In this document: piece after piece, positions 1-64,000 of the stretch | Layout of the letters: every line of letters starts with the position of its first letter | Position numbering within the stretch: position 1 is the first letter of the stretch | Origin: Candidatus Woesebacteria bacterium | GTDB lineage: Bacteria > Patescibacteriota > Microgenomatia > UBA1400 > UBA1396 | Assembly: GCA_963749595.1 (NCBI GenBank) | Contig: CAVVNJ010000010.1 | Location: 65,223-129,222, forward strand | Direction: 5' to 3' | Length of the DNA stretch: 64,000 nucleotides | Notes under the pieces: model-generated | Databases searched by the model: none | Seen by the model: the letters and a program-made list of their open reading frames with translations, nothing else | What the model was told of the DNA's origin: nothing | Translations under genes and position numbers: made by a program

Positions 1-58
1 AAATACCTTGGTTCAACAACATGTTTCTGCTATTAGGGTCAGCCTGTCAACCAGCTAG

Positions 59-143
59 TTTTCCACAAAATGTTAACAAGTTGCCGGTTTTAGTGGATAA
101 CTACCCCAGCCATGGTGGAATAATTGGGATCAACTTTTCCACT
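59..143. promoter_or_regulatory. Cluster of DnaA-box-like 9-mers just upstream of dnaN (possible oriC segment)
   Basis: ttttccaca 59-67, agtggataa 92-100 (rc ttatccact) and ttttccact 135-143. Each has 1-2 mismatches to TTATCCACA. The region reads as non-coding. Confidence 0.35.
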
Positions 144-336
144 TTCACACTATTCCCACCACCCCGCCACCCCGTTTAATCACATTTTGCGGTTTGTCCC
201 CAACCCAATTCACATTTTTTTACACCACCTCGTCGGTTCGGCGCTCACACGAAGCTTTTCCGGACTAGTCGATGGGACAAGCCTCGGTTTTCAACTTATC
301 CTCACGCCTACTACTACTGCTTCTATTAATAACTCT

Positions 337-1467
337 ATGAAGTACACTACGGCCATGAAGTGTCAAATTGACCAAGATTTACTTTTAGATCATCTTCTGG
401 AAGCCCAAAGATTCGTGGCTAGTAAGGGATTCGCTTCAGCCTTACTAGGAGGAATTCAAATTGAGGTTACCACTGATAGTAACTTAGTTATCCGATCAAG
501 TACGGGATCGGTTCTTTATCAAGTCGAGCTATCCTGTCAAAACGCGGATTCGGGATCGGTCGTGATTCCGGCTGGCTTATTGGTATCCAGTGTCAAAACT
601 CTTGGTAGTGGTTTAGTAAATCTGGAAACCGATGGTGATCAGCTGGTGGTTTCTCAGGGTTCGTCGCGTTTTCAAATCGCCGCTTTAACCGGGGAAGACT
701 TCCCTCGCCTAGCTGATGAGGATAAAGCGGAAAAGTTTCTCTTGCCGGTAGAAAATTTCGTCAAGGCCGGTCGGCGGGCCCTGATTGCCGCCAGCGCTGA
801 TGAAACGAAGCCGGTTCTAACCTCGGTCCTGCTGGAGATGCGTCAACCCAACGCTTTAGTGGCGACTGACGGCTTTAGACTATTCCGCGCCGTGACTGAT
901 GTTTCTCTTGATCAGGAGGGGTCTTTATTGCTGCCGGCTAAAGTATTGCGGGACCTACTAGGTATTCTTGAGAAAAGATCGACTAATGTCTTGGAATGTT
1001 ATGCCGACGCGCAGCGATCGAGCGTTTTGTTTAATCTAGGTAATGGTTGGCTAAAAACGGCGACAATCGCCGGTGATTATCCGGCTTACCGCGCGATTAT
1101 TCCGGAAGCTTGCGCCTACTCAATGACAGTCGAGCGAGAGCTGTTGTTGCAAGCCGTCAAACAGGCCATGATTTTCGCCAAAGAGTTTTCCGGCATCGTT
1201 GTTTTGGAGGTAGTTGAGGGTGAGTTGGTGGTTTCTTCGCAAAATAGCACTTCCGGTAAGACTCGATCGCGCCTGGCAGTGATTGGAATTGAGGGCGAGC
1301 CAGTGAAGTTTGCGGTTAATGGGCGCTATTTGCTGGATTTTCTCAGTGTGGTTGAAGGACTGGAAATTAAAATTCAGGGAAATGAATCACTCCGTCCGGT
1401 TCTCTTCACATTGCCGGAGGACGAATCCCTCCTCTATCTGGTGATGCCATTCAAGCTGCAAGAATAA
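337..1467 (+). CDS. dnaN: DNA polymerase III beta subunit (sliding clamp)
   Basis: Taken from ORF 124-1467, whose first 71 codons look non-coding. MKYTTAMKCQIDQDLLLDHL resembles a clamp N-terminus (alternative start 355). The C-terminal YLVMPFKL is clamp-like and the length is about 370 aa. Confidence 0.9.
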   Translation: MKYTTAMKCQIDQDLLLDHLLEAQRFVASKGFASALLGGIQIEVTTDSNLVIRSSTGSVLYQVELSCQNADSGSVVIPAGLLVSSVKTLGSGLVNLETDGDQLVVSQGSSRFQIAALTGEDFPRLADEDKAEKFLLPVENFVKAGRRALIAASADETKPVLTSVLLEMRQPNALVATDGFRLFRAVTDVSLDQEGSLLLPAKVLRDLLGILEKRSTNVLECYADAQRSSVLFNLGNGWLKTATIAGDYPAYRAIIPEACAYSMTVERELLLQAVKQAMIFAKEFSGIVVLEVVEGELVVSSQNSTSGKTRSRLAVIGIEGEPVKFAVNGRYLLDFLSVVEGLEIKIQGNESLRPVLFTLPEDESLLYLVMPFKLQE

Positions 1468-1475
1468 TTATCTTG

Positions 1476-1484
1476 TGATACAAT
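1476..1484 (+). promoter_or_regulatory. Extended -10 box (TGaTACAAT) 9 nt upstream of the rpmH ATG
   Basis: tgatacaat at 1476-1484, ATG at 1494. The same motif and spacing recur at many genes in this window. Confidence 0.4.
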
Positions 1485-1493
1485 TCCACCTCT

Positions 1494-1628
1494 ATGAAGC
1501 GAACTTGGCAACCTAAAAAAGCGAAACGCGCCCGCAAACACGGGTTTTTGCACCGCATGGCTACACGCGCCGGTCAGTTGGTTCTGCAGCGCCGCCGGGC
1601 TCGCGGTCGTCATCGCTTGACCGTTTAA
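1494..1628 (+). CDS. rpmH: 50S ribosomal protein L34
   Basis: Not in the ORF track because it is under 60 aa. It translates to [44 protein letters not shown] and sits in the classical position before rnpA. Confidence 0.95.
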
Positions 1629-1646
1629 GCACGCTACAATAACCCC

Positions 1647-1985
1647 ATGCTCCCCTCTTCCTTGCGTCTCGATCTTCGGGCCTGGCCGGAATTCTTCACC
1701 AATCCAAAGATTAAGAAAACGCCGCATCTGACGTTTTTGTGGCAGGGTAATCCCGTTCAACAATTGCAGGTCGCGGTAGTAGTGAAAAAGACTTTCGGTG
1801 GGGCGGTGGAACGGGTTAAAATCCGCCGCGTTATCCGCTCAGCGATCATTCGCTTATGGAAGACTAATCCCGATCTTTTTCACCCATCAGTGGGGGTGGT
1901 AATTATTCCCCGTCGACCAGTGACTTCACAAGCGGAGTGCGAACGGGAAATTGCATCGGTTTTTACTCAGTGGTTGAGCGCGTGA
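1647..1985 (+). CDS. rnpA: Ribonuclease P protein component
   Basis: 112 aa and basic, with a GGAVERVKIRRVIR motif. It lies between rpmH and yidC. Confidence 0.85.
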   Translation: MLPSSLRLDLRAWPEFFTNPKIKKTPHLTFLWQGNPVQQLQVAVVVKKTFGGAVERVKIRRVIRSAIIRLWKTNPDLFHPSVGVVIIPRRPVTSQAECEREIASVFTQWLSA

Positions 1986-2048
1986 TACAATTCCCCCTGT
2001 GCCAGGGCTCCCCTTCCCGCTCCCAATCCCGCCGGCGCTAGAGGAAAT

Positions 2049-2930
2049 ATGTTGGATTTTATTGTTAAACCCTTAACCGATCTGATTATTTGGTTGTATT
2101 CCCTGACCGGTAGTTTTGGCTTCTCGATTTTGCTTTTGACGGTGATCGTGCGGATTGCCATGATTCCCCTTTCACTTTCCAGTATTCGCATGCAGAAAAA
2201 AATGCGGATAATTCAACCTAAAATTAAAGAGTTAGAGCTAAAGCACGCCGACAGCAAAGATAAAACCCAACTTCGCCTGGCCCAGATGGAGCTTTACCGG
2301 GAGCATAAAATTAATCCATTGGGAGGTTTACTGCCGTCCCTGATTCAATTTGTCCCCATGATCGCGGTCTATCAGGTTCTTCGCCACTTTTTGGCCAATC
2401 AGGATCTAATAACACAAGGAGGGACCTTCTTTTTAGGTTTTGACCTAACTCAACGTGACCCCACTTATATCCTGCCGATTCTAGCGGCGGCTTTTTCTCT
2501 GATTCAAGCCTTAATGATCTTACCGGGCCTGGAGCAGCACGATTTAGTCCCGGAAAACTCGCCGTCGAAAAAAGTTCAAAACGCCAACCAACAGGAAACC
2601 AAAAAACAGGACAGTGCCGCCGCGATGCAAAAACAGATGGTTTTCACAATGCCGATCATGACTGGTCTGTTCGCGATCGGTTTTCCCGCCGGATTGGGGC
2701 TGTACTGGATTGCGACCACTATCTTCGGGATTGGTCAGCAGTATTTTGTTACCGGACTGGGTGGGTTGGAACCATATCTGGCCAAGGTTGGCTTGGTAAA
2801 AAAACACCCCGCACTAGCGTTGGTTTCAACCAATCAGCTGGCGGCAGCGCTTGAGTCGGTTAAAGTCACCAAAATCGATCGAAAAATGAATAAGGCAAAA
2901 CCACGCAAGGCTAAGAAAGGAAAAAAATGA
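2049..2930 (+). CDS. yidC: Membrane protein insertase YidC (short Oxa1-type)
   Basis: GFSILLLTVIVRIAMIPLSL...MQKKMRIIQPKIKEL, several TM segments and a basic C-tail. An agagga RBS lies upstream. Confidence 0.9.
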   Translation: MLDFIVKPLTDLIIWLYSLTGSFGFSILLLTVIVRIAMIPLSLSSIRMQKKMRIIQPKIKELELKHADSKDKTQLRLAQMELYREHKINPLGGLLPSLIQFVPMIAVYQVLRHFLANQDLITQGGTFFLGFDLTQRDPTYILPILAAAFSLIQALMILPGLEQHDLVPENSPSKKVQNANQQETKKQDSAAAMQKQMVFTMPIMTGLFAIGFPAGLGLYWIATTIFGIGQQYFVTGLGGLEPYLAKVGLVKKHPALALVSTNQLAAALESVKVTKIDRKMNKAKPRKAKKGKK

Positions 2931-3400
2931 CCATTCCGGAATACCTGGATCAATTGCTGAATTACCTCGGAGTAGAGGGTGCGGAGGCCAAGGTTGAAGA
3001 GACTGAGGAGTATGTTTTTGTCAACTTGGCGGTTCCGGAAGAAGACGCCGGGAAAATGATCGGCGCTCACGGTGAAAATATTCAGGCCCTGCGACAAATC
3101 ATCTTTCTCAGCTTCACCGAGTATCTGGGTGAGAAAAAGGTTGTGGTTAACGTCAATGATTACAAGGACAAAAAAGAGGAAGCGGCTAGGGAAATTGGCT
3201 ATGAGGCCGCCGAGAGAGCGGTTGACATTCAAGAGCCGCAGCACTTGCCGAGGTATCTATTGGCCCATCAGCGTCGCGCGGTTCATCAGGTGTTGAATGA
3301 ATACAACGGCGTCTTTACCCGCTCCGAGGGCGAGGGGGAGGATCGTCATTTAGTGGTGTATCCTGAAAGTTATCGCGAGCAGTTTGATACCGACGAGTAA
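2927..3400 (+). CDS. jag: Jag-like KH/R3H RNA-binding protein
   Basis: KH-like GKMIGAHGENIQALRQI. The ATGA overlap with the yidC stop is the conserved yidC-jag arrangement. Confidence 0.75.
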   Translation: MTIPEYLDQLLNYLGVEGAEAKVEETEEYVFVNLAVPEEDAGKMIGAHGENIQALRQIIFLSFTEYLGEKKVVVNVNDYKDKKEEAAREIGYEAAERAVDIQEPQHLPRYLLAHQRRAVHQVLNEYNGVFTRSEGEGEDRHLVVYPESYREQFDTDE

Positions 3401-3401
3401 T

Positions 3402-3812
3402 ATGCATCTTTACGTTCATACTGATGGAGGAAGTCGGGGAAACCCGGGCCACGCCGCTTACGGCTTTGTTTTTCTCAATGAAACTGGAGAAGTGATTTAC
3501 GAAAATGGGGCCTATCTTGGCATTGCGACCAATAACGAAGCTGAGTATCACGGACTAATTGCGGCTGTGGAGGCATTGCAAGAGTTTAAGAATGTCCAAG
3601 GGGTTACTTTTCGGTTGGATTCTAATCTGGTGGTGCAACAAGTGCTCGGTAACTGGAAGATCAGGGAGCCTAGGTTACGCGACTTAGTGAATAAAGTTCG
3701 CGACCTGCTACGTCAAGTCGATTTACCCTACGTCATTGAATATGTTCCCCGAGCCCAAAACTGGCAGGCTGATGCCATGGTTAACCAAAAGCTCGATGCC
3801 GAGTTGGGATAG
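3402..3812 (+). CDS. rnhA: Ribonuclease HI family protein
   Basis: MHLYVHTDGGSRGNPGHAAYGFV...NNEAEYHGLIAAVEAL...LDSNLVVQQV. The ATG at 3402 follows the jag stop directly. Confidence 0.8.
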   Translation: MHLYVHTDGGSRGNPGHAAYGFVFLNETGEVIYENGAYLGIATNNEAEYHGLIAAVEALQEFKNVQGVTFRLDSNLVVQQVLGNWKIREPRLRDLVNKVRDLLRQVDLPYVIEYVPRAQNWQADAMVNQKLDAELG

Positions 3813-3862
3813 TATACCGAGAGCTAATCGTTTGGGTCGCCTGATAGAACGTGAAGTCTCAC

Positions 3863-3918
3863 CTCTGGAAGGTCAGACCTTCCTGGCGTAGAAACGCCGA
3901 AGGTCTGACCTTCCAGAG
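3863..3918. repeat. REP-like palindromic element (double copy forming a long hairpin); likely terminator after rnhA
   Basis: ctctggaaggtcagaccttc at 3863-3882 is the exact reverse complement of 3899-3918. An inner ggcgt/acgcc hairpin is present. The core recurs at 17855, 24932, 49205, 56527 and 59813. Confidence 0.8.
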
Positions 3919-3980
3919 AACTCCACCAAGACCCTCAATAGGCCCTGGCGGGTTGGCGGCCGGATCTTTACACTTAGGGG

Positions 3981-5555
3981 GTGCATCAGAAGTTTGTAGT
4001 CCAAGTGGAACCTGAAGAGGAGTGGATAGCTGTCCCAATCGAGGTCAGCGAACCATCTCCTGTGGTGGTTAAGCCTGAGCCCTTGGTCCAACCACGCCCA
4101 AGACAACATATCAGGGTTGATATCGAACAGGTGGAGCGAGAACAGCGCCAAAGGGTGCAAGAGCTTTTGCGCGAGGATGTACTAAAAAAGACTCACGAGT
4201 CAGTGGTGATTAATAAACCACGTGGGGTCGGAGTCCCACCTCAGTCTATTGCCACGGCACAGGAAGACGCTTTTCGCCGTATCCAGCTGCCAAATCTCGA
4301 GAGGATTGAGCGTCTTTATCAACCTCAATCAACCAAATCAAAGCGGAGTAAGCCGACTACTTTCTGGCAGGGAATCAGAAATAAGGCAACAAGAATAATA
4401 GGCAGGGCAGGGAGGGGTAAGAACTTTCTTTGGAGCTTAGGCTTAGGAGTGGTTGTACTTCTAGTCATCAGCGTCGGGTTTTTTTGGCTGGTCAAAACCG
4501 ATGTCCAGGCAGCAGAAAAAGAGGCGCGCTCGCTGGTAGAAGACATTCAGCAGAGTCGGATTTCTTCAGCCAGGGAACGGGTGGCCGATTTACAACGCAA
4601 ACGCTCGCGCTATGTTTGGCTATTTAATCGGGTACAGCCGATCTTTGTTCTTGCTCAGGGGCGTTCCAAGGCGCTCCACATTGCACAACTGTTGGAAGTT
4701 TCCGATTCTGGATTACACCTCGCTGAGGTGGGGTTGGATAGCTACGCGGTACTAGATCAAGGCTATCGGCAATTTTTAAGCCAGGAAGATGGTAAGAGCA
4801 CCGAGACCTTTACTAAAGTGTCTGGAAAACTTGAGGTCTTATTCACCGAACTATCTTCATTGCAGGCCAAGCTTCAGCGCTTGAATAATCCCTATCATCT
4901 GGCGGCGATCGACGAGTTTAAAAATGAATTGAATGACCGGATGCCTCACCTGCGCAAGTATTTCCTTTCCGCCAAGCAGCTAACCTATGTTTTGCCGGAG
5001 ATTCTGGGGGAGAACGGCCACAAGAAGCAGTATCTAATTTTGTTACAAAATAATGCCGAGTTGCGACCCACTGGAGGATTCATTGGCTCGTTTGCGCTTT
5101 TGACGGTGGAGAATGGCAAGTTTCTGGACTTCAGGGTGGAAGACGTTTACGAAGCCGACGGCCAGTTGAATGGTTTTGTGGCGCCACCGGAGGAAATTAC
5201 CCAATATCTCGGGGAGGCGCAGTGGTTTTTGCGCGATGTAAACTGGAGCCCGGATTTCCCCACCGTGGCGCAACAAGCTGGTTGGTTTTTGGATAAGGAG
5301 CTCAAAATCAAGCCGGACGGGGTGATTGGAATTAATTTATCGGTAGTGAAAAAAATGCTGGAAGTTTCCGGACCAATCCGCCTTGTCGATTACGATGAGG
5401 TGATTACCAAAGACAATCTTTATGAGCGGGCCCAGCAGCACGCGGAGCTCAATTTTTTCCCGGATCAACCCAAAAACGCGATTTTCTCAGCGCGGTGGCC
5501 AGCGCCTTGTTTGAGAAGCTTTTCCGCGAGGACACCAATACCTTGTTGGTCATGA
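3981..5555 (+). CDS. Membrane-anchored DUF4012-like protein, N-terminal part (frame broken near 5453-5461)
   Basis: TM segment FLWSLGLGVVVLLVISVGFFWLV, then LILLQNNAELRPTGGFIGSFALL. The tail after ..AELNFF reads as out-of-frame sequence. Confidence 0.7.
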   Translation: MHQKFVVQVEPEEEWIAVPIEVSEPSPVVVKPEPLVQPRPRQHIRVDIEQVEREQRQRVQELLREDVLKKTHESVVINKPRGVGVPPQSIATAQEDAFRRIQLPNLERIERLYQPQSTKSKRSKPTTFWQGIRNKATRIIGRAGRGKNFLWSLGLGVVVLLVISVGFFWLVKTDVQAAEKEARSLVEDIQQSRISSARERVADLQRKRSRYVWLFNRVQPIFVLAQGRSKALHIAQLLEVSDSGLHLAEVGLDSYAVLDQGYRQFLSQEDGKSTETFTKVSGKLEVLFTELSSLQAKLQRLNNPYHLAAIDEFKNELNDRMPHLRKYFLSAKQLTYVLPEILGENGHKKQYLILLQNNAELRPTGGFIGSFALLTVENGKFLDFRVEDVYEADGQLNGFVAPPEEITQYLGEAQWFLRDVNWSPDFPTVAQQAGWFLDKELKIKPDGVIGINLSVVKKMLEVSGPIRLVDYDEVITKDNLYERAQQHAELNFFPDQPKNAIFSARWPAPCLRSFSARTPIPCWS

Positions 5556-6256
5556 AATCATTGTTGCAGTCGGCTGATGAGGCTGAGCTACTGGTTTATC
5601 TGGATAATCAGCAAGCCAATGAGGCTTTGACCAACCTGGGTTGGGATGGCTCCCTGCGCACCCCAGATTGTCCCAATCCATTTCCGGCTCAGTCCTGTTT
5701 TGTGGACACCATCATGCAGGTTGAAGCCAATGTTGGTGTGAACAAAGCTAATCAATTTATTAAGCGTCAAATTAAACAGACGGCAACGTTAAGGGGACAG
5801 CAGGTGCTGCACGAACGAACCATCGTGTTGCAGAACACCGCTGACTCCAATGCTTGGCCTGAGGGCGCGTACAAAGACTATTTTCGGCTGTTTGTAACCC
5901 AGGGTTCGCAACTATCCGCTCTGACCATAAATTCGGCGCCAGTCGACTTACGCGGGGTCAAAGTGAGCGCTGAAAAAAACAAAACCGTTTTTGGATTTTT
6001 GGTTAACGTTCCCATTAAAAGCACCGCGACGATTCAGATTTCCTATAACACGCCGGTGCCCGACGCCTCACCCCTGGTTTACGCCTTGTTTGAGCAAAAG
6101 CAGGCTGGTGCCGGTTTTGACCCCATTGAAACCAAGATTGTGATTGAAGATCGAAAAGTTTTAACCGTGGCGCCGGAGCCGAAAATCGATGGCCGGACCC
6201 TGGAGTTTGACGGCGATCGGCGCACTCACCAATATTACGCCGTTGAAGTTCGTTAG
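5495..6256 (+). CDS. DUF4012-like protein, C-terminal part (continues 3981-5555 in the -1 frame)
   Basis: This frame is open from 5426 and reads ..FFPGSTQKRDFLSAVASALFEKLF across the T6C3 run. Confidence 0.7.
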   Translation: MASALFEKLFREDTNTLLVMKSLLQSADEAELLVYLDNQQANEALTNLGWDGSLRTPDCPNPFPAQSCFVDTIMQVEANVGVNKANQFIKRQIKQTATLRGQQVLHERTIVLQNTADSNAWPEGAYKDYFRLFVTQGSQLSALTINSAPVDLRGVKVSAEKNKTVFGFLVNVPIKSTATIQISYNTPVPDASPLVYALFEQKQAGAGFDPIETKIVIEDRKVLTVAPEPKIDGRTLEFDGDRRTHQYYAVEVR

Positions 6257-7920
6257 GAATTGGGCCAGGGTTCAGTAATTAACATCGACTTAGTGGGCTG
6301 AAGATTTTGCCAAACCGCCTCGGTAACAAACGGCATGAAGGGGTGGAGTAGCCGCAAACAGGTTAGGTAGACATTTTTTACCACGGCTAAATAGACTTCC
6401 CGATCGGTCCGATTCTTGTTTTCCTCAAGATAACGATTGGCAAATTCATTCCAAATAAAGTCGTATAGACCCAAGGCGGCGTCACTGAAATGATAGTGTT
6501 CCAGATGTTGAGTGGTTGTTTTTACTAGAGTCGATAACTGATTTAATATTTCTTGATCAACCAAGTTGGTGGAGGATGCATTCTCTGGAAAAGTTTCCCC
6601 CAATTCTTGCTCCTGAAGTTGAATAAACCGCCCAATATTCCAGATTTTGTTGCCAAAGTTACGGTAGCCCTTGACCTTGGGCTCACTCAAAGCGATGGGA
6701 TTTCCCGGTGCTGAGCCGGCAACTAGGGCGATTCGCAAAGCGTCGGCACCATACTTGGCGATAATTTCCAAGGGATTAACCACATTGCCTTTAGATTTGC
6801 TCATTTTGGCGCCCTTGGCGTCGGTGACCATGGAGTGGAGATAGACGGTTTTGAACGGCGCGACACCTTCAGGGTGGGCGCTGTCGTTAGTCAGATATTT
6901 CCCCAACATAATCATCCGGGCAATCCAGAAGAAAAGAATATCCCACATCGAGTCCAGAACAGCCGTGGGGTAGAAACGCTTGAAGTCTGGTCCGTCTGGA
7001 TAACCCAATACTGCTAGTGGCCATTGACCGGAACTAAACCAGGTGTCAAAAGTATCGGTGGATTGAACATATTCTTCACCCGGGGGGGTAATGGAAACCA
7101 CATAGTTGGCAGAAGAGGTGATTACGCTTTGCAACCCGGCGCGGATTTCATCAAGAGTAACTCCGGCGAGTAGTGCTTGGTCAATGCTCTCCGAGCGCCG
7201 CTCTCCCTCGTGGTTGATATAGGTGACCTGAATCGATCCCCCGGTTCCAGTTGAAGTGTTATACCAGACCGGCATCCGGATTCCCCAGACGATCTGACGG
7301 GAAATTGGCCAGTCGCGAATGTTGCTTAACCATTGTTCATATTGTTTGGTAAAGCGTTGGGGAATGACTTTTACTTCGCTGGTGCGCACTGCTTGCAGGC
7401 CCAACTCGGCCAATCCCTCCATCCGGACAAACCAGTTGGGGTAGGGCAAGGGCTCAATGGGGTGATTACCCTTATAGCAGACCGCAACTTGATTGGTGTA
7501 ATTTTGGTCAATTTTTTCGACCAAGTTTTCGGCTTGAAGTAGGCCGACAACCGCTTGACGCGCATTAGTGGTTCCTAATCCTTGGAATTGTTCGCGCAAC
7601 ATTTCAGCTCTGGTTTTGTCCGGCTCGTTGGGCGGTTGCAACCAGTCTAGGTCGATTTTGCCAAAAGTATTAATAGTCGAGTATATCGGCAAATTATGCT
7701 GTTTTCCGATTTTAAAATCATTAATATCATGTGCTGGGGTGACTTTAAGCAAGCCGGTGCCAAATTCCGGATCAACGTAGTCGTCGGCAATAATTGGGAT
7801 CGGTTGGCGGGTTAGCGGATTGAGGACGTAATCTCCCTGGAGCGAAGTTGTGCGTGGATCATTGGGGTTAATCGCCACCGCCACATCGGCAAAAATCGTT
7901 TCCGGCCGAACGGTAGCCAC
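6253..7920 (-). CDS. valS: Valyl-tRNA synthetase, C-terminal fragment (frame open up to about 8025)
   Basis: VATVRPETIFADVAVAINP, EFGTGLLKVTPAHD and KMSKSKGNVV. The upstream in-frame sequence HEERQSPLYYLRYHFADGE continues the N-terminal fragment. Confidence 0.9.
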   Translation of the reverse strand: MATVRPETIFADVAVAINPNDPRTTSLQGDYVLNPLTRQPIPIIADDYVDPEFGTGLLKVTPAHDINDFKIGKQHNLPIYSTINTFGKIDLDWLQPPNEPDKTRAEMLREQFQGLGTTNARQAVVGLLQAENLVEKIDQNYTNQVAVCYKGNHPIEPLPYPNWFVRMEGLAELGLQAVRTSEVKVIPQRFTKQYEQWLSNIRDWPISRQIVWGIRMPVWYNTSTGTGGSIQVTYINHEGERRSESIDQALLAGVTLDEIRAGLQSVITSSANYVVSITPPGEEYVQSTDTFDTWFSSGQWPLAVLGYPDGPDFKRFYPTAVLDSMWDILFFWIARMIMLGKYLTNDSAHPEGVAPFKTVYLHSMVTDAKGAKMSKSKGNVVNPLEIIAKYGADALRIALVAGSAPGNPIALSEPKVKGYRNFGNKIWNIGRFIQLQEQELGETFPENASSTNLVDQEILNQLSTLVKTTTQHLEHYHFSDAALGLYDFIWNEFANRYLEENKNRTDREVYLAVVKNVYLTCLRLLHPFMPFVTEAVWQNLQPTKSMLITEPWPNS

Positions 7921-8011
7921 GACCAGGTAGGGAACTTCTTGGCCGTTGATAATTCGCGGTTCGCCGTCGGCAAAGTGATAGCGGAGATAATAAAGCGGCG
8001 ACTGACGCTCC

Positions 8012-8590
8012 TCATGGAAGCACTTCTAGATCGGCAAAAGTGGTGCCACACTTAGGGCAGTAGTTAACGATGTAATTATCCCGATAAATCAAGCCATCTT
8101 TTTCTAGTTTCTGAAAGGTGTCAAAAACCAGGTGCAGCACTTTTTCGTCCAGGGTGAAGGTTCGGCGGTCCCAGTCGGCAGAAAAACCCAGGGCTTTCAT
8201 TTGGTCGACAATTAGGCCGGAATTTTGTTTGACGAAGGAAAAAATATCGCGATAGAGGGTTTCGCGATCAAATTGAAAGCGGGATTGACCCTTTTTCTTC
8301 AGCTCTTTTTCGTAAACAAATTGGGTTTCAAAACCGGCGTGATCGGTACCAGGAAACCAGACGGTGGGGTGACCCTGCATGCGTTTCCAGCGGATTAAGA
8401 TGTCTTGAATGACGTACATGGCATGGCCGGCGTGGAGTGAGGCGTTGGCGTTGGGTGGGGGCATGAGAATGGAGAAAGGCTCTAAATCAGATTCGTTAGG
8501 CTTAAAGGCGCCGGATTCTTCCCAGCGGCGATAAATCTGCGCCTCGTACTCCTGATGTTGGTAGGTGGTGGGAAAAACGGCCATGAGCAT
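8012..8590 (-). CDS. valS: Valyl-tRNA synthetase, N-terminal fragment
   Basis: PPPNANASLHAGHA (HIGH-type motif), WFPGTDHAGF and CPKCGTTFADLEV. It ends at a premature tga at 8012-8014. Confidence 0.9.
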   Translation of the reverse strand: MLMAVFPTTYQHQEYEAQIYRRWEESGAFKPNESDLEPFSILMPPPNANASLHAGHAMYVIQDILIRWKRMQGHPTVWFPGTDHAGFETQFVYEKELKKKGQSRFQFDRETLYRDIFSFVKQNSGLIVDQMKALGFSADWDRRTFTLDEKVLHLVFDTFQKLEKDGLIYRDNYIVNYCPKCGTTFADLEVLP

Positions 8591-8727
8591 TGATTATATC
8601 AAGGAATCATTCCTGGGTGGGATTACCGCAAGATTCCGGCAGTATTCCGGCGCAACCTATCAAACTAGATCAGTCCGGATTTTCTTCGTCTTGTCTGGAG
8701 AGCTGGCGCGCGCTAGGGTAGGTTGTC

Positions 8728-9315
8728 ATGAAACAAGTGATTCTCGACGTTGAGACTAAAAAAACCTTTGAAGAGGTGGGTGGCTATTTACCCCAACAGC
8801 TGGGAGTGAGTTTTGTGGGCGTTTGTTTGCGGGACGGCTTCACCGGCGCGGGCGAATTCAGAGGATTTTTTGAAAAAGATCTGCCGCAACTTTGGCCGAT
8901 TTTGGAAACCGCCGATGTCTTAATCGGTTTCAACATTGAGGGTTTTGATCTGGAAACTTTGCGACCCTACTACTCGGGAAATCTGGACAAGTGGGGGGTG
9001 TTGGATTTGATGTTGCGTTTTAAAGACGCCGCCGGACACCGGATTAGCTTGGATTCTATTGCTCAGGAAACTTTAGGAGTTGGTAAGAGCGGGAACGGGT
9101 TGGATGCGATTCGCTACTACCGCACTGGTCAATTGCGGGACTTGGCAAAATATTGTCTCAAGGACGTGGAAATTACGAGGGATGTTTATGATTTTGGCCG
9201 GACTCAGGGCAAGGTCAAGTACACCAATAAGTGGAACCGAAAAATTGAAATTCCAATCGACTTTTCTTTTACGCCCAGTCAATCTGATGGAATCCAAATG
9301 ACTCTTCTGGGTTAA
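8728..9315 (+). CDS. RNase H-fold 3'-5' exonuclease-like protein
   Basis: VILDVETKKT...LIGFNIEGFDL...YCLKDVEITRDVY resembles DEDD / PolB-exonuclease-like proteins. Confidence 0.6.
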   Translation: MKQVILDVETKKTFEEVGGYLPQQLGVSFVGVCLRDGFTGAGEFRGFFEKDLPQLWPILETADVLIGFNIEGFDLETLRPYYSGNLDKWGVLDLMLRFKDAAGHRISLDSIAQETLGVGKSGNGLDAIRYYRTGQLRDLAKYCLKDVEITRDVYDFGRTQGKVKYTNKWNRKIEIPIDFSFTPSQSDGIQMTLLG

Positions 9316-9330
9316 GTCGCCGGTGGTACA

Positions 9331-9534
9331 ATGGACGTCATGTCGCCAACTCTTTTCGACTCGGAGATGGTGAAGAATCAGCAGAAGACGATTGAGTTGG
9401 AAGCGGAGTTGAACCAGTTGAAGAGCGGAATTAAAACACGAGCCCGACCAAGAAAACCACCATGCCCAAAGAGCGGAAATAGCGACAGCACACCACCTGG
9501 AAAAACGGCCAGGCCGACACCCCAACGAATATAG
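9331..9534 (+). CDS. Hypothetical small protein (uncertain; lies in an indel-rich stretch)
   Basis: ORF only. There is a coiled-coil-like N-terminus followed by a low-complexity basic/proline tail that may be out of frame. Confidence 0.25.
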   Translation: MDVMSPTLFDSEMVKNQQKTIELEAELNQLKSGIKTRARPRKPPCPKSGNSDSTPPGKTARPTPQRI

Positions 9535-9567
9535 CTCCGTGTTACGTGTCCTGCTTCTCCTGGTGGT

Positions 9568-9858
9568 TTGATGTCAGCATTCTGGGCTCTGCCCAAGGGC
9601 GTTGGTTTTGAGTCCCAGCACGAGAAAGAGCAGATCCTGATGGTGTTGCGGCAGCATCCGGTGGTTAATCTTAAGTGGATGGCGACCGTGGTGGCTCTGC
9701 TGTTGGGTCCGGTTCTGGTCAGTCCGTTGTTTCCGTTCTTCAGCTTCTTGCCGGAGCGGTTCTTTCTTCTTCCTCAACCTGGGTTGGCTGATGTTAATTT
9801 TGGCCTATGTGATCGAAAGTATCTTGAGTTGGTACTACAATCTTTATATCATTACTGA
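9568..9858 (+). CDS. bPH (YdbT-like) membrane protein, N-terminal fragment
   Basis: The TM helix WMATVVALLLGPVLVSPLF is followed by a frame break in the ttc/ctt-rich run at 9761-9775. Confidence 0.5.
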   Translation: MMSAFWALPKGVGFESQHEKEQILMVLRQHPVVNLKWMATVVALLLGPVLVSPLFPFFSFLPERFFLLPQPGLADVNFGLCDRKYLELVLQSLYHY

Positions 9859-10123
9859 TGAGCGATTGATTGACGTCGACTTTTATTCTCTGATTTACAA
9901 ATCGGTTTCCGAGGCCAAGCTCGACAAGATCGAGGACGTGACCGCCACGACGGCCGGGGTTTTCGGGGCCATGTTCGATTTCGGTACCATTAGCGTTCAG
10001 ACCGCCGCCGAAAAAAGGGAGTTTGAGCTGGGTAGCGTGCCGCATCCGGCCAAGGTGACGAAGTTTTTGAACGAATTGATTTTGGAAGAGGAACGCGAGC
10101 GGAACGAGGGACGGGTAAGCTAG
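9791..10123 (+). CDS. bPH (YdbT-like) membrane protein, C-terminal fragment
   Basis: WYYNLYIITDERLIDVDF...ISVQTAAEKREFELGSVPHPAKV. The frame is open upstream through FFFLNLGWLMLIL. Confidence 0.6.
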   Translation: MLILAYVIESILSWYYNLYIITDERLIDVDFYSLIYKSVSEAKLDKIEDVTATTAGVFGAMFDFGTISVQTAAEKREFELGSVPHPAKVTKFLNELILEEERERNEGRVS

Positions 10124-10130
10124 GAGCAAT

Positions 10131-10410
10131 ATGTTACAGTTTGTCGGCCGGAACTATTCCTCAATTTACCCTCGTTTCCGGACGGCAGGTGCTGTGAGGG
10201 CGGCCTAAAGCTATTGTTCCTGGGATTTTTTCTGCTCTATCTGATTTTCGCCCTGATGGTAATCGACAAGTTAAGCTGATGACGCACACCATTACCGCCC
10301 CAGCGACGGCTTTTTAGCCGCCGCCAGTTGGCTGTATTTGGTTTTGCCGGCCTGGTGTTGTTTTCGCGCTCTTCACTCTGTAGCGCTTTTATTGCTATCA
10401 TGAGCCAAAG
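10131..10410 (+). pseudogene. Small two-TM membrane protein readable only across several frames
   Basis: MLQFVGRNYSS, LKLLFLGFFLLYLIFALMVI, RQVKLMTHTITAPATAF and RRQLAVFGFAGLVLF lie in different frames. Confidence 0.3.
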
Positions 10411-10435
10411 ATGAGCGCGCAAACCGCCTCGCTTA

Positions 10436-10666
10436 GTGGGTATACCTTCCAAGACGACTTGGTCGACGACGGCCTCGGTAAAGTTAGAGAGGGGCGAGTT
10501 GTACTTAGCCGCCTCGTTTTTCGGGGGGGAACAGTCGCCACATGACGGACGGCGTTTAGTTAAGTTGTTGGAGAGCTTAGACCGGCCGGATAGTCGCTCA
10601 CTATACTTGGCGATCGAAAATTTTCTGCCCGCCTCAGTGGCGAAACTGCCGCGTCGATCGCTTTGA
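10436..10666 (+). CDS. Hypothetical fragment, possibly the N-terminus of the 10688 gene
   Basis: ORF only. An alternative frame reads ..DRFDFKDGISA directly before the MTLFSYGFSLAVLVRG start. Confidence 0.35.
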   Translation: MGIPSKTTWSTTASVKLERGELYLAASFFGGEQSPHDGRRLVKLLESLDRPDSRSLYLAIENFLPASVAKLPRRSL

Positions 10667-10687
10667 TTTTAAAGATGGGATCAGCGC

Positions 10688-12268
10688 ATGACCTTGTTTA
10701 GCTATGGGTTCAGTTTGGCGGTATTGGTCCGGGGAGAAGGCGGGCGGTGGCTCGCGGAGGGCGATCAGGAGAGAGTGGTATTAGAGGGGGAAATTCGGCC
10801 TGGGGATTTGTTCTTACTCGCCACCGCCCGCGCCAAAGAGTTGGGTCTAAAGCTTGACTCACTAATTGGTCGGCCGGCGGACGACGTCAGTTTGTTATTT
10901 TCCCGCATTCAAACCCACCCGCACTCCGGGGAAATTGCCGTTCTGGCGGTACAATTTGCGCCGCCGGCCGAAGAAACCAGGGCGGCAGCGACTTTGTCCA
11001 TTCAGGAGTCAAAACCGGACAGTGAAATCATTCCCGAAAATATCAGTCGACCGATGATCGCTCCCCGTCATCTAATTGCCCCGGAGAAAATCGAGCAGGG
11101 TATTTTGGCCTCAGAAGAAGAAAAAGCCAGTCGGATTAAACGCACAATAGTGAAGAAGGAGTTATTTTCTGGCTTGGCTCAATCACTGCGCCACCGCAAG
11201 AATCTGTTGTGGTTGGCGGCGGGAATCGGTTTGATTTTTCTTCTGATTTTAGCCATGGTGATTTACCGGGGCGCCGCTTTAGAAAAAGAGCGGAAAGACG
11301 TGGTGGTGCCGTTGGAACAATTGGTGTCAACCTCGCTTGCATTACCACCGGAGAAGATTGGTGAACAGCGGGCGGCGGTACAGTCTTTGCTGGAACGCCT
11401 GCGGGCAACTCGGGTTACTTACGGCTCCAATCAGAGGCGGGTACGCGAGCTGTTAACGTTGATCGAAGAGAAAAACGGGACCATTTCCGGCGAAAAACAA
11501 CTGGTCAATCTCCCAATCTTTTATGATTTTCGTCTGATTAGCGCGGAATTTTTGGCCAGCAAGGCGGCTCGGGAAAAAAACCAAAGCGTCTTTGTGGATG
11601 GCGGCAGCGGGGTAATTTTGTCGCTTAATCTTGATACCAAACAAAATGAAACCTACCCTCGCGAGGGAATTGCTGGCCCGCTCGACATTGCTTTAACAGG
11701 GAACACGGCTTACATTTTGCAGTCCGGGAAAATTATGAAAGCGGCGGCGTCTCAGACTAAGGCCGATGAGGTTGCGGCCCTGGGAGCGGTGCGGGAGCCT
11801 CTACTGCTTGATCGGTTTGGCGAGACACTCTATATTTTTGACCGCTCCGGGCAACAAATTTGGCGACTACCCCTGGTTGAAGACGCCACACCCTCAGGTT
11901 GGATTAAGTCCGCGCGCGGCGTTGATTTTTCCGCCGTCACTTCGTTGGCCATCAATGGCTCGATTTGGTTGGGCAGCAGCGACGGTAATATTTATGAATT
12001 TGTCCGCGGGGAGCGTCAATCGTTTAGCGTCTCAGGCTTAGTCGAGCCGTTTACTTCTTCCCTTTATCTGGCGGTGACGGAAGAGGGTGAGCGGTTAGCT
12101 GTGGTGGAGCCAGCCAAAAAACGCTTAGTGCTGTTAAACAAGCAGGGAGAATATCAACAACAAGTCGAGTCGGAACAAATCGGAGCGGTAACTGACGTTT
12201 TTCTGGCTGAGGATGAGAAAAGCGCCTACCTGGTTGCTGGCAGTGTGGTGTATAAAGTTGACCTTTAG
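10688..12268 (+). CDS. Hypothetical membrane protein with a repeat-rich (propeller-like) C-terminal region
   Basis: 526-aa ORF with a central TM segment LLWLAAGIGLIFLLILAMVIY. No catalytic motif was recognised. Confidence 0.7.
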   Translation: MTLFSYGFSLAVLVRGEGGRWLAEGDQERVVLEGEIRPGDLFLLATARAKELGLKLDSLIGRPADDVSLLFSRIQTHPHSGEIAVLAVQFAPPAEETRAAATLSIQESKPDSEIIPENISRPMIAPRHLIAPEKIEQGILASEEEKASRIKRTIVKKELFSGLAQSLRHRKNLLWLAAGIGLIFLLILAMVIYRGAALEKERKDVVVPLEQLVSTSLALPPEKIGEQRAAVQSLLERLRATRVTYGSNQRRVRELLTLIEEKNGTISGEKQLVNLPIFYDFRLISAEFLASKAAREKNQSVFVDGGSGVILSLNLDTKQNETYPREGIAGPLDIALTGNTAYILQSGKIMKAAASQTKADEVAALGAVREPLLLDRFGETLYIFDRSGQQIWRLPLVEDATPSGWIKSARGVDFSAVTSLAINGSIWLGSSDGNIYEFVRGERQSFSVSGLVEPFTSSLYLAVTEEGERLAVVEPAKKRLVLLNKQGEYQQQVESEQIGAVTDVFLAEDEKSAYLVAGSVVYKVDL

Positions 12269-12322
12269 CCGATCTTGCTTTCACTGCCGATGGAACATAA
12301 ACTGTCTTGTTGGAATTAGAAA

Positions 12323-12772
12323 ATGAGGAATGAAGCTATGACGCTTGCCCAGCAGAGCATTTTTTCGATTGCTCCGGCCAACCGGCTTGATCCGGAGGAG
12401 CAGGGTGAAATTGTCCAGTCGGTTCAGGATTGGTTGTTGGGTCTGGTCCTGCCGGATCGGGAGGTAGCGACTCACCTTGGCGACGATGGCGTTGCTCTGG
12501 GAAGCAAGTTGCAAAGGTTACAGCTGGACTCTACTTCGGAAGAGGAAAAAGAGTTGCTGCGGGACGATATTTTTTCCCGATTGAGTCGTGTGCCGAATAT
12601 TGAGGCGATTCTTCATCGTTATGCGGATGAGTTTAAAGTTGATTTCTTGGGCGAACGGATTTCATTGGAGCGGGAATTGGCTGGTTTCGATCTAGAACGC
12701 TTGGGGCAAATTGATCAGGCTTATGAGGCTTTTAACCATGGTGATTACGCGCTCGTTCTCGAGCTCCTTTGA
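12323..12772 (+). CDS. Hypothetical acidic protein
   Basis: 149-aa ORF followed by a long nested hairpin. Confidence 0.6.
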   Translation: MRNEAMTLAQQSIFSIAPANRLDPEEQGEIVQSVQDWLLGLVLPDREVATHLGDDGVALGSKLQRLQLDSTSEEEKELLRDDIFSRLSRVPNIEAILHRYADEFKVDFLGERISLERELAGFDLERLGQIDQAYEAFNHGDYALVLELL

Positions 12773-12783
12773 GACGTTGAGAT

Positions 12784-12871
12784 GAGGAATCATTCCTACC
12801 TCACCCTACGCCTGGAGGAATCAATCCAGATTGATTCCTCTAGAGGTGAGCCTCGGTAGGAATGATTCCTC
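12784..12871. repeat. Nested palindromic element / bidirectional terminator between convergent genes
   Basis: gaggaatcattcctacc at 12784-12800 is the reverse complement of 12855-12871. The inner stem pairs 12815-12825 with 12830-12840. The core aggaatcattcct also occurs at 8602-8614. Confidence 0.7.
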
Positions 12872-12875
12872 TTAT

Positions 12876-15266
12876 TTATTCCCGCCAAAAATGGAAGCCC
12901 TCGGCCAGCTCGAAGATGCGTTCGGCGGTGACGAAGTACTTTTCCTCGACCGGTTTTTTGATCGGATTGTTATCTTTGTCGAGAGCGTCGACCATCATCC
13001 GAACGCAATCCAAGCAATAATCTCGAGTGAAGGGGTCGGTGAGGAGGGTGTGTTCCTCGAACTTGAGTTGATCGGTGGGGTCGTCCGGGCGGGTAGGAAG
13101 GCCGGTTTGACCAACAATCCAAGTTCCGCGCCAAACATTTTCCCGAGCTTGGGGTTCAGTGCCACGCCAAAAAATTTCGGAGGTTTGTTCACATTGATGA
13201 TCGCCTGGGGTGGCATCATTGGGTAGGTCACCGGAGCGCTTGCAAAAACTTGCTTTGGCGATCGTGGGCGGCGCCTCGCGCCAAACGGCATCGGTTTGAT
13301 CGCGCAGCAAGAAAGTCATGATGTCATTCCAGATTGGCGCCGCCCCCGTCACGCCTGAGACCAGGTTCTGGTTCATAGCCGTGTTGTCGTTGTTTCCGAC
13401 CCAAACCGCCGTTAAATATTCCGGAGTAAAGCCCATTGTCCAGTTGTCGCGCAGGTCGTTGGTGGTTCCGGTTTTGGCCGCCACTTTGCGTCCGCGAATA
13501 TAAAGTTCCGAGTTGGTGCCAAAAGCGTTGGCCCGGGCATTGTTGTCGGAAATAATATCATTGGTCAAATAGGCCACCTCTCGATCCAGAACGCGGTAAA
13601 TTTCATCTGGGTCGGTGGAGATTTTCAAATCAGGAATCGCTCGCTCGTTGGCTGGCGAGTTGGGTGCCACGGCCTGTAATTGCTCGACGGATTGCGCCCT
13701 CGCCTCCGGATCGGCTTCAAATAGTACTTTTCCCCGGAAAGTCTCGATTTTCAAAATGGAAATTAAGGGAACCTTGACGCCGTTATTAGCCAAGACTCCG
13801 AAAGCAGTGGCCATCTCGGTCATGGGTATTTCTCCCGCACCAAGGGCCAGTGAAAGTCCAAAACGTTGCGGCTGGTCCTTGAGCGTGGTGATTCCCATGG
13901 CTGACGCGGTGGCAATAAAATTATCCAAACCATTCAGACCCAAGGTTTTTACCGCCGGCAGGTTGTAGGAGTTGGCCAGGCCGGTGCGCAGGGTAACCGG
14001 GCCGTGGTAATTGCCATCATAGTTTTGCGGACAATAGGCCTTCTGACCTAAGTTTTCAAAACAGGTTGGTATATCAAGCAAAATAGTATTCATGCTGACG
14101 CGGCGCAACTGCAAAGCCGTAGCGACATCAAGGGGCTTAATCGACGATCCGGGTTGGCGGGGACGCAGCGTCATGTTGATTTGACCCTCGTGGGTGGCGT
14201 CAAAATAATCTCGCGAGCCGACCATGGCCAAAATTTCCCCGGTCTTAGGCCGGGTGACCAATGCCGCGCCATTGCCCACTTTAAGCCGCGACAAGGTATT
14301 AATTTCGGCTGATAGCGAAGCCTGCACCGTATCTTGCAAGCTAAGGTCCAAAGTGGTGGTAACCCGCAATCCACCGCGCTCAACCAAGGCATGCCCGTAT
14401 TGTTCGACTAGTTGATCCCGCACGGAAAAGACAAAATGTGGCGCCCGGATAGAAAACTTTTTTTCGGCAAAATGAAGCGGGGTTTGGAAAGTCTGATCGG
14501 CTTGTTCGCGGGTGATATAGCCATCCTCAGTCATTCGCCGCAGCACTTCCTTTTGCCGTTCTTTGCCGAGTTCAGGAGTATTGCCAAAAGGCGAGTAGCG
14601 GGTTGGAGACTGAGGTAAACCGCCGAGATAAGCCGCCTCCGCCAGTGATAATTCCCGCGCCGGTTTGCCAAAAAAGGTTTGCGCCGCCGCCTCAATTCCC
14701 CAGGCAGTGCCACCATAGGGAATGTGATTCAAATACATTTCTAAAATTTGGTCTTTGCTGTATAACACCTCGGTGACGATGGTGAGAATGGCTTCTTTGA
14801 ATTTTCGTTCGATCGTGCGTTCGCGGGAGAGGAGGGAAACTTTGACCAATTGCTGAGTCAAAGTCGATCCTCCCTGTAGTTGTTGTTTGAACAGAGTGTT
14901 AAGACCCGCCCGAAAAATACCGACGAAGTCGAGCCCAAAGTGGCGATAAAAATTCTTATCCTCGATGGCGATGCTGGCTTGGGACACATAGGGTGGCAGC
15001 TCGGACAGCTTGACCGGCGTGCGGTTTTCATCCGCGAATATTTCGTATAACAATTCGCCGTTGCGATCAAAGATTTTGGTGCTCACCGCCAAGTCTTCCG
15101 AGGAGCGCAGTCGGGCTGGTGATGGTAAATCGCGCAAGAAAAAAATGACGGTTAATATTAGAACCGCCACGGCAGCAAGAGCCAGGGCCAACAGGATTTG
15201 GACCGGACGTTTTAACTTCCGGTATCTGGAGGCGGTCTTTTTTAAACGGGAGAGCGAAAACTTCAC
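12876..15266 (-). CDS. Class A penicillin-binding protein (transglycosylase + transpeptidase)
   Basis: N-terminal TM segment. GT51 motifs IAIEDKNFYRH and GGSTLTQQLVK, plus transpeptidase motifs SSIKP and KTGTT. Confidence 0.9.
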   Translation of the reverse strand: MKFSLSRLKKTASRYRKLKRPVQILLALALAAVAVLILTVIFFLRDLPSPARLRSSEDLAVSTKIFDRNGELLYEIFADENRTPVKLSELPPYVSQASIAIEDKNFYRHFGLDFVGIFRAGLNTLFKQQLQGGSTLTQQLVKVSLLSRERTIERKFKEAILTIVTEVLYSKDQILEMYLNHIPYGGTAWGIEAAAQTFFGKPARELSLAEAAYLGGLPQSPTRYSPFGNTPELGKERQKEVLRRMTEDGYITREQADQTFQTPLHFAEKKFSIRAPHFVFSVRDQLVEQYGHALVERGGLRVTTTLDLSLQDTVQASLSAEINTLSRLKVGNGAALVTRPKTGEILAMVGSRDYFDATHEGQINMTLRPRQPGSSIKPLDVATALQLRRVSMNTILLDIPTCFENLGQKAYCPQNYDGNYHGPVTLRTGLANSYNLPAVKTLGLNGLDNFIATASAMGITTLKDQPQRFGLSLALGAGEIPMTEMATAFGVLANNGVKVPLISILKIETFRGKVLFEADPEARAQSVEQLQAVAPNSPANERAIPDLKISTDPDEIYRVLDREVAYLTNDIISDNNARANAFGTNSELYIRGRKVAAKTGTTNDLRDNWTMGFTPEYLTAVWVGNNDNTAMNQNLVSGVTGAAPIWNDIMTFLLRDQTDAVWREAPPTIAKASFCKRSGDLPNDATPGDHQCEQTSEIFWRGTEPQARENVWRGTWIVGQTGLPTRPDDPTDQLKFEEHTLLTDPFTRDYCLDCVRMMVDALDKDNNPIKKPVEEKYFVTAERIFELAEGFHFWRE

Positions 15267-15288
15267 ACCATGATTATACTGGGTTGGT

Positions 15289-15810
15289 ATGCCACATTCA
15301 CATCTTTCGCCGCGATCAGAATTATTCCAGACTCAGGTGCCTCCCTCGGTGCGGGCTTTTTTGCCATCAGAACTGGCCGAATTGGTGGACGACAGTCTCC
15401 AGCTCCATCAGGTGGTTCAATCGATCGAGGCAACCCAATTTAATGATTATTCCTTTGTCGTTTTCCCTCTGGCTAAGGTTTATGAAGGTTTTTTAAAATT
15501 ATTATTCTTTCAATTGGGGTTGGTAAAAAAAGAGGTTTATTATGCACGGCACTTTCGGATCGGCCGGAGTTTTAATCCCGATTTGGTGCCGCGTTTGCGG
15601 GATGAGTCTTGGTTGTATGATGATGTGGCTCGTTTGTGTGGCGAGGGGTTGGCGCGGGAATTATGGGAAGTTTGGTTGGCCGGCCGCAATCACTTGTTCC
15701 ACTTTTTTCCTGGTGATCGTTATTTGTTAAATCGAAATGAATCCGGCCAACTGATCAACCGTTTGTTGGCGGCAATGGAGTCGGCTTTGGCTTGCCGGCC
15801 CAGGGTATAA
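15289..15810 (+). CDS. Hypothetical protein with a HEPN-like Rx4H motif
   Basis: 173 aa. RNHLFH is encoded at 15685-15702. A tatact box at 15275-15280 lies 8 nt before the ATG. Confidence 0.6.
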   Translation: MPHSHLSPRSELFQTQVPPSVRAFLPSELAELVDDSLQLHQVVQSIEATQFNDYSFVVFPLAKVYEGFLKLLFFQLGLVKKEVYYARHFRIGRSFNPDLVPRLRDESWLYDDVARLCGEGLARELWEVWLAGRNHLFHFFPGDRYLLNRNESGQLINRLLAAMESALACRPRV

Positions 15811-15864
15811 ATGTTACAATCAACCACATTACGGCCTGATATAGCCGGATATTAGGGGGCGAGC

Positions 15865-16521
15865 ATGGCATTTGGCAACATTACCGTTTCTGGTCTTCCA
15901 GGTTGTGGTTCAACTACCTTGTTGCGTGCCTTAAAAGAAGAGTTGAAGTTCGAGGGCTGGACGGGCTTTTCCGGCGGGGAATTCATGCGTGCCTACGCGG
16001 TTGAAAAGGGATTAATAAATCCCGCCGATGGTAAGTTGCACCACTCGGCTGCAGTTTACGGTGAAGATTTTGATCGCGAAGTTGATTTTGGTATGCGCCA
16101 CCGCCTGGAATCGGGCCAGGGCTGGATCTTGGAATCTTGGCTGTCGGGCTTCATGGCACAGCAAGTCCCGGGAGTTCTGAAAGTGCTTTTAGTTTGCTCT
16201 GATGACGCTGTCCGGATCGACCGGATTGTTAATCGCGACAACGTTTCGGTTAATGATGCCAAGCGACACATTCAAGACCGAACGGAGAAGAACGTTGCCA
16301 AATGGATTCGGATGTATGCCAAGGAATGGGAAGAATGGGTGGTGAAATCGGGAAAAGTCGCACCGAACGCAAGGATCGACTTTTGGCGACCCGAGTTATA
16401 CGATATAGTGATCGACACGTATTCCACCAATAAAGTCGATACCCTGAGTGCCGTTCTAAACCGCCTGTATGAGTCCCGCCAAAAACCAGCCAGCCAGCCA
16501 AAAGCTAACCGCCCTGCGTGA
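15865..16521 (+). CDS. Cytidylate kinase-like P-loop NTPase
   Basis: Walker A ITVSGLPGCGSTT, with ..VLLVCSDDAVRIDRIVNRD.. and YDIVIDT resembling the cytidylate-kinase-2 type family. Confidence 0.7.
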   Translation: MAFGNITVSGLPGCGSTTLLRALKEELKFEGWTGFSGGEFMRAYAVEKGLINPADGKLHHSAAVYGEDFDREVDFGMRHRLESGQGWILESWLSGFMAQQVPGVLKVLLVCSDDAVRIDRIVNRDNVSVNDAKRHIQDRTEKNVAKWIRMYAKEWEEWVVKSGKVAPNARIDFWRPELYDIVIDTYSTNKVDTLSAVLNRLYESRQKPASQPKANRPA

Positions 16522-16681
16522 TAAGCACGCGGATCATGTTTCGCAAAAATCGCGACGGCTAAATCACGTTCAGTCCCTGGGTGAGGGCGTGGGAAGAACT
16601 TTTCACACCACCCGCGATCATTTAACGCCATTTCGTTATCAAGAAGCGTTCCGCTCCTTGTACTCCTTTTTCTTTTTGGAG

Positions 16682-17296
16682 ATGAGCTTGTTGGTGATTT
16701 GGGTTGCCTACCGGGCTATGGTCGCCATGCCGGTTTGGTTTGACGAGGGCGTCGCTAAGGCACTAGTCTTTGGTTTGCCGGTCTTTTGGTTTGCGGCACG
16801 TTCTAAGTTTGTGGCCAATGAGTTGGGTTTGGATCCCCGGCGCATGCTGCCGGGGTTGTACCTTGGCTTGGCGGTTGGAGGTTTGTATGGCTTTATGGGG
16901 ATTTTGACCGAGGTGGTGGGTGGTCGGCAAGTGGTGGCCGGCAACCTTTTTGGAACCGATCAATTTTGGTGGCTGGCTTTCCTGGCCTTGCTAACCGCTT
17001 GGTGGGAGTCGTTATTCTTTTATGGCCTGCCGGTGCAATATATCCGCAGCGTTGCCCCCTGGTTTTCCGAGACTCTCACCGCGTCATTCACAGTTTGCTT
17101 GTTTTTGCTATTTCACGCTCCCCTGCGCTTGCTGGTGGCCGGTTACTCACCCTTTTTTCTAGTGCAAATGGGGGTGTTGCTGTTGTTCGCGATCGGGCAG
17201 TATATACTATACGTCCGGACGAAAAATATGTATGCCGTGGTTCTGTCCCATCTTTTATGGGGACTAGTGATCGAAATTTATTCGCGACCATTATGA
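16682..17296 (+). CDS. CPBP-family intramembrane protease-like protein (degenerate motif)
   Basis: Polytopic, with WWESLFFYGLP in place of EExxxR, plus FHAP and HLLWG. The start is uncertain because the ORF opens at 16469. Confidence 0.65.
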   Translation: MSLLVIWVAYRAMVAMPVWFDEGVAKALVFGLPVFWFAARSKFVANELGLDPRRMLPGLYLGLAVGGLYGFMGILTEVVGGRQVVAGNLFGTDQFWWLAFLALLTAWWESLFFYGLPVQYIRSVAPWFSETLTASFTVCLFLLFHAPLRLLVAGYSPFFLVQMGVLLLFAIGQYILYVRTKNMYAVVLSHLLWGLVIEIYSRPL

Positions 17297-17856
17297 AAAA
17301 ACAACAATGGCTGAGCAGCTCAGCGCTATTTATTTTTGGCCTGGTCATCATGATCGCTACCCTGCGGGTCTCGCACGTGCGGGCCAGCTATGCCTCCAAC
17401 GGATTGGTGCAACAGACGCAGGAAAGCGAAACCGATCTAATTTTGGCTCAACTCACTCAATCAAGTTTGCCGGGATCGGTTCCCTACCTTTGGCAGCGGG
17501 GCTGGGAGAGGGCCGAGTTGTTATGGTTGGCGGAAAATGAAAAACCTGAGATTTGGTTGGGACGCATTGCCGACCGGGTTGAATCGGCTGAGTTAGCGGA
17601 CTCACTGGGGCGGGAAGAGTTGGCCCTATCTACTTACCTAAAGGCTTTTGGTTACCTCCATCAGGGTGCTCACACCTGTTTTGCCGAGGGCGATACTCCA
17701 GAGTATTGTGAACGAGTAACCTTTACTGCCGCCACGGACGCCTTAGCGGATTCGGTGCAGAGATTTGCCCAGTCAACTACTTCCGACGCTCTTCGGGCCA
17801 GGGCAGACAGTCTGCGTTCCCAAATTCAAGCTCTCCGGCAGCAATTCCAGTTCTAA
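17293..17856 (+). CDS. Hypothetical membrane-anchored protein
   Basis: MKKQQWLSSSALFIFGLVIMIATL signal/anchor. There is an ATGA overlap with the upstream stop. Confidence 0.6.
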   Translation: MKKQQWLSSSALFIFGLVIMIATLRVSHVRASYASNGLVQQTQESETDLILAQLTQSSLPGSVPYLWQRGWERAELLWLAENEKPEIWLGRIADRVESAELADSLGREELALSTYLKAFGYLHQGAHTCFAEGDTPEYCERVTFTAATDALADSVQRFAQSTTSDALRARADSLRSQIQALRQQFQF

Positions 17857-17901
17857 GGTTTGACCTTCCAGGCGTGAGGGTGCTGTGGGGTCTTACCCTC
17901 A
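17855..17901. repeat. REP-like element copy
   Basis: aaggtttgaccttccaggcgtgagggt followed by the hairpin tgagggt...accctca. Confidence 0.7.
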
Positions 17902-17915
17902 TGTATACTGGCTTC

Positions 17916-18689
17916 ATGGGCTCAAATTTTCCCACCCGCCAGGAGTTAATCAGAGAGCATCGGCGTGGTACAGCACGGGAACGCTTGCACGGCCGAATTC
18001 CCAGTGAGTGGCTACGGGCAGCGGTTTATGGCGCCAACGATGGCATCGTCACCACTTTCGCGGTAGTGGCGGGTGCGGCGGGTGCGCAGCTCGGGGTCAG
18101 AGTAATCCTGATTTTGGGCATCGCCAATATGGCTGCCGACGGTCTTTCCATGGCCTTGGGTGATTATCTAGGTTCGTTTGCGGAGATGCGCTACAAACTC
18201 CGCCAACTTGCCCTGGAGAAATGGGAATACCAACAAATACCGGAAGTTGAGCAAGCCGAGATCGTGGCGCAGTACCAAAAACAAGGGTATTCGGCCGCTG
18301 ACTCGCATGCGCTGGTAAAGATTCTGACGAAAAACCCCAAACACTTGATCGAAATGGGTTTCAACCAGGAGATGGGATCGCTGCCGGAAGACCGGCGGTC
18401 AATTTGGCGCACCGGACTAGTTACCTTTTTAGCTTTTGTCGGCGCCGGTTCTCTTCCTCTGGTGCCATACTGGTGGGGAGCCATTTCAGGATTGGAGATC
18501 GCGACCGCTTGGCAGCTGCCAATCTCGGCTTTATCCACCGGAATCGCCCTGTTTGTCACCGGGGCCATCAGAACTTTGATTACCAAAGATTCTTGGCTCA
18601 AAAACGGGCTGCAGGTTCTCGGAATTGGCTCGCTGGCCTCATTGACGGCGTATTTTTTGGGGATTTTTATCGAGAGACTGGTGGGCTAG
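17916..18689 (+). CDS. VIT1/CCC1 family iron/manganese transporter
   Basis: YGANDGIVTTFAVVAGAAGA with C-terminal TM helices. The tgtatact box at 17902-17909 lies 6 nt before the ATG at 17916. Confidence 0.8.
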   Translation: MGSNFPTRQELIREHRRGTARERLHGRIPSEWLRAAVYGANDGIVTTFAVVAGAAGAQLGVRVILILGIANMAADGLSMALGDYLGSFAEMRYKLRQLALEKWEYQQIPEVEQAEIVAQYQKQGYSAADSHALVKILTKNPKHLIEMGFNQEMGSLPEDRRSIWRTGLVTFLAFVGAGSLPLVPYWWGAISGLEIATAWQLPISALSTGIALFVTGAIRTLITKDSWLKNGLQVLGIGSLASLTAYFLGIFIERLVG

Positions 18690-18971
18690 ATGTATCGACT
18701 TTATACTTCGAATACTTGTCCCAAAGGAGTGGCTGCTCAGGATTGGCTGATTTCGCGGGGATTGGAAGCGGCAATTGTTAATTTGGATGCGATGGCTGAT
18801 CAGGTAGCCGAACATAAGTTGCGTCTCTTAATCCGAGGTGCGCTCGGCAACGACGAAGCCGACGTGATTCTGCCGGTTTTATCCAGGTTGGTGGGAAGCG
18901 AGGAACAACTAGAACTGATTGGCTTCGAGCCGAATCGTTGGGAAGAAAAAACGGGGAAACATGAAAATTAA
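18690..18971 (+). CDS. Glutaredoxin/NrdH-like thioredoxin-fold protein (single Cys)
   Basis: MYRLYTSNTCPKGVAAQDWL has CPKG in place of CxxC. Confidence 0.5.
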   Translation: MYRLYTSNTCPKGVAAQDWLISRGLEAAIVNLDAMADQVAEHKLRLLIRGALGNDEADVILPVLSRLVGSEEQLELIGFEPNRWEEKTGKHEN

Positions 18972-19452
18972 ACAACTTTACTCGGGTGCCGATCATGGGG
19001 GTTGGAAAATCAAACAGGAATTATTGGCCTGGTTGGCGGGACCGGTTTCTGCCGCCGGCGAAATTATGGATTTGGGGGCGGATCACTTGGATCCCGATGA
19101 TGACTATCCCTTGTTCGCGAAGGCGGTGTCCAGCCGGGTATCGGAGTCCAGGGAGCCGGTGGATCAGGATCCAACGGTTTGGGGTTTGTTGTTATGCCGC
19201 TCCGGAGCGGGGATGACGATTTTGGCTAACCGCTATCCGTTTGTTCGGGCGGTGGTTTGCCGCTCGGTGGAGGACGCCCGCCACGCCAGAGAGCACAACA
19301 ATGCCAACGTGGTGGTGTTGGAGGGAGATTACATTACACTCGGCGAAGCCCGCGCCGTTATTCAAGCATTTTTGACCACACCATTTGAGGGCGGGCGGCA
19401 CGCCCGCCGCCTACGCCAGATTGAGAAAATTGCCAGAGAAATCAAGTCATGA
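18961..19452 (+). CDS. rpiB: Ribose-5-phosphate isomerase B
   Basis: MKIKQLYSGADHGG...LLCRSGAGMTILANR...NANVVVLEG is RpiB/LacAB-like. Confidence 0.85.
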   Translation: MKIKQLYSGADHGGWKIKQELLAWLAGPVSAAGEIMDLGADHLDPDDDYPLFAKAVSSRVSESREPVDQDPTVWGLLLCRSGAGMTILANRYPFVRAVVCRSVEDARHAREHNNANVVVLEGDYITLGEARAVIQAFLTTPFEGGRHARRLRQIEKIAREIKS

Positions 19453-20108
19453 TTATCCCTGGAATCCTCACCGATCAATTAGCCTCGGCCCGGCAGCAAC
19501 TGGATCAGCTGGCGAAACTTACGCCGCGTCCCGAGGTGGTGCAAATCGACATTGTCGATGGTGAGTTCGCTGACGAGCTAACTATCGATCCGAGTTCTCT
19601 ATCTGAGTTGGATCGACACAATCTTTCCCTAGATCTGCATCTAATGTGCGTAGAGCCAATCTATTCAGTCGAGGAAATGGCGGGGCTTTCCGGTATCCGC
19701 TCGGTAATCGGTCAGGTGGAGCGGATGTCCAGCCAGCGGGAGTTTCTCGAATCGGTTCGCCAGAATCACTGGCTGGCTGGTTTGTCGCTTAACTTGTATA
19801 CGCCGCTGGAAGCGGTCGAGGAAGAAGTTTGGGAGATGGTCGATATTTTACAAATCATGGGCGGAGAAGCCGGTTCGCAGGGGCAAAAGTTTCATCCCTC
19901 GGCTCTGGCTGTGATCCAGGAAGCGGTGCAGAGACGGGAAGAGCTCGCTTTTGACTTTCGCATTATGGTCGATATTGGTTTGCAACCGGAAACGATCGCC
20001 TTAGCTCAAGCGGCCGGAGCCGATGATTTTGTGGTCGGATCGTATTTGACCGAGAATGTCGACCAGCATTGGCAAGAACTGCAAAAAATAGGGAGAGGAC
20101 GATCCTGA
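19449..20108 (+). CDS. rpe: Ribulose-phosphate 3-epimerase-like protein
   Basis: VQIDIVDGEFA and LDLHLMCVEP. Overlaps the rpiB stop. Confidence 0.75.
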   Translation: MIIPGILTDQLASARQQLDQLAKLTPRPEVVQIDIVDGEFADELTIDPSSLSELDRHNLSLDLHLMCVEPIYSVEEMAGLSGIRSVIGQVERMSSQREFLESVRQNHWLAGLSLNLYTPLEAVEEEVWEMVDILQIMGGEAGSQGQKFHPSALAVIQEAVQRREELAFDFRIMVDIGLQPETIALAQAAGADDFVVGSYLTENVDQHWQELQKIGRGRS

Positions 20109-20731
20109 TGACTAAAACCAATCCGATTCGCACCAGCAAGCCGCGCTATTTTCAACGGGTGGCCATCTTTGGTTCGGCCGATATTTCTGAGGGGGACGAG
20201 GCCTATCGCTCGGCTTTCACGGCGGCTCAATTGCTGGCCGGTGAAGGGCGGGAGATTGTTAACGGTGGTGGTCCAGGCATCATGCAGGCCGCTACCGACG
20301 GGGCGCATGCGGCCAACGGCAAAGTGTTCACTATTTCTTTCCAACCGATCGACGCGCCTTTTTTTGAAGGCAAAACCGATTCGAATATTGGTGATCAAGA
20401 CGTCATCGCTGAAAACTATGTTGAACGATTGAATTTGCTGATGGAACATTCCGATGCTTTTGTCATTTTTAAGGGCGGCACCGGTACGCTGAGTGAGTGG
20501 ATGACGGTCTGGCTGATGGCACATATTTATTATGGTCACCACAAACCGTTTGTGCTGTTTGGTTCGTTTTGGCATGAGGTGGTGGCGGTGATGCAAAAAC
20601 ATTTTTATATTGGCAAGCAGGAGCTACGCGTGTTCCGGGTGGCGGACACGCACGCCGATTTGTTGCGGGCGTTTCAAGAATTGGAAGAAGAAATGGAGCT
20701 GATTAAACAGGGGAAAAATAATGTTGTTTGA
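20108..20731 (+). CDS. LOG family (TIGR00730-type) nucleotide-binding protein
   Basis: VAIFGSA...IVNGGGPGIMQAATDGA...FVIFKGGTGTLSE. There is an ATGA overlap at 20106-20110. Confidence 0.8.
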   Translation: MTKTNPIRTSKPRYFQRVAIFGSADISEGDEAYRSAFTAAQLLAGEGREIVNGGGPGIMQAATDGAHAANGKVFTISFQPIDAPFFEGKTDSNIGDQDVIAENYVERLNLLMEHSDAFVIFKGGTGTLSEWMTVWLMAHIYYGHHKPFVLFGSFWHEVVAVMQKHFYIGKQELRVFRVADTHADLLRAFQELEEEMELIKQGKNNVV

Positions 20732-21623
20732 CACGATCTCCATCGGCTCGGCTACACTCGACATTTTTTTGCGGGCGGATAGTTTCGCGGTGAACGAAAA
20801 AAGCGGTAAAGAATTCATTTATATCGAGGAGGGGGCCAAACATAATGTCGACGAGTTTGCCCTGCAATCTGGAGGTGGTGGATCGAACACGGCGGTGGGA
20901 TGGGCGCGGCTCGGTCTCCGAGCCGCGCTGATTGCGGAGGTGGGGAAAGACCTGGCGGCCTCGGTAATTCAACAAGAGTTGGAACGGGAGAAAGTCGACT
21001 TATCATTGTTGGTAAAGGAAAAGAGCGAACATACCGCCGTCTCGGTGCTTCTGATTTCCGGCGATGGGGGGAGAACGGCGATTACGGCCCGCGGCGCAGC
21101 CAACCTTTTGACGGCTTCCGACATCGACTGGGAAAAATTACACACCAACTGGCTCCATCTATCCTCACTGGGTAACAACGAATTAATCGTCCGCGCCGCG
21201 GCTCATTGTCGGGAACACCGGATTCGCTTTTCCTGGAATCCCGGTGGACGGGAATTGGCGGAGCTCGAATCCGGCGCCCTCCACCTCAACGAGGTACGGC
21301 CGACCTTGTTTTATCTGAATGAAGATGAAGCGGTTCGTCTAACCAAGGCTGGCTACCAACTTGAGCAGGGCGGGGAGATCGTGATTGTCACCAATGGGAA
21401 AAAAGGTGGGCGGTGGTATGAACACGGCCAGTGGTTTGAATTCAATGCGCGGGAGACAAAAGTGGTGCAGGAAACTGGTGCCGGCGATGCTTTTTTGACC
21501 GGGGTAGTGGCGGGCTACCTGCATGACCGGCGCACTATCGAGGCAATCGAGTGGGGTAAGTTGGAGGCCGCTTCCGTAGTGCAATACATGGGCGCCAAAA
21601 CCGGGTTGTTGCGGTCTCTCTGA
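20721..21623 (+). CDS. PfkB-family carbohydrate kinase (ribokinase-like)
   Basis: GGGGSNTAVGWARLG and ETGAGDAFLTG motifs. Confidence 0.8.
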   Translation: MLFDTISIGSATLDIFLRADSFAVNEKSGKEFIYIEEGAKHNVDEFALQSGGGGSNTAVGWARLGLRAALIAEVGKDLAASVIQQELEREKVDLSLLVKEKSEHTAVSVLLISGDGGRTAITARGAANLLTASDIDWEKLHTNWLHLSSLGNNELIVRAAAHCREHRIRFSWNPGGRELAELESGALHLNEVRPTLFYLNEDEAVRLTKAGYQLEQGGEIVIVTNGKKGGRWYEHGQWFEFNARETKVVQETGAGDAFLTGVVAGYLHDRRTIEAIEWGKLEAASVVQYMGAKTGLLRSL

Positions 21624-21650
21624 AAACCAAAGGGTCTGCTCTGAATTTAC

Positions 21651-22020
21651 AAAACTCCCCAGGAGACCAATAAGGGGTTTGTTTGCATCCACTCTGGGCA
21701 AACGGCGGCAAAGGTCGATGCTATTTACGATTGATACTCGATTCTCTGTCTGACTGATGCTCGACTTGTTACTTGATCGATATCCCTTTCATGGCCCTAC
21801 GACAATATGTACATATGTACAACAAACTCTAATACTCATTAATAGTGTCTTTCTTTCAAATCAGGATCACCGGACTTAAATTGATCGATCCTTGCCCAGA
21901 CTGGCCAGAAAACGACCCTAAACGACCCCTATTTTGGCCAAAGGGACTCCGAATGATCCCAACAACTGACCCGCTCTCGGCTCATTTAGGGGGTAGTCCG
22001 GGGTGCAAGTTGCCGGGAAG
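21651..22020. repeat. Degenerate copy (A) of the long inverted-repeat intergenic element family
   Basis: Collinear similarity to 50540-50945. Examples: tccactctgggcaaac versus tccacctgggcaaac, and gggggtagtccggggtgcaagttgccgggaag versus gggggacagtttgggaggcaaaatgctgggagg. Confidence 0.5.
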
Positions 22021-22084
22021 ATGTGTTTGCTTCGCGGCCAGGATGATCATAGAAGGTGCCAGACGCGCCGCCGCTTCGCCTTAA

Positions 22085-22093
22085 TGGTATAAT
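22085..22093 (+). promoter_or_regulatory. Extended -10 (TGgTATAAT) 8 nt upstream of the pgk ATG
   Basis: tggtataat at 22085-22093, ATG at 22102. There is no room for an SD, which implies a leaderless transcript. Confidence 0.45.
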
Positions 22094-22101
22094 TACCCGG
22101 T

Positions 22102-23121
22102 ATGTATTTCCTCAAGGCTCTTAATCTCAAAGAAAAACGCGTCCTGTTGCGCCTGGACCTTGATTTGCCGGAAAACGCCGATGGCTTTGATACCACCCGC
22201 CTGGAAGCCGGCGCCGGAACACTGAACTTTATTCTCAAGCGCGGCGCGGCCGCCGTCCACGTTATTGGCCACCGCGGTCGTCCGGATGGTAAAGTCGTCA
22301 AGAAGCTATCGCTTCAGCCTATTACCGATTTGCTAATCGCCATGGTGCCGCAAAAATATCGCGAGAAAGTTACCTTCGGCGACAACCTGCGTTTTGATCC
22401 CGGCGAAGAAAAAAACACCAAAACTTTTGCCAAAACTCTTGCCAAAGGTCACGACATTTACGTTAATGACGCTTTTGCCACTGCCCACCGTGAGCATGCC
22501 TCGATGGTTGCGTTGCCTTACCTTTTGCCCACCGTCATGGGTCGCCAGTTTGAAAAAGAAATCAAGGTTTTGCGCAAGATCGCCCATTCACCCAACCGCC
22601 CGTACACCATCATTCTCGGCGGCGGCAAGGACGACAAACTCGAATACATCGATCGCATGTTTGATAAAGCCAACGTTTTTTTGATTACCGGTGCCTTGGC
22701 CATCAATCGGAAAGAGGAGCTGGAGAAAAAGTACCGCAAAGTGATCGTCGCTGATTTGCTGCCGGATAATCTTGATATGACGCTGGAGTCGCTGGAGCAG
22801 TTTGACCGTTTCATCAAAGCCTCCGAAACCGTGGTCTGGAACGGCCCGGTCGGCAAATACGAAGACAAGATTCATTCGGCCGGAACGATTTTCATTGCCA
22901 ATTCGCTGTCCCGATCCAAGGTTTTCTCGGTTCTCGGCGGTGGCGATACCGAAGCGGCAGTCGACTTGCTCGGCTTTAAACGCGATCAGTTTTCCCACGT
23001 TTCTACCGGCGGCGGCGCCATGATGGAGTTGTTGGCCGATGGCACCCTGGCCGCCTATGAGGCGATCAAGGAGAGCCAAGGCAATTTTGCTTGGGAAAAG
23101 AATTTAGAGTTTGTCCTCTAG
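22102..23121 (+). CDS. pgk: Phosphoglycerate kinase (short form)
   Basis: KRVLLRLDLDLP, IGHRGRPDG, NDAFATAHREHAS and STGGGAMMELL. Confidence 0.9.
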   Translation: MYFLKALNLKEKRVLLRLDLDLPENADGFDTTRLEAGAGTLNFILKRGAAAVHVIGHRGRPDGKVVKKLSLQPITDLLIAMVPQKYREKVTFGDNLRFDPGEEKNTKTFAKTLAKGHDIYVNDAFATAHREHASMVALPYLLPTVMGRQFEKEIKVLRKIAHSPNRPYTIILGGGKDDKLEYIDRMFDKANVFLITGALAINRKEELEKKYRKVIVADLLPDNLDMTLESLEQFDRFIKASETVVWNGPVGKYEDKIHSAGTIFIANSLSRSKVFSVLGGGDTEAAVDLLGFKRDQFSHVSTGGGAMMELLADGTLAAYEAIKESQGNFAWEKNLEFVL

Positions 23122-23145
23122 AACGTTTTCGGTATACTGTGCTTT

Positions 23146-23829
23146 ATGGGGTTGACGGATCGTTTTCCTGACTTTAGGCACCTGATGCGAGAATCGGATA
23201 ACAGACGTCTGTCTGAACTCCCTGTTGAGCCAACTCCACCAACTGCGGAAACAAAGAAGAGAAATGAAGAAGCGGCTCTGTCCCGGGTGGCTCTAGATCT
23301 GGCAAAAGCTACTGCTAAAGCGGTGATGGATTCAAAAGATTTCTATCTTGTTTCTGGATTGGGAGTCAAGCATTACCGCAGTAGACTGCACCCAGACCTA
23401 CAGTTTACCATTGATAATGAAATCGGAGGATCCGGGAGTCAATATCAAATAGAATTTGTCTTTCCGACGATAGATTTTCTGAATAATGATGAGGTGTGGG
23501 GAAAAGAATATTCAAGATCGAGGTATACTTTTCGCAGCACAGGTAATGGACTGAAAGCTAAGCATTGGGAAAGATTGAGAAGACATTATTTATCAAAAGA
23601 TATGTATAAAAAACTGCCAAATGTGAAGAATGAGATTGGAAAGCAGGGTAAGGCTCCTTTTCTCAGTCCAGAAGAGGCAAAAAAGGCAACCACTGGTTTG
23701 TCCATGGATTTAGACCCGATTGAAAGTGCCGTTTGGGATAAGGGGGAAACAACTGATTCTAGGCGAGTACTCGATGATTTACAGCGGGATGCTACCCAGT
23801 TAATGGGATATTTAAAACCACAAGGCTGA
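23146..23829 (+). CDS. Hypothetical protein (AT-richer insert between pgk and gap)
   Basis: 227-aa ORF. A tatact box at 23133-23138 lies 7 nt before the ATG. No recognised motif. Confidence 0.6.
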   Translation: MGLTDRFPDFRHLMRESDNRRLSELPVEPTPPTAETKKRNEEAALSRVALDLAKATAKAVMDSKDFYLVSGLGVKHYRSRLHPDLQFTIDNEIGGSGSQYQIEFVFPTIDFLNNDEVWGKEYSRSRYTFRSTGNGLKAKHWERLRRHYLSKDMYKKLPNVKNEIGKQGKAPFLSPEEAKKATTGLSMDLDPIESAVWDKGETTDSRRVLDDLQRDATQLMGYLKPQG

Positions 23830-23878
23830 AACCCAACAGCCTTGAATTTTCTCTCAATCTTTGACACCATGCCCCCAT

Positions 23879-24925
23879 ATGGCAAAAATCGCAATTAACG
23901 GCTTCGGCCGCATCGGACGCACGGCTTTTCGAGTTTGGTATGAGCGTTTCCGCGATACGAGCGAGCTGGCGGTGATTAACACCTCCGGTTCCGCCGATAT
24001 CGAAACCTGGGCGCATCTACTCAAGTACGACACCAACTATGGCGTCTGGCCTTTTAGTGTCGTGGCCAAAAAGATCCGCGCCGCCAAAGAAGTAACTGAT
24101 ACCGACATCGAGATCGGCACGATTGAAATCGACGGCCGCTCGATTCTGGTCACGGCCCAACGCGATCCGGCCAAGATTCCCTGGGCCAAGTATGGTGTGG
24201 AGAATATTATCGAGTGTACCGGTGTTTTTCTGACGCAGGAAAAGGCCAATCTCCATTTGGTAGGCGGCGCCAAGGCGGTAGTGCTGTCCGCTCCGGCCAA
24301 GGACGCTAGCATTGCGACGGTAGTTCGCGGCGTTTCGGCCGAGGGGCAGAAGCCGGCCAACGGCATCGTGTCCAATGCCTCCTGCACCACCAACTGTGTA
24401 ACGCCGGTGGCGGCGATCATGCAGCAAGCTTTTGGGATCGAGAAAGCGTTGATGACTACGATTCATGCCTACACCGATGATCAGAATTTGACGGATAACT
24501 CGCACAAAGATCTGCGCCGGGCCCGCAGTGCGGCGCGCAACATTGTGCCCACTACTACCGGGGCGGCCAAGACCACGGGTGAAGTTATTCCGGAATTAAA
24601 GGGCATCTTTGATGGTTTGTCGATTCGCGTGCCGGTTTCTGTTGGGTCGTTATCGGATATGGTATTCGTTACCAAACGCCCGACGACGGCGGAAGAAGTG
24701 AACCAGGTTTTTGCCGCCGCTGCCGGTTCTGAGCGCTGGAAGGGGATTTTGGCCGTCAGCACCGACCCAATTGTCTCGCAGGACATTGTCGGCCGGAGCG
24801 AATCGGCGATTGTCGACTTACCACTGACCCAAGTCATTGGCGGTAACCTAGTGAAGGTTATCGCTTGGTACGACAACGAGTGGGGTTACTGCAACCGCTT
24901 GGTTGAGGTCGCGGTCGCGCTATAA
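23879..24925 (+). CDS. gap: Glyceraldehyde-3-phosphate dehydrogenase
   Basis: MAKIAINGFGRIGR, active site SNASCTTNC, and WYDNEWGY. Confidence 0.95.
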   Translation: MAKIAINGFGRIGRTAFRVWYERFRDTSELAVINTSGSADIETWAHLLKYDTNYGVWPFSVVAKKIRAAKEVTDTDIEIGTIEIDGRSILVTAQRDPAKIPWAKYGVENIIECTGVFLTQEKANLHLVGGAKAVVLSAPAKDASIATVVRGVSAEGQKPANGIVSNASCTTNCVTPVAAIMQQAFGIEKALMTTIHAYTDDQNLTDNSHKDLRRARSAARNIVPTTTGAAKTTGEVIPELKGIFDGLSIRVPVSVGSLSDMVFVTKRPTTAEEVNQVFAAAAGSERWKGILAVSTDPIVSQDIVGRSESAIVDLPLTQVIGGNLVKVIAWYDNEWGYCNRLVEVAVAL

Positions 24926-24931
24926 AGTTTT

Positions 24932-24982
24932 CCCTGGAAGGTCAAACCTTCCAGGGGTAAGTTTGAACAAGGTCAGACCTTA
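24932..24982. repeat. REP-like element copies after gap (likely terminator)
   Basis: Perfect palindrome ccctggaaggtcaaaccttccaggg at 24932-24956, plus aaggtcagacctta at 24969-24982. Confidence 0.75.
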
Positions 24983-25009
24983 CTCTTGATTCCTGTATAC
25001 TGAAACTTA

Positions 25010-25978
25010 ATGCGCCTGAAATTTCTTGTTTTTCTGGTTCTGTTTTTGGTCATCGGCGGTCTCGGCGCCTATCTTTGGTACCGTCGCTTTCGCCCCATCA
25101 CGCCCTATCCTGATTTTCAGCCGCCGATTGCCTACCGCGCCGATCCCTCCCAGTTGGTCCAAAGAATCGACGAGCTGACTAATCCCTTTCTCACCCCACC
25201 CTGTTTTGTCACCGCCACCAATACTTGTCAGTTAATCTTTATCCACCCGCCGGAATACGGAGAGAACAGATTGGAAATTCGTTCGTTTAAGGCCGCGCAA
25301 CAATCTGGCCCGACTCAATTTTTGCCTTTTGGCCAAATGTTGGTGGCCCGTAATGCTTTAACCCAACATTATTTGGACACACTGATCGGCGGCGCGGCCA
25401 GTCAGCCCTATCTGGATTTTGTTCATCAACTCCCCGGAGAGGCGGCCACCCAACAGCTTAACCCCAGTTTTATCTATGCGGTTTACGAGCATCTGTTTGC
25501 TGTCACCAGTGAAAGCCCAATCAACTCACCCCTCGCGCCGCCGGAGCTGTCGGTGCAAAAAATTGGCGAGAGTTATCAGGAGGGCAGCAACTTGTTGGCC
25601 GTGCCTGGCAGCGCCGATATTTTAATTGCTGCCCTGCAAAACAAGGACTGGTCCCCGGAAGCCAAAGCCTTAACCTACGCGCTGGCCAAGAACCTGGCGC
25701 CGGAAGTGGTGATTAAGTTTTTGGCGGAAGAGGGAGCGCTGGAGCGGCGTTATTTGGCAACCTTTGCCCCGCCAGAACTGGAATCGGTCAAGCGAGTCGA
25801 ATACGCCGGTGCCGCGGTTGGCTTGACTCAGCTCTATTCCGACGAGAATAAATCTTGGCAAGTTGCCCTGTGTCGAAATGGTTTGGCTCAGGCTTGTCGA
25901 GTTGAGGACGAGGCCTTGTTGTGTTCACCAGTGCCGCAGTTTAATGAGGATTGCCGGTTGAACCTGCTGGATTTGTAG
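25010..25978 (+). CDS. Hypothetical membrane-anchored protein
   Basis: N-terminal TM segment FLVFLVLFLVIGGLGAYLW. The tgtatact box at 24994-25001 lies 8 nt before the ATG. Confidence 0.65.
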   Translation: MRLKFLVFLVLFLVIGGLGAYLWYRRFRPITPYPDFQPPIAYRADPSQLVQRIDELTNPFLTPPCFVTATNTCQLIFIHPPEYGENRLEIRSFKAAQQSGPTQFLPFGQMLVARNALTQHYLDTLIGGAASQPYLDFVHQLPGEAATQQLNPSFIYAVYEHLFAVTSESPINSPLAPPELSVQKIGESYQEGSNLLAVPGSADILIAALQNKDWSPEAKALTYALAKNLAPEVVIKFLAEEGALERRYLATFAPPELESVKRVEYAGAAVGLTQLYSDENKSWQVALCRNGLAQACRVEDEALLCSPVPQFNEDCRLNLLDL

Positions 25979-25985
25979 AAATCCC

Positions 25986-25994
25986 TGCTATAAT
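25986..25994 (+). promoter_or_regulatory. Consensus extended -10 (TGcTATAAT) with no ORF start at leaderless distance
   Basis: tgctataat at 25986-25994. The downstream 120 nt are stem-rich and end in a T7 run. Confidence 0.4.
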
Positions 25995-26000
25995 ATTAGA

Positions 26001-26122
26001 CGGAGCGATCTCGTCAACCGAGACCGACGCGCATGGGATAACTCGTTACCCGGCCGTAGTGCGCTCCCTCTTGAAGGGGGCAGGCTTCACCCTCCCCGAA
26101 ATCCTGATTTATCTGTTTTTTT
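26001..26122 (+). other. Candidate structured RNA / 5' leader (unclassified)
   Basis: Closing helix ggagcg...cgctcc, internal hairpin ctcg-tcaac-cgag, a G/C-rich 3' stem region, then ctgttttttt at 26113-26122. Confidence 0.2.
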
Positions 26123-26148
26123 CTTGTACCACTTGGTGCACGATTATT

Positions 26149-26256
26149 ATGCTGGAGACGGCACTGTTTGGTTTTCCGTATTTCTCGAGCTTTGCCGTGA
26201 TTCTGGGGGCAACGCTGTGGTTTAATTGGCGGAAGTTTGCCAAAAATAGGAAATAA
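26149..26256 (+). CDS. Possible 35-aa single-TM peptide
   Basis: MLETALFGFPYFSSFAVILGATLWFNWRKFAKNRK, the 3' part of ORF 25951-26256. Confidence 0.3.
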   Translation: MLETALFGFPYFSSFAVILGATLWFNWRKFAKNRK

Positions 26257-26297
26257 TCATTGTTTTTCTAATAGTTTTATACTACAATTGGGCAACT

Positions 26298-26558
26298 ATG
26301 AATAAAGTTCAGCTTTCTCTCACTAACGAAGAAGTAGCGATTCTCAGCAGTTTTGGGAGCCAATTTGGTTATTCGTTGCCAAAAACCATCCGTTTTGTCA
26401 TTAGTCGATCGGTTGAGGAATTTGTCGACAAGGGTCTAGTGCCAGAGTTTCCGATGAGCGAGGCAACGGAGAAGATTGGTCAATTAGCCCTAGCCGAGCA
26501 TCAGAGCGGGCTAACCAAGAAGATTGACAGTATTAGTGATTTTATGAATCAACTATGA
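26298..26558 (+). CDS. Putative antitoxin of the RelE/ParE-type pair
   Basis: 86 aa. It overlaps the toxin gene by 4 nt (ATGA), the typical type II TA organisation. Confidence 0.6.
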   Translation: MNKVQLSLTNEEVAILSSFGSQFGYSLPKTIRFVISRSVEEFVDKGLVPEFPMSEATEKIGQLALAEHQSGLTKKIDSISDFMNQL

Positions 26559-26815
26559 CTTTGCACTATACCGATCGCTTTCGGAAAAGGTTGGCCAAGC
26601 GAGTGAATAAGAGTCTGGATTTAAAAGAGAAAGTTGAGCGGCAGTTGGGGTTATTGCAGGCTGATGCTCGTCACCCAGCTCTGAAAATGCATAAACTAAA
26701 AGGGGCGCGATCAGAGCAGTTCGCAATCCGCATTGAGGGTGATTTGCGGATCACTTTCGTCAGGGTCGATGACGGGTTTCTGTTAGTTGATATCATTACC
26801 CACGATGAGTATTAG
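26555..26815 (+). CDS. RelE/ParE superfamily (YafQ-like) toxin
   Basis: RHPALKMHKLKGARSEQFAIRIEGDLRITFVRVDDGFLLVDIITHDEY. Confidence 0.8.
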   Translation: MTLHYTDRFRKRLAKRVNKSLDLKEKVERQLGLLQADARHPALKMHKLKGARSEQFAIRIEGDLRITFVRVDDGFLLVDIITHDEY

Positions 26816-26906
26816 TCAAATAATAGTCGATTATTAGCCGCTATTTCACGAAATAGTTCACGAGTTTGAGAACAGATGCTTTCTTTTGGCTAATTCCAGC
26901 TAGTCA

Positions 26907-26934
26907 CAACTTGTACAAGATGTTGTACAAGTTG
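26907..26934. promoter_or_regulatory. Perfect 12-nt inverted repeat containing two TGTACA cores (possible operator)
   Basis: caacttgtacaa-gatg-ttgtacaagttg. It lies in the 340-nt region upstream of 27160. Related TGTACA pairs occur at 21808-21821 and 35571-35588. Confidence 0.4.
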
Positions 26935-27159
26935 GACCAAGCAGAAAATCCGGAAATTAACCCCTATCTCCCCACGTCCCTGCTCCCGAAGCTATTCCGA
27001 AATAATGCTAGTTGGTTCGCTCCTTTACACCCTGTGGACAAGTTATGCTACAATATGGGCTTAAGATGGATTGGACCTGCACATTTTTGCAGTCTGTATC
27101 AGTTGGAAGACCGATTGGTTCTTCCGTGTTCCCACTATTAAGCTCAACTAAGGAGGCCC

Positions 27160-28449
27160 ATGCCCTGGAATCCTGATCGTGAATCACGAGAAATGTCGTC
27201 GCGGGAATTGCAAGATTCTTTGGCCGATCGAATTGCCCCTGGAACAAGGTTGAGAAAGTTTGCCCGCAAGGCGGTGCCTTTTGGTTTGGCTGGTCTGGCC
27301 GCCGTCAGTGGTCTGCGTGGTGGCGAGATGGCCAAGCAATTTGGTCTGGATGCCCGTCCGGCCTTGGCCCAGGAAAATGAGCAGGAATCGGAAAAGCACT
27401 TATTTCAGGCTACTGTGACGGTTGATGGTCTGCCGGTGTACGACAGTTCCCGGGAAGAGGCGCGGAAAATTAATGAGTTGCCGATGGGAACTTCGCTTTT
27501 TGTGGTTGGCGGCGAAGCAGACGAGAATGGTTTTATTCGTTACGTGGATGAGAATGACACGTCCCAGACCTTGGGCTTCTTGCCCTATCAGGGAATCGAG
27601 GTTGGTTTGGCGGTTATTCCTGGCGCTCCGGTTCCAGAGCGAGTGGCTTCGGCGGAACAAAATAAGTTATACCGCGCAACGGCAACGGCGGCGGTGCGCG
27701 TTCGTTCCACCCCGGAAATTATCGACGGCAACGTAGTGGACATTATGGAAAGTGGTGAAGAGGTGTTGGTGCAAGGTACTGGCTCGCAAGAGTGGAGTCA
27801 GGTCTTTAGGGAAGATGGAACGCCGTGGGGTTGGTCAGCGTCGAGGTATTTGAGTGTTGATTTGGATGAGCCGGTGGATGTGGGTTTGGATGAGGAGGAG
27901 CCGACGGGTGAATTGGCGAATGTAGTGACGAGCGTGGTGACGCAGCCGGGAATGGGAGCGGGTGAGAATGAAGATGCGAAGCCGATTTTGAAAGATGAGA
28001 GTGAGGAAGAGGAGCCGGTGCCGACTGGTGGAAGATATACCCCCGCTTTAAGTGCGGATCAGCTGAGATTTGTAACGCAAACGCTGGAAGTAAATAGTGA
28101 CGCAAAGGATTGGGCGGGACACACAATTGAAGTGCCAAGAGATCCAGATCCAAGTAGGGAGGGTATTTTCCGAGAGGTTGGTGCTCTGGAAAAGACCCAA
28201 GTGTTTATTAAGGGTCGCGTAGTGGGTATCTTTAGTATTGAAGGAATTCTTCGCGGGGAAAAAATAATTCCTGATGAACAAGAGATTTGGTATGCAGAAG
28301 TTAAAGTTGGTGAGAAGACGATGTTCTTTGCTCTGGGCTCATTGGACTTACAAGGTTGGCTTGGAATGTCTCCGACCACACCCAAGAACGATGAGGTTAG
28401 CGTAGCCACAGGAGCGTTCAATACGACGATGGAGATTTGGACGTCGTAG
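27160..28449 (+). CDS. Secreted protein with SH3b-like domain(s)
   Basis: An aaggagg RBS is present, and the RKFARKAVPFGLAGLAAVSG signal is Tat-like. YRATATAAVRVRSTPE...EEVLVQGTGSQEWSQV is SH3b-like. Confidence 0.7.
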   Translation: MPWNPDRESREMSSRELQDSLADRIAPGTRLRKFARKAVPFGLAGLAAVSGLRGGEMAKQFGLDARPALAQENEQESEKHLFQATVTVDGLPVYDSSREEARKINELPMGTSLFVVGGEADENGFIRYVDENDTSQTLGFLPYQGIEVGLAVIPGAPVPERVASAEQNKLYRATATAAVRVRSTPEIIDGNVVDIMESGEEVLVQGTGSQEWSQVFREDGTPWGWSASRYLSVDLDEPVDVGLDEEEPTGELANVVTSVVTQPGMGAGENEDAKPILKDESEEEEPVPTGGRYTPALSADQLRFVTQTLEVNSDAKDWAGHTIEVPRDPDPSREGIFREVGALEKTQVFIKGRVVGIFSIEGILRGEKIIPDEQEIWYAEVKVGEKTMFFALGSLDLQGWLGMSPTTPKNDEVSVATGAFNTTMEIWTS

Positions 28450-28742
28450 TTAAATTCTTCCAGAAGAATAAAAATGTACCAATTGTGGTGGTATTTAAGG
28501 ACGATGTTGCGAGTGATTTTGCAACCTTACCTGCAGGATGGCAGAATGATCCTCGCATTGCTCTAAATGTTCGTCTTATCGAAGGTTCTGACTCTGGTCA
28601 AATGGTGCTCATGATTGCAGGCGTTCCCGCAGGGCAGTACTTGTTTGATGAGACTTTTCCTGACAAATTAATGATCATGTTGGGTAAGACCTTTATACCA
28701 ATCCCCGATCCTCGTTTCGTTGGAACGTCCTACGGCAACTAG
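28437..28742 (+). CDS. Hypothetical protein
   Basis: ORF only (TTG start, uncertain). Confidence 0.45.
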   Translation: MDVVVKFFQKNKNVPIVVVFKDDVASDFATLPAGWQNDPRIALNVRLIEGSDSGQMVLMIAGVPAGQYLFDETFPDKLMIMLGKTFIPIPDPRFVGTSYGN

Positions 28743-28775
28743 CCAGGCGGTCTTGTCTTTTGGTAAGATGTATTT

Positions 28776-29417
28776 GTGCGCAGAAAACCGTCGATTATTT
28801 TCTTATTCATTCTGGTTATTGGACTTGGCTTAGGCTACACATTTCTCCATTCATTTCCGAGAGTTTCGGTAAGGGGAACACAGCCGATTGCTCTACCATG
28901 GAGTGTTCGGGCTGCTGTAGATGTAAAGGATCAGAGCGGAGTAGTACTTTCACAGAAACCCGGATACTACGTTGGTCTGGGTAAGTTTCTGCGGTTATTC
29001 CGTGATAAGAGTGATTATTTGTGGCTATCGACGCTGGTGCCGTTTGGTATTCATAACTACCTGCTTGGTACTGGCGATAGTGTTCCATTTGCCGATGTTG
29101 AGGTTAGTAGGGGTTTAGGTGAAATAACTTATCTCATAAACGATATTAATTACTCATCCATCTCAACTAATGACCTTCAGAGCAGGTTGTCGGTGGGCGA
29201 TACTATTTTGATAGAGATTGCTTTGCCAGAGGAGTCAAATATTGGTACTTATCAGGGTTTTCAGAGTCAATGTACGGATGAAAGATGTCGCGGCTACTTC
29301 GACCTCACTCTTGATGTGGAGAGTAACCGACGAATGATTGAATCCAAAAAAATAATCAAGGAGATTATCTCTCCGGATACGAGACTGATTCTCTCTAAAG
29401 AAGAAGATGAGATTTAA
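28776..29417 (+). CDS. Hypothetical membrane-anchored protein
   Basis: GTG start 6 nt after tggtaagat. N-terminal TM segment IIFLFILVIGLGLGY. Confidence 0.55.
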   Translation: MRRKPSIIFLFILVIGLGLGYTFLHSFPRVSVRGTQPIALPWSVRAAVDVKDQSGVVLSQKPGYYVGLGKFLRLFRDKSDYLWLSTLVPFGIHNYLLGTGDSVPFADVEVSRGLGEITYLINDINYSSISTNDLQSRLSVGDTILIEIALPEESNIGTYQGFQSQCTDERCRGYFDLTLDVESNRRMIESKKIIKEIISPDTRLILSKEEDEI

Positions 29418-30354
29418 GACCTTCCTTATTAGCGCATTGGTTTTTGTATTTTTTTTAGTTGGCGGTTCTCTTAGGCCGTCGCTCGTTTGGGCGCAAAGTT
29501 GTAGTGGAACATACTCTGGCACAACATCACAGGGTGCGTGTAGTTACAATGCGTCTGCTCAGCTTTATACCTGTAGTAGTACAGACTATAGTTACAGCAC
29601 GTCATGTATCCAGATGACTTCTGGTTCTGGCGGCTGTGTGCATGAAGTTCTATCAGACAGTAATTGTTATCTAGCCGATGGTGGTCGAACTTGTATTGTT
29701 CAGGGTGGGGGTAGCGGTGGTTTCTTCACTTCCGGCTGCACCTACACCGCTGGCGGAGGTGGAGGAACTCCAACCCCCACTCCTTCCGGCGGCACCGGTG
29801 TCCCTGGGCCTTGCGGCGGCTGTAGCAGTTGCGGTGCCCCATCCGATCAGTGTCGCGTTGATGCCATCGGAAACTGTGTTTGGGACCCGGGAAGTTGTAG
29901 TGTGATTGTGGTCTGTAGCCCCACCTGCGCCCCCAAACTATGCGGCCAGAGCGATGGTTGCGGCGGTACTTGTGCCGCTACGGACGACGGCGCTCCGGCC
30001 ACGCCGGTCATTTCCGCCCCTGCCGATGGCTCGGTCGTTACTCCCAATGCCAACGGCCGGATCTCGGTTATCTGGGCTGCGGTCGCCAAAGCCGAGGGTT
30101 ACCGGATTGAACTTTACGCCTCCGCCAATCCGGACGTGGACTGGACGACCACTTCTGGTTCTCTATCGGGAGGAGATCAGTCCTCGTATGGCAAGAGTCG
30201 GGCCTTTGATAGCTCTACTACCACCGACTGGCGAAGCCGCAAAACGGGACGGCGGTTTCCGGCGCAGCTTGGATCGGTCAGGATCTGGGTCGAGACCGGG
30301 AAATTGTCGCCGGTTAAGTCAGCAAAGCACGAATGCCAACAGGCTCGCGGGTGA
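29407..30354 (+). CDS. Large secreted Cys-rich / discoidin-domain surface protein, N-terminal fragment
   Basis: Signal peptide, Cys-rich modules, a PT linker, then AFDSSTTTDW (start of an F5/8-type-C domain). The frame is lost at about 30230. Confidence 0.7.
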   Translation: MRFKTFLISALVFVFFLVGGSLRPSLVWAQSCSGTYSGTTSQGACSYNASAQLYTCSSTDYSYSTSCIQMTSGSGGCVHEVLSDSNCYLADGGRTCIVQGGGSGGFFTSGCTYTAGGGGGTPTPTPSGGTGVPGPCGGCSSCGAPSDQCRVDAIGNCVWDPGSCSVIVVCSPTCAPKLCGQSDGCGGTCAATDDGAPATPVISAPADGSVVTPNANGRISVIWAAVAKAEGYRIELYASANPDVDWTTTSGSLSGGDQSSYGKSRAFDSSTTTDWRSRKTGRRFPAQLGSVRIWVETGKLSPVKSAKHECQQARG

Positions 30355-30915
30355 CCTCTGCTCGTCCAGTACAGCGACAATGGCTCTTCCTGGACTACCC
30401 GAAACGCTTAACTTTGGTGGCGGATGGTCTTCTTAATTCTTATCCTCTAACCGGCAGTGCCGCCGCACCGTACTGGAGGTTGCTGGCCAATTCCAATACG
30501 GCAGTAGCACTCCGTTGGGCAGGTATTATGATTTCGAACTGCGGACTGCCGGCGAAGCTATTTCACCGACTGCCCTTACTCAGGCTGGAACGAGCTATTC
30601 GCTTCGGTGCCGGTGGCGCGGGATTATACGGTTCATGTCCGTTCGACAATACCACTTGCCCACCTACTGATAGCTCTCAGTGGAGTAGTTGGGTCAGTTT
30701 CTGGCGCCGCCAGTACGGTGACCGGAACGGTGTATTATGACGCCACCAATACTGCTAACTTAGTTGGCGGGGTTTGTACCGGAACCGGCTCGGCCTTGCC
30801 GACTGGCGGTGCCAGTGGTGATTTAGCCACAATCGGTGGAGCCCGTAGCGGCGGCGCCTTGGGGCCAATGCCGCCACTCGCGCTTTTGACGACAACAATG
30901 CGACCTACTGGATGA
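30231..30915 (+). pseudogene. Middle part of the same surface protein, readable only by repeated frame changes
   Basis: AKPQNGTAVSGAAWIGQDLG, VTSAR, VQYSDNGSSWTT, TLVADG...APYWRLLANSNT and ...GDLATIGGARSGGALG lie in alternating frames. The last break is in a G4 run at about 30861. Confidence 0.5.
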
Positions 30916-32357
30916 GCAGCCAGACTGGCGCCGCCGTCTTAAACGCTGCTTGGATCGGTCAGGACTTCGGAGCAGGTAACGAGACGGAGGTTACCAGCTT
31001 CTCTATCCGCCAGTACGGTAATTCGGCGGTCCGCGTGACCAGCGTCCATGTTGAGCACTCGGACAACGGAACCAACTGGACTCAGCTGCAGAATATGGCG
31101 GTAGCCAATAACGCCAATACCAACACTTATACCCTCAACAACTCGGCCAATCACCGCTACTGGCGCTTGCGGGCTGGCACTGCTACTTCGCAAGGTTGGG
31201 GCTGGGTGGTTAATGAAGTCGAGTTTTTCTCTGGCACTGGTGGCGCTGGCGGGGGCGTGGGCACTTTGTCGATTATTGGGCGGGATTACGCTCAGTATTC
31301 CGATCAGGTGACCGTAGCCGCCGACGGCAGTTACTCGGTTAATCTGCCCTATAGTGCCAGTGGCACCAATCAGGTTTCCCTGGTACTAGATACGGCGACC
31401 GATTACGTCTGTTCCTGTCCGGCGGGTTGTACCTATTCCAGTGTGAACGCTCCATTATCCGGTCTAGACTTTTACATTACCGATGCGCGTGAGGCTTGGT
31501 TCCAGGCGATCGGTGGTGGCATAGCTGCTTTAGCTAGCCAGGGTACGGTCTTGACTAATCCCATTCCGGCCGGCTGTTCTGGCAGTTGTAAGCCCTATTT
31601 GCTAACCAGGTCGGGTGCGGTGGCGGGTTCTTCTGGAGTGATGGTCACGGGCGGCGGCAGTATCGATTTATCGCGGGAGACGGGTGAGCAGACTCTCCAA
31701 TTAGACGAGGATAACGCTCGTGTGATTGGACGAGTCAGCCCGAAGATCGCTCAGGAGAATTATGCCTACTTCCAGCGGCTCTATAAGTTTCCCGCTAATC
31801 CGACCAGTGATTTTACGACCACGGGGACAGATGCGGCCAAGCCGACCGGGACGCCGGTTAATGCCGGGGTGGAGGCCTTTTATCACAACGACGACTTGAC
31901 GATACTGGATCCCTGGCAAATCGATGCCGGTGAGTCAATCGTAATTTTTGTCGCGGGCGATTTAAACATTAACAATACGATTCTGGTGGCTCAGACCGGA
32001 TTTTTGGCCTTTATTGTCCAAGGTGACATCATTATCGATTCTTCAGTAGGGCACGTGGATCCGACGGCTGGTACGGCGGGTAATAGTGTGGTGGAGGGGG
32101 TTTACGTGGCTAATGGCAAGTTGCTGCTACCTACCCGTGGTACGGCTGCCGGGGGCGACTATAAGTTTGTCGGTGAGGGAACGTTTGTTGGTTGGGGCGG
32201 AGTCGAGCTAGACCGCGATTATGCCGATACCGGTACGCGCGGCACCCTCAACACTAGTAATCCCGCTGAAGTTTTCCGCTACCGTCCCGATTTTGTGGTC
32301 CGGGCGCCCAGCCGTCTCAAGGTTCCCCGCTATACCTGGCGCGAAGTGGCTCCCTAG
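30912..32357 (+). CDS. Same surface protein, C-terminal fragment (discoidin domain + beta-rich C-terminal region)
   Basis: The upstream in-frame ANAATRAFDDNNATYW continues into AAWIGQDFG...YWRLRAG...VNEVEFF. The frame is open from 30849. Confidence 0.75.
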   Translation: MSSQTGAAVLNAAWIGQDFGAGNETEVTSFSIRQYGNSAVRVTSVHVEHSDNGTNWTQLQNMAVANNANTNTYTLNNSANHRYWRLRAGTATSQGWGWVVNEVEFFSGTGGAGGGVGTLSIIGRDYAQYSDQVTVAADGSYSVNLPYSASGTNQVSLVLDTATDYVCSCPAGCTYSSVNAPLSGLDFYITDAREAWFQAIGGGIAALASQGTVLTNPIPAGCSGSCKPYLLTRSGAVAGSSGVMVTGGGSIDLSRETGEQTLQLDEDNARVIGRVSPKIAQENYAYFQRLYKFPANPTSDFTTTGTDAAKPTGTPVNAGVEAFYHNDDLTILDPWQIDAGESIVIFVAGDLNINNTILVAQTGFLAFIVQGDIIIDSSVGHVDPTAGTAGNSVVEGVYVANGKLLLPTRGTAAGGDYKFVGEGTFVGWGGVELDRDYADTGTRGTLNTSNPAEVFRYRPDFVVRAPSRLKVPRYTWREVAP

Positions 32358-32381
32358 TTTTTCTGAAAAAGTGCCAACCCT

Positions 32382-32790
32382 TGGAGATATATATCTCCCC
32401 GCCAACTTGCGCCCTAGGTGGGTTGGTAATGGCACCGAAAAGATCAGTTGGGAGGAACATTCGGGGACCGTTTACGTCCAGAATGGTTATTTGGGGACTT
32501 TTTCTGAGCCATCTCAGTGCCGATTTAAAACTAGGGACTCTTTGGGGACTGTTTGAGTCCAAGGAATTATGTCGAGTAAGGTTGTATCCCTGATTGTCGA
32601 GTTGGTCCACATAAGGCACGAGGAAAGTCCCCGATTTAAAGTCGGCACTCTAAAGGCACCGATAAAGTCCTTATTCGACCAACCAGGACCAAACCAGGAC
32701 CAATGGAGGAACATTAAGGGAACATCTCAGGATCATTTACGAACTATTTCGGGCGCAAATCGCTGGGAGGATATAGATGTCCGAACTCGT
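32382..32790. repeat. Copy B of the long inverted-repeat intergenic element (MITE-like)
   Basis: The left end is ggagatatatatctccccgccaacttgcgccc. The reverse complement of the right end is cacgagttcggacatctatatcctcccagcgatttgcgccc, nearly identical to the left end of copy C. Confidence 0.65.
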
Positions 32791-32823
32791 GAAGATAATT
32801 GTGAAAAACCAGACAAGCCAGAG

Positions 32824-33177
32824 CTATCTTCGTTTTATGGACGTCACATCCACCACCAACGTAAATTTATTCTGGCAATCAGGTTGAGCGTTGGGCGAAC
32901 ACAACGGCTGGCCGTAAAAAAAACGCGGCTTGGCTTCCGCGCGAATCTTCTGCTCGCAAAACTCCGCTAAATCGACTGGCGCCGAGGCAATCGCCGTGGT
33001 TTGAAAGTGACCTTTTTTTTCATATTCCAAGCGATACTCATTACGGCATAATAATTTGTATTCCGCTTCCGGATCGGCCAAATCGATCATCGATTCGGTA
33101 TTAACCATCAGAGGCTGGGTTAGTAAAAACAGCAGAACTAGAATCCCGCCCCAAATAAATAACCGTGGTACTTTCAT
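32824..33177 (-). CDS. Hypothetical secreted protein
   Basis: Signal/anchor MKVPRLFIWGGILVLLFLLTQ. Confidence 0.55.
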   Translation of the reverse strand: MKVPRLFIWGGILVLLFLLTQPLMVNTESMIDLADPEAEYKLLCRNEYRLEYEKKGHFQTTAIASAPVDLAEFCEQKIRAEAKPRFFYGQPLCSPNAQPDCQNKFTLVVDVTSIKRR

Positions 33178-33201
33178 GTCCTTAGTTTACAATTGACCGA
33201 A

Positions 33202-34218
33202 CTAATTCACCAACATAGTGGGCGACTGTTCCTCAAGGCTGGTGCCATTTTCGTTGGTGGCGCTAAGTTTAACTTTTACCCTGACAGAGCCTTTATCCAA
33301 GCCATAAATATCAACACTAAAAGTCTGGCCATCGCAGGTTCCGGCAGATCCGGAACTGGGGCAGTCAATTACCCAGGTGGCGCGTTTTTCCGGACCAAAA
33401 CCGATTTCTCTGGCCGCGTCGGTTCGGCCACCCATTTGAGAGACAATAATTTCCTCTGCAGAGAGACTGATTCGCAGTTTATCGTAGGCTTTGACTGTTG
33501 GTTTAATATTGATCCGAGTCTTGCCTCCGATCGTAATTTTTCGAGAGCTTAGGGTGGCTCCAACCGATACAATTTGCGGCGCTGGTCGCAGGTCCGGACG
33601 AACGGTGCAGCAGAAGCCAGCAGCACCGGAAAGTAGACAACGATTATCTCCAGCAGCTAGGTCTCGGCCAACATCGCCGCAATTATTAATACCGGTAAAA
33701 CAGTCGCCGCCGGCAGAGCAAGTGTCTTCAGTTGGGGTAGTGGGTTGAGGTGTAGTCTGACCGCCTGTTCCACCCGAGACACACCGAAGGTCTGGACCGG
33801 AGAGAGAAGAACAGCGTCGTCGGTCAGCTGCACCGCCATAAACCTTGACCAGATAGAGACACTCGCTGTCGGGACATTCTGCGCCGACATAGGGAAAAGA
33901 TATGTCCACATCATGATATTTTTGCTGCAAAAGATTATAAGCATTTTCTCTGGAAACATCTACAAAACCGGTTGACTGGCATTGATACCAGTGATAGTTA
34001 GCCCCGCAACCTGCGGCATTCAGAGGAAAATCACCAATCTGGCCATAAAGAGTTCCACTACAGCCACCGCAGCTGGCTTCACTTTGCAAATTTTGTCGTT
34101 GTTGTAAGCCAGATAATGCTACGGCTCCGCCAACAGCGACCAGGGCCAAAACTAGTATGTTTCCGAGCACGCGGCGGGGAATTTGTTGACCCAGAAAGAA
34201 AACCGAGTTTTTGGCCAT
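33202..34218 (-). CDS. Hypothetical secreted Cys-rich protein
   Basis: N-terminal TM segment followed by multiple Cys pairs. 338 aa. Confidence 0.65.
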   Translation of the reverse strand: MAKNSVFFLGQQIPRRVLGNILVLALVAVGGAVALSGLQQRQNLQSEASCGGCSGTLYGQIGDFPLNAAGCGANYHWYQCQSTGFVDVSRENAYNLLQQKYHDVDISFPYVGAECPDSECLYLVKVYGGAADRRRCSSLSGPDLRCVSGGTGGQTTPQPTTPTEDTCSAGGDCFTGINNCGDVGRDLAAGDNRCLLSGAAGFCCTVRPDLRPAPQIVSVGATLSSRKITIGGKTRINIKPTVKAYDKLRISLSAEEIIVSQMGGRTDAAREIGFGPEKRATWVIDCPSSGSAGTCDGQTFSVDIYGLDKGSVRVKVKLSATNENGTSLEEQSPTMLVN

Positions 34219-34227
34219 AGTTCTATC

Positions 34228-35562
34228 CTAATCCCGCGCGGCGCGGCGAGCAACGGACAAAATATTCGCCGCGCCGCGCAAATAATGGCTTGGCAGCGAG
34301 AGCACCTTACTCATGGCAGCGGCCAGCCAGGATTGACCGTCGGATTCGATTAGCAACTGCAACTGGGCGGCAATATTCTTTGTGTCGGCCATGCGCGCCA
34401 AACCAAGGTGGAGGAAAGTTTGTTGAATGTTTTTTTCCCATTCGCCCCATGGCTCCAACAGCAACAATGGACAACCGGCAGCGATAGCGTCATAGGCCAT
34501 GTCGCCGGACGGCTTGGTTACGACCAAATCGGCCCACGGAAAACCGTACTGAATCAATAATTGGTTGGCGGTTACAACATCGTCGGCGTAGAGCAACCGG
34601 AGTTTGGCTTGTTCATCATTCATCGCGCCGATTTTAACTCGATTAGTCTTGGCGATCCGTTTGACCATCTCGGCATGGTCGGCGTTAGTGCTGGCGTAAT
34701 AGATAATTTGACCGGGACAGGACGAGCTTTTACAAAGCGGCAATAGCTGACGCAAAATAGCGGCTAGTTCTTCCTTGTTGGTTCCGAGGCCGCCGGTCGT
34801 CAAGAGAATTCGCAGTGGTCGGTGGTGCCAACCGGTCAGGGTTTTGTTGGTGCGCGCAGCCACGATGCGCGGATCGACCGGCGGCCCCGTCACCACCACC
34901 CGGTCCGGATCGACTTTTTTATTCATTGACTCAGCTAATTCCAGAAAATCAAACCGGGTCTTTTCGTCAAAAACACAGTAGTGCATGGTTTTTAGTTCGG
35001 CGTGCTGCAGATATTCCGGCCGGACAAAGGGGTCAGTGACGATCTGGACGATAGTTTTGCCGGTGTTGGCCAAAATATTGCCCGCCTGGTCATGAACGCT
35101 AATGATGGGCCGTTTGGTATCTTCGCAAAGATATAAGAGTGGTCCGGTGATAGCGGCGGTAATCGGCAATTTTCGCCGGCCATACTTGTCGATGATGTTT
35201 TTCTTCAACCAGGCGAATAGATCATTGCGAGCCATTAAACGGCCCAGGCTTTCGGATACGGCAATCCGCCGCCAATCCTCCTTGGCCACATAATTGGTCG
35301 GATCGACCAGCCAAGCTTTTTCCCGATTAACTAAATCTTTTCCCCAAGCGGCCACGGCAATGGCCAGCGCCATCGAGTAGTGCGCCCGGGAGAAAACGAC
35401 GTCAGGTTGATTTAGCTCGTCAACGACGGTGTGTTGCAGCTCAACGATATCGCGGAAGCTGGCGGAGACGGTGACGATCGGAAATTGCGTTCGGGAAAGG
35501 ATAAATTGGTCTTCTTCCAAAATGCGCGCTAGGGCATCGTCGAGAAGGCTTTTGGCAGGCAT
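34228..35562 (-). CDS. GT-B glycosyltransferase (MGDG synthase/UgtP-like, GT28-type)
   Basis: LLTTGGLGTN and ADLVVTKPSGDMAYDAIAAGCPLLLLEPWGEWEKN resemble the UgtP/MurG C-terminal motif. Confidence 0.6.
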   Translation of the reverse strand: MPAKSLLDDALARILEEDQFILSRTQFPIVTVSASFRDIVELQHTVVDELNQPDVVFSRAHYSMALAIAVAAWGKDLVNREKAWLVDPTNYVAKEDWRRIAVSESLGRLMARNDLFAWLKKNIIDKYGRRKLPITAAITGPLLYLCEDTKRPIISVHDQAGNILANTGKTIVQIVTDPFVRPEYLQHAELKTMHYCVFDEKTRFDFLELAESMNKKVDPDRVVVTGPPVDPRIVAARTNKTLTGWHHRPLRILLTTGGLGTNKEELAAILRQLLPLCKSSSCPGQIIYYASTNADHAEMVKRIAKTNRVKIGAMNDEQAKLRLLYADDVVTANQLLIQYGFPWADLVVTKPSGDMAYDAIAAGCPLLLLEPWGEWEKNIQQTFLHLGLARMADTKNIAAQLQLLIESDGQSWLAAAMSKVLSLPSHYLRGAANILSVARRAARD

Positions 35563-35626
35563 GGGTTCATTGTACAGATATTGTCACAAGAAACTATGGT
35601 ATTGATATCATTTTCAATGATAAGGA

Positions 35627-36562
35627 TTGGCTCAGAGGATATATTTCCCTAACATGGAAAAATATCAAGAGCTTGGGCTTCCGGAATACAATATTCCTGA
35701 AAATACTGGTGTGATTCAACCACTTGAGGAAGGGATTAGAAGTGGGGAAATATTATTTGAAGGTGATCATTTCTTGGGCGTTTGTGCCGCTCCTCTCCGC
35801 CCCCACACCTATGGAAAACACGATGTCTTGTGGTTTATCTCGAGGGAAACGGGTGCCTTGGCCTCCAATTGGAACAATCTTCTACGGGATGAAGCGTTAA
35901 TTATCCAAATTGAGAAAGCATTTAGTTTACGGCAAGAAAAAGACGTCTCCCTGAGGCTATATTGTCACGATACCGTGCGGTCGATTCGTTATCCCCTAGA
36001 CAGTTCCGTTCTACTTGATAGGAACATTCAAAGTATTCCGCAAGCCCACATGCATATCGCTGAGGGAATCTCTAGCCCGCCGCCAGATCGAGTTTCCATC
36101 ATTGGGGCCGATTCTCCCAATTTTATCTATAAGTTGGCAGTAATTTTTAACCATTCTCAGGAGCTATTTTCAAAATGGTTAGTTGAACACAATGTTGACT
36201 TCGGCAAACCATTCTCGTATATCCAGAAAGTTGGACTGACCAATGCGGTTAGAGTACAGCGGACAGTTTTTGAGTTTGAGTCCCTATTGTTTGCATTAAA
36301 AGGTGCTGATGGACTAAAACAACAACTGGAGCCAATCTGGTACGCATTTGTTGCTTCCTTAGAGGACAACAAATTTTCTTACCCTGAATTGTCGGTTTTT
36401 ATGAAAACCAGCTACTCGCCAAACTTGGCCTTCCTAATTCCAACAGTTAACGATAATCGATTGTACAATCTTGACACACAAAAGACCTATGTTTTTGCCG
36501 GAACGATCTCTTCCCCAGTTGAGTTATTAATGAAAGGCGGCGGATGGCTGAACAGAATCTGA
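35627..36562 (+). CDS. Hypothetical protein with a HIT-like histidine motif
   Basis: 311 aa with IPQAHMHIAEG. Overlaps the start of the downstream guanylyltransferase gene. The start codon is uncertain (TTG 35627 or ATG 35654). Confidence 0.5.
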   Translation: MAQRIYFPNMEKYQELGLPEYNIPENTGVIQPLEEGIRSGEILFEGDHFLGVCAAPLRPHTYGKHDVLWFISRETGALASNWNNLLRDEALIIQIEKAFSLRQEKDVSLRLYCHDTVRSIRYPLDSSVLLDRNIQSIPQAHMHIAEGISSPPPDRVSIIGADSPNFIYKLAVIFNHSQELFSKWLVEHNVDFGKPFSYIQKVGLTNAVRVQRTVFEFESLLFALKGADGLKQQLEPIWYAFVASLEDNKFSYPELSVFMKTSYSPNLAFLIPTVNDNRLYNLDTQKTYVFAGTISSPVELLMKGGGWLNRI

Positions 36563-37662
36563 AGGTATCAAATAATATTTTCGCAGTAATTTTGGCCGGA
36601 GGAGGAGGAACAAGATTATGGCCAGCCTCAAAAGAGAAACTCCCCAAACAGTTTCTGAAACTCAACGGCCCCATCACCATGACCCAGGCAACTATGAAGA
36701 GGCTGTTGCCATTTGTTCCAATAGAAAACATTATCCTTGTGACCAATGAAAAGTACGCGGATGAAATAAAGAGGGAGTTGCCCGAGTTGCTAGAGGACAA
36801 CATAATTTATGAGCCAGAAAAAAAAGACACAGCTCTGGCAATGTTGGTTGGAGCGCTGGTGGCGCGCTCAAGAAATCCGGATGCCGTTATTGTAAATGGC
36901 GCCTGCGACCATATTGTGGAGAATATCGATCTATTTATCAATACCATGAAGGATGCAATCTCTATTGCCAGCAATAGTGAAAATCTTGTTGCCGTCGGAA
37001 TTGTTCCGACAAGACCCGACACTGCGTTTGGATACATACAAAGCGGCAAACCAATAACAGTTAAGGGTATATCACGCAAGATTTACGAGGTTTCCTCATT
37101 TCGTGAGAAACCTGATTATGATGTTGCCAAGGAATATGTTGAAAGCAAACAATATTATTGGAATGCAAACATGTACGTCTGGCATGTTGAGACATTAATA
37201 CAAGCTTTCCACAAATACTGTCCAGATGTGCTAAAAAGGGTTCAACCGATTATTAATGCTGATTTTATCTCCATCAAACAGCATCTTCCGAAGATCTATC
37301 AGGATTTTCCTTCCATCTCAATAGATTATGCCATCAGCGAAAAAACGGACAATCTCTTGCTTATCCCGGGAAATTTCGGTTGGAATGACATTGGCGACTG
37401 GAAAGTAGTATATGATCTGCAGCCACATGATGCTAATGGCAATGCTACGATGCCCAATTGTAGTTCAGATGAAGCCATGTTTATTAACAGCCGGGGAAAT
37501 CTAGTTTGGAACAGTAAAAAGAAGATCGCATTACATGGATTAAACAATCTGGTGGTTGTTGATACTGGCGATGTAATAATGATTTGTAAGAAAGATGAAA
37601 CCCAAAAAATAAAAAAAGTTGTTGAGTTGTTAAAAACACAGGGAAGATTGGAATATCTCTGA
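36544..37662 (+). CDS. manC: Mannose-1-phosphate guanylyltransferase-type sugar nucleotidyltransferase
   Basis: FAVILAGGGGTRLWPASKEKLPKQFLKL and GYIQSG...FREKPD. Confidence 0.85.
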   Translation: MAEQNLKVSNNIFAVILAGGGGTRLWPASKEKLPKQFLKLNGPITMTQATMKRLLPFVPIENIILVTNEKYADEIKRELPELLEDNIIYEPEKKDTALAMLVGALVARSRNPDAVIVNGACDHIVENIDLFINTMKDAISIASNSENLVAVGIVPTRPDTAFGYIQSGKPITVKGISRKIYEVSSFREKPDYDVAKEYVESKQYYWNANMYVWHVETLIQAFHKYCPDVLKRVQPIINADFISIKQHLPKIYQDFPSISIDYAISEKTDNLLLIPGNFGWNDIGDWKVVYDLQPHDANGNATMPNCSSDEAMFINSRGNLVWNSKKKIALHGLNNLVVVDTGDVIMICKKDETQKIKKVVELLKTQGRLEYL

Positions 37663-37668
37663 TCAAGA

Positions 37669-38307
37669 TCAGTACGAGGACAATACGTTTCCAGAAACAT
37701 TCTCTTTTTCTTTGCCTACGGCATAGGCGCTATGTTCCAAAAATAGCCAGGTATGAAAGTCAGACAAGGTCGAAATCCTTCTTATCTTTTCTTCAAGCTT
37801 TTTAACGCTTTCAGCCTCTCTACCTTTTCTTTCCCGCAGCACTTCTTCGCTGATACCAATGTTCTCTGAAGTAAGGAAGTCAAGTTCATACCCATCATTC
37901 GGAGTCAAGCCAAATACCCATTCGAAAGCCGCTTTGGTCCTAGCCATATGAAATTCCGAGGTGATGACTAATAACCGTTTTAAATTTCTTGGATCGGTGT
38001 GAATAACTCTGGCGAAGTAGGCGTTTCCGATGGTATCGTAGGAAGAAGTTTCCAATAATATTTTTTCAGGGCTGATACCCCGGCTGGCTAAATAATATGC
38101 CGCTGCTTGTGATTCAAAAATGGGAAAACCCTGTGGGTTCAGCGGTGGTGCTTTGTGGGTAGTGCCCGCGCTCAAGGTAATGAAAAATGGATTCTCGCGG
38201 TTACTTTTTAGTGCAAGTTCTAACCTTGCTTTGGTCCATTCCGGCAAACCACCTTTGTCTGTCAGACCACCACCGGGTATAAGAATTGCCTGATATTCTT
38301 TCCTCAC
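37669..38307 (-). CDS. YdcF/DUF218 family protein
   Basis: ILIPGGGLTDKG...LLVITSEFHMARTK. Confidence 0.75.
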   Translation of the reverse strand: MRKEYQAILIPGGGLTDKGGLPEWTKARLELALKSNRENPFFITLSAGTTHKAPPLNPQGFPIFESQAAAYYLASRGISPEKILLETSSYDTIGNAYFARVIHTDPRNLKRLLVITSEFHMARTKAAFEWVFGLTPNDGYELDFLTSENIGISEEVLRERKGREAESVKKLEEKIRRISTLSDFHTWLFLEHSAYAVGKEKENVSGNVLSSY

Positions 38308-38373
38308 ACCATCATCTTATCATAACTATAATTAATCCCCGCCAACAACGTCTTGATTTGTTTTTGATGCCTT

Positions 38374-39444
38374 TCAAAAGCCGTGAGTTTTGGATTTCTT
38401 GCCTCCTTTTTCAAAATAAGAAATTAAATGTGGGTCTATTAATTTGCCTCTTTTTTTCATCAAAAGCAACCTTCTTAATTTGCCCCTCAGAATTTCGGAT
38501 TGGTAAAAAGGACGGATATATCCTAAACGGCTTAATTGGCCAAGCACCGTCTCCGCCTCTTTAAACTGACCTAATATGTCCAAAGATCCAGAAATTCCCT
38601 CAGTGATGGTTGCCACTCTATCGTTGGAAAAGCCGATTTTCTCTACCAACAGTTGAGCTTTGTTAATCGTTATAAATAATTTGTCCTTGTCATTCCGGTG
38701 TGCATATGAAAATAGCAGCATTCGAAATAGCTCTGATTTTGTGACATCGTCTGCAGAATCTATGATATTTTCAGCATAATCAATTACTTTTTGCCATTGA
38801 CTAGTGGCGTAATAGTTCGTGACCACATTTAAATGGGTAAGATTAATTATTTCATTATCTTTTGTTGCTTCTCCAATGCTTAAGGTTTTTTCATTGTATG
38901 ATCTTGTGGCCTCAATAATATCTTCTCCCGTGCTGATGTCCGATAATATCTTTGCCTTTTCAACACAAATATTTCCATAGACTCCGATAGCCCCGGAACA
39001 TCTCGATGACAAGTCAGTTTCAAAAAGATTTTCGTAATACTCTGCCACTATAAAAGCGTTATGGATGTCACCACCCTCTCTAAGTGATCTGATAATCTTT
39101 GGTGCCATGGGAATCATATCGCCGTTTATTACCACCAAACACTCGTTGGCTTGTTCCTCGCAGAAGCCTTTTTTGGTTAATAAGTCCCGCATGAGACTTT
39201 CCCTAAGAAGAATGGCGTCAATTCTGGAGATTGCCAATATCTTGCAAAATGAATTAAGCTGTTTTTGACTGAAAATCCTCTTCCCATTTATCACTTTTGA
39301 CAAAATGCTAGGATCCATATCCCCAAAACCAAGATCCTCCATCATTTCCAGAGATAATTTATTGAGGGAGCTTCCGTTAATAAACACAATTCTATTGCCA
39401 ACTCTTTTATAATATCTTTGCAATAAATTATGTAGCTTTTTCAT
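38374..39444 (-). CDS. Putative HTH regulator with a long helical-repeat C-terminal domain
   Basis: AT-rich 356-aa ORF. The N-terminus DPSILSKVINGKRIFSQKQLNSFCKIL is XRE-HTH-like. The rest is predicted all-helical by eye. Confidence 0.55.
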   Translation of the reverse strand: MKKLHNLLQRYYKRVGNRIVFINGSSLNKLSLEMMEDLGFGDMDPSILSKVINGKRIFSQKQLNSFCKILAISRIDAILLRESLMRDLLTKKGFCEEQANECLVVINGDMIPMAPKIIRSLREGGDIHNAFIVAEYYENLFETDLSSRCSGAIGVYGNICVEKAKILSDISTGEDIIEATRSYNEKTLSIGEATKDNEIINLTHLNVVTNYYATSQWQKVIDYAENIIDSADDVTKSELFRMLLFSYAHRNDKDKLFITINKAQLLVEKIGFSNDRVATITEGISGSLDILGQFKEAETVLGQLSRLGYIRPFYQSEILRGKLRRLLLMKKRGKLIDPHLISYFEKGGKKSKTHGF

Positions 39445-39548
39445 TATCTTTAATTAAATAAATATCTGAATCTTACATCAAAATCAGGTAGGAGTACACT
39501 AATGGTTGCGATAGTTTGATCGATAGTGATCTGATTAAATAGAAAAAT

Positions 39549-39611
39549 ATGTTTGGATTAGCCTTATTGATTGATCTGATTGCAGTTACCAACGCGATTT
39601 GCTCGCCTTAG
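39549..39611 (+). CDS. Possible 20-aa hydrophobic peptide ORF divergent from the regulator
   Basis: MFGLALLIDLIAVTNAICSP. The tgattaaat box at 39532-39540 lies 8 nt before the ATG, matching the window's leaderless spacing. Confidence 0.25.
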   Translation: MFGLALLIDLIAVTNAICSP

Positions 39612-39652
39612 TCCAATAGAAACAATCAATAAACGCTTCCCAGAAATTTATG

Positions 39653-39735
39653 TGCCGGCTGAAGGATTCGAACCTACGTAGGCTATTGCCAACAGATTTA
39701 CAGTCTGTCCCCGTTGACCGCTTGGGTAAGCCGGC
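39653..39735 (-). tRNA. tRNA-Tyr (GTA)
   Basis: Acceptor GCCGGCT/AGCCGGC, anticodon loop cTGTAAa, long variable arm, and T loop TTCGAAT with one U-U mismatch in the T stem. No encoded CCA. Confidence 0.85.
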
Positions 39736-39789
39736 GATAGGGCAAATTATAGCATGATTTTTCTCGAGAAAATTGGTTCCCTAGTCGCC

Positions 39790-40176
39790 TTAACGATTAT
39801 TTGGCTTAGGTTTGATTCTTTGAACCAGACTATGGGCAAATAGCATCATGATGTCGATCCGGCCCAGTTCCAAAAAAAGCGCTTCCAAGGAGCGGGCATT
39901 TTTCTGATCGCGGTAATTTCCGGCAACACTTTCCAAAGCATCAAGGTCGACAACAACTTCCTCTTTACCGACCGAAACTTTCATTTGCGAGCCATGCTGC
40001 TCCCGCAGTTCGGCGATCATTTTATTGACCGTCTCCCAGGCAGATTCAACTCCCGTTGTTTCCGGCTTATGTTCGAAATCCGGGACCGGGAGAACTTCTT
40101 TCAATCGGGTGTTATGGGAAACCACCAGCCGGCCAAAACCTTCGGCAATCGTGGATTGATCTTTTCTTTTTCTCAT
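39790..40176 (-). CDS. Hypothetical protein
   Basis: 128-aa ORF with no recognised motif. Confidence 0.55.
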   Translation of the reverse strand: MRKRKDQSTIAEGFGRLVVSHNTRLKEVLPVPDFEHKPETTGVESAWETVNKMIAELREQHGSQMKVSVGKEEVVVDLDALESVAGNYRDQKNARSLEALFLELGRIDIMMLFAHSLVQRIKPKPNNR

Positions 40177-40237
40177 GATTGAAGTGTATCATACCGATCG
40201 AATTGCCAAATGTCGGTAAAAGGTATGTAATTAATCC

Positions 40238-40897
40238 ATGGACGAAATAACCGACTTGACCCCAGACTCAACCGATCCGGAAATTGGCCCGGTCGATCAG
40301 CAGGGGGCGGTTTCACCGATCATCTGGGTAGTCGGAACATTGATTGTCGTTGCGCTGGTGGTGGCCGCCGCTGTGGGTGGTTACTGGTATGCCACCCGCG
40401 GAACTAAGACTGTTCCCGAACCAACCTTTAGTCCAGCGCCGGAGCCAACGGCGCCCGGAGTGGCTTGCACCCTGGAAGCCAAGCTTTGTCCGGACGGATC
40501 TTCCGTGGGCCGGACCGGTCCCAACTGTGAATTTTCTCCCTGTCCCAATGCCGCCACTCCAACCCCATCGCCCGATCCTTTTGCCTCCTGGAAAACTTAT
40601 TCCAACGATCAGTATGGGTTCTCGATCATGTATCCCGCCGAGTACAAGGTGCTGACCGATAAAGACTCACTGTCCGGTTGGCCCAATGCAGTGGCGCTGA
40701 TCTATAACGGCGGCCAGGCATACGACATTGCCATTCAGGCGTGGGATTCCGAGGAAGATTACCAATTGGCTTATCCCCAAGCCGGCACGGAATTGGTGGT
40801 CTACCAGATCAAGGGCAAGTTCGTGACGGTAGTTGACTCCACCCGCGAGCCGAACAACCAGGCGGTGATGACCACCTTCGAAAAGCTGACTCAGTAG
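40238..40897 (+). CDS. Hypothetical membrane-anchored extracytoplasmic protein
   Basis: TM segment IIWVVGTLIVVALVVAAAVGGYWY, a Pro-rich linker with a CxxxC...C pattern, then a YSNDQYGFSIMYP domain. Confidence 0.6.
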   Translation: MDEITDLTPDSTDPEIGPVDQQGAVSPIIWVVGTLIVVALVVAAAVGGYWYATRGTKTVPEPTFSPAPEPTAPGVACTLEAKLCPDGSSVGRTGPNCEFSPCPNAATPTPSPDPFASWKTYSNDQYGFSIMYPAEYKVLTDKDSLSGWPNAVALIYNGGQAYDIAIQAWDSEEDYQLAYPQAGTELVVYQIKGKFVTVVDSTREPNNQAVMTTFEKLTQ

Positions 40898-41028
40898 CCT
40901 ATATTATTTACTATTTTGCCAAAATCGAGTAAAATTTCCAGGCCAGACCAGTGAACATCGCGTTCTCCAGGTCGGGCATGAACAACTAGCTGTTATCGTC
41001 CGCTTTAGTGCCATAAGGAGGATTTCTC

Positions 41029-41190
41029 ATGGCAACCGTAACCGTAGTAGAAGGTGATATTACCAAAGTCGAGTCTGACGCGATCGCGACCCTCGCCAAC
41101 CCGTTTGGCATGTGGTTCGGCGAAGTGAAGTTGGTGATCTACGACAACCCGTCGCAGGCTGCCCGCTTCCGCGCGCTGCTTGGCAGCTAG
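41029..41190 (+). CDS. 53-aa ORF resembling the N-terminal strand/loop of a Macro domain (possible remnant)
   Basis: An aaggagg RBS lies 7 nt upstream. MATVTVVEGDITKVESDAIATLAN.. then diverges. Absent from the ORF track because it is under 60 aa. Confidence 0.45.
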   Translation: MATVTVVEGDITKVESDAIATLANPFGMWFGEVKLVIYDNPSQAARFRALLGS

Positions 41191-41199
41191 AACTAAACC

Positions 41200-41225
41200 G
41201 GGGGAGCGGAGCAATCCGCTCCCCC
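41200..41225. terminator. Perfect 11-bp stem hairpin between convergent genes
   Basis: gggggagcgga-gcaa-tccgctccccc, followed by aaaatcttt. Confidence 0.7.
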
Positions 41226-41232
41226 AAAATCT

Positions 41233-41634
41233 TTAACGGTCCTTTATTTTCTTCCAGGTGGACATCAATTTTTGGTCGAAACTCCATAATTCCAGAGATT
41301 CTGATTTTGCTCTGGCCAACAAGAAACAATCGGCGAATGACTCAGAAAAAATATCAAAATATTCGAGTGCTAATGCCAGGGTTTTTCGATCAAAAATATT
41401 TATGTACCCAGCAGACAAAAGCGCGCGCAATTTTTTGATAGCTTGTGCTTTAGGAAATCCATAATACTTGTTTAGAATATATTCTGTTTCAAAAATACTA
41501 ACTGAATCGACTACCACGTTGATAGTGCCCGATTGAGCCTTTTGAAAGATTGCCTGGGCCTCTTTGGTCTGGGCGGGCACGTCGGCCAAAAGGAAACGAA
41601 GCAAGATATTTGTGTCGGCCAAAATGGTTTTCAT
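41233..41634 (-). CDS. vapC: PIN-domain toxin VapC
   Basis: ILADTNILLRFLL...ETEYIL...FADCFLLA, the acidic PIN signature. Confidence 0.85.
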   Translation of the reverse strand: MKTILADTNILLRFLLADVPAQTKEAQAIFQKAQSGTINVVVDSVSIFETEYILNKYYGFPKAQAIKKLRALLSAGYINIFDRKTLALALEYFDIFSESFADCFLLARAKSESLELWSFDQKLMSTWKKIKDR

Positions 41635-41882
41635 TTCTCATTCAACATGTCTTCGATCACGCCCTGGGCAAATAAATCATGAATTTGCTCGTTAGACAAA
41701 GGCTTTTTATTGGTGTGAAGGCTGCCTTTTAAATCGAGCCAGTTTTCCACCGGCGTAATCACTATCTTTCCCTTCTCTAGGGACAGCGCAACCTTGCCCT
41801 TTAACGGAATGCCCAGCTTGCGGCGCATTGCGGCGGGGATACTTAACTGTCCTTGAGAGGTTATCGATACCATCGCGACCAT
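41631..41882 (-). CDS. vapB: AbrB/SpoVT-type antitoxin VapB
   Basis: SQGQLSIPAAMRRKLGIPLKGKVALSLEKGKIVITP. Overlaps vapC by 4 nt. Confidence 0.8.
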   Translation of the reverse strand: MVAMVSITSQGQLSIPAAMRRKLGIPLKGKVALSLEKGKIVITPVENWLDLKGSLHTNKKPLSNEQIHDLFAQGVIEDMLNEK

Positions 41883-41913
41883 CCATTAATCTTAAAGTAT
41901 TTCATTACTTTTA

Positions 41914-42129
41914 TCAATTGATCTTATCTTCCCTCATCAATTCTTCCCCAGTGCTAACGAGGTAGCCCATCATTTTGGATTCGGCGAAAGCTTGATCGAG
42001 TTCTTCGACCGTTAGCTGGCGTCCGGCTCGATCGGCTGCTTCTTGAGCCGCGCAAATTGGGCAATTTTCCGGATCAGGCATGCCGCCGGTGACTAATATC
42101 GGTTGAAGATTTTTCTTGAGATAAGTCAT
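41914..42129 (-). CDS. Hypothetical small protein
   Basis: 71-aa ORF containing CPIC. Confidence 0.45.
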   Translation of the reverse strand: MTYLKKNLQPILVTGGMPDPENCPICAAQEAADRAGRQLTVEELDQAFAESKMMGYLVSTGEELMREDKIN

Positions 42130-42246
42130 AGCCCAAATCTAGCAGCCAATCCTTACAGAATACTAACCAAATGTAGAAATGCGGCTGATTTATAGGAAAT
42201 AATTTCTCGCAAAAAACAGGCCGATTTTTCCTGTTACGATAAGCTT

Positions 42247-43387
42247 GTGACCTGGTTGCGTCGATTCTGGCCTTACTTGCTGTTTGCGATCATTGGATTG
42301 CTGGTCTATTTTCCGACCTTTCAAAACGGTTTCGTTTGGGATGATGAGGAGCAAATCGTGCTCAACGAATCGGTCCATACGCTCCAAAATTGGCCGCGGC
42401 TGTTCCGCGGTTCGACTTTCAATGCCGGTGGCGCCACATCTCTCGGGCGGACTGTACTACAAACCACTGATGATGCTGACTTACGCCGTTCTCTATGGAC
42501 TGGCCATCGGCGAAGCCAGTTGGTTTCATGGTTTTCAATTATTACTCCACATCGCCAACGCCGGTTTATTCTTTGCCTTGCTGGTTTGGATTTTCCAAAG
42601 AACGTCGCCCATCCATCGTCTTGGTCGATCGCAATTACTTGTTTTGTGGTTCTTGGCCGCCGTGTTTTTGGTCCACCCACTCAACGTTGAGGCCGTGGCT
42701 TATATTGCCAGCCTGCAAGACGTGCTGGCCATTTTCTGGGGATTGCTGGCGGTGAATATTTTGTTCCGCCGATCAACAACCGTTGGGAGTTATCTTATCG
42801 CCGCGATTTTCTTATTAGCCGCGCTATTTTCCAAAGAAACCGGGGCACTTTTTGTCGTGATGGCCATTCTCGGCACGGTGTTATTTTCCCGAAAAAAAAG
42901 GTCGATCCACGCGGTCGGAGCGATCGGAATAGTAGTGGCAATTCTATATTCTTGGTTGCGCTTCGGCGTGGCGCAGTTGTATTTTCAAGCGCACGGACTA
43001 AGCCCGATTACCCGTATCGGTCTGGGTCAGAGATTGATCAGCCTGCCAAAAATTCTTGGGTTTTACGGCCGGACTTTTATTTGGCCCGATCATTTAGTGA
43101 TTGCACAGCATTGGTTGGTGGCAGATTTTTCGCCGGTCGATTTTTGGCAGCCATTACTCATTATTTTATTTTCACTCGCGATTTTCGTTGGGTGGCTGCG
43201 CCGCACCGGACGGTATCGCGAACCGCAACTGATCTTCTTTTTGTTATGGTTTTTTCTTGGCCTGGGTTTGCACGCCCAGATTTTTCCGCTCGACATGACC
43301 GTAGCCGACCGTTGGTTCGCGTTTCCGATGCTGGGACTTTTGGGACTGGGGGCAGTTATTGCTTGGCCGGCAATCGATCGGAATTAA
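42247..43387 (+). CDS. Polytopic PMT/TMTC-like glycosyltransferase-type membrane domain (frame break at about 42437-42450)
   Basis: LVYFPTFQNGFVWDDEEQIVLNESV, then GGLYYKPLMMLTYA in the next frame, followed by many TM helices. Confidence 0.65.
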
Positions 43388-43970
43388 GCGGCCGGTAATC
43401 AAATGGTTCTGGCTGATTATCGGTTTGATTGTTTTGTTGGCGCTGGGGTCGCGCAGCTGGTTCCGGGTTCAAGTCTGGCGGGATAGTCTGACCCTTTACA
43501 GCCAGGACATTCAACAAAATCCGGACGCTTTTGACTTAACGAACAATTATGGAGTGGCGCTCTACCGAGCTGGTCGTGAGGAAGACGCGCTGGGCGCTTT
43601 TCGCCGCTCAACGGAAATTGCGCCTGACTGGTGGACCAACTGGAACAATTTAGGCGCCATTCAAGAGCAGCCGGGGCAAATCGATCTGTCCCGGCAGTCG
43701 TACCAAAAGGCGATCGATAAAGGCCAGTATTATTTGGCTTATGAAAATCAGGCGAACTTGTTGTTTAACCATTATCCGGAAGAGGCAATTGCGTTTATCG
43801 AGGAGACTTTGCCGGTTCTGCCCTACAATTTAAAACTCTGGCATTTGTATATTTTGGCCTTGGAAAAACAGGGCCGGATTCAAGATTCGTTGCGAGTGGC
43901 TCAAGAGCTGGCGAAGCGAACGGGGCAGACTCCGTTTACCGAGTTGTACCAGAGACTGAAAACTTTATGA
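43359..43970 (+). CDS. TPR-repeat C-terminal part of the same protein (frame break at about 43380-43390)
   Basis: TM segment, then NNYGVALYRAGREEDALGAFRRSTEIAPDWWTNWNNLGA (TPR). Confidence 0.65.
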   Translation: MLGRQSIGIKRPVIKWFWLIIGLIVLLALGSRSWFRVQVWRDSLTLYSQDIQQNPDAFDLTNNYGVALYRAGREEDALGAFRRSTEIAPDWWTNWNNLGAIQEQPGQIDLSRQSYQKAIDKGQYYLAYENQANLLFNHYPEEAIAFIEETLPVLPYNLKLWHLYILALEKQGRIQDSLRVAQELAKRTGQTPFTELYQRLKTL

Positions 43971-43978
43971 GGTTTTCC

Positions 43979-43987
43979 TGATACAAT
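43979..43987 (+). promoter_or_regulatory. Extended -10 (TGaTACAAT) upstream of tRNA-Trp
   Basis: tgatacaat at 43979-43987, 13 nt before the tRNA 5' end. Confidence 0.4.
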
Positions 43988-44000
43988 ACGTAGCATTGTT

Positions 44001-44071
44001 AGGGCTATGATGTAACGGTAGCATGAGGGTCTCCAAAACCCTTCGTCTAGGTTCAAATCCTAGTAGCCCTG
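44001..44071 (+). tRNA. tRNA-Trp (CCA)
   Basis: Acceptor AGGGCTA/TAGCCCT, anticodon loop cTCCAAa, T loop TTCAAAT. No encoded CCA. Confidence 0.9.
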
Positions 44072-44124
44072 CTGACTATTGAATACCCATTGACACCTGT
44101 TGCTTATATGCAACAATATCCTAA

Positions 44125-44436
44125 GTGAAAAAGATTGTCGAAATCGACGAAAGGGCTAGTAAGGAACTCAGAACCTTCTCTCCAGAAATCCAAGCTAGAT
44201 TCGTCGCTCTGTTCGGCATTTTAGGTCAAGAAGGTTTTCTCAAGGAACCGTTTGCCAAGCGGCTCGATGACAAACTCTTTGAGGTTCGAGTCAAACATGA
44301 AGGACAGTGGCGAGCGGTTTATGCCTACGTCGATAAAAATAAAGTAATTATTTTGTCGGCCTTTCACAAAAAGACGCAGAAAGCGCCGAAACAAGAATTA
44401 AAGAAAGCCGAAAAACGTTTACAGGAGTATTTATGA
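44125..44436 (+). CDS. Gp49/HigB-like RelE-superfamily toxin
   Basis: FSPEIQARFVALFGIL...LFEVRVKHEGQWRAVYAYVDKNKVIILSAFHKKTQK. Confidence 0.75.
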   Translation: MKKIVEIDERASKELRTFSPEIQARFVALFGILGQEGFLKEPFAKRLDDKLFEVRVKHEGQWRAVYAYVDKNKVIILSAFHKKTQKAPKQELKKAEKRLQEYL

Positions 44437-44720
44437 AGAAACAACCAAAAACCATCTCGATTAAAGAATTTTCTCAGGGATTTAGCCAGGAACAAAAAAG
44501 AATCGTCGAAGAAGAAACCCGATTTTATTTTTTACTGACTTCTTTCAAAGAAGCCAGGGAAAAGAAGGGTTTGTCTCAGGAAGAACTGGCTCGAAAGGCC
44601 AAAGTGAACCGTACTACCCTCAGCAAAATCGAGTCCGGTCTCCGCAATGCGACGATCGACACTCTAGATAAGTTGGCGACAGCCATGGATATGAAGCTGG
44701 ATGTTAGATTGAGGGCTTAA
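44433..44720 (+). CDS. XRE-family HTH antitoxin (HigA-like)
   Basis: KGLSQEELARKAKVNRTTLSKIESGLRNATIDTL. Overlaps the toxin by 4 nt. Confidence 0.8.
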   Translation: MKKQPKTISIKEFSQGFSQEQKRIVEEETRFYFLLTSFKEAREKKGLSQEELARKAKVNRTTLSKIESGLRNATIDTLDKLATAMDMKLDVRLRA

Positions 44721-44797
44721 TTTTCCGAAGTAGTTCCAACACGCTTCATTAGTCCCCACAACAGCCAAACTAATTTTTCTTTGCTATCATAGCCGCA

Positions 44798-45136
44798 ATG
44801 ATTCTAACTAAATCGCAACCATTTTCGCTTGAGGAAATCGAACAGTTAAAAGAACAGTTCGAGGTTTACATTAAAACGGTTATTGATGTGGAAAAGAAAG
44901 TTTGTTCGGCCGGCATGGATCGACATTTTGAGGGTGAAGAAATCCTATTGGGTCAAGGTTCAAAACAGAGTGATGTTTGGGGTGGTGGAATCGATATCGA
45001 GACTAAGGAGATAGACTTTAACTCACTGATCAATGTTCGACCCAGGGATAACAATTCCAAAAACGAAATCCAGAACGAAACTATTAGAGGGCAATACAAA
45101 AAGCTGACCGAATATTTTTTCCAGAAATTATTATGA
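44798..45136 (+). CDS. Small conserved hypothetical protein (possibly DUF5674-like)
   Basis: 112 aa. The tgctatcat box lies 7 nt before the ATG. The family name is from memory only. Confidence 0.5.
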   Translation: MILTKSQPFSLEEIEQLKEQFEVYIKTVIDVEKKVCSAGMDRHFEGEEILLGQGSKQSDVWGGGIDIETKEIDFNSLINVRPRDNNSKNEIQNETIRGQYKKLTEYFFQKLL

Positions 45137-45411
45137 CTGACACATCACTATTGGCGGGATCACTTTCCAACGACCTTTTTCGGGTAGTTAATCTGCAGCA
45201 GCGGGGCTCGATGTTGGCCGCACAACGTTTTTTACAAGAGGCTAAGCGCTGGTCCGGACCGCTGGCGAAAAAAGCGGATAAGAAATACATCCGCACTATT
45301 GCCGAGCACATCAATCTAGCTGATCCGGAAGAAACAATGTCGATGGCTGAAATAGAAAAATATCTGATGTTTGGGGTTTTGTTACAGAATTACACGCTAC
45401 ATAATGCGTAG
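45133..45411 (+). CDS. Hypothetical protein
   Basis: 92-aa ORF with an ATGA overlap with the upstream gene. Confidence 0.5.
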   Translation: MTDTSLLAGSLSNDLFRVVNLQQRGSMLAAQRFLQEAKRWSGPLAKKADKKYIRTIAEHINLADPEETMSMAEIEKYLMFGVLLQNYTLHNA

Positions 45412-45483
45412 ATTCCAATACGTTCCACCAGTCCCGCTAAGCGACTATTTTCCATAAGATCTCCGCTCGGGTATGATGGACAC

Positions 45484-46095
45484 ATGGCAAAAACAAGAAT
45501 TCTTGATACCTCGTTAACAAGCCTGATTTTTCTATCCCTATTTTTTATTTCAGGAGTCGGTTTTGGATTGATTGCCAGAGGATCTTTTTGGCAGCAAAAA
45601 AACAGCGCGGCGGAGTCCGCCCAATCTGCGCCGGAAGAAGTAGTTCTAAATTCCGACTTAATTTACCAAAATGACGAATATGGTTTTTCATTACAATACC
45701 CGGAGGGGTCAATAATCGATACTGCGCCTAATCGGGATCGTATCCTGAAGATCGAGCCTCCGGCAGAATACACTCTTGCCGAAACTCAACTAACTATTCG
45801 GACCTTGGCAGAGCCCTTTGGCGAGTCTATCAATCGACTCATCAAGCAAGATAAACAAGAGGCGAGCAATAATCTATATACCGGTGTGTTAGTTGCCGAG
45901 ATTGATGGCCTACCAGCGAAGAGATTTTATACCATTGTTTGTCCAGAAAGAGGCAGTTGTGAAAAAACGAATAAATATTATGTCAATGCTCAGGGAATCA
46001 CTTATATAATTACCACGACAACTTTTGTGGACGGAGGCAATACTTCAATTAACGAGGATGCAACAGAAAGAATAGTTAATTCTTTAGACCTTTAG
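45484..46095 (+). CDS. Hypothetical membrane-anchored protein
   Basis: TM segment LIFLSLFFISGVGFGLI, then a YQNDEYGFSLQYP domain similar to that of 40238-40897. Confidence 0.6.
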   Translation: MAKTRILDTSLTSLIFLSLFFISGVGFGLIARGSFWQQKNSAAESAQSAPEEVVLNSDLIYQNDEYGFSLQYPEGSIIDTAPNRDRILKIEPPAEYTLAETQLTIRTLAEPFGESINRLIKQDKQEASNNLYTGVLVAEIDGLPAKRFYTIVCPERGSCEKTNKYYVNAQGITYIITTTTFVDGGNTSINEDATERIVNSLDL

Positions 46096-46625
46096 GGTCG
46101 CACGACCATGATGTTCGGATTGCCCCGTCCCTTTTGGGCCGTGTCGATGCCGTAGCCGTCTACCCAGAGGTCATCAATCCAGAAACCGACGTAATCAACC
46201 GTCGCCTCAACTTCTTGGGCCCCATTTTTCGCCAAAAGACAAATAACCGCCACTTCGGCAAAACCGGATTCGCTTTGCAAGACCTCGCGGGCCTTTTTGA
46301 TCGTGTGGCCTTTATCCAGAATATCTTCCACCAGTAGGGCTTTTTTATCGGTGAATTGTCCCGGTTTAATAAGAGTCATGATCTTTGGCTCGCGCGAGGA
46401 AGAAGTTTTGTCACCATAGGTTGAGATTTTGATTGAGGTTTGGGGAAGATCAAAATCGAGTGCGAATAAGGCTTGGGCGAGATCGACTCCGAAACGGGCG
46501 GCGCCTTCCATGACCAATACCAGAACCAGATTCTCGGCCGAGCCGTAGTCGGTGACGATTTGCTTGGCCAACTCTTGAACTCTTTTTTTAATTTGTTCAG
46601 CCGAAAAGAGTATTTCTTTTTTCAT
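46092..46625 (-). CDS. hpt: Hypoxanthine(-guanine) phosphoribosyltransferase
   Basis: PRPP motif ALLVEDILDKGHT. 177 aa. Confidence 0.85.
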   Translation of the reverse strand: MKKEILFSAEQIKKRVQELAKQIVTDYGSAENLVLVLVMEGAARFGVDLAQALFALDFDLPQTSIKISTYGDKTSSSREPKIMTLIKPGQFTDKKALLVEDILDKGHTIKKAREVLQSESGFAEVAVICLLAKNGAQEVEATVDYVGFWIDDLWVDGYGIDTAQKGRGNPNIMVVRP

Positions 46626-46701
46626 GACGCCTTATTTATTTATCTGTACCGGCAGTATAGATCAAAAATGATCGGAAAGATCACTGGTATACTGGGAGGA
46701 T

Positions 46702-47610
46702 ATGGAAACCAAAACCACTTTTATTTGGGTAAAAAAACACGCGCTGACCATTTTCTTGTTGGCTGTGGTTGTTGTTCTGGTCTCCAACCGGGTGAATGTC
46801 CAGACCAGGCTACAGGACCTTGAAATGAGTTCCGGCGGAGTCGGGGTTGGTCTCCAAGGCGCGCCGGAGTTGGGGTTGGCCAAGGATATGGCGGTAACCT
46901 CTTCTTTCTTGCCGCCTGAACCGATTTCGGTGCCACCGTTTTCTCAGGCCGACCGTTTAGTGATCACTAATTCATCGCTTTCATTACTGGTGAAGGATGT
47001 AGCTCAGTCCATGGAACAGATACGTCAGGGGGCCGAAGGACTGGGTGGTTTTCTAGTCGATTCCAGTCTAAATGCCCCAGAGGGAACGGACACGGGCAGT
47101 ATCGCAGTACGTGTGCCGGTTGAGAAATTGAGCGAGGCTCTAGCTGCCTTCCGTGGATTGGCGGTGCGAGTCACCAGCGAGCAGGTGACCGGCCAAGACG
47201 TGACCGATCAATTCGTTGATTTAACGGCGCGATTGGCGGTATTGGAAAAAACGAAAGCGAAGTTTGAGTTGATTCTTGACGAGGCCCGGACCGTTCAGGA
47301 GTCGCTGGAAGTCCAACGCGAATTGGTTAATTTGCAGTATCAGATTGATGCGGTTAAAGGCCAGCAAAAATACCTTGATGAATCAGCCAAAACGGTACGA
47401 ATCACTGCCTTTTTGTCGACCGATGAGCTCGCTTTGCCTTTTGCGCCGGAGGATGCCTGGCGGCCGGAAGCAGTTTTCCGCCAAGCCGTTCGTTCGCTGG
47501 TTGGAATGCTGCGCGGATTCGGATCGGTAGCAATCTGGGCCGTAGTTTTTGTCCCGCTTTGGTTGCCGGCGATCATCATTTTGCGTTGGTTACGCCGACG
47601 ATTCGCTTAG
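46702..47610 (+). CDS. DUF4349-like membrane protein
   Basis: N-terminal TM segment, VRVPVEKLSEAL..., DVTDQFVDLTARLAVLEK coiled coil, and C-terminal TM helices. Confidence 0.7.
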   Translation: METKTTFIWVKKHALTIFLLAVVVVLVSNRVNVQTRLQDLEMSSGGVGVGLQGAPELGLAKDMAVTSSFLPPEPISVPPFSQADRLVITNSSLSLLVKDVAQSMEQIRQGAEGLGGFLVDSSLNAPEGTDTGSIAVRVPVEKLSEALAAFRGLAVRVTSEQVTGQDVTDQFVDLTARLAVLEKTKAKFELILDEARTVQESLEVQRELVNLQYQIDAVKGQQKYLDESAKTVRITAFLSTDELALPFAPEDAWRPEAVFRQAVRSLVGMLRGFGSVAIWAVVFVPLWLPAIIILRWLRRRFA

Positions 47611-49329
47611 TCGACGCTGTCTTCGACGCAAATAAATTAGGGTGACACCCAAGAGAGTGGCCGCGATGGCCAGCGAAAAAGGCCAGGCCGTTACGGTTTC
47701 CTCAACAATAACCGGGCCGGTTTGAGCATTGCGAATGGTCGCTCGGATTCGGTATGGTCCGAAAGCAAAGAGCGGGTCATAGGTAAAGGGAGTGGCCATG
47801 GCAGAGCGGGGGTCGTCCCGCCGTTGCCGGGCCGCAAAAATTTCTCGGCTGCTGTTGGCCAAAATCCGGTCCGGTAGACCTGGTTGCTCGTGGACGATGT
47901 GGTCGCGCCAATCAAGGACCACAATTGAAAGATCCGGAGCGGCGACGGTCTGGCTGGTGTTTTCTACTTGGGGACGAACAATTAAAGTTTGCAGCGAATC
48001 GATTAGTTTGGGCAAACGAAGAAAATTTATTTTCCAAGATAGGGGTTCAAGATTGTCGCTGGTGACGCGGACTAAAAGGTTGGCCGCGACGGCGCCGCGC
48101 GCCTGGGCGCCGGAATCGTTGAGAGGATCTTCCGCGGTTGGTTTTGAGGAGAGCAGAAGCATAAAGTACCAATCCCGGCGCGCGGCGTCACTGGGAATAT
48201 CCAATCCCAAGACCAGTTGTTGACTGGTATGACTGGGCAGGACGAAGGGTTGGTTGAGTTGGCGATCGGCATTTTGCATTTTGGCATAAGGAAAAGTATT
48301 GGTTTCCAACAACATTGGATAGCCGGTCTGGCCATCAGCGCCAAAATCCTGCAGCGTGGGGACAATCTCGACGCCGGTGGCGCCGCTGTTTTCCAAAAGA
48401 AAAGCCTGAGTGACTAGTTTCCCAGGTTGGACCGCAATTTCTACCACCGTTGGGCTGAGGGACAATTCCCAAGGTGCGGTTTGTTGGGCGCGCGCGGCGC
48501 GCGGTACGGCCAACAGGGAAATTCCCATGAGCGCGGTGATTAAGATTCCGGCTAAACTTCGCCGCGCCGCGCGCGCCAGCCAAATCCAACCTGCCACCAC
48601 CATGGCCAAGGAGGCCCATTGAGCGATGGTCAGACCCCAGGGTCCAGCGGCTGAATCAAGTCGTAGCAACTCGAGTGAGAAACGCACGGTGCCATATCCC
48701 ACCAGATACATTCCGGTATACAGTCCGCTACCCATTTGAAAAAAAGGAGCCTTGGTTTTTCTTTGATAACGCCATAATAAATACAGTCCCAAGCCGATTA
48801 ACAAGGTGGCAATCGACTCATAAAGAAACAAAGGGTGATAGCGTTCGACTGATGAATATTGTGGCAGCCGGTGCGCCGGGTCGATCTTGATTGCCCAGGG
48901 CAAGGAGGTGGGCCGACCATACAGTTCTTGATTAAAATAGTTGCCCCACCGACCGATAGCCTGGCCGAAAGGAACGGCGACAAAAATGGCATCCAGCAGT
49001 TCGGACCAGCGCCAGGGCATTCGGGTTAATCGTTTTCCCAACCAGAGTCCGATCAGACCGCCGATGATGGCGCCGTAAATTCCCAAACCCCCCTGCCAAA
49101 TATATAGCGCCTCAAGAGGGTGTGATTGATAGAGGTGCCAGTCGGTAAAAACGTGATAAATCCGGGCGCCAATTAGTCCACCGATAAAGATGTTCCACGC
49201 CAGGAGGGTCAGACCTTCAGAGGTTTTACCTCTGGAAGGTCTGACCTTCTCGGCCAAGATGTGTTCGGCTAGCGAAAAGGAGGCCAAAAAAGCTATCCCA
49301 ATAATTAATCCATAAGGCGAGAAATTCAT
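47590..49329 (-). CDS. lgt: Prolipoprotein diacylglyceryl transferase fused to a roughly 300-aa extracytoplasmic C-terminal extension
   Basis: LYIWQGGLGIYGAIIGG and FGQAIGRWGNYFNQELYGRPT. The extra domain ends in a TM segment plus RRRQRR. Confidence 0.85.
   Translation of the reverse strand: MNFSPYGLIIGIAFLASFSLAEHILAEKVRPSRGKTSEGLTLLAWNIFIGGLIGARIYHVFTDWHLYQSHPLEALYIWQGGLGIYGAIIGGLIGLWLGKRLTRMPWRWSELLDAIFVAVPFGQAIGRWGNYFNQELYGRPTSLPWAIKIDPAHRLPQYSSVERYHPLFLYESIATLLIGLGLYLLWRYQRKTKAPFFQMGSGLYTGMYLVGYGTVRFSLELLRLDSAAGPWGLTIAQWASLAMVVAGWIWLARAARRSLAGILITALMGISLLAVPRAARAQQTAPWELSLSPTVVEIAVQPGKLVTQAFLLENSGATGVEIVPTLQDFGADGQTGYPMLLETNTFPYAKMQNADRQLNQPFVLPSHTSQQLVLGLDIPSDAARRDWYFMLLLSSKPTAEDPLNDSGAQARGAVAANLLVRVTSDNLEPLSWKINFLRLPKLIDSLQTLIVRPQVENTSQTVAAPDLSIVVLDWRDHIVHEQPGLPDRILANSSREIFAARQRRDDPRSAMATPFTYDPLFAFGPYRIRATIRNAQTGPVIVEETVTAWPFSLAIAATLLGVTLIYLRRRQRRLSESSA
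49205..49250. repeat. REP-like palindrome embedded in frame in the lgt coding sequence
   Basis: agggtcagaccttcagaggt-ttt-acctctggaaggtctgaccttct. It encodes EKVRPSRGKTSEGLT in the loop after TM1. Confidence 0.7.
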
Positions 49330-49874
49330 GGCGTGCCCCGAACCACTAACAGTCCGGCGGTCAATAGCAGACCATAGAGCAGATAGGCTCCGACCAGAAA
49401 GTTAACGGTCGGAGATCCGGCCGGAAATTGGTGAAAATAGGTGGTCTGGATGCGGGCGGCCTGGCCCCGAAAATAATCCATCATTTCCCACCAGTAAACA
49501 CTGGAAAGCCCCCAGAAGAAGCCTAGCCCCAGGGCCGCCCGCGTCGACGAGATTAAAAACAGGGCCAACACCGGTAGGAGCAAGATGACTATGCCTTGCC
49601 GCAGAGGTGAGCTATCGACGATTGGTGCGGAGGAAGCTTCGCCTAAGGGTAAACGGTGGTGGGCAGCCTGCTTAAGTTGGCTGTCGATTAAAAAAATAAA
49701 GTGGGCGAGAAAAACACCGGCCACAAAAAGGGCGGCCGAGAGAGCTGATCTAATTGGCTCTTCAACGGAAAACGACCGAGCCTCGCCGACTAGTAAACCA
49801 GTTATTAGCGTGACTAACAGATGTTGGTGTTGGGATCGCACTCCCGCAAGTGCGTCATGGACGGTGGTTGGCAT
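49326..49874 (-). CDS. Hypothetical polytopic membrane protein
   Basis: 182-aa ORF with several hydrophobic helices. Confidence 0.55.
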   Translation of the reverse strand: MPTTVHDALAGVRSQHQHLLVTLITGLLVGEARSFSVEEPIRSALSAALFVAGVFLAHFIFLIDSQLKQAAHHRLPLGEASSAPIVDSSPLRQGIVILLLPVLALFLISSTRAALGLGFFWGLSSVYWWEMMDYFRGQAARIQTTYFHQFPAGSPTVNFLVGAYLLYGLLLTAGLLVVRGTP

Positions 49875-50418
49875 CGCGCTCGGCCTCCGCCGAAGATGAA
49901 ATTAGGGGAAGATTAATGATCTCTATTCCCGCCTGAGCTAAACCGCGCTTGCGAGCCTGCCAACCGAAGCCAAGCAGGGCGCAGCCGCCGCCGACCAAAG
50001 CCAGCAAGACCTCAAAAACTCCTGAAACCGGTTGAGGTTGGGTGGTGGTGACCGTGGAAGTCGTGTCGGTGGTATCGGTGATCCCCCCGGCTGCCGCGGC
50101 AACGGTAATAGTACCCGTTAAGTTGGCGTCGTAAGCGGAATAGTAGGCGTAGGTTCCGGCGGTTGCAAGTGTAACGGTTTTGTTTGCACCCGGTCCGATG
50201 TCGCCGGTATTAAAACCAGCCGTTTCGGCAGTGCGGGCACTTTGGGTAGCGGTGTCGGAGTTAAGGAAAATAACTTGATCGCCGGCAGAAACTTGCAAGG
50301 TTGACGGAATGTAGGCAGTCGAGGTGATAGTGACTGAATAGGTGGCGGCCAAAGCTTTACCGATTGAGAAAGTCAGAATCAGTAAAAAAACCAGCAGTAA
50401 CTTCCCGGTTTTTATCAT
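49855..50418 (-). CDS. Cupredoxin-fold-like surface protein lacking obvious copper ligands, with a C-terminal anchor
   Basis: YIPSTLQVSAGDQVIFLNSD...GTYAYYSAYDANLTGTITV. A T-rich linker is followed by a TM segment and KRG. Confidence 0.5.
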   Translation of the reverse strand: MIKTGKLLLVFLLILTFSIGKALAATYSVTITSTAYIPSTLQVSAGDQVIFLNSDTATQSARTAETAGFNTGDIGPGANKTVTLATAGTYAYYSAYDANLTGTITVAAAAGGITDTTDTTSTVTTTQPQPVSGVFEVLLALVGGGCALLGFGWQARKRGLAQAGIEIINLPLISSSAEAERDANHRP

Positions 50419-50502
50419 GAGTTAATTCTAGAGATTATTTTCGGTGGAGACAACCCAAATAAAGGGCGTAACTCCTGATTGGATTTTTCACGACCATCTT
50501 CA

Positions 50503-50968
50503 CGAGTTTGGGATCTATATCTCCCCAGCGATTTGCCTCCCAAACTGTCCCCTCCAGAGACCTCTAATTACTCCTAAAGGTGACCCCAAACAGGTCCTAA
50601 TTCAAACCTTATGGGCAATAGAGGTCCAGTACTAGGTTAGTTTGAGTCCACCTGGGCAAACAAGGGCCATTTAGAGACCGTCGATCGGTCAAAAACCAAA
50701 GATACTGTCAGGATGAACTAGATTGCATAGTAGTCGATAAGCGGTTAGTACAACAGTTAATTGAACCCGCTAATGGGAACCATTCGCCCATTCTTGACCC
50801 TGATTTGCCCGTCGTGGCCAAGAAGGCACCGGGAACTGACCCTTTTTAACCCAAAGGTCCGTTATTGCACCCCAAGCAACCCTAAAATAAGACCTGTTCG
50901 GGGTGACTTTGGGGGACAGTTTGGGAGGCAAAATGCTGGGAGGGTATATATCCCCAGCCATAAACTCG
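50503..50968. repeat. Copy C of the long inverted-repeat intergenic element (best-defined, MITE-like)
   Basis: The left end is cgagtttgggatctatatctccccagcgatttgcctcccaaactgtcccc. The reverse complement of 50912-50968 is cgagtttatggctggggatatataccctcccagcattttgcctcccaaactgtcccc. Confidence 0.7.
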
Positions 50969-51111
50969 ACCATCCGGCTCCATACAAGTTTCAGGACTGA
51001 TTTCTATGTACTATTGTTAGAGGGTTGAAGCATAGTAAGATGCTTAGCATGAGCAAACCGGAACATCGTCGGGACTAATCCTTGACGATACCGGACTTAG
51101 GAGAACTTAGT

Positions 51112-51564
51112 ATGCGCCCTCTCGAAAACGATCGGTCCCCGGCGTCGGGAGCGGAGTTCCTCCCTTATTATTTCGTCGTTGACAGCGATATTAGGTCGGT
51201 TATCGATCAGCTTGAAAATCAACATCCAGAATTCACCCATAACAGCCATAGAGTGGGCCGGGTTGAAACATTCTGGTTCAGCAACGCCGAGGACGAGAGG
51301 AATTTTGAAGAGGCATTGCTAAAAAATGGCGTCGATTTTGAAAAAGAGTTTCGCCCATCCTATTTCTTGCTCAACTCGGAAAGTGCCCGGATGGTAAGCA
51401 ACGCCCTTTGGTCGGAGGATGATGATTTTGGCATTAATTCTACTCAGCAAGGAAACCAAGAAGTTCTCTGGGTCAAAACTCCTGATGCTGAGCGGCGGCT
51501 ACGGGCGAAACTTCGCGAGCTGCGGGTAAATGCGGATATTCGCGACTTTAACCCGCTTCAATAA
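51112..51564 (+). CDS. Hypothetical protein
   Basis: An aggag RBS lies 9 nt before the ATG at 51112 (the ORF opens at 51082). Confidence 0.55.
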   Translation: MRPLENDRSPASGAEFLPYYFVVDSDIRSVIDQLENQHPEFTHNSHRVGRVETFWFSNAEDERNFEEALLKNGVDFEKEFRPSYFLLNSESARMVSNALWSEDDDFGINSTQQGNQEVLWVKTPDAERRLRAKLRELRVNADIRDFNPLQ

Positions 51565-51574
51565 GTCGTTGAGT

Positions 51575-51877
51575 TTATTCCGACAATGTATTTTTTCTGG
51601 GGACCTCGGCCTCAAGCTGTTTCAATTTCCAGAGAAACAGGGCAGTTTTATTTCTCGCCTTGGCGTCCTTGACAAAATTTTGTGCTCGCTCGAGTAAGCC
51701 CCGCGGCTTATTTTTTACCAGACGCATGCACATGCCGACCGTCTTGGGGTCCGGAACACCTTTTAAATCGATGGCCAGGCGGTAAGCATAATCCTGAAAC
51801 TCCTGCGAAACGTATTTTCCGGAATCGCCGACTTTATAACGGGCCAATAAATCCGATAATGAATTGACGTCCGCCAT
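51575..51877 (-). CDS. Hypothetical small basic protein
   Basis: 100-aa ORF. Confidence 0.55.
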   Translation of the reverse strand: MADVNSLSDLLARYKVGDSGKYVSQEFQDYAYRLAIDLKGVPDPKTVGMCMRLVKNKPRGLLERAQNFVKDAKARNKTALFLWKLKQLEAEVPRKNTLSE

Positions 51878-51879
51878 GG

Positions 51880-53122
51880 CTACAGTTTAGCACCGGCCGA
51901 GACTTCGATTTCCCGCCGCAAACTTAAGCTGGCTAAAGCGCCGGCCAAGAAACTCAGGAAGACTAATGTCCAGTTCCAGCCGACCAGGAGCAAAATAATT
52001 CCCAGGGAAAAACCAAAAACCAAAGTTGAAGACAGTATGATTTCCCGATTGGCATAAAAAGCAAAGACGTTGTGCTGCCTCGATCGGAGTAACAGGGTGG
52101 CTGAAAACAAGGTGCCGTAAACGCTGGAGAGTAAACGATCAATCGTCTCGGTTACGACTAGCGCCAAGGGAATCTGGGCGAAAAAGACACGTGGCAACCA
52201 GAGAAGCCCCCAAAAAGCCCCGGCCGTAGCCTGAAGCCGGGACACCTTCCGGCCATCGAAAGCTAATCCGGAAAGGTAAACCAAAAGTAGGGAAAAGAGG
52301 GTCGCGCCGGAAAGAATGTAGCTGACTGTGGAGATCCGACCAAAGGTGACGAACAAGAACACCGGCCAGAGAACGTTCAACCCAATCTCTTCCCAGGCAT
52401 AACCAGCAATGCCCAGCACCAGGGTGCGGTCAGTCCGATGGCGAAGCATTTCCCAAAAGTCGGACCAATGCCAACTTAGATTGGTGCGGAAATTGGGGAT
52501 AAATAACAAAAGCACCGCTGACGCCGCTGCTAAACCCGCGCCGGTCAAGAAGACGCTCAAGTAGCCAAAATTCACCACCAGCCAAGCGGCCACCAAGGGA
52601 GCCGTGACCAAGGCTAGCTTGCTGACAAATTCCAACACGCCAACTTCTTCGCCGGCGTGTTTAGGTTTGGCCACCGAGGTGAAATAGGAAAAGTGACCGG
52701 TCCAGTACAGAAATACGCCGATTCCCTGCAAAATAGCCGCTACCGGAAAAAGCCAGGGAAACGAACGGATAAAAGGAAAGAGACAGAGAAAGGCGATGCG
52801 GAAAAATTGGCCGACCATCATCGCGTGACTCATTCCCAGGATTCGGAACAACGCCGATAGCGGTTGTGCCAGGACTAGAACCGTTACACGCTCGAGTAAA
52901 TAAAACAACAAAACGGCCAACAGGCCCGCTCGCAACGGCTCGGTGAAAAATCGAGTAATGAAAGAATAGCTCCCGACCGAATTCAAATAGTGCAACCGGG
53001 GTGGCAATGACTAGCAAGGCATCAGCCGCGCGCAGGGCAAAACTATGGGTGTAAAAACCCTTCAGTTCTTTGGGTAGAAAATGCGGGCGCAGGTGAAATT
53101 GAAGCGGGAAGCGGAGGGGCAT
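51880..53122 (-). CDS. MFS-type transporter with a frame break near its 5' end (about 52985-53007)
   Basis: Two overlapping ORFs (51880-53007 and 52661-53122) jointly give a roughly 12-TM protein. Confidence 0.6.
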
Positions 53123-53127
53123 AGCCT

Positions 53128-53705
53128 TTACTCTAGCACGACGTAGGGCAACTCCTCGGATAGAGTAATGATGGTCTTTTTGATCGCGGCGGTTTCTTCG
53201 TTGCTAAGGGATTGGAGAACGTACGCCTGACCGGGAATGGTACGTTGGCCGCCTCGACTATCGACGCCGATACGCGCCACCCAAAACTGATTGGTGTTCA
53301 GGTGTAGCGCAGACTATTGAGACCGTTGTGTATCTTCGGTCCGGAGTCGAACTGCAGCTTGTATTGTCCGGAGGTCAAATCGAGATCGTCGTGGAACACG
53401 ATCAGGTTCGGGGTAGGGTTCGCAATCCGTGACTGGGATCGCGGTGTAAGTACCAGCGCGCCGCGGCGGCGACGGAGCGGCCGGATTCGTTCATGAACGT
53501 TTGTGGTTTGAGCAAGATCAGCTCGTCGCCGCCGCGGCGCAACCGCAAAACCTCGGCCTCAATTTTTTTCTCCATTTTCCATTCCAATTTAACGTTGGAT
53601 CGGACCAAAGTCGGACCAGTTCGTCGAGCGCCAGCCAGCCGACGTTGTGGCGGGAGCGGTGATAGGCATCACCCGGATTGCCGAGGCCAACCAGGAGATA
53701 GCGAC
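53128..53705 (-). pseudogene. pth: Peptidyl-tRNA hydrolase, at least 3 frame changes and no clear start codon
   Basis: [46 protein letters not shown]...HNGLNSL and ARIGVDSRG...EETAAIKK lie in different frames. Confidence 0.7.
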
Positions 53706-54890
53706 TCAGATTTCCTCCTCGTCGGATTGCTGATAGGAATCAATGGCGCTGCGGTAAACCTTTTCGTATAACGGAATTAATCGGTCGGGGTGAAAACGTT
53801 GGGCCTGGTCAAAGGCTTTTTGCCGCAAAGGGGCAAGATCTTTCTGACTAATGGCGATCATCTTTTTGGCCACCGCCGCGACGGCCTTTTCCCGATTAGC
53901 GGTGTCCGGAACCAATAAACCGGCGGAGCCGACCAGCTCGGTGTTGGCCCGCGAGGCTAAGGCAATGACTGGCAGTTGGTGGGCCATTGCCTCCGGGGTG
54001 GTATAGCCAAAAGTTTCAAACCGGCTCAGCGTCACGAAAACGTCGCCCTGGTGATATAACCGCTTGGTAATTAATTCATGATGTGGGATTTTGCCGAACC
54101 AGCGAATTGCATCACTAATCTTTAGTTCCAAGCTCAGCGCGAACAGAGCTTGCCGTTCCGGACCGTCACCGATAATTACCAATTCCGCGTCTGGCAGTTT
54201 CTTTTTAGCCAGGGCAAAAGCGTGGATTAGTAAATCAACCCGCTTTTCCGGACTGAGCCGGCCGACAAACAAAAATGATTTTGCCCGCGGGTTATGGCTG
54301 GGGTGCTGGGCAAAGCTTTCCGGGGACAAAGGGTTGGAGCAAACGATAATCGGCTCCGGGGTTCCATGTTCGCGGAGATCGCTGGCCACAAACTGAGAGG
54401 GAGCAATCGTGGCGTCGCACCACCGGCTGAGAACGCGGTTCAGCCGCCAGCCACCTTGGCTGATAATCCGGGCCAAGCGGGCGTTGCGAATTCCGATGAT
54501 TTTCATGGCTTCTTCGTCCATGAAGTAGGTGTGAAAGGTCTGAATTAGCGGTATTTTCAATCGTTTGCTAACGAGAAATCCTTCCAATCCAACACTGAGT
54601 GGGGTATGAACATGAACGACTTCCGGTGAAAATTCCTTGATGTCATTGAGGAATAAGGGCAGACTGGTACCCAGCCTGAAATCGGGGTAAATCACCACGT
54701 CGACTGATCTCACATATTTAACCGTCACGTTAGGATGCAAAAAACTGAGATCGACCGGCTCTTTGGGACTGGGCGCCTGCACGAAAACCTGGTGCCCGGC
54801 CTCGGCGAGCGCGTTAGCTAGAATTATCACCGCCGTGGCCACGCCGCTGACAATCGGATAAAAAGCGTCGGTATACATGGCGATGCGCAT
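53706..54890 (-). CDS. GT4-family glycosyltransferase
   Basis: [21 protein letters not shown] and ...[20 protein letters not shown]. The ORF is intact. Confidence 0.85.
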
Positions 54891-54914
54891 AGTTCTCTAT
54901 ACTATAATACCTCT

Positions 54915-56150
54915 ATGACTTGGCAGAGCGAGGTAATTCGTCAGGATTTTCCGATTTTATCCCGACAGGTTCATGGGCAGCCATTGATTTATCTCGATAA
55001 CGCGGCCACGACGCATAAACCGGAGGCGGTGATTGGAGCGATCAGCGATTACTATCGTCACCACAACTCGAATGTCCACCGCGGGAGTTCATACGTTGGC
55101 CGATGAGAGCACGCAGATTTATAGCGAGGCCCGGCGAGACGATCGCCGGTTTTTTTGGGGCGACAGCCGGAAGAATTGATCCTGACTCGCAACGCGACCG
55201 AGGCGCTCAACCTGGCCGCGCTGGGCTGGGGTCGGCAATGGGTTGAGGCCGGGCGACGCGATCGCGGTCACGATCATGGAGCACCACAGCAACTTTGTCC
55301 CCTGGCAGGAGTTGGCGCGGGAGAAGGGCGCTCAGTTCGTGGTTTTGCCGTTGACGGACGACGGTCGTTTAGACCAGACGGCCGCGCTGCAGATTATGGA
55401 TGAGTTAGGCGACAAATTAAAGGTCCTGGCGCTGACCCACGTTTCTAATACTTTGGGCACGGTCAACCCGGTCGAGAAGATCACCGCTCATCTTAGTCGA
55501 AAATCCTGGCGTTCCCGCGTGCTGGTCGTCGCCGATATTGCCCAAAGCGCGGCTCGCATTCCCCTTTCCTCGATTGCTCTGGGCGTCGACGCTCTGGCTT
55601 TCTCCGGTCATAAGATCTATGGTCCGATGGGCATTGGCGGTTTAATTGTTCAACGCAAGTCGATTGGCAGAGTTCCAACCGGTTTTGTTTGGCGGCGGCA
55701 TGATCGGCCGCGTCGGCGAATCCGAGACCACCTTACGCCGAGGATCTTCAGGATCGTTTTACCGCCGGAACTCCTGATGTAGCCAGCGCGGCCGGTCTGG
55801 CCGCCGCCTTCGACCTACTGAACAAAATTGGTCGGAGGCCGTTTTGGTCCACGAGCAGGAAATCACTCAGTACGCCTACGAGCAGCTTAGTCGGTTGCCG
55901 GAAATCGAGTTGGTCGGTCCCCAGCCGGACGCCGGACGACTCGGCTCAGTCGCTTTCCTGTATAAAGGAGTGCATGCCCATGACGTGGCTCAGATTCTCG
56001 ACCGCTCCGGGGTGGCGGTTCGCTCGGGTCATCACTGCACGATGCCACTGCATACTGTATTGTGGCTGGCCAGCGACCACCCGCGCCAGTTTTGCGATTT
56101 ATACCACAGCCGAGGAAATCGATGCGCTGGTGGCGGCGCTGATCAAGTAA
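54915..56150 (+). pseudogene. sufS: Cysteine desulfurase SufS-type, at least 8 frame changes
   Basis: LIYLDNAATTHKP, TRNATEALNL, IMEHHSNFVPW, LTHVSNTLGT, FSGHKIYGPMGIGG, FTAGTPDVA and RSGHHCTMPL are spread over frames 0,1,2,0,1,2,0,2,0. Confidence 0.8.
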
Positions 56151-56171
56151 AAAAGGTATTCCGACATTAAT

Positions 56172-56589
56172 ATGGACGATCTTTACCGGGACCACATTCT
56201 AGATCATGCCGAAAATCCCGCCGCGAGGGTAAGTTTGCCCCATCCCACCCACACCGGCAGTTATGGCAATCGCTCCTGCGGCGACGAGATCGACCATTGA
56301 TCTAGAGATTATTGACGGCCGAATCATCGCGGTTCGTTGGCGCGGCGAGGGTTGCGTGATTAGTCAAGCGGCGGCCAGTTTGCTAGCCGAGGAAATCGAA
56401 AATCTGCCGATTGAAGAAGTATTATCCTGGGAAGATGACGCGGTGCTGGACGAGCTCGGTTTGCCGGAGGTTTCTTACGCCCGCCGGCCTTGCGCTCTGA
56501 CGTTTATCAATACCCTCCGCCACATCCTGAGGGTCAGACCCTCCAGGCGTGAGGGTACCCCAGGGTCAGACCCTCAGGAGGAAGGGTGA
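56172..56589 (+). CDS. sufU: SufU/IscU-type Fe-S scaffold, one frame break at about 56292 and a repeat-encoded C-terminal tail
   Basis: MDDLYRDHILDHAENP...GNRSCGDEI, then (+1) TIDLEIIDGRIIAVRWRGEGCVISQAAAS. Confidence 0.7.
56527..56578. repeat. REP-like element (variant core GGGTCAGACCC, two copies) forming the 3' end of the sufU ORF
   Basis: ctgagggtcagaccctccaggcgtgagggtaccccagggtcagaccctcagg. Confidence 0.65.
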
Positions 56590-57128
56590 TCATTGGCATT
56601 GGCAGTACCAATCCAGTGAAGCAAGCAGCCGTGGAGCAAGCGGTGCGGGCGGCGCATCAGCATTTAGGTCTTGCGGACTTACTCGATTTCCAAGCTCATG
56701 AAGTTCCCAGTGGAGTTCCGGCCCAACCATTTTCGGACGAAGAGACCAAGCGGGGAGCTCTTAATCGCCTGAGCGGAGTATTGTCTCTAAATTCGGCAAT
56801 CGATCTGGCCTTTGGTCTAGAAGGCGGGGTGGTCGAATTGGCGGACGGATTGTACTCGACAGTTTGGATTGCGGTTGGCAACCAAGCTGGAAAAATTGTC
56901 GTCGCGAACGGTATTAGATTTCCCTTGCCAGAAAACTTGGCGGTGGGAATTCGCTCCGGCCAGGAAATGGGCGCGGTCATGGACCAGCTTTGCCAAACCA
57001 CCGGAGTCAAACATGGGGCCGGTATGATCGGCGTGCTCACCGGCGGGGTAGTAACCCGCACCCAAGCTTATTCCGATCTGGCGCGGATTGCGTACGGCCT
57101 GTTTTTGCCGAATTTCACCGCCACTTGA
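56586..57128 (+). CDS. yjjX: YjjX-type (DUF84) inosine/xanthosine triphosphatase
   Basis: IIGIGSTNPVKQAAVEQAV...GMIGVLTGG. GTG start. Confidence 0.75.
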   Translation: MIIGIGSTNPVKQAAVEQAVRAAHQHLGLADLLDFQAHEVPSGVPAQPFSDEETKRGALNRLSGVLSLNSAIDLAFGLEGGVVELADGLYSTVWIAVGNQAGKIVVANGIRFPLPENLAVGIRSGQEMGAVMDQLCQTTGVKHGAGMIGVLTGGVVTRTQAYSDLARIAYGLFLPNFTAT

Positions 57129-57203
57129 CGCGATTCCCAATTCCAGCGCATACTGAATTTACCCAGATCTTGGGTTCGTTTGGATATAGCTGGAAGGAAA
57201 TTT

Positions 57204-58937
57204 ATGGCCATGGCCCGTCGAACAAGAAACTTTCTCCTGATCGGAGTTGTCCTTGCCTTGATTATTGCCGGTGCCGCGACCTTTTTTGTTCTGAATCGCT
57301 ATTTCCTGACCGGTCAGACTACCGAGCTGCGGGGCAGGGCCAGCATTGGCGCCATCGGTACCGCAACCATGACCCTGGATACCAAATCAAATACTCGCTA
57401 CGTCAACGATGAGTTTCCGGTCGATATTACTCTTGATACTGGTAACGGCGCTGTTTCGGCGGTCGCGGTTGGGTTGAACTATACCTCCAGTGGCACTGAT
57501 CCAGAACTGCAAATAGTCGATGCCGATCCAACCCGAGACGGGATCCAAATTATTTCTCACGTTGCAACGAATATGCCTGGTTGTTCCGATCAGATTAACC
57601 AAGTGAACCGGGAAACTGCTGACCCGCGCCACATCTTCATTGATTTCGGCGCCACTTGCGGCAGCGCTACCGGTTACAACAGTGGGGGTAAAAAAATCAT
57701 TGCCACCATTGTTTTTCGGGCCAATCGCGCGATCTCAAAGACAATTGAACACGATCCAACCAAGGCGATCGTAACATTGAAGGAGACCGGGGATGATACC
57801 CTCAACTCCGTGCCGGCCCTTACCATTAACGTGCTGGCCGATACTCAGGCACCGGTGGTCTCTTTTACTCCCGATTCATTGGTTGCGCGTACGGACGGAA
57901 AGCTAGCCACTAGTAGCGCCATGGTCCGTTTCGCCTGGAACGGCACTGAGCAACCAGCTCGTGCCGACGACACGGTTTTGCTTGATCAATACGTGGAATA
58001 TCAGTATCGCTTCAATGAGGCGGCCTGGCCGACTACCTGGGTTAGGGAAAAGACCGTTACCCGCAGCTTTGCCCATAATGTCACGACCGGCCACACCATT
58101 CAGGTTCGCGGACGCGACAAAAATGGCAATATCAGTGCGCCGATTTCAAAAAATTTCCTAGTGGACCTGTCGCCCAGTGTTAGTAGCATTGCTCCAACTC
58201 ATGGGGCCGCCGGTGCCCAGATTACCATAGCCGGATTCAACTTTGGCACAGTCAAAGGTTCGGTGTTTTTCGGCACGGCTGAAGTAACGGGAACTAATAT
58301 CATTAGTTGGACGAATGAGCGGATAGTTGTTAGGATTCCCGCCACTGCGGGATCGACAGTGAGCGTTAAACCCCCGGCGCCCCAGCCGGTTTCCAACACG
58401 GTGCCTTTCACGTTGGATACCAACCTGCGCTTAGTAATGAACTTGCAGGGCTTGGGTCAAGATCGAGGTCCAAAACAGGTGAGCGTAGTGGTTTCCCGCG
58501 GCACCTATGAGGCACGCTTCAACAACCTGGATGCGATCTGGGACGCGGCCGAAAACGCCTATGTGGTGGTGACACCGCCGCTGGCCGATACTGGTCTTGC
58601 TACCGCTGCCAACTTCGTAGTGTCGGTTAAAGAAATGTCGCGCCTACGCAAGAAGTTTACCGCCGTTTCGTTAACGCGCGGCTCACAAACCTCGGTGGTA
58701 AAGAAAGCTGCGGCTGATTTACAAAAGGTAGGTGACGTCAACAACGACAACAAGATCAGCGTGCTGGATTTCAGCGACATGGTGCGCCCTGGTAACTTTA
58801 CCGGCCTCGCGACGGCGGTAACCGCGGCTAACGCCAAGTATGATCTTAATGGCGATGGGTCATTGACTGCCGCCGACATCGCTCTGTTGTTGGCCAATTA
58901 CACGCAACTGGAAACCCCAGGCGATGCCGAGAAATAA
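57204..58937 (+). CDS. Membrane-anchored surface protein: cohesin-like domain + IPT/TIG domain + C-terminal dockerin
   Basis: A ggaagg RBS is present. The IPT/TIG segment is IAPTHGAAGAQITIAGFNFG. The dockerin repeats are GDVNNDNKISVLDFSDMV and YDLNGDGSLTAADIALLLANY (58731-58901). Confidence 0.75.
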   Translation: MAMARRTRNFLLIGVVLALIIAGAATFFVLNRYFLTGQTTELRGRASIGAIGTATMTLDTKSNTRYVNDEFPVDITLDTGNGAVSAVAVGLNYTSSGTDPELQIVDADPTRDGIQIISHVATNMPGCSDQINQVNRETADPRHIFIDFGATCGSATGYNSGGKKIIATIVFRANRAISKTIEHDPTKAIVTLKETGDDTLNSVPALTINVLADTQAPVVSFTPDSLVARTDGKLATSSAMVRFAWNGTEQPARADDTVLLDQYVEYQYRFNEAAWPTTWVREKTVTRSFAHNVTTGHTIQVRGRDKNGNISAPISKNFLVDLSPSVSSIAPTHGAAGAQITIAGFNFGTVKGSVFFGTAEVTGTNIISWTNERIVVRIPATAGSTVSVKPPAPQPVSNTVPFTLDTNLRLVMNLQGLGQDRGPKQVSVVVSRGTYEARFNNLDAIWDAAENAYVVVTPPLADTGLATAANFVVSVKEMSRLRKKFTAVSLTRGSQTSVVKKAAADLQKVGDVNNDNKISVLDFSDMVRPGNFTGLATAVTAANAKYDLNGDGSLTAADIALLLANYTQLETPGDAEK

Positions 58938-58947
58938 AGAAGGAGTT

Positions 58948-59814
58948 ATGTTGCTGCCCGTTTTAACCCTCCGCTCGGTTGTTGTTAGACTGATTAAACT
59001 GGGGGTTCTGGCTGGCCTGGTTCTGATACTGATTGGCAATTTGGTTCCTCAACCGCAGGCTTATGTCCAAGGCGGAGTCGGCAAAATATTGCTCCAACCG
59101 GCGACTGGAACCATGACCACCGGAACGGATTTTGCGGTTGATGTCATGATTAATACCGGCGGTCGGGCAATTTCAGCCCTGGCTTTTCGCCTACCGGTGA
59201 ATGCCGCTGACTTGCAGGCCACATCAGTTACCGGCAATGAGGCTATCGGAGGAGGTTGGTCTTACCCTTATAGTGCGACCACCGTTAATGGACAGAACAT
59301 TGTCGAGTTGATGGCGGTTAACAGTTCGACGACCGGCTATACTTCCGGTACCAACGTCAAAATTGCCACGATTGTTTTTCGGGCGACCTCAGCTTTTACC
59401 AATAAAGCTTTGACCTTTGATTTGACGCAAACGCAAATGTTGACTAAAGAAGCCACGCCGGTTGATATTTTGGGAACGGCGACTGGCGGAACCTATAGTG
59501 CCTCCGGAACGGCGGTTGCGCCCACCCCGACACCAACGCCAACCCCCACACCGACACCTGATCCGGATGCTACTCCCACCCCGACGCCGCTACCGACTCC
59601 CACTCCTGATACTACCGCTACGCCCACTCCAACACCGGACATTGGTATTGGTGGTGGCGATGACACTATTGGTGGTTCAACAGACACCACTGGTCAGCCA
59701 GCAATCACTCAACCGGTTCCGGAAACGGCCAGTCCAGGTGCGATGTTTGCCTTGGGCCTCGGCGGTTTTGGCTTGCTGGTCTTGGGAGGCTTTGCCTTCC
59801 GGCGCCGCAGCTAA
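58948..59814 (+). CDS. Cohesin-domain protein with a PT-rich stalk and a C-terminal sorting-signal-like anchor
   Basis: An aaggag RBS is present. The cohesin-like segment is TDFAVDVMINTGGRAISALAFRL...KIATIVFRA. The TPTPTP linker is followed by VPETASPGAMFALGLGGFGLLVLGGFAFRRRS. Confidence 0.75.
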   Translation: MLLPVLTLRSVVVRLIKLGVLAGLVLILIGNLVPQPQAYVQGGVGKILLQPATGTMTTGTDFAVDVMINTGGRAISALAFRLPVNAADLQATSVTGNEAIGGGWSYPYSATTVNGQNIVELMAVNSSTTGYTSGTNVKIATIVFRATSAFTNKALTFDLTQTQMLTKEATPVDILGTATGGTYSASGTAVAPTPTPTPTPTPTPDPDATPTPTPLPTPTPDTTATPTPTPDIGIGGGDDTIGGSTDTTGQPAITQPVPETASPGAMFALGLGGFGLLVLGGFAFRRRS

Positions 59815-59856
59815 GGTTAAACCTTCCAGGCGTGAGAATGGGCAAGATCTGATCTT
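59813..59856. repeat. REP-like element copy plus a small palindrome between convergent genes
   Basis: aaggttaaaccttccaggcgtgaga, then aagatc-t-gatctt. Confidence 0.6.
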
Positions 59857-61291
59857 AAGCGGAAAGCGGTTTCATCGTTGGAAACAGAATAACGTCGCGA
59901 ATTTTGGTTTGATTGGTCAGCAGCATTACCAAGCGATCAATTCCCAATCCCAAGCCACCGGTTGGCGGCATACCATACTCCAGCGCTTCAATAAAATCTT
60001 CGTCCAACGGATGTTTTTCCTCATCTTCGGTGCGTTCTTCCGCCCAGTACTGCCGCTGCAGGACCGGATCGTTGAGCTCGGTGTAAGCATTGCCCACCTC
60101 CCAGCCAAAAATGTAGGGTTCAAAGCGTTCGATTAAGCTCGGATCTTTCCGATGCGGCTTGCAGAGGGAAGTCGTTTCGCGGGGCATATCGGTCACAAAA
60201 GTCGGTTGAATCAATTTTGGCTCAACGGCCTCAAAAAGGGCAGCAATGCCCAGACCGCGTTTCCATTCCCCTGCGTACTCCAAGCCCTGTTTTTTGATCT
60301 CTTCGCGCAGCTGATCATCGCTTAATTGATCGACGTCAATATTGAGGTATTCCTTGATTCCGTCTTTCATTGGCAGCCGACGCCAGGCACCAGCCAACTC
60401 AATCGTCGTGCCTTGATACTCGAACCGCGTAGTGCCATGCACTGCCAGTGCCGCATTCTGGTAAATTTTTTCGGTCAGGGTCATCATGTCGGTGTAGTCA
60501 GCGTAAGCGGCGTAACATTCCATCATCGAAAACTCCGGGTTATGAGTCCGGTCAACGCCCTCGTTGCGGAAGTTGTGGTCAATCTCGTAAACCTTATCGA
60601 ATCCACCGACAATCAGGCGCTTAAGGTAGAGTTCATCGGAAATTTTCAGATATTGGGGAATGTCCCAGGCGTTAATGTGGGTCACGAATGGCCGGGCGTT
60701 GGCACCACCATACAAAGGTTGCAGGGTCGGAGTTTCCACCTCCAGAAAACCCGCTTCGTCCAAAGTTTTTCGCACCGACTGCATAATCGCGGTGCGCGCT
60801 CGGATGACATTTTTTACCGCCTCATTCAGATTTAAGTCCACATAGCGACGCCGGTACCGTTCTTCCTCGTCAGAAAGTCCGTACCAAGTATCGGGCAGGG
60901 GGCGAATGGCTTTAGCCAATAGTTCGATCCGACGCGCCAAAACACTGGGCTCGTTGGCTTGGGTCAAGAAGCGTTCGCCGGAAACGCGGAGAAAGTCGCT
61001 GGTTTGGAGCGACTCGACCTCGGCAAAATTATCGGTAGCGTCGGCCTTGCAGACAACCTGAATTTTTCCTGATTCGTCAATTAAATCGATAAAGCGAATT
61101 TTGCCGTGACCGCGTAGGGCTCGGATGCGGCCGGCAATCTGGACCGATCGGCCGTCGAGTTCTTCTAAAGCCTGAGTGTTGGTGTGAGTTTTGTGGGCTT
61201 CCTGGGGATAGGGATTGGTGCCGCGTTCGATTAATTCCTGGCGAACGTGGAGGCGGGATTGGCGGATGTCGTCGAGACGGGAAGAGGCCAT
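59855..61291 (-). CDS. lysS: Lysyl-tRNA synthetase (class II)
   Basis: Class II motifs FRNEG..., ...GGLGLGIDRLVMLL and an OB-fold N-terminus. Probable start MASSRLDDIRQ at 61291. Confidence 0.9.
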   Translation of the reverse strand: MASSRLDDIRQSRLHVRQELIERGTNPYPQEAHKTHTNTQALEELDGRSVQIAGRIRALRGHGKIRFIDLIDESGKIQVVCKADATDNFAEVESLQTSDFLRVSGERFLTQANEPSVLARRIELLAKAIRPLPDTWYGLSDEEERYRRRYVDLNLNEAVKNVIRARTAIMQSVRKTLDEAGFLEVETPTLQPLYGGANARPFVTHINAWDIPQYLKISDELYLKRLIVGGFDKVYEIDHNFRNEGVDRTHNPEFSMMECYAAYADYTDMMTLTEKIYQNAALAVHGTTRFEYQGTTIELAGAWRRLPMKDGIKEYLNIDVDQLSDDQLREEIKKQGLEYAGEWKRGLGIAALFEAVEPKLIQPTFVTDMPRETTSLCKPHRKDPSLIERFEPYIFGWEVGNAYTELNDPVLQRQYWAEERTEDEEKHPLDEDFIEALEYGMPPTGGLGLGIDRLVMLLTNQTKIRDVILFPTMKPLSA

Positions 61292-61342
61292 ATGGGGGAA
61301 TTGTACCACTAGCGACAACGCAAACACCCACCGTTGTGAGAG

Positions 61343-63292
61343 TTATCTGGTAGTTGATCCAGAAAGCTTATCAGCCCGCAAAACCTTGATGGCTTTTTGG
61401 ATTACTTCCTTTTGTTTCTCGGTGACAGGAACCAAGGTAAATCCCTTACCAAGGGGAACGATGATCAAAGCGAAGCCCTCATTTTCACCCATATTTTTTT
61501 CCGACCACCATTTCGGCGCGCCAAATATCGGATAGTTGGTATAGGGGTTATCTCCGTCAAAGGCACTACCCCAGCCTGAGCCGGGCTTATTTCCCCCGAC
61601 AATAACCGCTGGTTTTACCCTCTTTTGAATACCTTGGTAGGTAGACTGCAATCCAAGCAGAGGTTTTTCGTTGGAACCCCGTCCTTGAAGTCCATGCAGC
61701 ATAGTCATCGGTACGATTGATTTAGGACCCAAGTTTAGATAAATAGTGCCTAGTTCGGCTAGAAGTGGCACTCCAGCAGTTTGGGAAATATAGGTAGCGG
61801 GGGGAATCGGCAGACTGTCGACACCCTGTCCCACGGCGCGTTTCCACCCAGCCCCACGCAAGCTATCGGAAAGCAAGAGGGCTAGATTACGATCACCCAT
61901 GCTACCCATCATGGCCAAGAGACTATCGAGAATCTTTCGTCGATCATGTAAGTTGCCGGCGGTTTTTTCCATTACGTCCATCCAGGCAGCAAAAGAATGG
62001 TCGTCTTGACTGATTTTTTTCAGATTGCTTTTAAAAGCTCTGATTTGAGCAGCGCTTGATCCGTAGCGGAGATGGGCAAAAACTTCAATGGTAAGCGGCA
62101 TGCGGATTGCCTCGCCAGATAGGGTACTAAAATCCAAGTTGAGCTTGTTGTACGGAACTTCATAAGCATTGGCAAAGTAAGCACTTTGTGAGTCGCCGAT
62201 TTCCGGATAACTACTTATTGCTTTGGCCGTGCGCTTTTCCTTATCTTGTTGCTCTACCGGCGAGTCCTTTTCCGTCTTTGAGCGCACTGAACCGCCGCCA
62301 ATCTGCACTTGAATGGGCCCCTCTCGATGATAGGCTTCCTGAATCCGCTCATCGGTTGTGCCTTCGCTTTCAGTCTCGTCAAGTTTTTCGATCGCCTCTA
62401 AAACCAAATCAGCCACCTGCTGATTCATAAAGCCGTAATGAAAATTCTTTTCTGAATCAAGGATGATGCCTTGTTCCAAGGGATCGGTGGGGGGAAGTCC
62501 CAGTCTGGTGCCAAGCGAATCGGCCGGTTTTTTGCGATTAGAGCCTTTAGGAGTGCCGATAGCCACCAGTTCTTTGCCGGTATTCTCTACTCCCGAATCA
62601 TGATAATGGGAGGTAACCACTCCATCACAATCGATATCAATTGCTTGTCTGGCTCCATGCACCGGATCATTCTTGCTCCTGCCAGGGGGTTGGTGGAAGG
62701 CCTTAAGCGAATAGACCACCTTTCCATTGCGGTGGAAACGAATGGTTGCACCGTTGGCAATTAGTGGAACCTCCATTCCGCCGAGCATGTTTTTCCAGAT
62801 ATTTAGACCAGCTTCGTCCGCCGACCAACCAGGATGACCGAAATACTCGGAAACCATACCAACAACTTTTCCCTGTTCGTAAAGTGGGCGCAGAAACCTC
62901 TGGAATAAGGTGATCTGCTTGTCCAAATTAATGGACCGGGTCAAATTACCCGTATACTTTTTGACCCAGCCTTCAATTTCATCGCCGGTAAGAATAACTA
63001 CCGCCCGATCATCATCTAAGATTCGGCGTTGTAGTTGATCGATGGCTCGAATATCTGAGGAGGCGGAGCCAATATGCAGATCGCCCACTGGGTAGATGAC
63101 GGCTAAGTTATTCTTTAAGTGAAAAGGCCTACCTTTTGCGGGATCATTTCTTTCGGCTGACTCTTGAATGACAAACCATTCCAGCAGGGCCAGTTCTTCG
63201 GCAGAAAGTTCGCGCAACTGCCCAACCATCTTATCGACGAGTCCGCCAATAAAGGAGCGACGTTCGTTTTGTTCATTATTATTTCGTCCCAT
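61343..63292 (-). CDS. Large protein: calcineurin-like metallophosphoesterase domain followed by a degenerate copy of itself
   Basis: The first half has GDLHIG, LTGDEIEG and SHYHD. The second half aligns with it but reads FAHLRYG, LSDSLRG and VGGNKPG. Confidence 0.7.
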   Translation of the reverse strand: MGRNNNEQNERRSFIGGLVDKMVGQLRELSAEELALLEWFVIQESAERNDPAKGRPFHLKNNLAVIYPVGDLHIGSASSDIRAIDQLQRRILDDDRAVVILTGDEIEGWVKKYTGNLTRSINLDKQITLFQRFLRPLYEQGKVVGMVSEYFGHPGWSADEAGLNIWKNMLGGMEVPLIANGATIRFHRNGKVVYSLKAFHQPPGRSKNDPVHGARQAIDIDCDGVVTSHYHDSGVENTGKELVAIGTPKGSNRKKPADSLGTRLGLPPTDPLEQGIILDSEKNFHYGFMNQQVADLVLEAIEKLDETESEGTTDERIQEAYHREGPIQVQIGGGSVRSKTEKDSPVEQQDKEKRTAKAISSYPEIGDSQSAYFANAYEVPYNKLNLDFSTLSGEAIRMPLTIEVFAHLRYGSSAAQIRAFKSNLKKISQDDHSFAAWMDVMEKTAGNLHDRRKILDSLLAMMGSMGDRNLALLLSDSLRGAGWKRAVGQGVDSLPIPPATYISQTAGVPLLAELGTIYLNLGPKSIVPMTMLHGLQGRGSNEKPLLGLQSTYQGIQKRVKPAVIVGGNKPGSGWGSAFDGDNPYTNYPIFGAPKWWSEKNMGENEGFALIIVPLGKGFTLVPVTEKQKEVIQKAIKVLRADKLSGSTTR

Positions 63293-63463
63293 ATTCGTTT
63301 TCCTTATACATCTAGTGTCTTGAAGAGAGTATCAACGCTAAATGTAGAAAGACAATATTGTGTTTTGGGCACCCGATAACTATACTAAAGTCTTCGGTTT
63401 TTCCAGCTTAAGTAATAAAAGTATTTTTTTAGAATAAGACCTGAGTTTGCTATACTTCCCCTT

Positions 63464-64000
63464 ATGGACCCGCTCCCGCAACCTATTATCCCGCCCACCA
63501 ATATCCAAACCTACCGCGCTCGCTTGGCTGAATCCCTCATTTATAATGAGAAATTCACTCAGCTTCACTTTGAATTAGTCGAGCCCAACCGGATCAAGTT
63601 CCAAGCCGGCCAATATTTACAATTAACCGTTCCGGGAACCCCGCAGAAGAAAAGCTATTCCATTTGTTCCGATTCTCAGGTCGATCATGCCGTTTCCATC
63701 TTGATCGACGTTACGCCGCGTGGGGCGGGGACTAATTATTTGTTAGGACTCAAGCCGGGGGATGAGGTTTCGTTTATGGCGCCGTTTGGCCGCTTCGTGA
63801 TTGAACCGCGCGAGACGCCGCTGGGCGCCGCCGAAAAAGCGATTGTTTTTGTAGCCACTGGGTCCGGCGTGGCACCGGTCCGGTCAATATTAGAAGATCT
63901 ACTCATTTATAAAGCGGATGACCGGCCGATGATTCTACACTGGGGTTTGCGCCACGCCGAGGATCAGTGTTGGTTTGAGGATTTCGAATTATTGTCCGAA
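63464..64000 (+). CDS. FNR-like FAD/NAD(P)-binding oxidoreductase (3' partial, runs off the window)
   Basis: Not in the ORF track because it has no stop in the window. FQAGQYLQLTVPG...KKSYSICS is an RxYS-type FAD site, and FVATGSGVAPVRS is a NAD(P) site. The tgctatact box lies 7 nt before the ATG. Confidence 0.75.
   Translation, partial: MDPLPQPIIPPTNIQTYRARLAESLIYNEKFTQLHFELVEPNRIKFQAGQYLQLTVPGTPQKKSYSICSDSQVDHAVSILIDVTPRGAGTNYLLGLKPGDEVSFMAPFGRFVIEPRETPLGAAEKAIVFVATGSGVAPVRSILEDLLIYKADDRPMILHWGLRHAEDQCWFEDFELLSE

Follow-up and report, generated by a model that had tools for sequence, protein, structure and literature searches.

Long-read metagenome assemblies are known to suffer from frameshifts caused by small indels, chiefly in their low-depth members (bioRxiv 10.1101/2021.08.23.457338), and the frameshift problem is among the matters discussed for Nanopore MAGs (PMC9262707). 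In curated bacterial pseudogenes, insertions account for 43 % of indels, about one-third of deletions are 1 nt long, and indel sizes follow a power law (PMC6054270).

We analyzed a 64,000-nt stretch, referred to below as the window, of a 176,697-nt contig from a Patescibacteria (CPR) MAG deposited in NCBI/ENA, in which MFS, pth, sufS, and sufU are all frame-broken between 52.96 and 56.29 kb. The 15 lesions found there are almost certainly consensus errors of this one assembly and not mutations of the organism.

Gene layout and single-base lesions

On one strand, the locus carries lgt, a cupredoxin gene, the MFS gene, pth, and the GT4 gene; on the opposite strand lie sufS, sufU, an ITPase-like NTPase gene, and dockerin and cohesin surface-protein genes. 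In three relatives (L001, L002, and L003), all genes broken here were intact and their order was identical. Scans of GTDB species representatives and of JGI metagenomes yielded distant relatives only. Beneath the breaks lies a CPR gene cluster of an ordinary kind, conserved and functional. Pfam matches were obtained for MFS_1, Glycos_transf_1/Glyco_transf_4, Aminotran_5 in three separate ORF pieces, NifU_N in two pieces, and NTPase_I-T, and Pth was identified from tblastn and solved structures. The genes and patches concerned are as follows.

51880-53122, minus strand: MFS transporter gene, 413 aa after repair (tblastn with the L001 MFS, alignment, repair)
52960-53592, no strand: error patch 1, five single-base indels in ~630 nt (alignment, repair)
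53128-53709, minus strand: pth, peptidyl-tRNA hydrolase, 193 aa after repair (alignment to L001, repair)
53706-54890, minus strand: GT4 glycosyltransferase gene, uninterrupted, 394 aa (Pfam Glycos_transf_1 and Glyco_transf_4; tblastn)
54915-56170, plus strand: sufS, type II cysteine desulfurase, 416 aa after repair (three-frame translation, alignment to L001, repair)
55083-56293, no strand: error patch 2, ten single-base indels in ~1210 nt (alignment, repair)
56172-56589, plus strand: sufU, sulfur-transfer scaffold gene, 138 aa after repair (Pfam NifU_N over two ORFs, alignment, repair)

Indels were called by DNA alignment to L001, the closest syntenic relative. All 15 that break a frame are exactly 1 nt long (11 insertions and 4 deletions). 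In the MFS gene, one extra base within 52960-52976 cuts the first ~52 codons off the remainder; tblastn with the L001 MFS placed residues 1-52 in frame -1 and residues 54-413 in frame -2, in agreement with the split 5' end reported in the preliminary description. The alignment of pth revealed a -1 at ~53592, a +1 at ~53436, a +1 at ~53406, and a -1 at ~53304, and these four lesions amount to three net frame changes, matching the earlier minimum of three. The nine lesions of sufS comprise seven insertions (~55083, 55138, 55162, 55244, 55667, 55735, and 56061) and two deletions (~55836 and ~56141). Three-frame translation reproduced exactly the path 0,1,2,0,1,2,0,2,0 described before; the count of at least eight changes holds and is refined by the ninth lesion at ~56141, which produces an apparent early stop, the true end being 56170. 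One extra base is present in sufU within 56288-56300. The preliminary description had named a g at 56292; a single extra base is indeed present, but enumerated repairs do not fix which one, because deleting any of several neighbors restores the frame.

The same description regarded the region as a local hot-spot that spares the GT4 gene, which our results confirmed. No frame-breaking lesion was found in GT4 or in ~7.6 kb of flanks, the indel-free gap of at least 1491 nt among 15 sites is beyond chance (P = 0.006), and the density was 8.2 indels per kb in the two patches versus none in the 7.6 kb of comparable flank. Residues 1-390 of the 396-aa L001 protein matched GT4 (394 aa) in a single frame by tblastn, and the NTPase gene (yjjX in the earlier naming) and the 1.7-kb dockerin gene aligned with L001 over their full length, all three being uninterrupted as first stated. 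All 15 lesions fall outside runs of at least 4 nt, and two long runs within the broken genes, T7 (~55150-55156) and A7 (~53563-53569), are in frame. The claim that breaks fall outside homopolymers thus stands for runs of this length, but about half of the lesions lengthen or shorten a run of 1-3 nt.

The hot-spot is local and statistically real, but it is not unique. At least seven further frameshifts were found outside the flagged region, giving at least 22 frame changes in the 64 kb overall, and insertions made up 15 of 19 indels when other window sites were counted. The additional genes are as follows.

6253-8590, minus strand: leuS, leucyl-tRNA synthetase, +1 insertion at ~8015 (Pfam tRNA-synt_1 split over two ORFs)
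9571-10120, plus strand: bPH_2 membrane protein gene, +1 frame change at ~9780, predicted from the window sequence alone
29407-32357, plus strand: gene for a large Cys-rich secreted protein with an F5/8 type C domain, at least three frame changes at ~30.2-30.9 kb (homologue matches, profile)
42259-43967, plus strand: TPR / PMT-like membrane protein gene, two +1 frame changes, at ~42445 and within 43380-43415 (match to P0122)

In leuS, positions 1-178 of the tRNA-synt_1 profile lie in ORF 8012-8590, and positions 184-409 together with the editing and anticodon domains lie in ORF 6253-8022. The transmembrane N-terminal part of the bPH_2 protein and its bPH_2 domain occupy successive frames. The F5/8 domain of the secreted protein begins at profile position 14 with the first residues of ORF 30864-32357, and full-length homologues (700-840 aa) match frames 1, 3, 1, and 3 successively; the interval 30.2-30.9 kb is therefore a second cluster of frame changes. 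Three successive pieces of P0122 (590 aa) matched the TPR gene: residues 12-74 (frame 1), 73-395 (frame 2), and 409-590 (frame 3).

Repaired proteins and selective constraint

Fifteen one-base corrections yielded ORFs free of in-frame stops. The repaired lengths equaled those of L001 for MFS (413 and 413 aa), Pth (193 and 193 aa), and SufS (416 and 416 aa). Repaired SufS was 81 % identical to P0001 and aligned end to end with solved SufS/CsdB structures (E = 6e-108), with the PLP lysine (SGHK) and the catalytic Cys (SGHHC) aligned with those of 4w91 and 5xt5. In unrepaired sufS, the Aminotran_5 profile was recovered in pieces (positions 1-35, 86-221, and 279-350), and only after repair does the gene encode a full-length type II cysteine desulfurase. 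Likewise, repaired Pth aligned end to end with solved Pth structures, and the features of PF01195 (GLGNPG, the catalytic His in HN, the Asp of DDLDL, and a length of ~190 aa) come together after repair only. Repaired SufU has its cysteines and carries a 15-aa C-terminal extension that is absent in L001 and made of a duplicated palindromic 13-mer.

Compared with L001, the broken genes had dN/dS values of 0.07-0.14 and intact neighbors had values of 0.04-0.16; this pairwise measure is limited in power by saturated dS (1.1-2.9), and lineage-specific tests are the sensitive ones. With L002 as outgroup, window-specific and L001-specific amino-acid changes numbered 74:58 in broken genes and 65:49 in intact genes (Fisher P = 0.90). 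SufS alone showed a mild excess of window-specific changes (28 vs 13, uncorrected P = 0.028). Among the positions conserved in at least 90 % of 40 homologues, repaired SufS deviated at only 2, and intact homologues deviated at 0-4. The broken genes match intact genes in dN/dS, relative-rate, and conserved-site tests, with no sign of relaxed selection.

Independent assemblies and competing explanations

Logan contigs from runs ERR12037366 and ERR15459711 served as independent assemblies and were compared via gene tables (ORF lengths, spacings, and neighbors); no paper mentioning either run accession was found. In these contigs, the h100, NTPase, VapC, and Gp49 proteins are 100 % identical to those of the window, and the intergenic spacings are identical. 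The MFS gene is 1242 nt long in them (413 aa) versus 1243 nt in the window, and the SufU gene is 417 nt long (138 aa) versus 418 nt. Over its last 228 codons, sufS keeps a single frame and stops 1 nt before sufU. The frame of Pth is open from M46 onward; the spacing from GT4 to M46 is 131 nt versus 130 nt in the window, and that from M46 to the stop is 447 nt versus 448 nt. The differences in length and spacing are exactly the ±1 nt predicted by the repairs. Eleven of the 15 lesions were covered, namely all except the four in the 5' part of sufS (55083-55244), and at those eleven the independent samples of this lineage did not reproduce the disruption. The breaks are assembly errors, since the genes are whole where the same strain was assembled independently. 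Contigs retrieved through proteins next to the other frameshifted genes (four were looked up) ended before the broken gene.

An exact-match look-up of 19 candidate repaired proteins (MFS, SufU, Pth from M46, and the C-terminal part of SufS) found none, and the independent ORFs therefore differ from these repair variants by at least one residue. This difference reflects either substitution errors in the patches or strain SNPs. The lengths, the spacings, and the identical neighbors nevertheless suggest that the independent ORFs are nearly identical to the repairs.

Patchy consensus error was one of three possibilities raised in the preliminary description, and it is strongly supported: the indel spectrum is unlike that of real pseudogenes, the lesions are absent from the independent assemblies (11 of 15), a 1-nt repair suffices, and unrelated genes, including essential ones, are affected. 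As for the cause, we infer that the patches are stretches where a noisy consensus stayed uncorrected. Two patches, of ~0.6 kb and ~1.2 kb, flank GT4, with another at 30.2-30.9 kb and isolated errors in the leuS, bPH_2, and TPR genes. The sequence there may derive from a long-read consensus, a gap fill, or a bridge unpolished by short reads, or alternatively from a pile-up in which co-occurring strains were mixed up. Since insertions are in excess and long homopolymers are spared, the errors seem to stem from indels introduced at random and not from miscalled homopolymers.

We found no sequence feature that explains the patch positions among GC, tetramers, and the identity profile. Local GC (0.57 at the indels vs 0.53 in the region) was too weak a candidate, as other bins of equal GC were clean. 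GATC, a methylation-type motif, lies within 6 nt of 6 of the 15 indels and was the best of 136 tetramers (raw P = 0.0015, ~0.2 after correction), and it was rejected as well. Identity to the relative along the locus had no distinctive profile at the patches.

Mis-assembled strain variation, the second possibility raised, is an artefact of a different cause, in which collapsed reads of at least two close co-occurring strains yield spurious single-base indels. We regard it as possible, at odds of a minority explanation. The errors are patchy and not uniform, the same population is present in at least two public read sets, and the residue-level offset from every simple repair means that substitutions, true or erroneous, accompany the indels. 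However, the sequence does not mark the patches as more variable, their identity to the relative and their dS being ordinary, and the Logan contigs are unbroken at the patch borders.

The third possibility, real and very recent pseudogenization, holds that the lineage truly inactivated pth, sufS, sufU, and MFS, plus leuS and others, perhaps as a degenerating or complementation-dependent subpopulation beside an intact one. We consider this very improbable. The deposited sequence does contain broken ORFs, a search of the 64-kb window for further copies of pth, sufS, and sufU found none (a weak test for a ~1 Mb genome), and the excess of SufS changes noted above points in the same direction. CPR bacteria are host-dependent and have reduced genomes, which would also suit gene loss. 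Against this, lesions that are all 1 nt long and mostly insertions are the opposite of the bacterial deletional bias. Compared with the pseudogene spectrum, the insertion excess gave P = 0.018 (11/15) and P = 0.0016 (15/19), and the restriction to 1 nt gave P of 3e-5 or less. Bacterial mutation spectra contain roughly ten substitutions per indel, so nine neutral indels in sufS should have brought dozens of substitutions; instead, in-frame stops are absent, conserved residues are kept, and substitutions are not in excess relative to intact neighbors. Pth and LeuRS are essential, single-copy functions, and leuS is also frameshifted. Finally, assemblies with identical flanks carry intact genes. 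Of the marks of a pseudogene, disruption relative to functional orthologues is present, and a neutral spectrum and relaxed selection are absent. Decay of SUF and Pth is thus contradicted by the healthy repaired genes, the indel spectrum, the intact independent versions, and leuS, and pseudogenization is already largely refuted. We give scarcely any credence to its fullest form, in which a defective episymbiotic CPR lineage lost pth, sufSU, and leuS via a burst of single-base insertions and survives beside a flank-identical, intact sister population.

A much weaker novelty, more likely than the lesions being real, is that only the start of pth is truly unusual. The preliminary description saw no clear start, and the start position (53707-53709) indeed reads CTG, overlapping the GT4 stop as CTGA, where five of five relatives have ATG. 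This codon is the only candidate for a real oddity at the locus; if real, it would imply termination-reinitiation coupling on a non-canonical codon.

Recoding, by which programmed ribosomal frameshifting, transcriptional slippage, or RNA editing would read through the frameshifts in vivo, has practically no chance of being correct: the repaired proteins look functional, but one gene would need nine shifts in both directions, slippery heptamers and long homopolymers are absent at the sites with T7 and A7 in frame, and no relative has the shifts, nor, which refutes it, do independent assemblies of the same strain.

The flagged feature holds no new biology, and the genes are intact in the organism. 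Its value is one of caution. Read at face value, the record describes a CPR bacterium without Fe-S assembly genes, Pth, or leucyl-tRNA synthetase, and a metabolic reconstruction or pseudogene census built on it would be wrong. Single-base, homologue-guided repair recovers the proteins from a record whose frame-breaking errors are concentrated in patches.

Comparison with described systems

The repaired locus resembles the SufS-SufU pair of the Gram-positive-type SUF system (5xt5, 4w91): SufS aligns end to end (E ~1e-98 to 1e-108) and has both the PLP lysine and the catalytic cysteine, and a NifU_N/SufU gene with its cysteines follows directly after sufS. Unlike that system, the locus has sufS and sufU only, with no sufBCD within the window, and its SufU bears the 15-aa C-terminal extension.

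True pseudogenes of reductive evolution, such as those of leaf-nodule Burkholderia symbionts (PMC6054270), likewise have several frame-breaking indels per gene and intact neighbors. In those pseudogenes, however, deletions outnumber insertions, sizes follow a power law, stop codons occur, and constraint is relaxed, whereas the broken genes here have lesions that are all 1 nt long and mostly insertions, lack stops, and are as constrained as intact neighbors.

The lesions also resemble artefacts of long-read or poorly polished metagenome assemblies, the problem that protein-guided correction such as proovframe addresses (bioRxiv 10.1101/2021.08.23.457338). There, too, conserved and essential genes are split, one-base protein-guided correction works, and other assemblies of the organism lack the indels; here they amount to at least 22 frame changes in 64 kb. 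The window differs from them: Nanopore consensus errors are dominated by long homopolymers, whereas those of the window avoid them and favor insertions, and the window errors are strongly clustered, with ~8 per kb in two patches versus 0 in 7.6 kb.

Frame-breaking indels in the MFS-sufU cluster

The gene cluster at 51.9-59.8 kb has the following order, sufS being divergent from MFS, pth and GT4.

First three genes, minus strand: MFS transporter, pth, GT4 glycosyltransferase
Then, plus strand: sufS, sufU, NTPase_I-T (YjjX-like) gene
Last, plus strand: dockerin/TIG surface-protein gene, cohesin-like gene

The window comes from a Patescibacteria (CPR) genome, and the best SufS homologues were those of Patescibacteria, Pacebacteria and Woesebacteria MAGs. 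The closest relative fetched was L001, a JGI contig of 9.4 kb; its SufS has 81 % identity to the SufS obtained after correction of the lesions. Two more distant relatives, L002 and L003, share this gene order exactly. All cluster genes are intact in the three relatives (3/3), and the protein lengths in relatives are 413/407 aa for MFS, 193/191 for Pth, 396/395 for GT4, 416/417 for SufS and 123/126 for SufU. Nucleotide alignment to L001 located 15 lesions in MFS, pth, sufS and sufU, each of a single base.

Lesions per gene, from alignment to L001
MFS and sufU: a single insertion each
pth: four lesions, two of them insertions and the others deletions; also CTG at the start and not ATG
sufS: nine lesions, seven of them insertions and the others deletions

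The succession of frames through sufS given in the preliminary description was reproduced by three-frame translation. The second sufS deletion, at ~56141, produces an apparent early stop, and the true end of the gene is at 56170. The single insertion in sufU was also found, but the g at 56292 to which it had been attributed is not necessarily the extra base, which may be at any place in 56288-56300.

GT4, the NTPase gene, the dockerin gene and the whole of 49.7-52.9 kb are in a single frame relative to L001. The local hot-spot sparing GT4 that had been noticed earlier represents real clustering, with P = 0.006 for an indel-free stretch of at least 1491 nt among 15 sites. Lesion density was 8.2 per kb in the two patches (52960-53592 and 55083-56293), compared to 0 in 7.6 kb of comparable flank. 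Many of the breaks had been described as lying outside homopolymers; none of the 15 is within a long run, and the T7 run of sufS and the A7 run of pth stay in frame.

Independent assemblies and repaired genes

Independent assemblies of runs ERR12037366 and ERR15459711 (Logan contigs) were reached by exact-sequence look-up of intact window proteins, and were compared with the window by gene tables, not DNA.

Logan assemblies compared with the window
MFS gene: Logan 1242 nt (413 aa), window 1243 nt; on a contig with an identical 100-aa protein adjoining MFS
Pth ORF, Met46 to stop: Logan 447 nt, window 448 nt
GT4 stop to Met46 codon: Logan 131 nt, window 130 nt
sufU: Logan 417 nt (138 aa), window 418 nt; on a contig with an identical NTPase
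sufS, last 228 codons: Logan a single ORF that stops 1 nt short of sufU, window five lesions

The remaining gene lengths and intergenic spacings agreed to the nucleotide. Each difference had the value predicted from the one-base repairs, and 11 of the 15 lesions were covered; the remaining four lie in the 5' portion of sufS, where the Logan contigs leave a gap. These lesion-free assemblies of the same strain are the decisive line of evidence against pseudogenes. The lesions are a property of this assembly and not of the organism. Exact look-up of 19 candidate repaired proteins in the protein collection gave no match (0/19), and the intact Logan ORFs therefore differ from the repairs by at least one residue, a difference that additional substitution errors inside the patches, or strain SNPs, could account for.

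After the 15 one-base corrections the ORFs were free of stops; MFS, Pth and SufS matched their L001 orthologues exactly in length (413, 193 and 416 aa), and SufU reached 138 aa through a C-terminal extension. Repaired SufS and Pth aligned over their full length with solved structures, and both had the catalytic motifs. The dN/dS ratio against L001 ranged from 0.07 to 0.14 in the broken genes and from 0.04 to 0.16 in their intact neighbours, a test that is weak by itself because dS is saturated. With L002 as outgroup, window-specific to L001-specific amino-acid changes numbered 74:58 in broken and 65:49 in intact genes (Fisher P = 0.90). At sites with 90 % or more conservation in a set of 40 homologues, repaired SufS deviates only twice, and intact homologues 0-4 times. 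Given bacterial mutation spectra, nine neutral indels in sufS should bring many times more substitutions. The broken genes thus bear no trace of relaxed constraint.

The pth start position (53707-53709, minus strand) reads CTG, its C corresponding to the plus-strand g at 53709, and overlaps the GT4 stop as CTGA; ATG is present there in five of five relatives (L001, L002, L003, L004 and L006). In the Logan assemblies, the gene caller begins Pth only at Met46, though the upstream spacing is in frame, which indirectly suggests that the canonical ATG is absent there too. The missing ATG may be real, in which case initiation would be non-canonical or coupled. The 3' end of sufU (56528-56580) has ~45 extra nt relative to L001, giving 15 in-frame residues; the near-palindrome AGGGTCAGACCCT occurs twice in it (0.05 expected per window by chance). 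Since the 138-aa SufU is also found in the Logan assembly, the extension is real and possibly represents a small repeat element.

Frame changes and other features elsewhere in the window

Lesions of the same type were observed in four further genes.

6253-8590, minus strand: leuS (leucyl-tRNA synthetase), two ORFs, +1 insertion, junction ~8015
9571-10120, plus strand: bPH_2 membrane protein, +1 at ~9780, between the transmembrane part and the PH domain
29407-32357, plus strand: Cys-rich secreted protein with F5/8 type C domain, at least three shifts at 30.2-30.9 kb
42259-43967, plus strand: TPR/PMT-like membrane protein of ~585 aa, two +1 shifts at ~42445 and 43380-43415

In leuS, an essential gene, positions 1-178 and 184-409 of Pfam tRNA-synt_1 are in adjacent frames. 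Homologues of the secreted protein have 700-840 aa, and a GC-rich 0.7-kb stretch of its gene is a second error cluster. The full-length homologue P0122 of the TPR/PMT-like protein maps to frames 1, 2 and 3 successively; the protein has FVWDD and YYKPL motifs, and its middle fragment is the 321-aa protein P0121 of the source record. Over its 64 kb the window has 22 frame changes or more, which, occurring in unrelated and partly essential genes, fit an assembly error process rather than selection or decay at a single locus. The hot-spot is a true local concentration, yet not the sole site of such lesions.

Several other features were observed in the window.

26250-26812, plus strand: small toxin-antitoxin-like pair; second ORF weakly similar to YafQ toxin (E = 1e-4, below gathering score)
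36000-40000: low-GC stretch adjoining tRNA-Tyr (39652-39735), with a nucleotidyl-transferase (ManC-like) gene, a DUF218 gene and unknown genes
41017-41187, plus strand: 53-57-aa ORF resembling a macro-domain N terminus (MATVTVVEGDITKVESDAIA...), Pfam match none
41233-41634 and 41634-41885, both minus strand: VapBC, PIN toxin and MazE/AbrB-type antitoxin
44000-46000: low-GC stretch adjoining tRNA-Trp (44001-44072), starting with a Gp49-like toxin and HTH antitoxin pair
~50450-51570: ~1.1 kb without counterpart in L001, between a cupredoxin gene and the 100-aa gene

The two low-GC stretches (0.39-0.43 compared to ~0.51) may be acquired islands. The macro-domain-like ORF ends early and adjoins the VapBC module. 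Since a 53-aa ORF is also called at this position in the Logan assembly, the macro-domain-like ORF probably represents a genuine gene remnant rather than an assembly error. The ~1.1-kb stretch contains an orphan ORF of 160 aa (51082-51564; Pfam match none), called as 150 aa on the Logan contig, and ~0.65 kb without a convincing ORF.

Origin of the lesions and comparison with pseudogenes

Patchy consensus error, one of the possibilities raised in the preliminary description, is accepted as the explanation with very high confidence. The patches probably represent noisy consensus left uncorrected, for example where depth was low, where long-read bridges or gap fill were used, or where strains were mixed in the pile-up. 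Such errors are well described in long-read metagenome assemblies (bioRxiv 10.1101/2021.08.23.457338; PMC9262707). No intrinsic sequence cause was found for where the patches lie: local GC, distance to GATC and resemblance to relatives were all weak or non-significant. Real decay of SUF and Pth, also proposed earlier, is rejected on the combined evidence of repair, constraint, indel spectrum and the Logan assemblies, and the flagged region is no real biological feature. Simple homopolymer miscalling is argued against by the insertion bias and the spared homopolymers.

Curated bacterial pseudogenes have more deletions than insertions (396:300); their indel sizes follow a power law, and only about one third of the deletions are of 1 nt (PMC6054270). 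The lesions described here differ from that spectrum both in their uniform 1-nt size (15/15; P 3e-5 or less) and in their excess of insertions, which account for 11 of the 15 (P = 0.018), or 15 of 19 once the other orientable window sites are added (P = 0.0016).

Follow-up and report, generated by a model that had tools for sequence, protein, structure and literature searches.

Two adjacent genes of the 64-kb window (the whole stretch of DNA analysed), namely gene 1 (57204..58937) and gene 2 (58948..59814), form a conserved unit in a CPR bacterium of the Microgenomatia type, and it seems somewhat probable that they specify a non-cellulosomal cohesin-dockerin assembly at the cell surface that follows the principle of an anchoring scaffoldin. 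Both open reading frames are present where an earlier, sequence-only reading had placed them; like all features below they lie on the + strand. That reading had also supposed an episymbiont-type organism; the organism is of the CPR type, the nearest named relatives of the lysyl-tRNA synthetase (LysRS) of the window being Woesebacteria, Microgenomates and Patescibacteria.

Gene 1 encodes 577 aa, running from a TM helix through cohesin-like, Ig-like, TIG and X-module-like domains to a dockerin. An identical 577-aa product is recorded in two assemblies, and the complete architecture is common to ~20-25 clusters at 50% identity. Its ATG is preceded, 5 nt upstream, by a Shine-Dalgarno-like GGAAGGA; further upstream, a consensus scan gave a promoter-like TTGACG-18-CATACT (57125..57154), which is weak evidence, as promoter-like sites in the region are no more numerous than in shuffled sequence. 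The N-terminal hydrophobic segment FLLIGVVLALIIAGAATFFVL (aa 10-30; 57231..57293) follows an Arg-rich n-region, and aa 4-33 were modelled as a helix by AF2, in agreement with the N-terminal TM anchor originally proposed, although the sequence of the segment fits both a signal anchor and a long signal peptide. It is followed by the conserved juxtamembrane motif TELRGRAS (57321..57344; family consensus FDxRxRAS), in which R43 and A46 do not vary among 22 gene 1-family representatives and S47 is conserved to at least 90%. A similar motif, QQExR[ST][RK]A, precedes the cohesin in other Patescibacteria proteins, while no other ORF of the window carries one of the TELRGRAS type.

Judging by sequence and model, the N-terminal domain of gene 1 (aa 52-215; 57357..57848) is a cohesin, paralogous to that of gene 2, as follows from BLASTP against the gene 2 cohesin (28% identity, E=2e-7), from the cohesin HMM of the gene 2 family (E=2e-15) and from the fold of the AF2 model (pLDDT ~64-86), which resembles solved cohesins (2w1n Coh-FN3, E=8e-10; CaCohA2, TM 0.67) and for which the Foldseek matches 2w1n, 6kgc and 2vo8 are all cohesins. 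The cohesin-like domain first noticed in the sequence of gene 1 stands on BLASTP, the family HMM and the fold, without a match to Pfam Cohesin. The beta domain that follows (aa 216-320; 57849..58163) has no Pfam match and was modelled with low confidence (pLDDT 43-83); it is probably Ig/FN3-like, given that Foldseek places 2w1n, a double module of cohesin and FN3, first, with an alignment of 277 columns. The IPT/TIG domain (aa 324-400; 58173..58403), also anticipated from the sequence, was confirmed: Pfam TIG matches aa 324-389 with 30.9 bits (cut-off 20.9), the family profile matches domain D of CGTase (E=4e-14), and the pLDDT is 81-93.

Directly N-terminal of the dockerin lies an X-module-like domain of beta strands (aa 402-500; 58407..58703; pLDDT 53-81), recognised from the AF2 model and from a profile alignment to the X-Doc of CipA (2b59_B, 3kcp_A, 5g5d_B; E=9e-7 to 1e-5) that starts within the X module. 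The dockerin itself (aa 510-566; 58731..58901) is matched by Pfam Dockerin_1 at aa 510-562 (33.2 bits, cut-off 22.9) and has two Ca-binding repeats (58731-58784 and 58839-58901), with the loops DVNNDNKISVLD (58734-58769) and DLNGDGSLTAAD (58842-58877). Loop positions 1 and 12 (D511, D522, D547 and D558) are invariant in 22 diverse family representatives, which means that the dockerin is under selection. The two repeats had been read correctly from the outset, whereas the label "type-I-like" calls for correction: the dockerin together with the preceding beta domain matches 2b59_B, the X-module/type II dyad of CipA, best (E=9e-7), type I dockerins being weaker, so that on sequence it resembles the CipA dyad more than a type I dockerin. 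The conserved C-terminal extension NYTQLETPGDAEK (58896..58934) closes the protein; in 7 close orthologues N565, Y566, T567, L569, E570, T571, G573 and the DAEK are invariant and only Q568 and P572 vary, while among the 22 representatives L569 never varies and G573 is conserved to at least 90%.

The start of gene 2 is most likely, on sequence, ATG 58948 (288 aa) and not the alternative in-frame ATG 58924 (296 aa). The TAA stop of gene 1 (58935-58937) is followed by a 10-nt spacer that contains the Shine-Dalgarno sequence AAGGAG (58940..58945), the earlier reading having likewise given gene 2 an RBS of its own; the arrangement in locus L001 is the same (stop-GGGAGG-AT-ATG). Another assembly annotates a product of 288 aa whose start lies 11 nt past the gene 1 stop, no record of the 296-aa form was found, and the orthologues begin 7-13 nt past the stop and can be aligned from the Met of ATG 58948. 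Because of the AAGGAG site, the 288-aa product and the orthologue starts, the 14-nt overlap of the two genes that had initially been assumed is unlikely.

Gene 2 begins with a predicted signal peptide (aa 1-38; 58948..59061), of which aa 8-32 were modelled as a helix and for which cleavage at PQA|YV is suggested by the family pattern [ST]-[QH]-A|Y-[VLT]-x-G-G, which comes next to the hydrophobic segment on its C-terminal side. The domain that follows (~aa 42-188; 59071..59511) is, by family profile and fold, a cohesin, as had been supposed. Pfam Cohesin scores 23.8 bits, 0.3 bit under its cut-off of 24.1, but the family profile matches solved cohesins in the PDB (E=1e-6), the AF2 model has a pLDDT of 87-97, and all 50 of its 50 best PDB fold matches (Foldseek) are cohesins (best TM 0.81, rmsd 2.8 A). 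The Pfam search that had been suggested for all these domains put Dockerin_1 and TIG above their cut-offs, and Cohesin just below its own (gene 2) or without a match (gene 1). The (TP)n stalk is real, consisting of a linker of 41 aa with 80% T+P (aa 191-231; 59518..59640) that is found in all members of the gene 2 family and has a low pLDDT, as expected for disorder. A Gly/Thr-rich spacer (aa 232-256; 59641..59715) leads to the C-terminal tail.

That genes 1 and 2 work together gains real support from their genomic arrangement. In 7 of the 7 loci recovered (the window, L001/L003, L002, L017, L018, L020 and L021) a gene of the first type is directly followed by one of the second, with a gap of 7-13 nt or an overlap of 4 nt, in three kinds of neighbourhood (adjoining LysRS, Lgt or GH39), and the earlier idea of a functional pair is strengthened accordingly. 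The presence of only a Shine-Dalgarno sequence in the spacer suggests co-translation. According to local HMMs, gene 1 is the only dockerin of the window, and genes 1 and 2 are its only cohesins. Further loci of Patescibacteria also have a dockerin gene ahead of a gene for an anchored cohesin: in L004, L006 and L016 one or more Dockerin_1 genes (Pfam, above cut-off) immediately precede an anchored single-cohesin gene, and local HMMs give the same order in L005, L007, L011 and L022-L025.

The pair probably builds a surface structure, which might work as follows. Gene 2 would be the anchor, exported via its signal peptide and kept in the membrane by its C-terminal signal (VPETA, hydrophobic stretch, RRRS), on which a sortase probably acts to link the protein to peptidoglycan; the Thr/Pro stalk would hold its one compact cohesin out beyond the membrane and across the wall. 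The docked partner would be gene 1, an all-beta stalk (cohesin, Ig-like, TIG, X-module-like) with a terminal Ca2+-binding dockerin. We infer that this X-dockerin plugs into the gene 2 cohesin and so ties gene 1 to the cell surface, leaving the N-terminal cohesin and Ig-like domains exposed for more binding, which might be to a second gene 1 molecule, to some other dockerin protein or to a ligand that a partner cell displays. The assembly may serve in adhesion or in attachment to a host; neither gene contains a domain that indicates a specific ligand. With two cohesins and one dockerin at the locus, the partner of the dockerin is ambiguous.

How gene 2 is anchored depends on its tail (59716..59811), in which VPETA (59716-59730) precedes and RRRS (59800-59811) follows a hydrophobic stretch of 23 aa (59731-59799), with aa 264-287 modelled as a helix. 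The tail had been likened to LPXTG/LPXTA signals or, alternatively, PEP-CTERM. The former comparison survives at threshold level only, since NCBIfam LPXTG_anchor scores 16.4 bits (cut-off 15.9) with a match confined to the hydrophobic and charged part, and the latter does not, as PEP_CTERM, at 9.7 bits, stays below its cut-off of 16. It is unlikely, though by no means negligible, that the tail is no sortase substrate and is instead a plain membrane anchor, a PEP-CTERM/exosortase signal or a GlyGly-CTERM/rhombosortase signal. In favour of this, there is no sortase gene in the 64-kb window (nor in the ~20-kb orthologous locus L001), the LPXTG_anchor score is marginal and GlyGly_CTERM also reaches its cut-off (15.7 against 15.5 bits), the window motif contains P-E as PEP-CTERM does, and the relatives P0011, P0014, L021 and L006 have a plain C-terminal TM helix with a cytoplasmic tail in place of the motif (from which it also follows that the C-terminal region serves anchoring in every case). 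Departures from LPXTG were likewise counted against a sortase signal: the family motifs (VPETA, IPATA, QPVSG, VPTSG, IPVTA, LPVSG, MPVSG, LPETA, LPVAG) may have V, I, Q or M for the first L, and the last residue is A in the window. However, in 10 family members x-P-x-[ST]-[GA] keeps a constant distance to the hydrophobic stretch that follows it, orthologues do not share the E (IPATA, QPVSG, VPTSG, LPVSG), and across 8 tails GlyGly_CTERM matches that of the window only, whereas LPXTG_anchor is the sole model matched repeatedly (5 of 8 tails, those of the window and L001 at or above cut-off). Exosortase and rhombosortase systems are, moreover, known from diderm bacteria. In favour of a sortase-type anchor, too, a sortase family is reported to be almost ubiquitous in Microgenomates (PMC6744442).

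[quoted passage not shown] The two modules flank a row of Ig-like domains, one on each side, a layout kept in the ~20-25 clusters; the cohesins of the locus are paralogues, so that one dockerin might recognise both; and in other Patescibacteria (L004, L005, L007, L008 and L011) tandem genes with a cohesin and an X-dockerin are followed by cohesin-only genes. Such a head-to-tail polymer is nevertheless improbable, because the two cohesins are only 28% identical and because known proteins with a single cohesin and a single dockerin, such as ScaC of Ruminococcus flavefaciens, are adaptors whose ends differ in specificity and not polymers (PMC4081043). In the single-chain AF2 model the dockerin is not docked on gene 1's own cohesin, but with a dockerin pLDDT of 29-58 this poor model is uninformative about docking.

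A similarly low probability is given to gene 1 being retained in the membrane by its N-terminal helix, with its dockerin bound to wall-linked gene 2 as a strut on the same cell or, between neighbouring cells, in homotypic aggregation. The hydrophobic segment has, with 21 aa, the length of a TM helix, and the conserved RxRA|S is no classic signal-peptidase site, as position -3 in the gene 1 family is often K, Q, N or P (unsuited to signal peptidase I), from which it follows that gene 1 may stay in the membrane; the relatives of gene 2 differ in having a classic site of the A-x-A type. What argues the other way is that the juxtamembrane motif is strongly conserved, which suggests a processing or recognition site.

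It is decidedly improbable that the two proteins do not bind each other at all, their adjacency reflecting shared cohesin ancestry or co-regulation and each module having its partner elsewhere in the genome. The window covers 64 kb of the genome, so that other dockerin or cohesin genes may exist, an additional cohesin protein occurs in the same cluster in L020 and L021, and cohesin-dockerin specificity is not revealed by sequence. Against this stand the adjacency in all seven loci across three neighbourhoods, and the simpler Saccharibacteria loci L006 and L016, where the presence of only 1-2 dockerin genes followed by one cohesin gene makes the neighbours the most economical partners.

A minimal cellulosome-like system for polysaccharide breakdown is very improbable indeed, since, even though in the more distant L020 and L021 the pair shares its cluster with a gene of the GH39 family and one more cohesin protein, those GH39 proteins have no dockerin (local HMM), related Patescibacteria dockerin proteins carry adhesin-type modules (VWA, SdrD_B, Sortilin/BNR, Big_7, fn3) and not CAZymes, and, in line with the non-cellulosomal setting supposed from the beginning, neither a glycoside hydrolase (none among the window ORFs scanned) nor a carbohydrate-binding module is found in genes 1 and 2 or nearby, and the window contains no dockerin-bearing enzyme and no multi-cohesin scaffoldin.

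The closest known system to the proposed anchor-and-partner assembly, which differs in having no CAZymes, is ScaE of R. flavefaciens together with the X-dockerin proteins and adaptors that are its partners. ScaE is a sortase-anchored single cohesin that binds the X-dockerins of ScaB and CttA, and the gene order is scaC-scaA-scaB-cttA-scaE, with cttA immediately before scaE (PMC4081043, PMC12484212). Gene 2 shares the layout of ScaE, from the signal peptide and the one cohesin through a Thr-rich linker to the sortase-type signal at the C-terminus, and here too the gene of the proposed partner, with a C-terminal X-module and dockerin, lies immediately before it. The differences are the absence of CBMs and CAZymes from the gene pair, VPETA in place of LPXTG, a CPR host instead of a Firmicute and the cohesin, which is compact and type I-like (TM 0.81 to CaCohA2), the match to the type III ScaE being poorer (2zf9, TM 0.55). 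One cohesin plus one dockerin in a chain, as in gene 1, is also found in the adaptor scaffoldins of the R. flavefaciens ScaC group (PMC4081043), but gene 1 differs from them in its N-terminal TM helix or leader, its conserved FDxRxRAS, the ~290 aa of Ig-like, TIG and X-like domains between cohesin and dockerin, and its lack of known enzyme partners. In Clostridium thermocellum, the X-module/type II dockerin of CipA (2b59, 3kcp), the best sequence match of gene 1 aa 468-565 (from the end of the X-module through both Ca-binding repeats), binds the cohesins of SdbA, OlpB and Orf2p; the anchoring proteins there have SLH domains where gene 2 has a sortase-type signal, and the gene 2 cohesin, unlike those partners, falls outside the type II fold class.

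The literature searched contained no account of cohesin-dockerin systems in Patescibacteria. A CPR-specific surface structure with Ig-like subunits is formed by the Pam pili, which are reported from Saccharimonadia and Microgenomatia and are thought to contact the host (bioRxiv 10.64898/2026.03.03.709456). They are a different system, which assembles by donor-strand exchange with chaperones, and the paper mentions neither cohesin nor dockerin.

Cohesins and dockerins without cellulose degradation, as here, are found in the toxin-complex enzymes of Clostridium perfringens, in Archaeoglobus fulgidus and in ANME archaea, where a role in cell-cell contact has been proposed (PMC9012536). The cohesin-FN3 of C. 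perfringens GH84C (2w1n) is the best fold match of the gene 1 N-terminus, and the A. fulgidus cohesin 2xdh compares to that of gene 2 with a TM of 0.73. Those non-cellulosomal modules mostly belong to enzymes or lie dispersed in the genome, whereas the modules described here, in Patescibacteria, have a conserved unit of two genes to themselves, envelope anchor included.

The studied region holds two ORFs on the same strand, whose domain architecture can be assigned with high confidence. Gene 1, the dockerin-bearing ORF, runs from ATG 57204 to the TAA at 58935-58937 (+, 577 aa), with a Shine-Dalgarno-like GGAAGGA run 5 nt upstream of its ATG, and two records carry its product in identical form, a 176,697-bp NCBI/ENA contig and, independently, a Logan assembly. 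Gene 2, the cohesin ORF downstream, was initially given as 58924-59814 (296 aa), i.e. overlapping the end of gene 1 by 14 nt. Four observations favour ATG 58948 (288 aa) as the probable start instead: the sequence AAGGAG at 58940-58945 lies within the 10 nt that separate the gene 1 stop from this ATG; the other assembly calls the 288-aa product, with its start 11 nt past the gene 1 stop; no database record was found for the 296-aa form; and gene 2 orthologues share this layout of stop, Shine-Dalgarno and ATG, start 7-13 nt past the gene 1 stop, and align from the Met of ATG 58948 onwards. Therefore, the overlap described in the sequence-only reading is probably not real, and the ribosome-binding site of its own that gene 2 was said to have is. 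Promoter and terminator scans gave site counts that were not above those of shuffled sequence.

Both products carry a cohesin. For gene 2, the Pfam Cohesin model (PF00963) scores the single sequence at 23.8 bits, 0.3 bit below the cut-off of 24.1; its family profile matches the solved cohesins 6kgc (E=1e-6), 4ums and 1ohz, and its homologues have precomputed PF00963 matches. The AF2 model is confident over aa 40-190 (pLDDT 87-97), and all 50 of the 50 best PDB fold matches are cohesins, with C. acetobutylicum CohA2 as the best (TM 0.81, rmsd 2.8 Å). Judged by both the sequence profile and the predicted nine-stranded beta jelly-roll, the domain is the cohesin that it had been taken for, and in the fold comparison it resembles compact type I cohesins more than those of type II or type III (ScaE 2zf9, TM 0.55). 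In gene 1, the Pfam scan gives no Cohesin match. Its aa 52-215 nevertheless align with the gene 2 cohesin (BLASTP, 28% identity, E=2e-7), the cohesin HMM of the gene 2 family matches the N-terminal domain at E=2e-15, and Foldseek places the model of this domain (pLDDT ~64-86, against a mean of 65.9 for the whole protein) closest to 2w1n, a double module (cohesin-FN3) from C. perfringens GH84C (E=8e-10), followed by the isolated cohesins 6kgc and 2vo8 (TM 0.67). Despite the missing Pfam match, the domain is, on sequence and predicted fold together, a cohesin. It is followed by a poorly modelled Ig/FN3-like domain and then by a TIG domain at aa 324-389 (PF01833, 30.9 bits vs a cut-off of 20.9; pLDDT 81-93), the family profile of which matches CGTase domain D (E=4e-14); the IPT/TIG domain noted earlier thus withstands an HMM search.

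The same holds for the C-terminal dockerin with two Ca-binding repeats, which Pfam detects at aa 510-562 (Dockerin_1, PF00404, 33.2 bits vs 22.9). It shows the duplicated F-hand Ca-binding loop (DVNNDNKISVLD and DLNGDGSLTAAD) and helix, with D or N at loop positions 1, 3, 5 and 12. Positions 1 and 12 of both repeats (D511, D522, D547 and D558) are invariant in 22 gene 1 representatives of 30-63% identity, where the conservation of N516 and D551 is 90% or more, and the invariance of the loop aspartates argues for a working dockerin. Its description as type-I-like fits less well, however. Residues 402-500, after the TIG domain, are predicted to form a further beta domain, and when aa 400-577 were searched as a profile built from nine relatives, the three best PDB matches were all C. 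thermocellum CipA X-module/type II dockerin constructs (2b59_B, 9e-7; 3kcp_A, 3e-6; 5g5d_B, 1e-5), with the alignment beginning inside the X module, whereas type I dockerins reached 1.7e-4 or worse and matched the dockerin portion only. Therefore, the gene 1 C-terminus is better described as a putative X-dockerin dyad, although the dockerin pLDDT of 29-58 in the full-length AF2 model is too poor for judging how the modules pack.

The reading that we favour, if modestly, is that gene 2 encodes an anchoring scaffoldin, which would be exported and held by its C-terminal signal, probably through sortase-mediated linkage to peptidoglycan, while its TP stalk would present one cohesin. The Ca2+-binding X-dockerin of gene 1 would dock onto this cohesin, and docking would put a row of beta domains of ~500 aa together with a second cohesin on the cell surface. 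A role in adhesion or host contact is a more tentative proposition. Gene 1 additionally has one cohesin and one dockerin, as ScaC-type adaptor scaffoldins have (PMC4081043, PMC12484212). Its product may alternatively polymerise head to tail. An elaborated version joins several proposals, namely that gene 1-type proteins polymerise, dockerin to next cohesin, into a non-covalent, Ca-dependent fibril on the sortase-anchored gene 2 cohesin, that this fibril is pilus-like, Patescibacteria-specific and reaches hosts, and that the subunits are released through the conserved FDxRxRAS motif of gene 1, as a new signal for processing or sorting. Taken jointly, this is improbable.

This motif follows the N-terminus of gene 1, where an Arg-rich stretch precedes a 21-aa hydrophobic helix, in agreement (in sequence and AF2 model) with the TM anchor already proposed. 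With such a helix, gene 1 may simply stay membrane-anchored, as a strut on the same cell or for cell-cell adhesion. Between the helix and the cohesin stands TELRGRAS (window 57321-57344), a motif that reads FDxRxRAS in the family and has R43 and A46 invariant. Cleavage by signal peptidase I at RGRA↓S, by which the protein would leave the membrane, is doubtful because many relatives have K, Q, N or P at position -3 of the RxRA↓S site, and the motif may instead be a lineage-specific processing or sorting signal. The order helix, motif, cohesin also occurs at a number of other loci with related genes (L004, L005, L007, L008, L011, L018, L020 and L021) and in the related proteins P0017/P0018, and other cohesin-first proteins of Patescibacteria have QQExR[ST][RK]A in place of FDxRxRAS.

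Relatives of gene 1 are few. A word-indexed search found six gene 1 relatives at 63-73% identity, the full gene 1 architecture amounts to ~20-25 clusters among 1.84 billion representatives, a scan of genome contigs found full-length gene 1 in only one GTDB species representative, and when metagenomes were scanned with an alignment of the gene 2 cohesin, no match came up. At every one of the seven recovered loci (the window, L001/L003, L002, L017, L018, L020 and L021), a gene 2-type gene lies immediately 3' of the gene 1-type gene, and this in three different neighbourhoods, i.e. SufS-SufU-NTPase/LysRS, Lgt (L018), and a GH39 cluster with an extra cohesin protein (L020, L021). By HMM, gene 1 is the only dockerin in the window and genes 1 and 2 hold its only cohesins. 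The conserved adjacency supports, indirectly, the possibility that the gene 1 dockerin binds a cohesin in a Ca2+-dependent manner. The two products may also not bind each other at all. In other Patescibacteria, one or more dockerin genes again lie directly 5' of an anchored single-cohesin gene, with Pfam scores above cut-off in Saccharibacteria (L006, L016) and at L004, and with the same order detected by local HMMs at L005, L007, L011 and L022-L025. The dockerin proteins there have VWA, SdrD_B, Sortilin/BNR, fn3 and Big_7 modules and no CAZymes, the simplest case being L006, where a single secreted Big_7-dockerin protein precedes a single cohesin protein whose C-terminus carries a TM anchor. 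It looks as if dockerin gene(s) before an anchored cohesin gene constitute a general patescibacterial grammar of surface display. At the gene junctions of these loci, stop and start codons often overlap. Dockerin loci of Armatimonadota, Prevotella and others (L009, L010, L012-L015) have no adjacent cohesin.

How gene 2 may be held at the envelope is suggested by its two ends. Its N-terminus is a standard signal peptide, in which the site [ST]-[QH]-A↓Y is conserved across the family; the (TP)n stalk is indeed present as a 41-aa linker of 80% Thr+Pro, followed by a Gly/Thr-rich spacer, and the protein ends in VPETA, 23 hydrophobic residues and RRRS. Long ORFs at 59462-60136 (+) and 59493-59690 (-) overlap the linker region in other frames or on the opposite strand and are most likely by-products of its repetitive ACN/CCN codons, not genes. 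When eight tails of the gene 2 family were scanned against NCBIfam, LPXTG_anchor (TIGR01167) was the sole model matched repeatedly, by five of the eight; relative to its cut-off of 15.9, the window tail scores 16.4 bits, that of L001 15.9 and three other orthologues 13.5-15.7. Among relatives the motif varies as VPETA, IPATA, QPVSG, VPTSG, IPVTA, LPVSG (twice), MPVSG, LPETA and LPVAG, i.e. x-P-x-[ST]-[GA]. The gene 2 tail thus qualifies, marginally and with a first motif residue other than L, as a putative LPXTG-type sortase signal. Of the two earlier suggestions for this tail, the resemblance to LPXTG/LPXTA signals stands in this marginal form, while PEP-CTERM with exosortase falls: PEP_CTERM (TIGR02595) gives 9.7 bits vs a cut-off of 16, there is no P-E-P, and the Glu of the window's P-E-T is not found in orthologues (IPATA, QPVSG, VPTSG, LPVSG). 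GlyGly_CTERM is barely over its cut-off in the window tail only, and is rejected since orthologues give it no support.

The anchor may, on the other hand, be of a non-sortase kind. In P0011, P0014, L021 and L006 a plain TM helix with a Pro-rich cytoplasmic tail replaces the signal, Pfam scans of 52 ORFs of the 64-kb window found no Sortase or exosortase family, and a regex for the catalytic motif [LIVM]xTC over all window ORFs gave no credible sortase match. A sortase family is reported to be near ubiquitous in Microgenomates (PMC6744442). As relatives have either a sortase-type signal or a TM helix, the gene 2 C-terminus would be an envelope anchor in every case. In the more distant relatives at L020 (2467-9293) and L021 (1175-6739), the order is extra cohesin protein, GH39-family gene, gene 1-type gene, gene 2-type gene. 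The gene 1-type protein of L020 is a shorter one of 474 aa without the TIG domain, the gene 2-type proteins of both loci end in a TM helix and Pro-rich cytoplasmic tail with no sortase-type signal, and the extra cohesin protein of L021 has the tail IPTAG + hydrophobic + R.

A minimal polysaccharide-degrading complex, for which the GH39 neighbourhood may speak, fares worst, as no GH or CBM occurs among the scanned window ORFs, each protein has one cohesin and the single dockerin of the window is not on an enzyme. A cellulosome is rejected as well, the window having neither a multi-cohesin scaffoldin nor dockerin-bearing CAZymes, and the initial view that the pair is non-cellulosomal, with no glycoside hydrolase nearby, is borne out.

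Sortase-anchored single-cohesin scaffoldins and their X-dockerin partners are well characterised. In fact, R. flavefaciens ScaE with CttA and ScaB has the same design as the anchoring-scaffoldin model, and the gene order is the same too, with cttA directly before scaE (PMC4081043, PMC12484212). Non-cellulosomal cohesin and dockerin modules are known from Bacteria, Archaea and Eukarya alike, and for those of ANME archaea a role in contact between cells has been discussed (PMC9012536). Non-cellulosomal cohesin-dockerin pairs and anchoring scaffoldins are therefore already established, and what is new is the lineage and the context without enzymes, not the mechanism; for CPR, Patescibacteria or Saccharibacteria, the literature searches brought up no account of cohesin-dockerin units. 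These bacteria are believed to live in attachment to other microbes; the surface structures known from them are few, chiefly type IV pili and Pam pili, the latter reported recently. The Pam pilus is a different system, without cohesin or dockerin, and was rejected as an identity for the pair. A conserved, compact unit of dockerin gene and anchored-cohesin gene would give CPR a plug-and-socket mounting of proteins at the surface; the unit is found again in several classes of Patescibacteria, with adhesin-type modules on the dockerin proteins, and would extend the sortase-anchored ScaE-type design far beyond cellulolytic Firmicutes. With two small modules (~70 and 150 aa), it is amenable to in vitro binding work.

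Just upstream of the pair, the cysteine desulfurase gene SufS (window 54915-56170, +) is spread over three reading frames (2, 3 and 1), as judged against its intact L001 orthologue of 420 aa. One of the frame junctions lies close to a hairpin and the T7G4 homopolymer run that comes after it (~55131-55160). In the Logan assembly, made from short reads of the same organism, a single frame covers at least 228 aa of the SufS C-terminal part. The source assembly therefore probably has indel errors, and at least one SufS frameshift is probably such an error rather than the mark of a pseudogene. The cohesin-dockerin finding is unaffected, gene 1 being identical and gene 2 of the same length in both assemblies. 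LeuRS is divided over two ORFs at 6253-7920 and 8012-8590 (-), an N-terminal catalytic part and the remainder, and PGK (22102-23121, +) is short (339 aa) with its profile matched in two stretches; both may be further indel errors or true disruptions.

The LysRS adjoining the pair is 100% identical to a protein on the 176.7-kb contig and has its nearest named relatives in Candidatus Woesebacteria (74%), Patescibacteria, Microgenomates and Shapirobacteria, and the gene content of the window includes dnaN, yidC, jag, DUF4012, PBP1, Lgt and glycolysis genes. At 124-5555, the window opens with a replication-origin-type set of dnaN, yidC and jag/KhpB-R3H, after which come an RNase H/RVT_3-like ORF and a DUF4012 protein. 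The contig of L001/L003 (CAZEEI010000006.1, GCA_964511175.1), from the one GTDB species representative with a full-length gene 1, is titled 'uncultured Pseudomonadales bacterium', which looks wrong, given its gene content and a LysRS 78% identical to that of the window, both of Microgenomatia-type CPR; likewise, contigs titled 'uncultured Gammaproteobacteria' (L005, L007, L008, L011) encode Patescibacteria-style proteins. A 649-aa protein (61343-63292, -) without Pfam match is conserved beside LysRS, followed by an FAD/NAD-binding reductase, at L001 (663 aa), at L017 (680 aa) and on the Logan contig. Finally, the stretches 36001-40000 and 44001-46000 have a GC content of 0.40-0.43 vs ~0.50-0.54 elsewhere, adjoin tRNA-Tyr (39652-39735) and tRNA-Trp (44001-44072), and hold genes for a ManC-type nucleotidyl transferase and a DUF218 protein along with several ORFs without family match; they may be acquired islands.

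Follow-up and report, generated by a model that had tools for sequence, protein, structure and literature searches.

Metallophosphoesterases (MPEs) are among the best-studied hydrolase folds, and some of their members, such as Vps29 and the polymerase B subunits, are textbook pseudoenzymes. The locus considered here raises the question of what a bacterium gains from carrying, in a single polypeptide, an apparently intact MPE and a second domain of the same fold that has lost its metal ligands. The locus lies near the end of a window of 64,000 nucleotides (the whole stretch of DNA that was analysed) from a Candidatus Woesebacteria genome. Reexamination bore out the open reading frame given in a preliminary description of the sequence and supplied the strand, which that description had left out; the gene is read from the minus strand, begins with ATG and encodes 649 amino acids. 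Its product is a two-domain protein in which a metal-dependent phosphoesterase is joined to an ancient, conserved and catalytically degenerate copy of the same fold, and it is divided as follows, with the basis for each assignment in brackets.

61343–63292, minus strand: whole open reading frame, a tandem MPE and pseudo-MPE protein (open reading frame list, relatives, AlphaFold2 [AF2] model)
63128–63292, minus strand: N-terminal helical extension, residues 1–55 (AF2 helices 4–24 and 31–48, pLDDT 52–80)
62393–63127, minus strand: N-terminal MPE domain, residues 56–300 (phrog_7339, PF00149 in homologues, hhalign)
62117–62392, minus strand: acidic inter-domain linker with helices and short strands, residues 301–392 (AF2)
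61364–62116, minus strand: C-terminal pseudo-MPE domain, residues 393–643 (hhalign, AF2 secondary structure)

The structural model was computed from a 63-sequence family alignment: prediction from the single sequence gave a pLDDT of 34 and was not usable, while the alignment-based model has a pLDDT of 90.1 and a pTM of 0.88 for the whole protein. The N-terminal extension is poorly conserved and has no conserved columns in the family alignment, and the linker (pI 4.64) has a conservation of 0.34, below that of both domains. A SinR-like helix-turn-helix match in the linker was weak (E = 0.058) and was dismissed as not significant. From our own reading of the sequence, which reveals no obvious signal peptide or membrane segment, we take the protein to be cytoplasmic.

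The N-terminal half had been described as a calcineurin-like MPE, and motif counts over 72 family members sustain that assignment with a nearly complete ligand set. The three motifs originally quoted lie at residues 69–76 (VGDLHIGS), 101–108 (LTGDEIEG) and 228–232 (SHYHD), within the following series.

63065–63088, minus strand: motif I, VGDLHIGS (D71 and H73, each invariant, 72/72)
62969–62992, minus strand: motif II, LTGDEIEG (G103 70/72, D104 70/72, E107 58/72, with Asp at position 107 in another 9/72)
62825–62845, minus strand: motif III variant, YFGHPGW (H153 72/72, W156 68/72)
62681–62701, minus strand: motif IV, AFHQPPG (H200 72/72)
62594–62614, minus strand: motif V, TSHYHDS (H229 65/72, H231 71/72)

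The domain keeps seven of the eight residues expected for catalysis or metal binding, the exception being the Asn of motif III. This Asn is a metal ligand in canonical MPEs, where it forms part of a G-N-H-[DE] signature that the N-domain lacks throughout the family; its place is taken by G152 in the query, and by Gly in 51 members, Ser in 10, Ala in 6 and Cys in 2. The substitution could make the activity or the metal stoichiometry of the domain atypical. Even so, the ligand pattern indicates that the N-terminal domain is probably an active phosphoesterase.

Profile and structure comparisons place this domain within the MPE superfamily. The query matches the phage protein family phrog_7339 over residues 61–237 (profile positions 28–205 of 263, E = 2.9e-17, 63.9 bits); the functional label of that family, 'DNA repair exonuclease', is itself annotation only. 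The query has no Pfam match, PF00149 included. That family is detected at E <= 1 in 26 of 63 homologues, and it exceeds the 21.5-bit gathering cut-off in two of them, P0008 (26.7 bits) and P0040 (21.9 bits), in both cases on the N-half. When the whole model was compared with the PDB by Foldseek, a search that does not specify which half is matched, every hit with E <= 0.001 was an MPE-fold protein by description, with DP1 of PolD first (E about 1e-6), followed by the Pol delta B subunit and LpxH and, more weakly, by Vps29, Rv0805 and SbcD; YmdB, a small-molecule MPE like LpxH and Rv0805, was also matched. A sequence profile searched against the PDB likewise returned DP1 first (5.8e-5) and then SbcD, and a phmmer search of the PDB with the query sequence gave no meaningful match. 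The best match in BFVD (E = 5e-16) is unnamed, and the named top matches are phage MPEs.

The second half of the protein was originally proposed to be a degenerate duplicate of the first. A self-alignment of the single sequence gives this proposal marginal support: Smith-Waterman comparison of residues 1–330 with 331–649 yields a score of 51, where shuffled sequences average 34.7 (sd 4.7, z = 3.4), two of 500 shuffled sequences reach that score, and the best BLASTP segment between the halves has E = 0.013. On such numbers the resemblance might be put down to chance or composition. Comparison of family profiles is decisive, however. Aligned by hhalign, profiles of the N-half (query residues 55–300, 72 sequences) and the C-half (385–640) match with a probability of 99.5–99.8% over 215–220 columns (score 155.7; E = 3.2e-23 local, 4e-28 global), whereas 20 column-shuffled C-half controls gave E values of 0.05–0.84 and scores of 9–19, and the reversed C-half gave E = 0.28. 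In the high-confidence AF2 model, moreover, the secondary-structure elements of residues 63–310 match those of residues 400–643 one to one and in the same order. The profile comparison, its controls and the model together refute an artefact, and we give that reading almost no credence.

The hhalign register also reproduces exactly four of the five segment pairs on which the proposed duplication had been based. The second pair, RAVVILTGDEIEG with RNLALLLSDSLRG, was mis-registered; the correct partner of LALLLSDSLRGAGW is VGMVSEYFGHPGW, on the motif III strand, where W156 and W483, both near-invariant, share the same register, and the C-half counterpart of GDEIEG is WMDVMEK (residues 437–443). 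That the C-half is a homologous domain therefore stands; its origin as a copy from the same gene is one of two possibilities. An independent profile of single-domain MPEs matches the N-half with E = 2.5e-48 and the C-half with a probability of 99.6% (E = 1.4e-24), and since the C-half is about equally close to that profile (score 167.5) and to the N-half (155.7), intragenic duplication and a fusion between two paralogues from one clade account equally well for these sequences.

The other part of the original proposal, that the second half no longer has its metal ligands, is confirmed both in the query and across the 72 members. The degenerate counterparts of the five motifs, all placed by the hhalign register, are these.

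62057–62080, minus strand: degenerate motif I, FAHLRYGS (H407 and R409 in place of Asp and His)
61964–61984, minus strand: degenerate motif II, WMDVMEK (D439, E442), counterpart of GDEIEG
61844–61873, minus strand: motif III counterpart, LSDSLRGAGW (R479, G480, W483), paired by hhalign with EYFGHPGW
61673–61702, minus strand: motif IV counterpart, MLHGLQGRGS (H533; Asp in 68/72 relatives)
61574–61606, minus strand: motif V counterpart, VIVGGNKPGSG (N568 and P570 in place of two His; the family has GGHMP)

At the nine ligand sites the query thus carries H407, R409, D439, E442, R479, G480, H533, N568 and P570, and the family consensus reads N, R, N, D, R, x, D, H, P. In motif I the family has N407 in 44/72, R409 in 62/72, G411 in 66/72 and S412 in 57/72 members; in motif II position 439 is variable (Asn 26, His 9, Gly 8, Gln 7) and D442 is present in 57/72; in motif III R479, at the Asn position, occurs in 49/72 and W483 in 71/72, with G480 at the His position; and in motif V H568 is found in 49/72, P570 in 40/72 and G566 and G567 in at least 90%. 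Judged from these residues (in the consensus, Arg at two ligand sites, Asn at two, Asp at one and Pro at one, with one His kept), the C-domain cannot hold the canonical two-metal centre. A residual single-metal or ligand site may persist, as D442, D533 and H568 are kept in most members. The query itself departs from near-invariant C-half residues at two positions (D533H and G594K), and about 40 different residue patterns occur at eight C-half sites among the 72 members.

Purifying selection nonetheless acts on the degenerate half as strongly as on the active one, with a mean consensus frequency of 0.40 vs 0.41. Its charge differs: the median pI is 8.2 for the C-half vs 6.4 for the N-half, the C-half being the more basic of the two in 78% of members, and in the query the values are 9.75 vs 6.56. 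The C-terminal domain is invisible to Pfam and NCBIfam (Pfam gave no match to the C-half in any of 10 family members scanned individually) and could become a new domain family.

Homologues were gathered by an exhaustive HMMER search of a library of 1.84 billion representative sequences, which yielded 139 relatives, about 72 of them full length (600–760 aa); a word-indexed homologue search returned the query alone, whether with the single sequence or with the 63-sequence alignment. The family was not recognised in the preliminary description, and it has no functional name in the libraries and source records consulted: neither Pfam, NCBIfam nor PADLOC matches the query (the PADLOC anti-phage defence models gave 0 families at E <= 10), and the records are unnamed or read 'hypothetical protein'. 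Genome loci were located with a 14-sequence subset of the family alignment, and those whose titles name a lineage all belong to metagenome-assembled genomes of Patescibacteria (Collierbacteria, Woesebacteria or 'Patescibacteria group'). Eleven of 18 loci bear the title 'uncultured Pseudomonadales/Gammaproteobacteria', which we take to be a placeholder. The two-domain family has so far been seen only in Patescibacteria (CPR) genomes, organisms with a very reduced nucleic-acid metabolism, and it adds a conserved protein without annotated function to their lineage-specific repertoire.

Some relatives that appeared to depart from the two-domain plan do not bear scrutiny. Five apparent stand-alone C-halves (P0038, P0047, P0054, P0088 and P0090) look like fragments; the first residue of P0038, P0047, P0054 and P0090 falls in the linker or in the last part of the N-domain, and in two of these proteins it is not Met. 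P0135, which resembled a match of N-half to C-half, is really one MPE domain split by an intein-like insert directly after motif III. The single-domain clade looks phage-rich. A phage origin of the fused form itself was rejected, as a scan of viral contigs for the pattern found no two-domain member and pairwise tblastn of the N-half against 50,697 INPHARED phage genomes found nothing. Horizontal transfer was likewise set aside, the GC and GC3 of the gene lying within the range of the window (z = -0.6 and -1.0).

Comparison with known systems helps to define what is distinctive in this architecture. The closest relatives of the N-half are the phage-type single-domain MPEs of PHROG 7339, with which it shares HxGS after motif I, Trp after motif III and GTxK after motif V; relatives in BFVD are labelled 'calcineurin-like phosphoesterase' or 'DNA polymerase II small subunit'. 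These proteins have 250–400 aa and one domain, to which the present protein adds the fused degenerate copy, and their motif III is in part the canonical NH[ED] and in part CHEGW, where the present protein has Gly in place of Asn or Cys. The best solved relative by both Foldseek (1.2e-6) and profile is DP1, at an identity of only about 13–16%; motifs I, II and V align and the MPE fold is the same, with the similarity limited to this phosphodiesterase fold. DP1 is an archaeal 3'-5' proofreading exonuclease and possesses an OB domain, a DP2 catalytic partner and a canonical GNHD, whereas residues 1–55 of the present protein are helical without an OB fold in the AF2 model, and no polymerase is among the conserved neighbours of the family. 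The nucleases Mre11 and SbcD, of the same fold and more weakly matched, function as dimers in which two MPE domains lie next to each other, an arrangement that a fused pseudo-dimer would imitate. Both subunits of these homodimers are active, however, and the enzymes have a capping domain and a Rad50/SbcC ATPase as partner; motif III of the present protein is GHPGW rather than GNHD, and a Pfam scan of conserved neighbour families at 50 loci found no SbcC/Rad50 (SMC-type ATPase) gene. The MPE fold also persists as a scaffold, stripped of its metal ligands, in Vps29 and in the B subunits of the eukaryotic polymerases alpha, delta and epsilon, but there the dead domains are free-standing members of eukaryotic complexes, whereas the bacterial protein described here carries its dead domain in one chain with a paralogue that seems to be live. 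Other superfamilies, of unrelated folds, also join an enzyme to a pseudo-enzyme in tandem: in the D1-D2 domains of receptor tyrosine phosphatases and the kinase/pseudokinase pair of JAK, one copy by the same logic loses catalysis yet stays conserved. Bacillus subtilis YfkN has two MPE modules, both active and each paired with a 5'-nucleotidase C domain. Our literature search found no description of a live MPE fused to a conserved dead paralogue in one chain. The gene represents a real but modest novelty.

The reading that we favour, with a probability of roughly 0.55, is that of a pseudo-heterodimeric phosphodiesterase or nuclease in which the dead domain provides a scaffold or binds the substrate. 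The N-domain (about residues 56–300) would be the binuclear MPE of an otherwise single-domain, largely phage-associated clade, and its most likely reaction is the hydrolysis of phosphodiester bonds, probably at the ends of nucleic acids; the nearest characterised relatives of the family are nucleases and phosphodiesterases. The C-domain (about 393–643) would be an ancient paralogous copy that has lost the two-metal centre and now replaces the second subunit of an ancestral homodimer, the result being an obligate pseudo-heterodimer with one active site. We infer catalytic activity, a nucleic-acid substrate and a role for the dead domain, which would supply a scaffold and/or a positively charged substrate-binding surface. 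The term 'pseudo-dimeric' in the preliminary description is plausible in light of the pTM of 0.88, but the 'regulator or sensor' role attached to it finds nothing that bears on it beyond the two-component neighbourhood discussed below. If the model is true, the protein is a natural single-chain MPE dimer with one site switched off, and it would help to explain why MPEs dimerise and what the second subunit adds. The stakes are moderate: evolution has often inactivated one copy after a duplication, and new chemistry is not implied.

Other readings must be weighed against this one. The active half might cut a small nucleotide (substrates considered were cyclic and 2',3'-cyclic nucleotides, Ap4A-type dinucleotides and nucleotides for salvage), with the dead half, bearing Arg in place of metals, serving as an allosteric sensor that binds a phosphate or nucleotide. 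The conserved polar C-pocket (R409, R479, D442, D533 and H568) could bind a phosphorylated ligand, Foldseek matches include LpxH, Rv0805 and YmdB, NUDIX genes occur among the neighbours in other lineages (L018), and in the window the gene has LysRS immediately downstream and an NTPase_I-T gene at a distance of about 4 kb. In 6 of 16 lineage clusters, furthermore, genes for a response regulator and a CHASE-PAS histidine kinase come next on the same strand, with gaps of 2–60 nt in the loci measured. We consider this reading unlikely, because the best relatives are of nuclease type (DP1, SbcD and the PHROG 'DNA repair exonuclease'), the two-component genes are confined to one sublineage and absent from the window, the LysRS adjacency is unique to the window, and the loss of pocket residues in the query (D533H, H568N) fits poorly with a conserved ligand site. 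It corresponds to the 'regulator or sensor' idea of the preliminary description.

That neither domain is catalytic and the whole protein serves as a scaffold, as Vps29 and the eukaryotic polymerase B subunits do, would accord with the family-wide absence of the motif III Asn, with the appearance of Vps29 and the Pol delta/epsilon B subunits among Foldseek and profile matches, and with the lack of a Pfam Metallophos match in the query. Yet sequences only about 20–35% identical share, with few or no exceptions, seven canonical ligand or catalytic residues in the N-half, a degree of conservation that would be unexpected if there were no metal site; in relatives from the single-domain clade the Asn position of motif III is occupied by Cys or by Asn itself; and the insert of P0135 follows motif III directly, intein inserts being typically located at functionally important sites. 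A protein without catalysis is accordingly quite improbable. Less credible still is a C-half re-tooled as an enzyme with a mononuclear metal site and different chemistry, making the protein bifunctional. Its conservation equals that of the active half, and the consensus keeps D442, D533 and H568 together with R409, R451 and R479; against this, the Asp and His of motif I, the His of motif III and the second His of motif V are gone, and the diversity of patterns at the eight sites, together with the changes of D533 to His and H568 to Asn in the query, implies that no fixed catalytic constellation is common to all members.

A further and rather doubtful proposal is that the conserved C-pocket, with Arg residues (R409 and R479) at the places of the two metals, is a dedicated phosphate or nucleotide site that gates the N-site by allostery or orients an RNA or DNA end for it. 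The family would then represent a CPR-specific, single-chain 'half-of-sites' nuclease with a DP1/Mre11-like active site, and the first fusion of an enzyme with a pseudo-enzyme to be described among MPEs; a part in tRNA/RNA end processing or in repair would be possible, given the recurrent Dus neighbour. Dus is the commonest neighbour of the family (37 of 50 loci) and often the upstream gene; it is absent from the window. The gene neighbourhoods contain no clear nuclease partner, and searches around the gene for riboswitches or other regulatory RNAs, promoters and terminators found nothing above chance. LysRS is a producer of Ap4A, and a functional link through its adjacency, seen in this window alone, was set aside and is kept as a weak lead.

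The gene for the tandem protein is read from the minus strand, a point that the preliminary description had left unstated; the plus-strand translation of the same interval is full of stops. The motifs listed in that description were found in the product (VGDLHIGS at residues 69-76, LTGDEIEG at 101-108 and SHYHD at 228-232). The GC content of the gene (0.484) and its GC3 (0.477) do not stand out from those of the window's other long open reading frames (z = -0.6 and -1.0), and there is therefore no compositional sign of recent transfer.

61343..63292, minus strand: tandem calcineurin-like metallophosphoesterase (MPE)/pseudo-MPE open reading frame, uninterrupted, ATG start, 649 aa
Residues 1-55: N-terminal extension, two helices, poorly conserved (model and family alignment)
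Residues 301-392: acidic inter-domain linker with helices and short strands (model and composition)

A word-indexed search of 5.8 billion proteins returned the query alone, without close relatives, and HMMER, run exhaustively over 1.84 billion cluster representatives, recovered 139 relatives (71 at E <= 1e-10, 30 at <= 1e-30), the closest with 37% identity. Seventy-two of these are 600-760 aa long and align end to end with the query; the family sequences are ~20-35% identical to it. Source-collection records of ten members gave names for two, both "hypothetical protein". The MPE fold, its pseudo-enzyme derivatives and the pattern of duplication followed by inactivation are well known; what is new here is a family that lacks functional annotation and whose C-terminal domain goes unseen by current domain libraries. 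Full-text literature searches returned nothing relevant on tandem, duplicated or degenerate MPE domains or on MPEs in CPR bacteria.

On the query sequence alone, the significance of the internal repeat is marginal. Smith-Waterman comparison of residues 1-330 with 331-649 scored 51, as against 34.7 ± 4.7 for shuffles of the C-half (z = 3.4; 2/500 shuffles attained the observed score), and the top BLASTP segment between the halves had E = 0.013; the single-sequence alignment is colinear over the whole length. The shuffle check called for at the outset was far clearer with family profiles (query residues 55-300 and 385-640, both cut from the 72-member alignment), which hhalign matched over 215-220 columns at 99.5-99.8% probability (E = 3.2e-23 local, 4e-28 global) and a score of 155.7, compared with scores of 9-19 for 20 column-shuffled C-half profiles (E = 0.05-0.84) and E = 0.28 for a reversed profile. 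Moreover, a profile of single-domain relatives only, made without N-half sequences and therefore independent of that half, matched the C-half at 99.6% (E = 1.4e-24) and the N-half at E = 2.5e-48. Because the profile matches lie far beyond these controls and are joined by an independent one, the repeat is real, both halves are descended from one MPE clade, and chance similarity is refuted. Four of the five segment pairs originally proposed were reproduced, and the second proved out of register; by hhalign the counterpart of GDEIEG is WMDVMEK, and LALLLSDSLRGAGW matches VGMVSEYFGHPGW (motif III), W156 and W483 both being near-invariant. The "degenerate duplicate" thus stands as a homologous MPE copy, while the C-half, equidistant from the N-half (155.7) and the single-domain clade (167.5), could equally be the protein's own copy or a fused paralogue.

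The N-terminal domain belongs to the MPE superfamily, though divergent, and has kept nearly all of the catalytic residues. Pfam and NCBIfam searches gave no match for the query, residues 61-237 matched PHROG 7339 ("DNA repair exonuclease", E = 2.9e-17), and Pfam Metallophos matches occurred in 26/63 family members, those inspected falling on the N-half above the curated cut-off of 21.5 bits (26.7 and 21.9 bits in the relatives P0008 and P0040). D71 and H73 (motif I), H153 (motif III) and H200 (motif IV) are invariant in 72/72 members, G103-D104 (motif II) is present in 70/72, and motif V retains H231 in 71/72 and H229 in 65/72. The sole departure is the Asn slot of motif III, within a clade-specific G-H-x-G-W, which holds Gly in the query (family G51, S10, A6, C2); single-domain relatives have canonical NH[ED] or CHEGW. 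The domain is thus probably metal-binding, as judged from its residues, and is predicted to be catalytic. Among characterised proteins, those closest to it are nucleases. When the N-half and single-domain relatives were combined in one profile, the best match among solved sequences was PolD DP1 (E = 5.8e-5), then SbcD and Vps29. One single-domain relative, P0135 (640 aa), is split directly after motif III by a ~330-residue insert resembling an intein (...GDAHCHEGW / CVDEK ... ITGN / SKRATGW...), a position which suggests that this region is functionally critical in the clade. Another, P0070 (L053:1132-1674), adjoins an HNH_3 homing-endonuclease gene, as would be expected if the single-domain clade has a phage or mobile background.

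The loss of metal ligands reported for the second half is borne out at most slots, in the query and across the family.

C-half residues in the N-half ligand slots (hhalign register)
D71 slot: family N407, 44/72; query His
H73 slot: family R409, 62/72; query Arg
D104 slot: position 439, family N/H/G/Q; query Asp
E107 slot: family D442, 57/72; query Glu
G152 (Asn) slot: family R479, 49/72; query Arg
H153 slot: family variable; query Gly
H200 slot: family D533, 68/72; query His
H229 slot: family H568, 49/72; query Asn
H231 slot: family P570, 40/72; query Pro

With such residues, a canonical two-metal centre in the C-half is impossible. This paralogous MPE fold is nevertheless not decaying, being constrained as strongly as the N-domain (mean consensus frequency 0.40 vs 0.41) and having near-invariant residues of its own (P399, R409, G411, R451, W483, D533, G547, G566, G567 and G594), at two of which the query deviates (D533H, G594K). 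It is also more basic, with a median pI of 8.2 vs 6.4 for the N-half, a higher value in 78% of members, and 9.75 vs 6.56 in the query. No Pfam model matched the C-half in 10 members scanned singly, and among 63 members no Pfam family beyond two Metallophos models was common to more than one.

An AlphaFold model built on a 63-sequence family alignment reached a mean pLDDT of 90.1 and a pTM of 0.88 (pLDDT 34 from single-sequence input). In it, every secondary-structure element between residues 63 and 310 (beta1, alphaA, beta2, alphaB, beta3 and onwards) pairs one-to-one with an element of 400-643, the long terminal helix 291-310 corresponding to 625-643. All Foldseek matches in the PDB at E <= 0.001 are described as MPE-fold proteins, led by the PolD DP1 exonuclease (1.2e-6), the Pol delta B subunit and LpxH coming next, with Vps29, Rv0805, TT1561, SbcD/Mre11 and YmdB among weaker matches (E up to ~0.013). 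In BFVD, a 410-aa phage protein that carries no name ranks first (5.4e-16), and named lower matches are mostly phage metallophosphoesterases, several tagged "DNA polymerase II small subunit".

Homodimers are the working form of many MPEs, Mre11/SbcD and Rv0805 among them. In the simplest model, the dead C-domain would take the place of the second subunit, so that one chain forms a pseudo-heterodimer with a single active site; it would also stabilise the fold and present a positively charged surface to a phosphorylated substrate, probably a nucleic acid. A nuclease or phosphodiesterase assignment is suggested by the nearest relatives only (DP1, SbcD and the PHROG label), and we place the probability of the whole statement at roughly 0.55. 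A phosphodiesterase for small nucleotides whose pseudo-domain acts as a sensor, in line with the original idea, we consider unlikely, its nearest kin being nucleases. That the entire protein is a non-catalytic scaffold is improbable beside the invariant or near-invariant ligands of the first half; slighter still is the chance that the C-domain, for all its constraint, was re-tooled with a chemistry of its own.

So far, the conserved two-domain architecture is confined to CPR bacteria. When one genome for each GTDB species was scanned with a pattern, 18 loci emerged. Seven have titles that name a lineage, in each case one within Patescibacteria/CPR (Collierbacteria, Woesebacteria, "Patescibacteria group"); the remaining 11 are titled "uncultured Pseudomonadales/Gammaproteobacteria bacterium", and these titles look like placeholders. 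Metagenomes added 31 loci and a scan of viral contigs none. Across 50 loci, grouped into 16 clusters at 70% identity, the gene for a tRNA dihydrouridine synthase (Dus, PF01207) is found upstream, in the same orientation, in 37/50 loci and 12/16 clusters, including a cluster merely 28% identical to the main one. Dus is immediately 5' of the tandem gene in, for example, L003:4969-6153, L045 and L047-L049; sometimes a conserved ~190-210-aa gene intervenes, whose single scanned member (L015:584-1222) had no Pfam match. Dus is absent from the whole 64-kb window, and from the loci of P0002, the closest homologue, and P0014, another relative. A response regulator and a CHASE-PAS histidine kinase lie downstream in six clusters, and other neighbours include an MBL hydrolase, SNase, a PD-(D/E)XK nuclease (L008/L012) and NUDIX (L018).

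In the window, the context is ordinary chromosomal housekeeping. A class II LysRS gene follows on the same strand (15 nt away if counted to a GTG start, 51 nt if counted to the likely ATG), and a divergent FAD/NAD-binding oxidoreductase gene lies upstream across a 170-nt spacer; promoter, terminator and Rfam signals around the gene did not exceed chance, and no defence-island or prophage signature was found. About 4 kb away is an NTPase_I-T gene (inosine/xanthosine triphosphatase, DUF84; 56586-57128, plus strand). At 54915-56170 (plus strand), a SufS-like cysteine desulfurase (Aminotran_5) is spread over at least three open reading frames in different frames, either a pseudogene or the product of assembly frameshifts, and is followed by a NifU/SufU-like frame (56263-56589). 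Two long frames at 36544-39444 have a GC content of 0.37-0.41 (window 0.50) and may form a foreign island next to tRNA-Tyr.

54915-55106, 55243-55782 and 55844-56170, plus strand: SufS-like pieces
39652-39735: tRNA-Tyr, next to the low-GC frames

Finally, 57180-59814 (plus strand) encodes two proteins, one of 585 aa carrying IPT/TIG and dockerin type I domains and, after it, one of 296 aa with a cohesin domain (23.8 bits, just below the Pfam cut-off of 24.1); in the latter, a linker rich in Pro and Thr and a hydrophobic C-terminus can be read from the sequence. The two resemble a small cohesin-dockerin surface pair.
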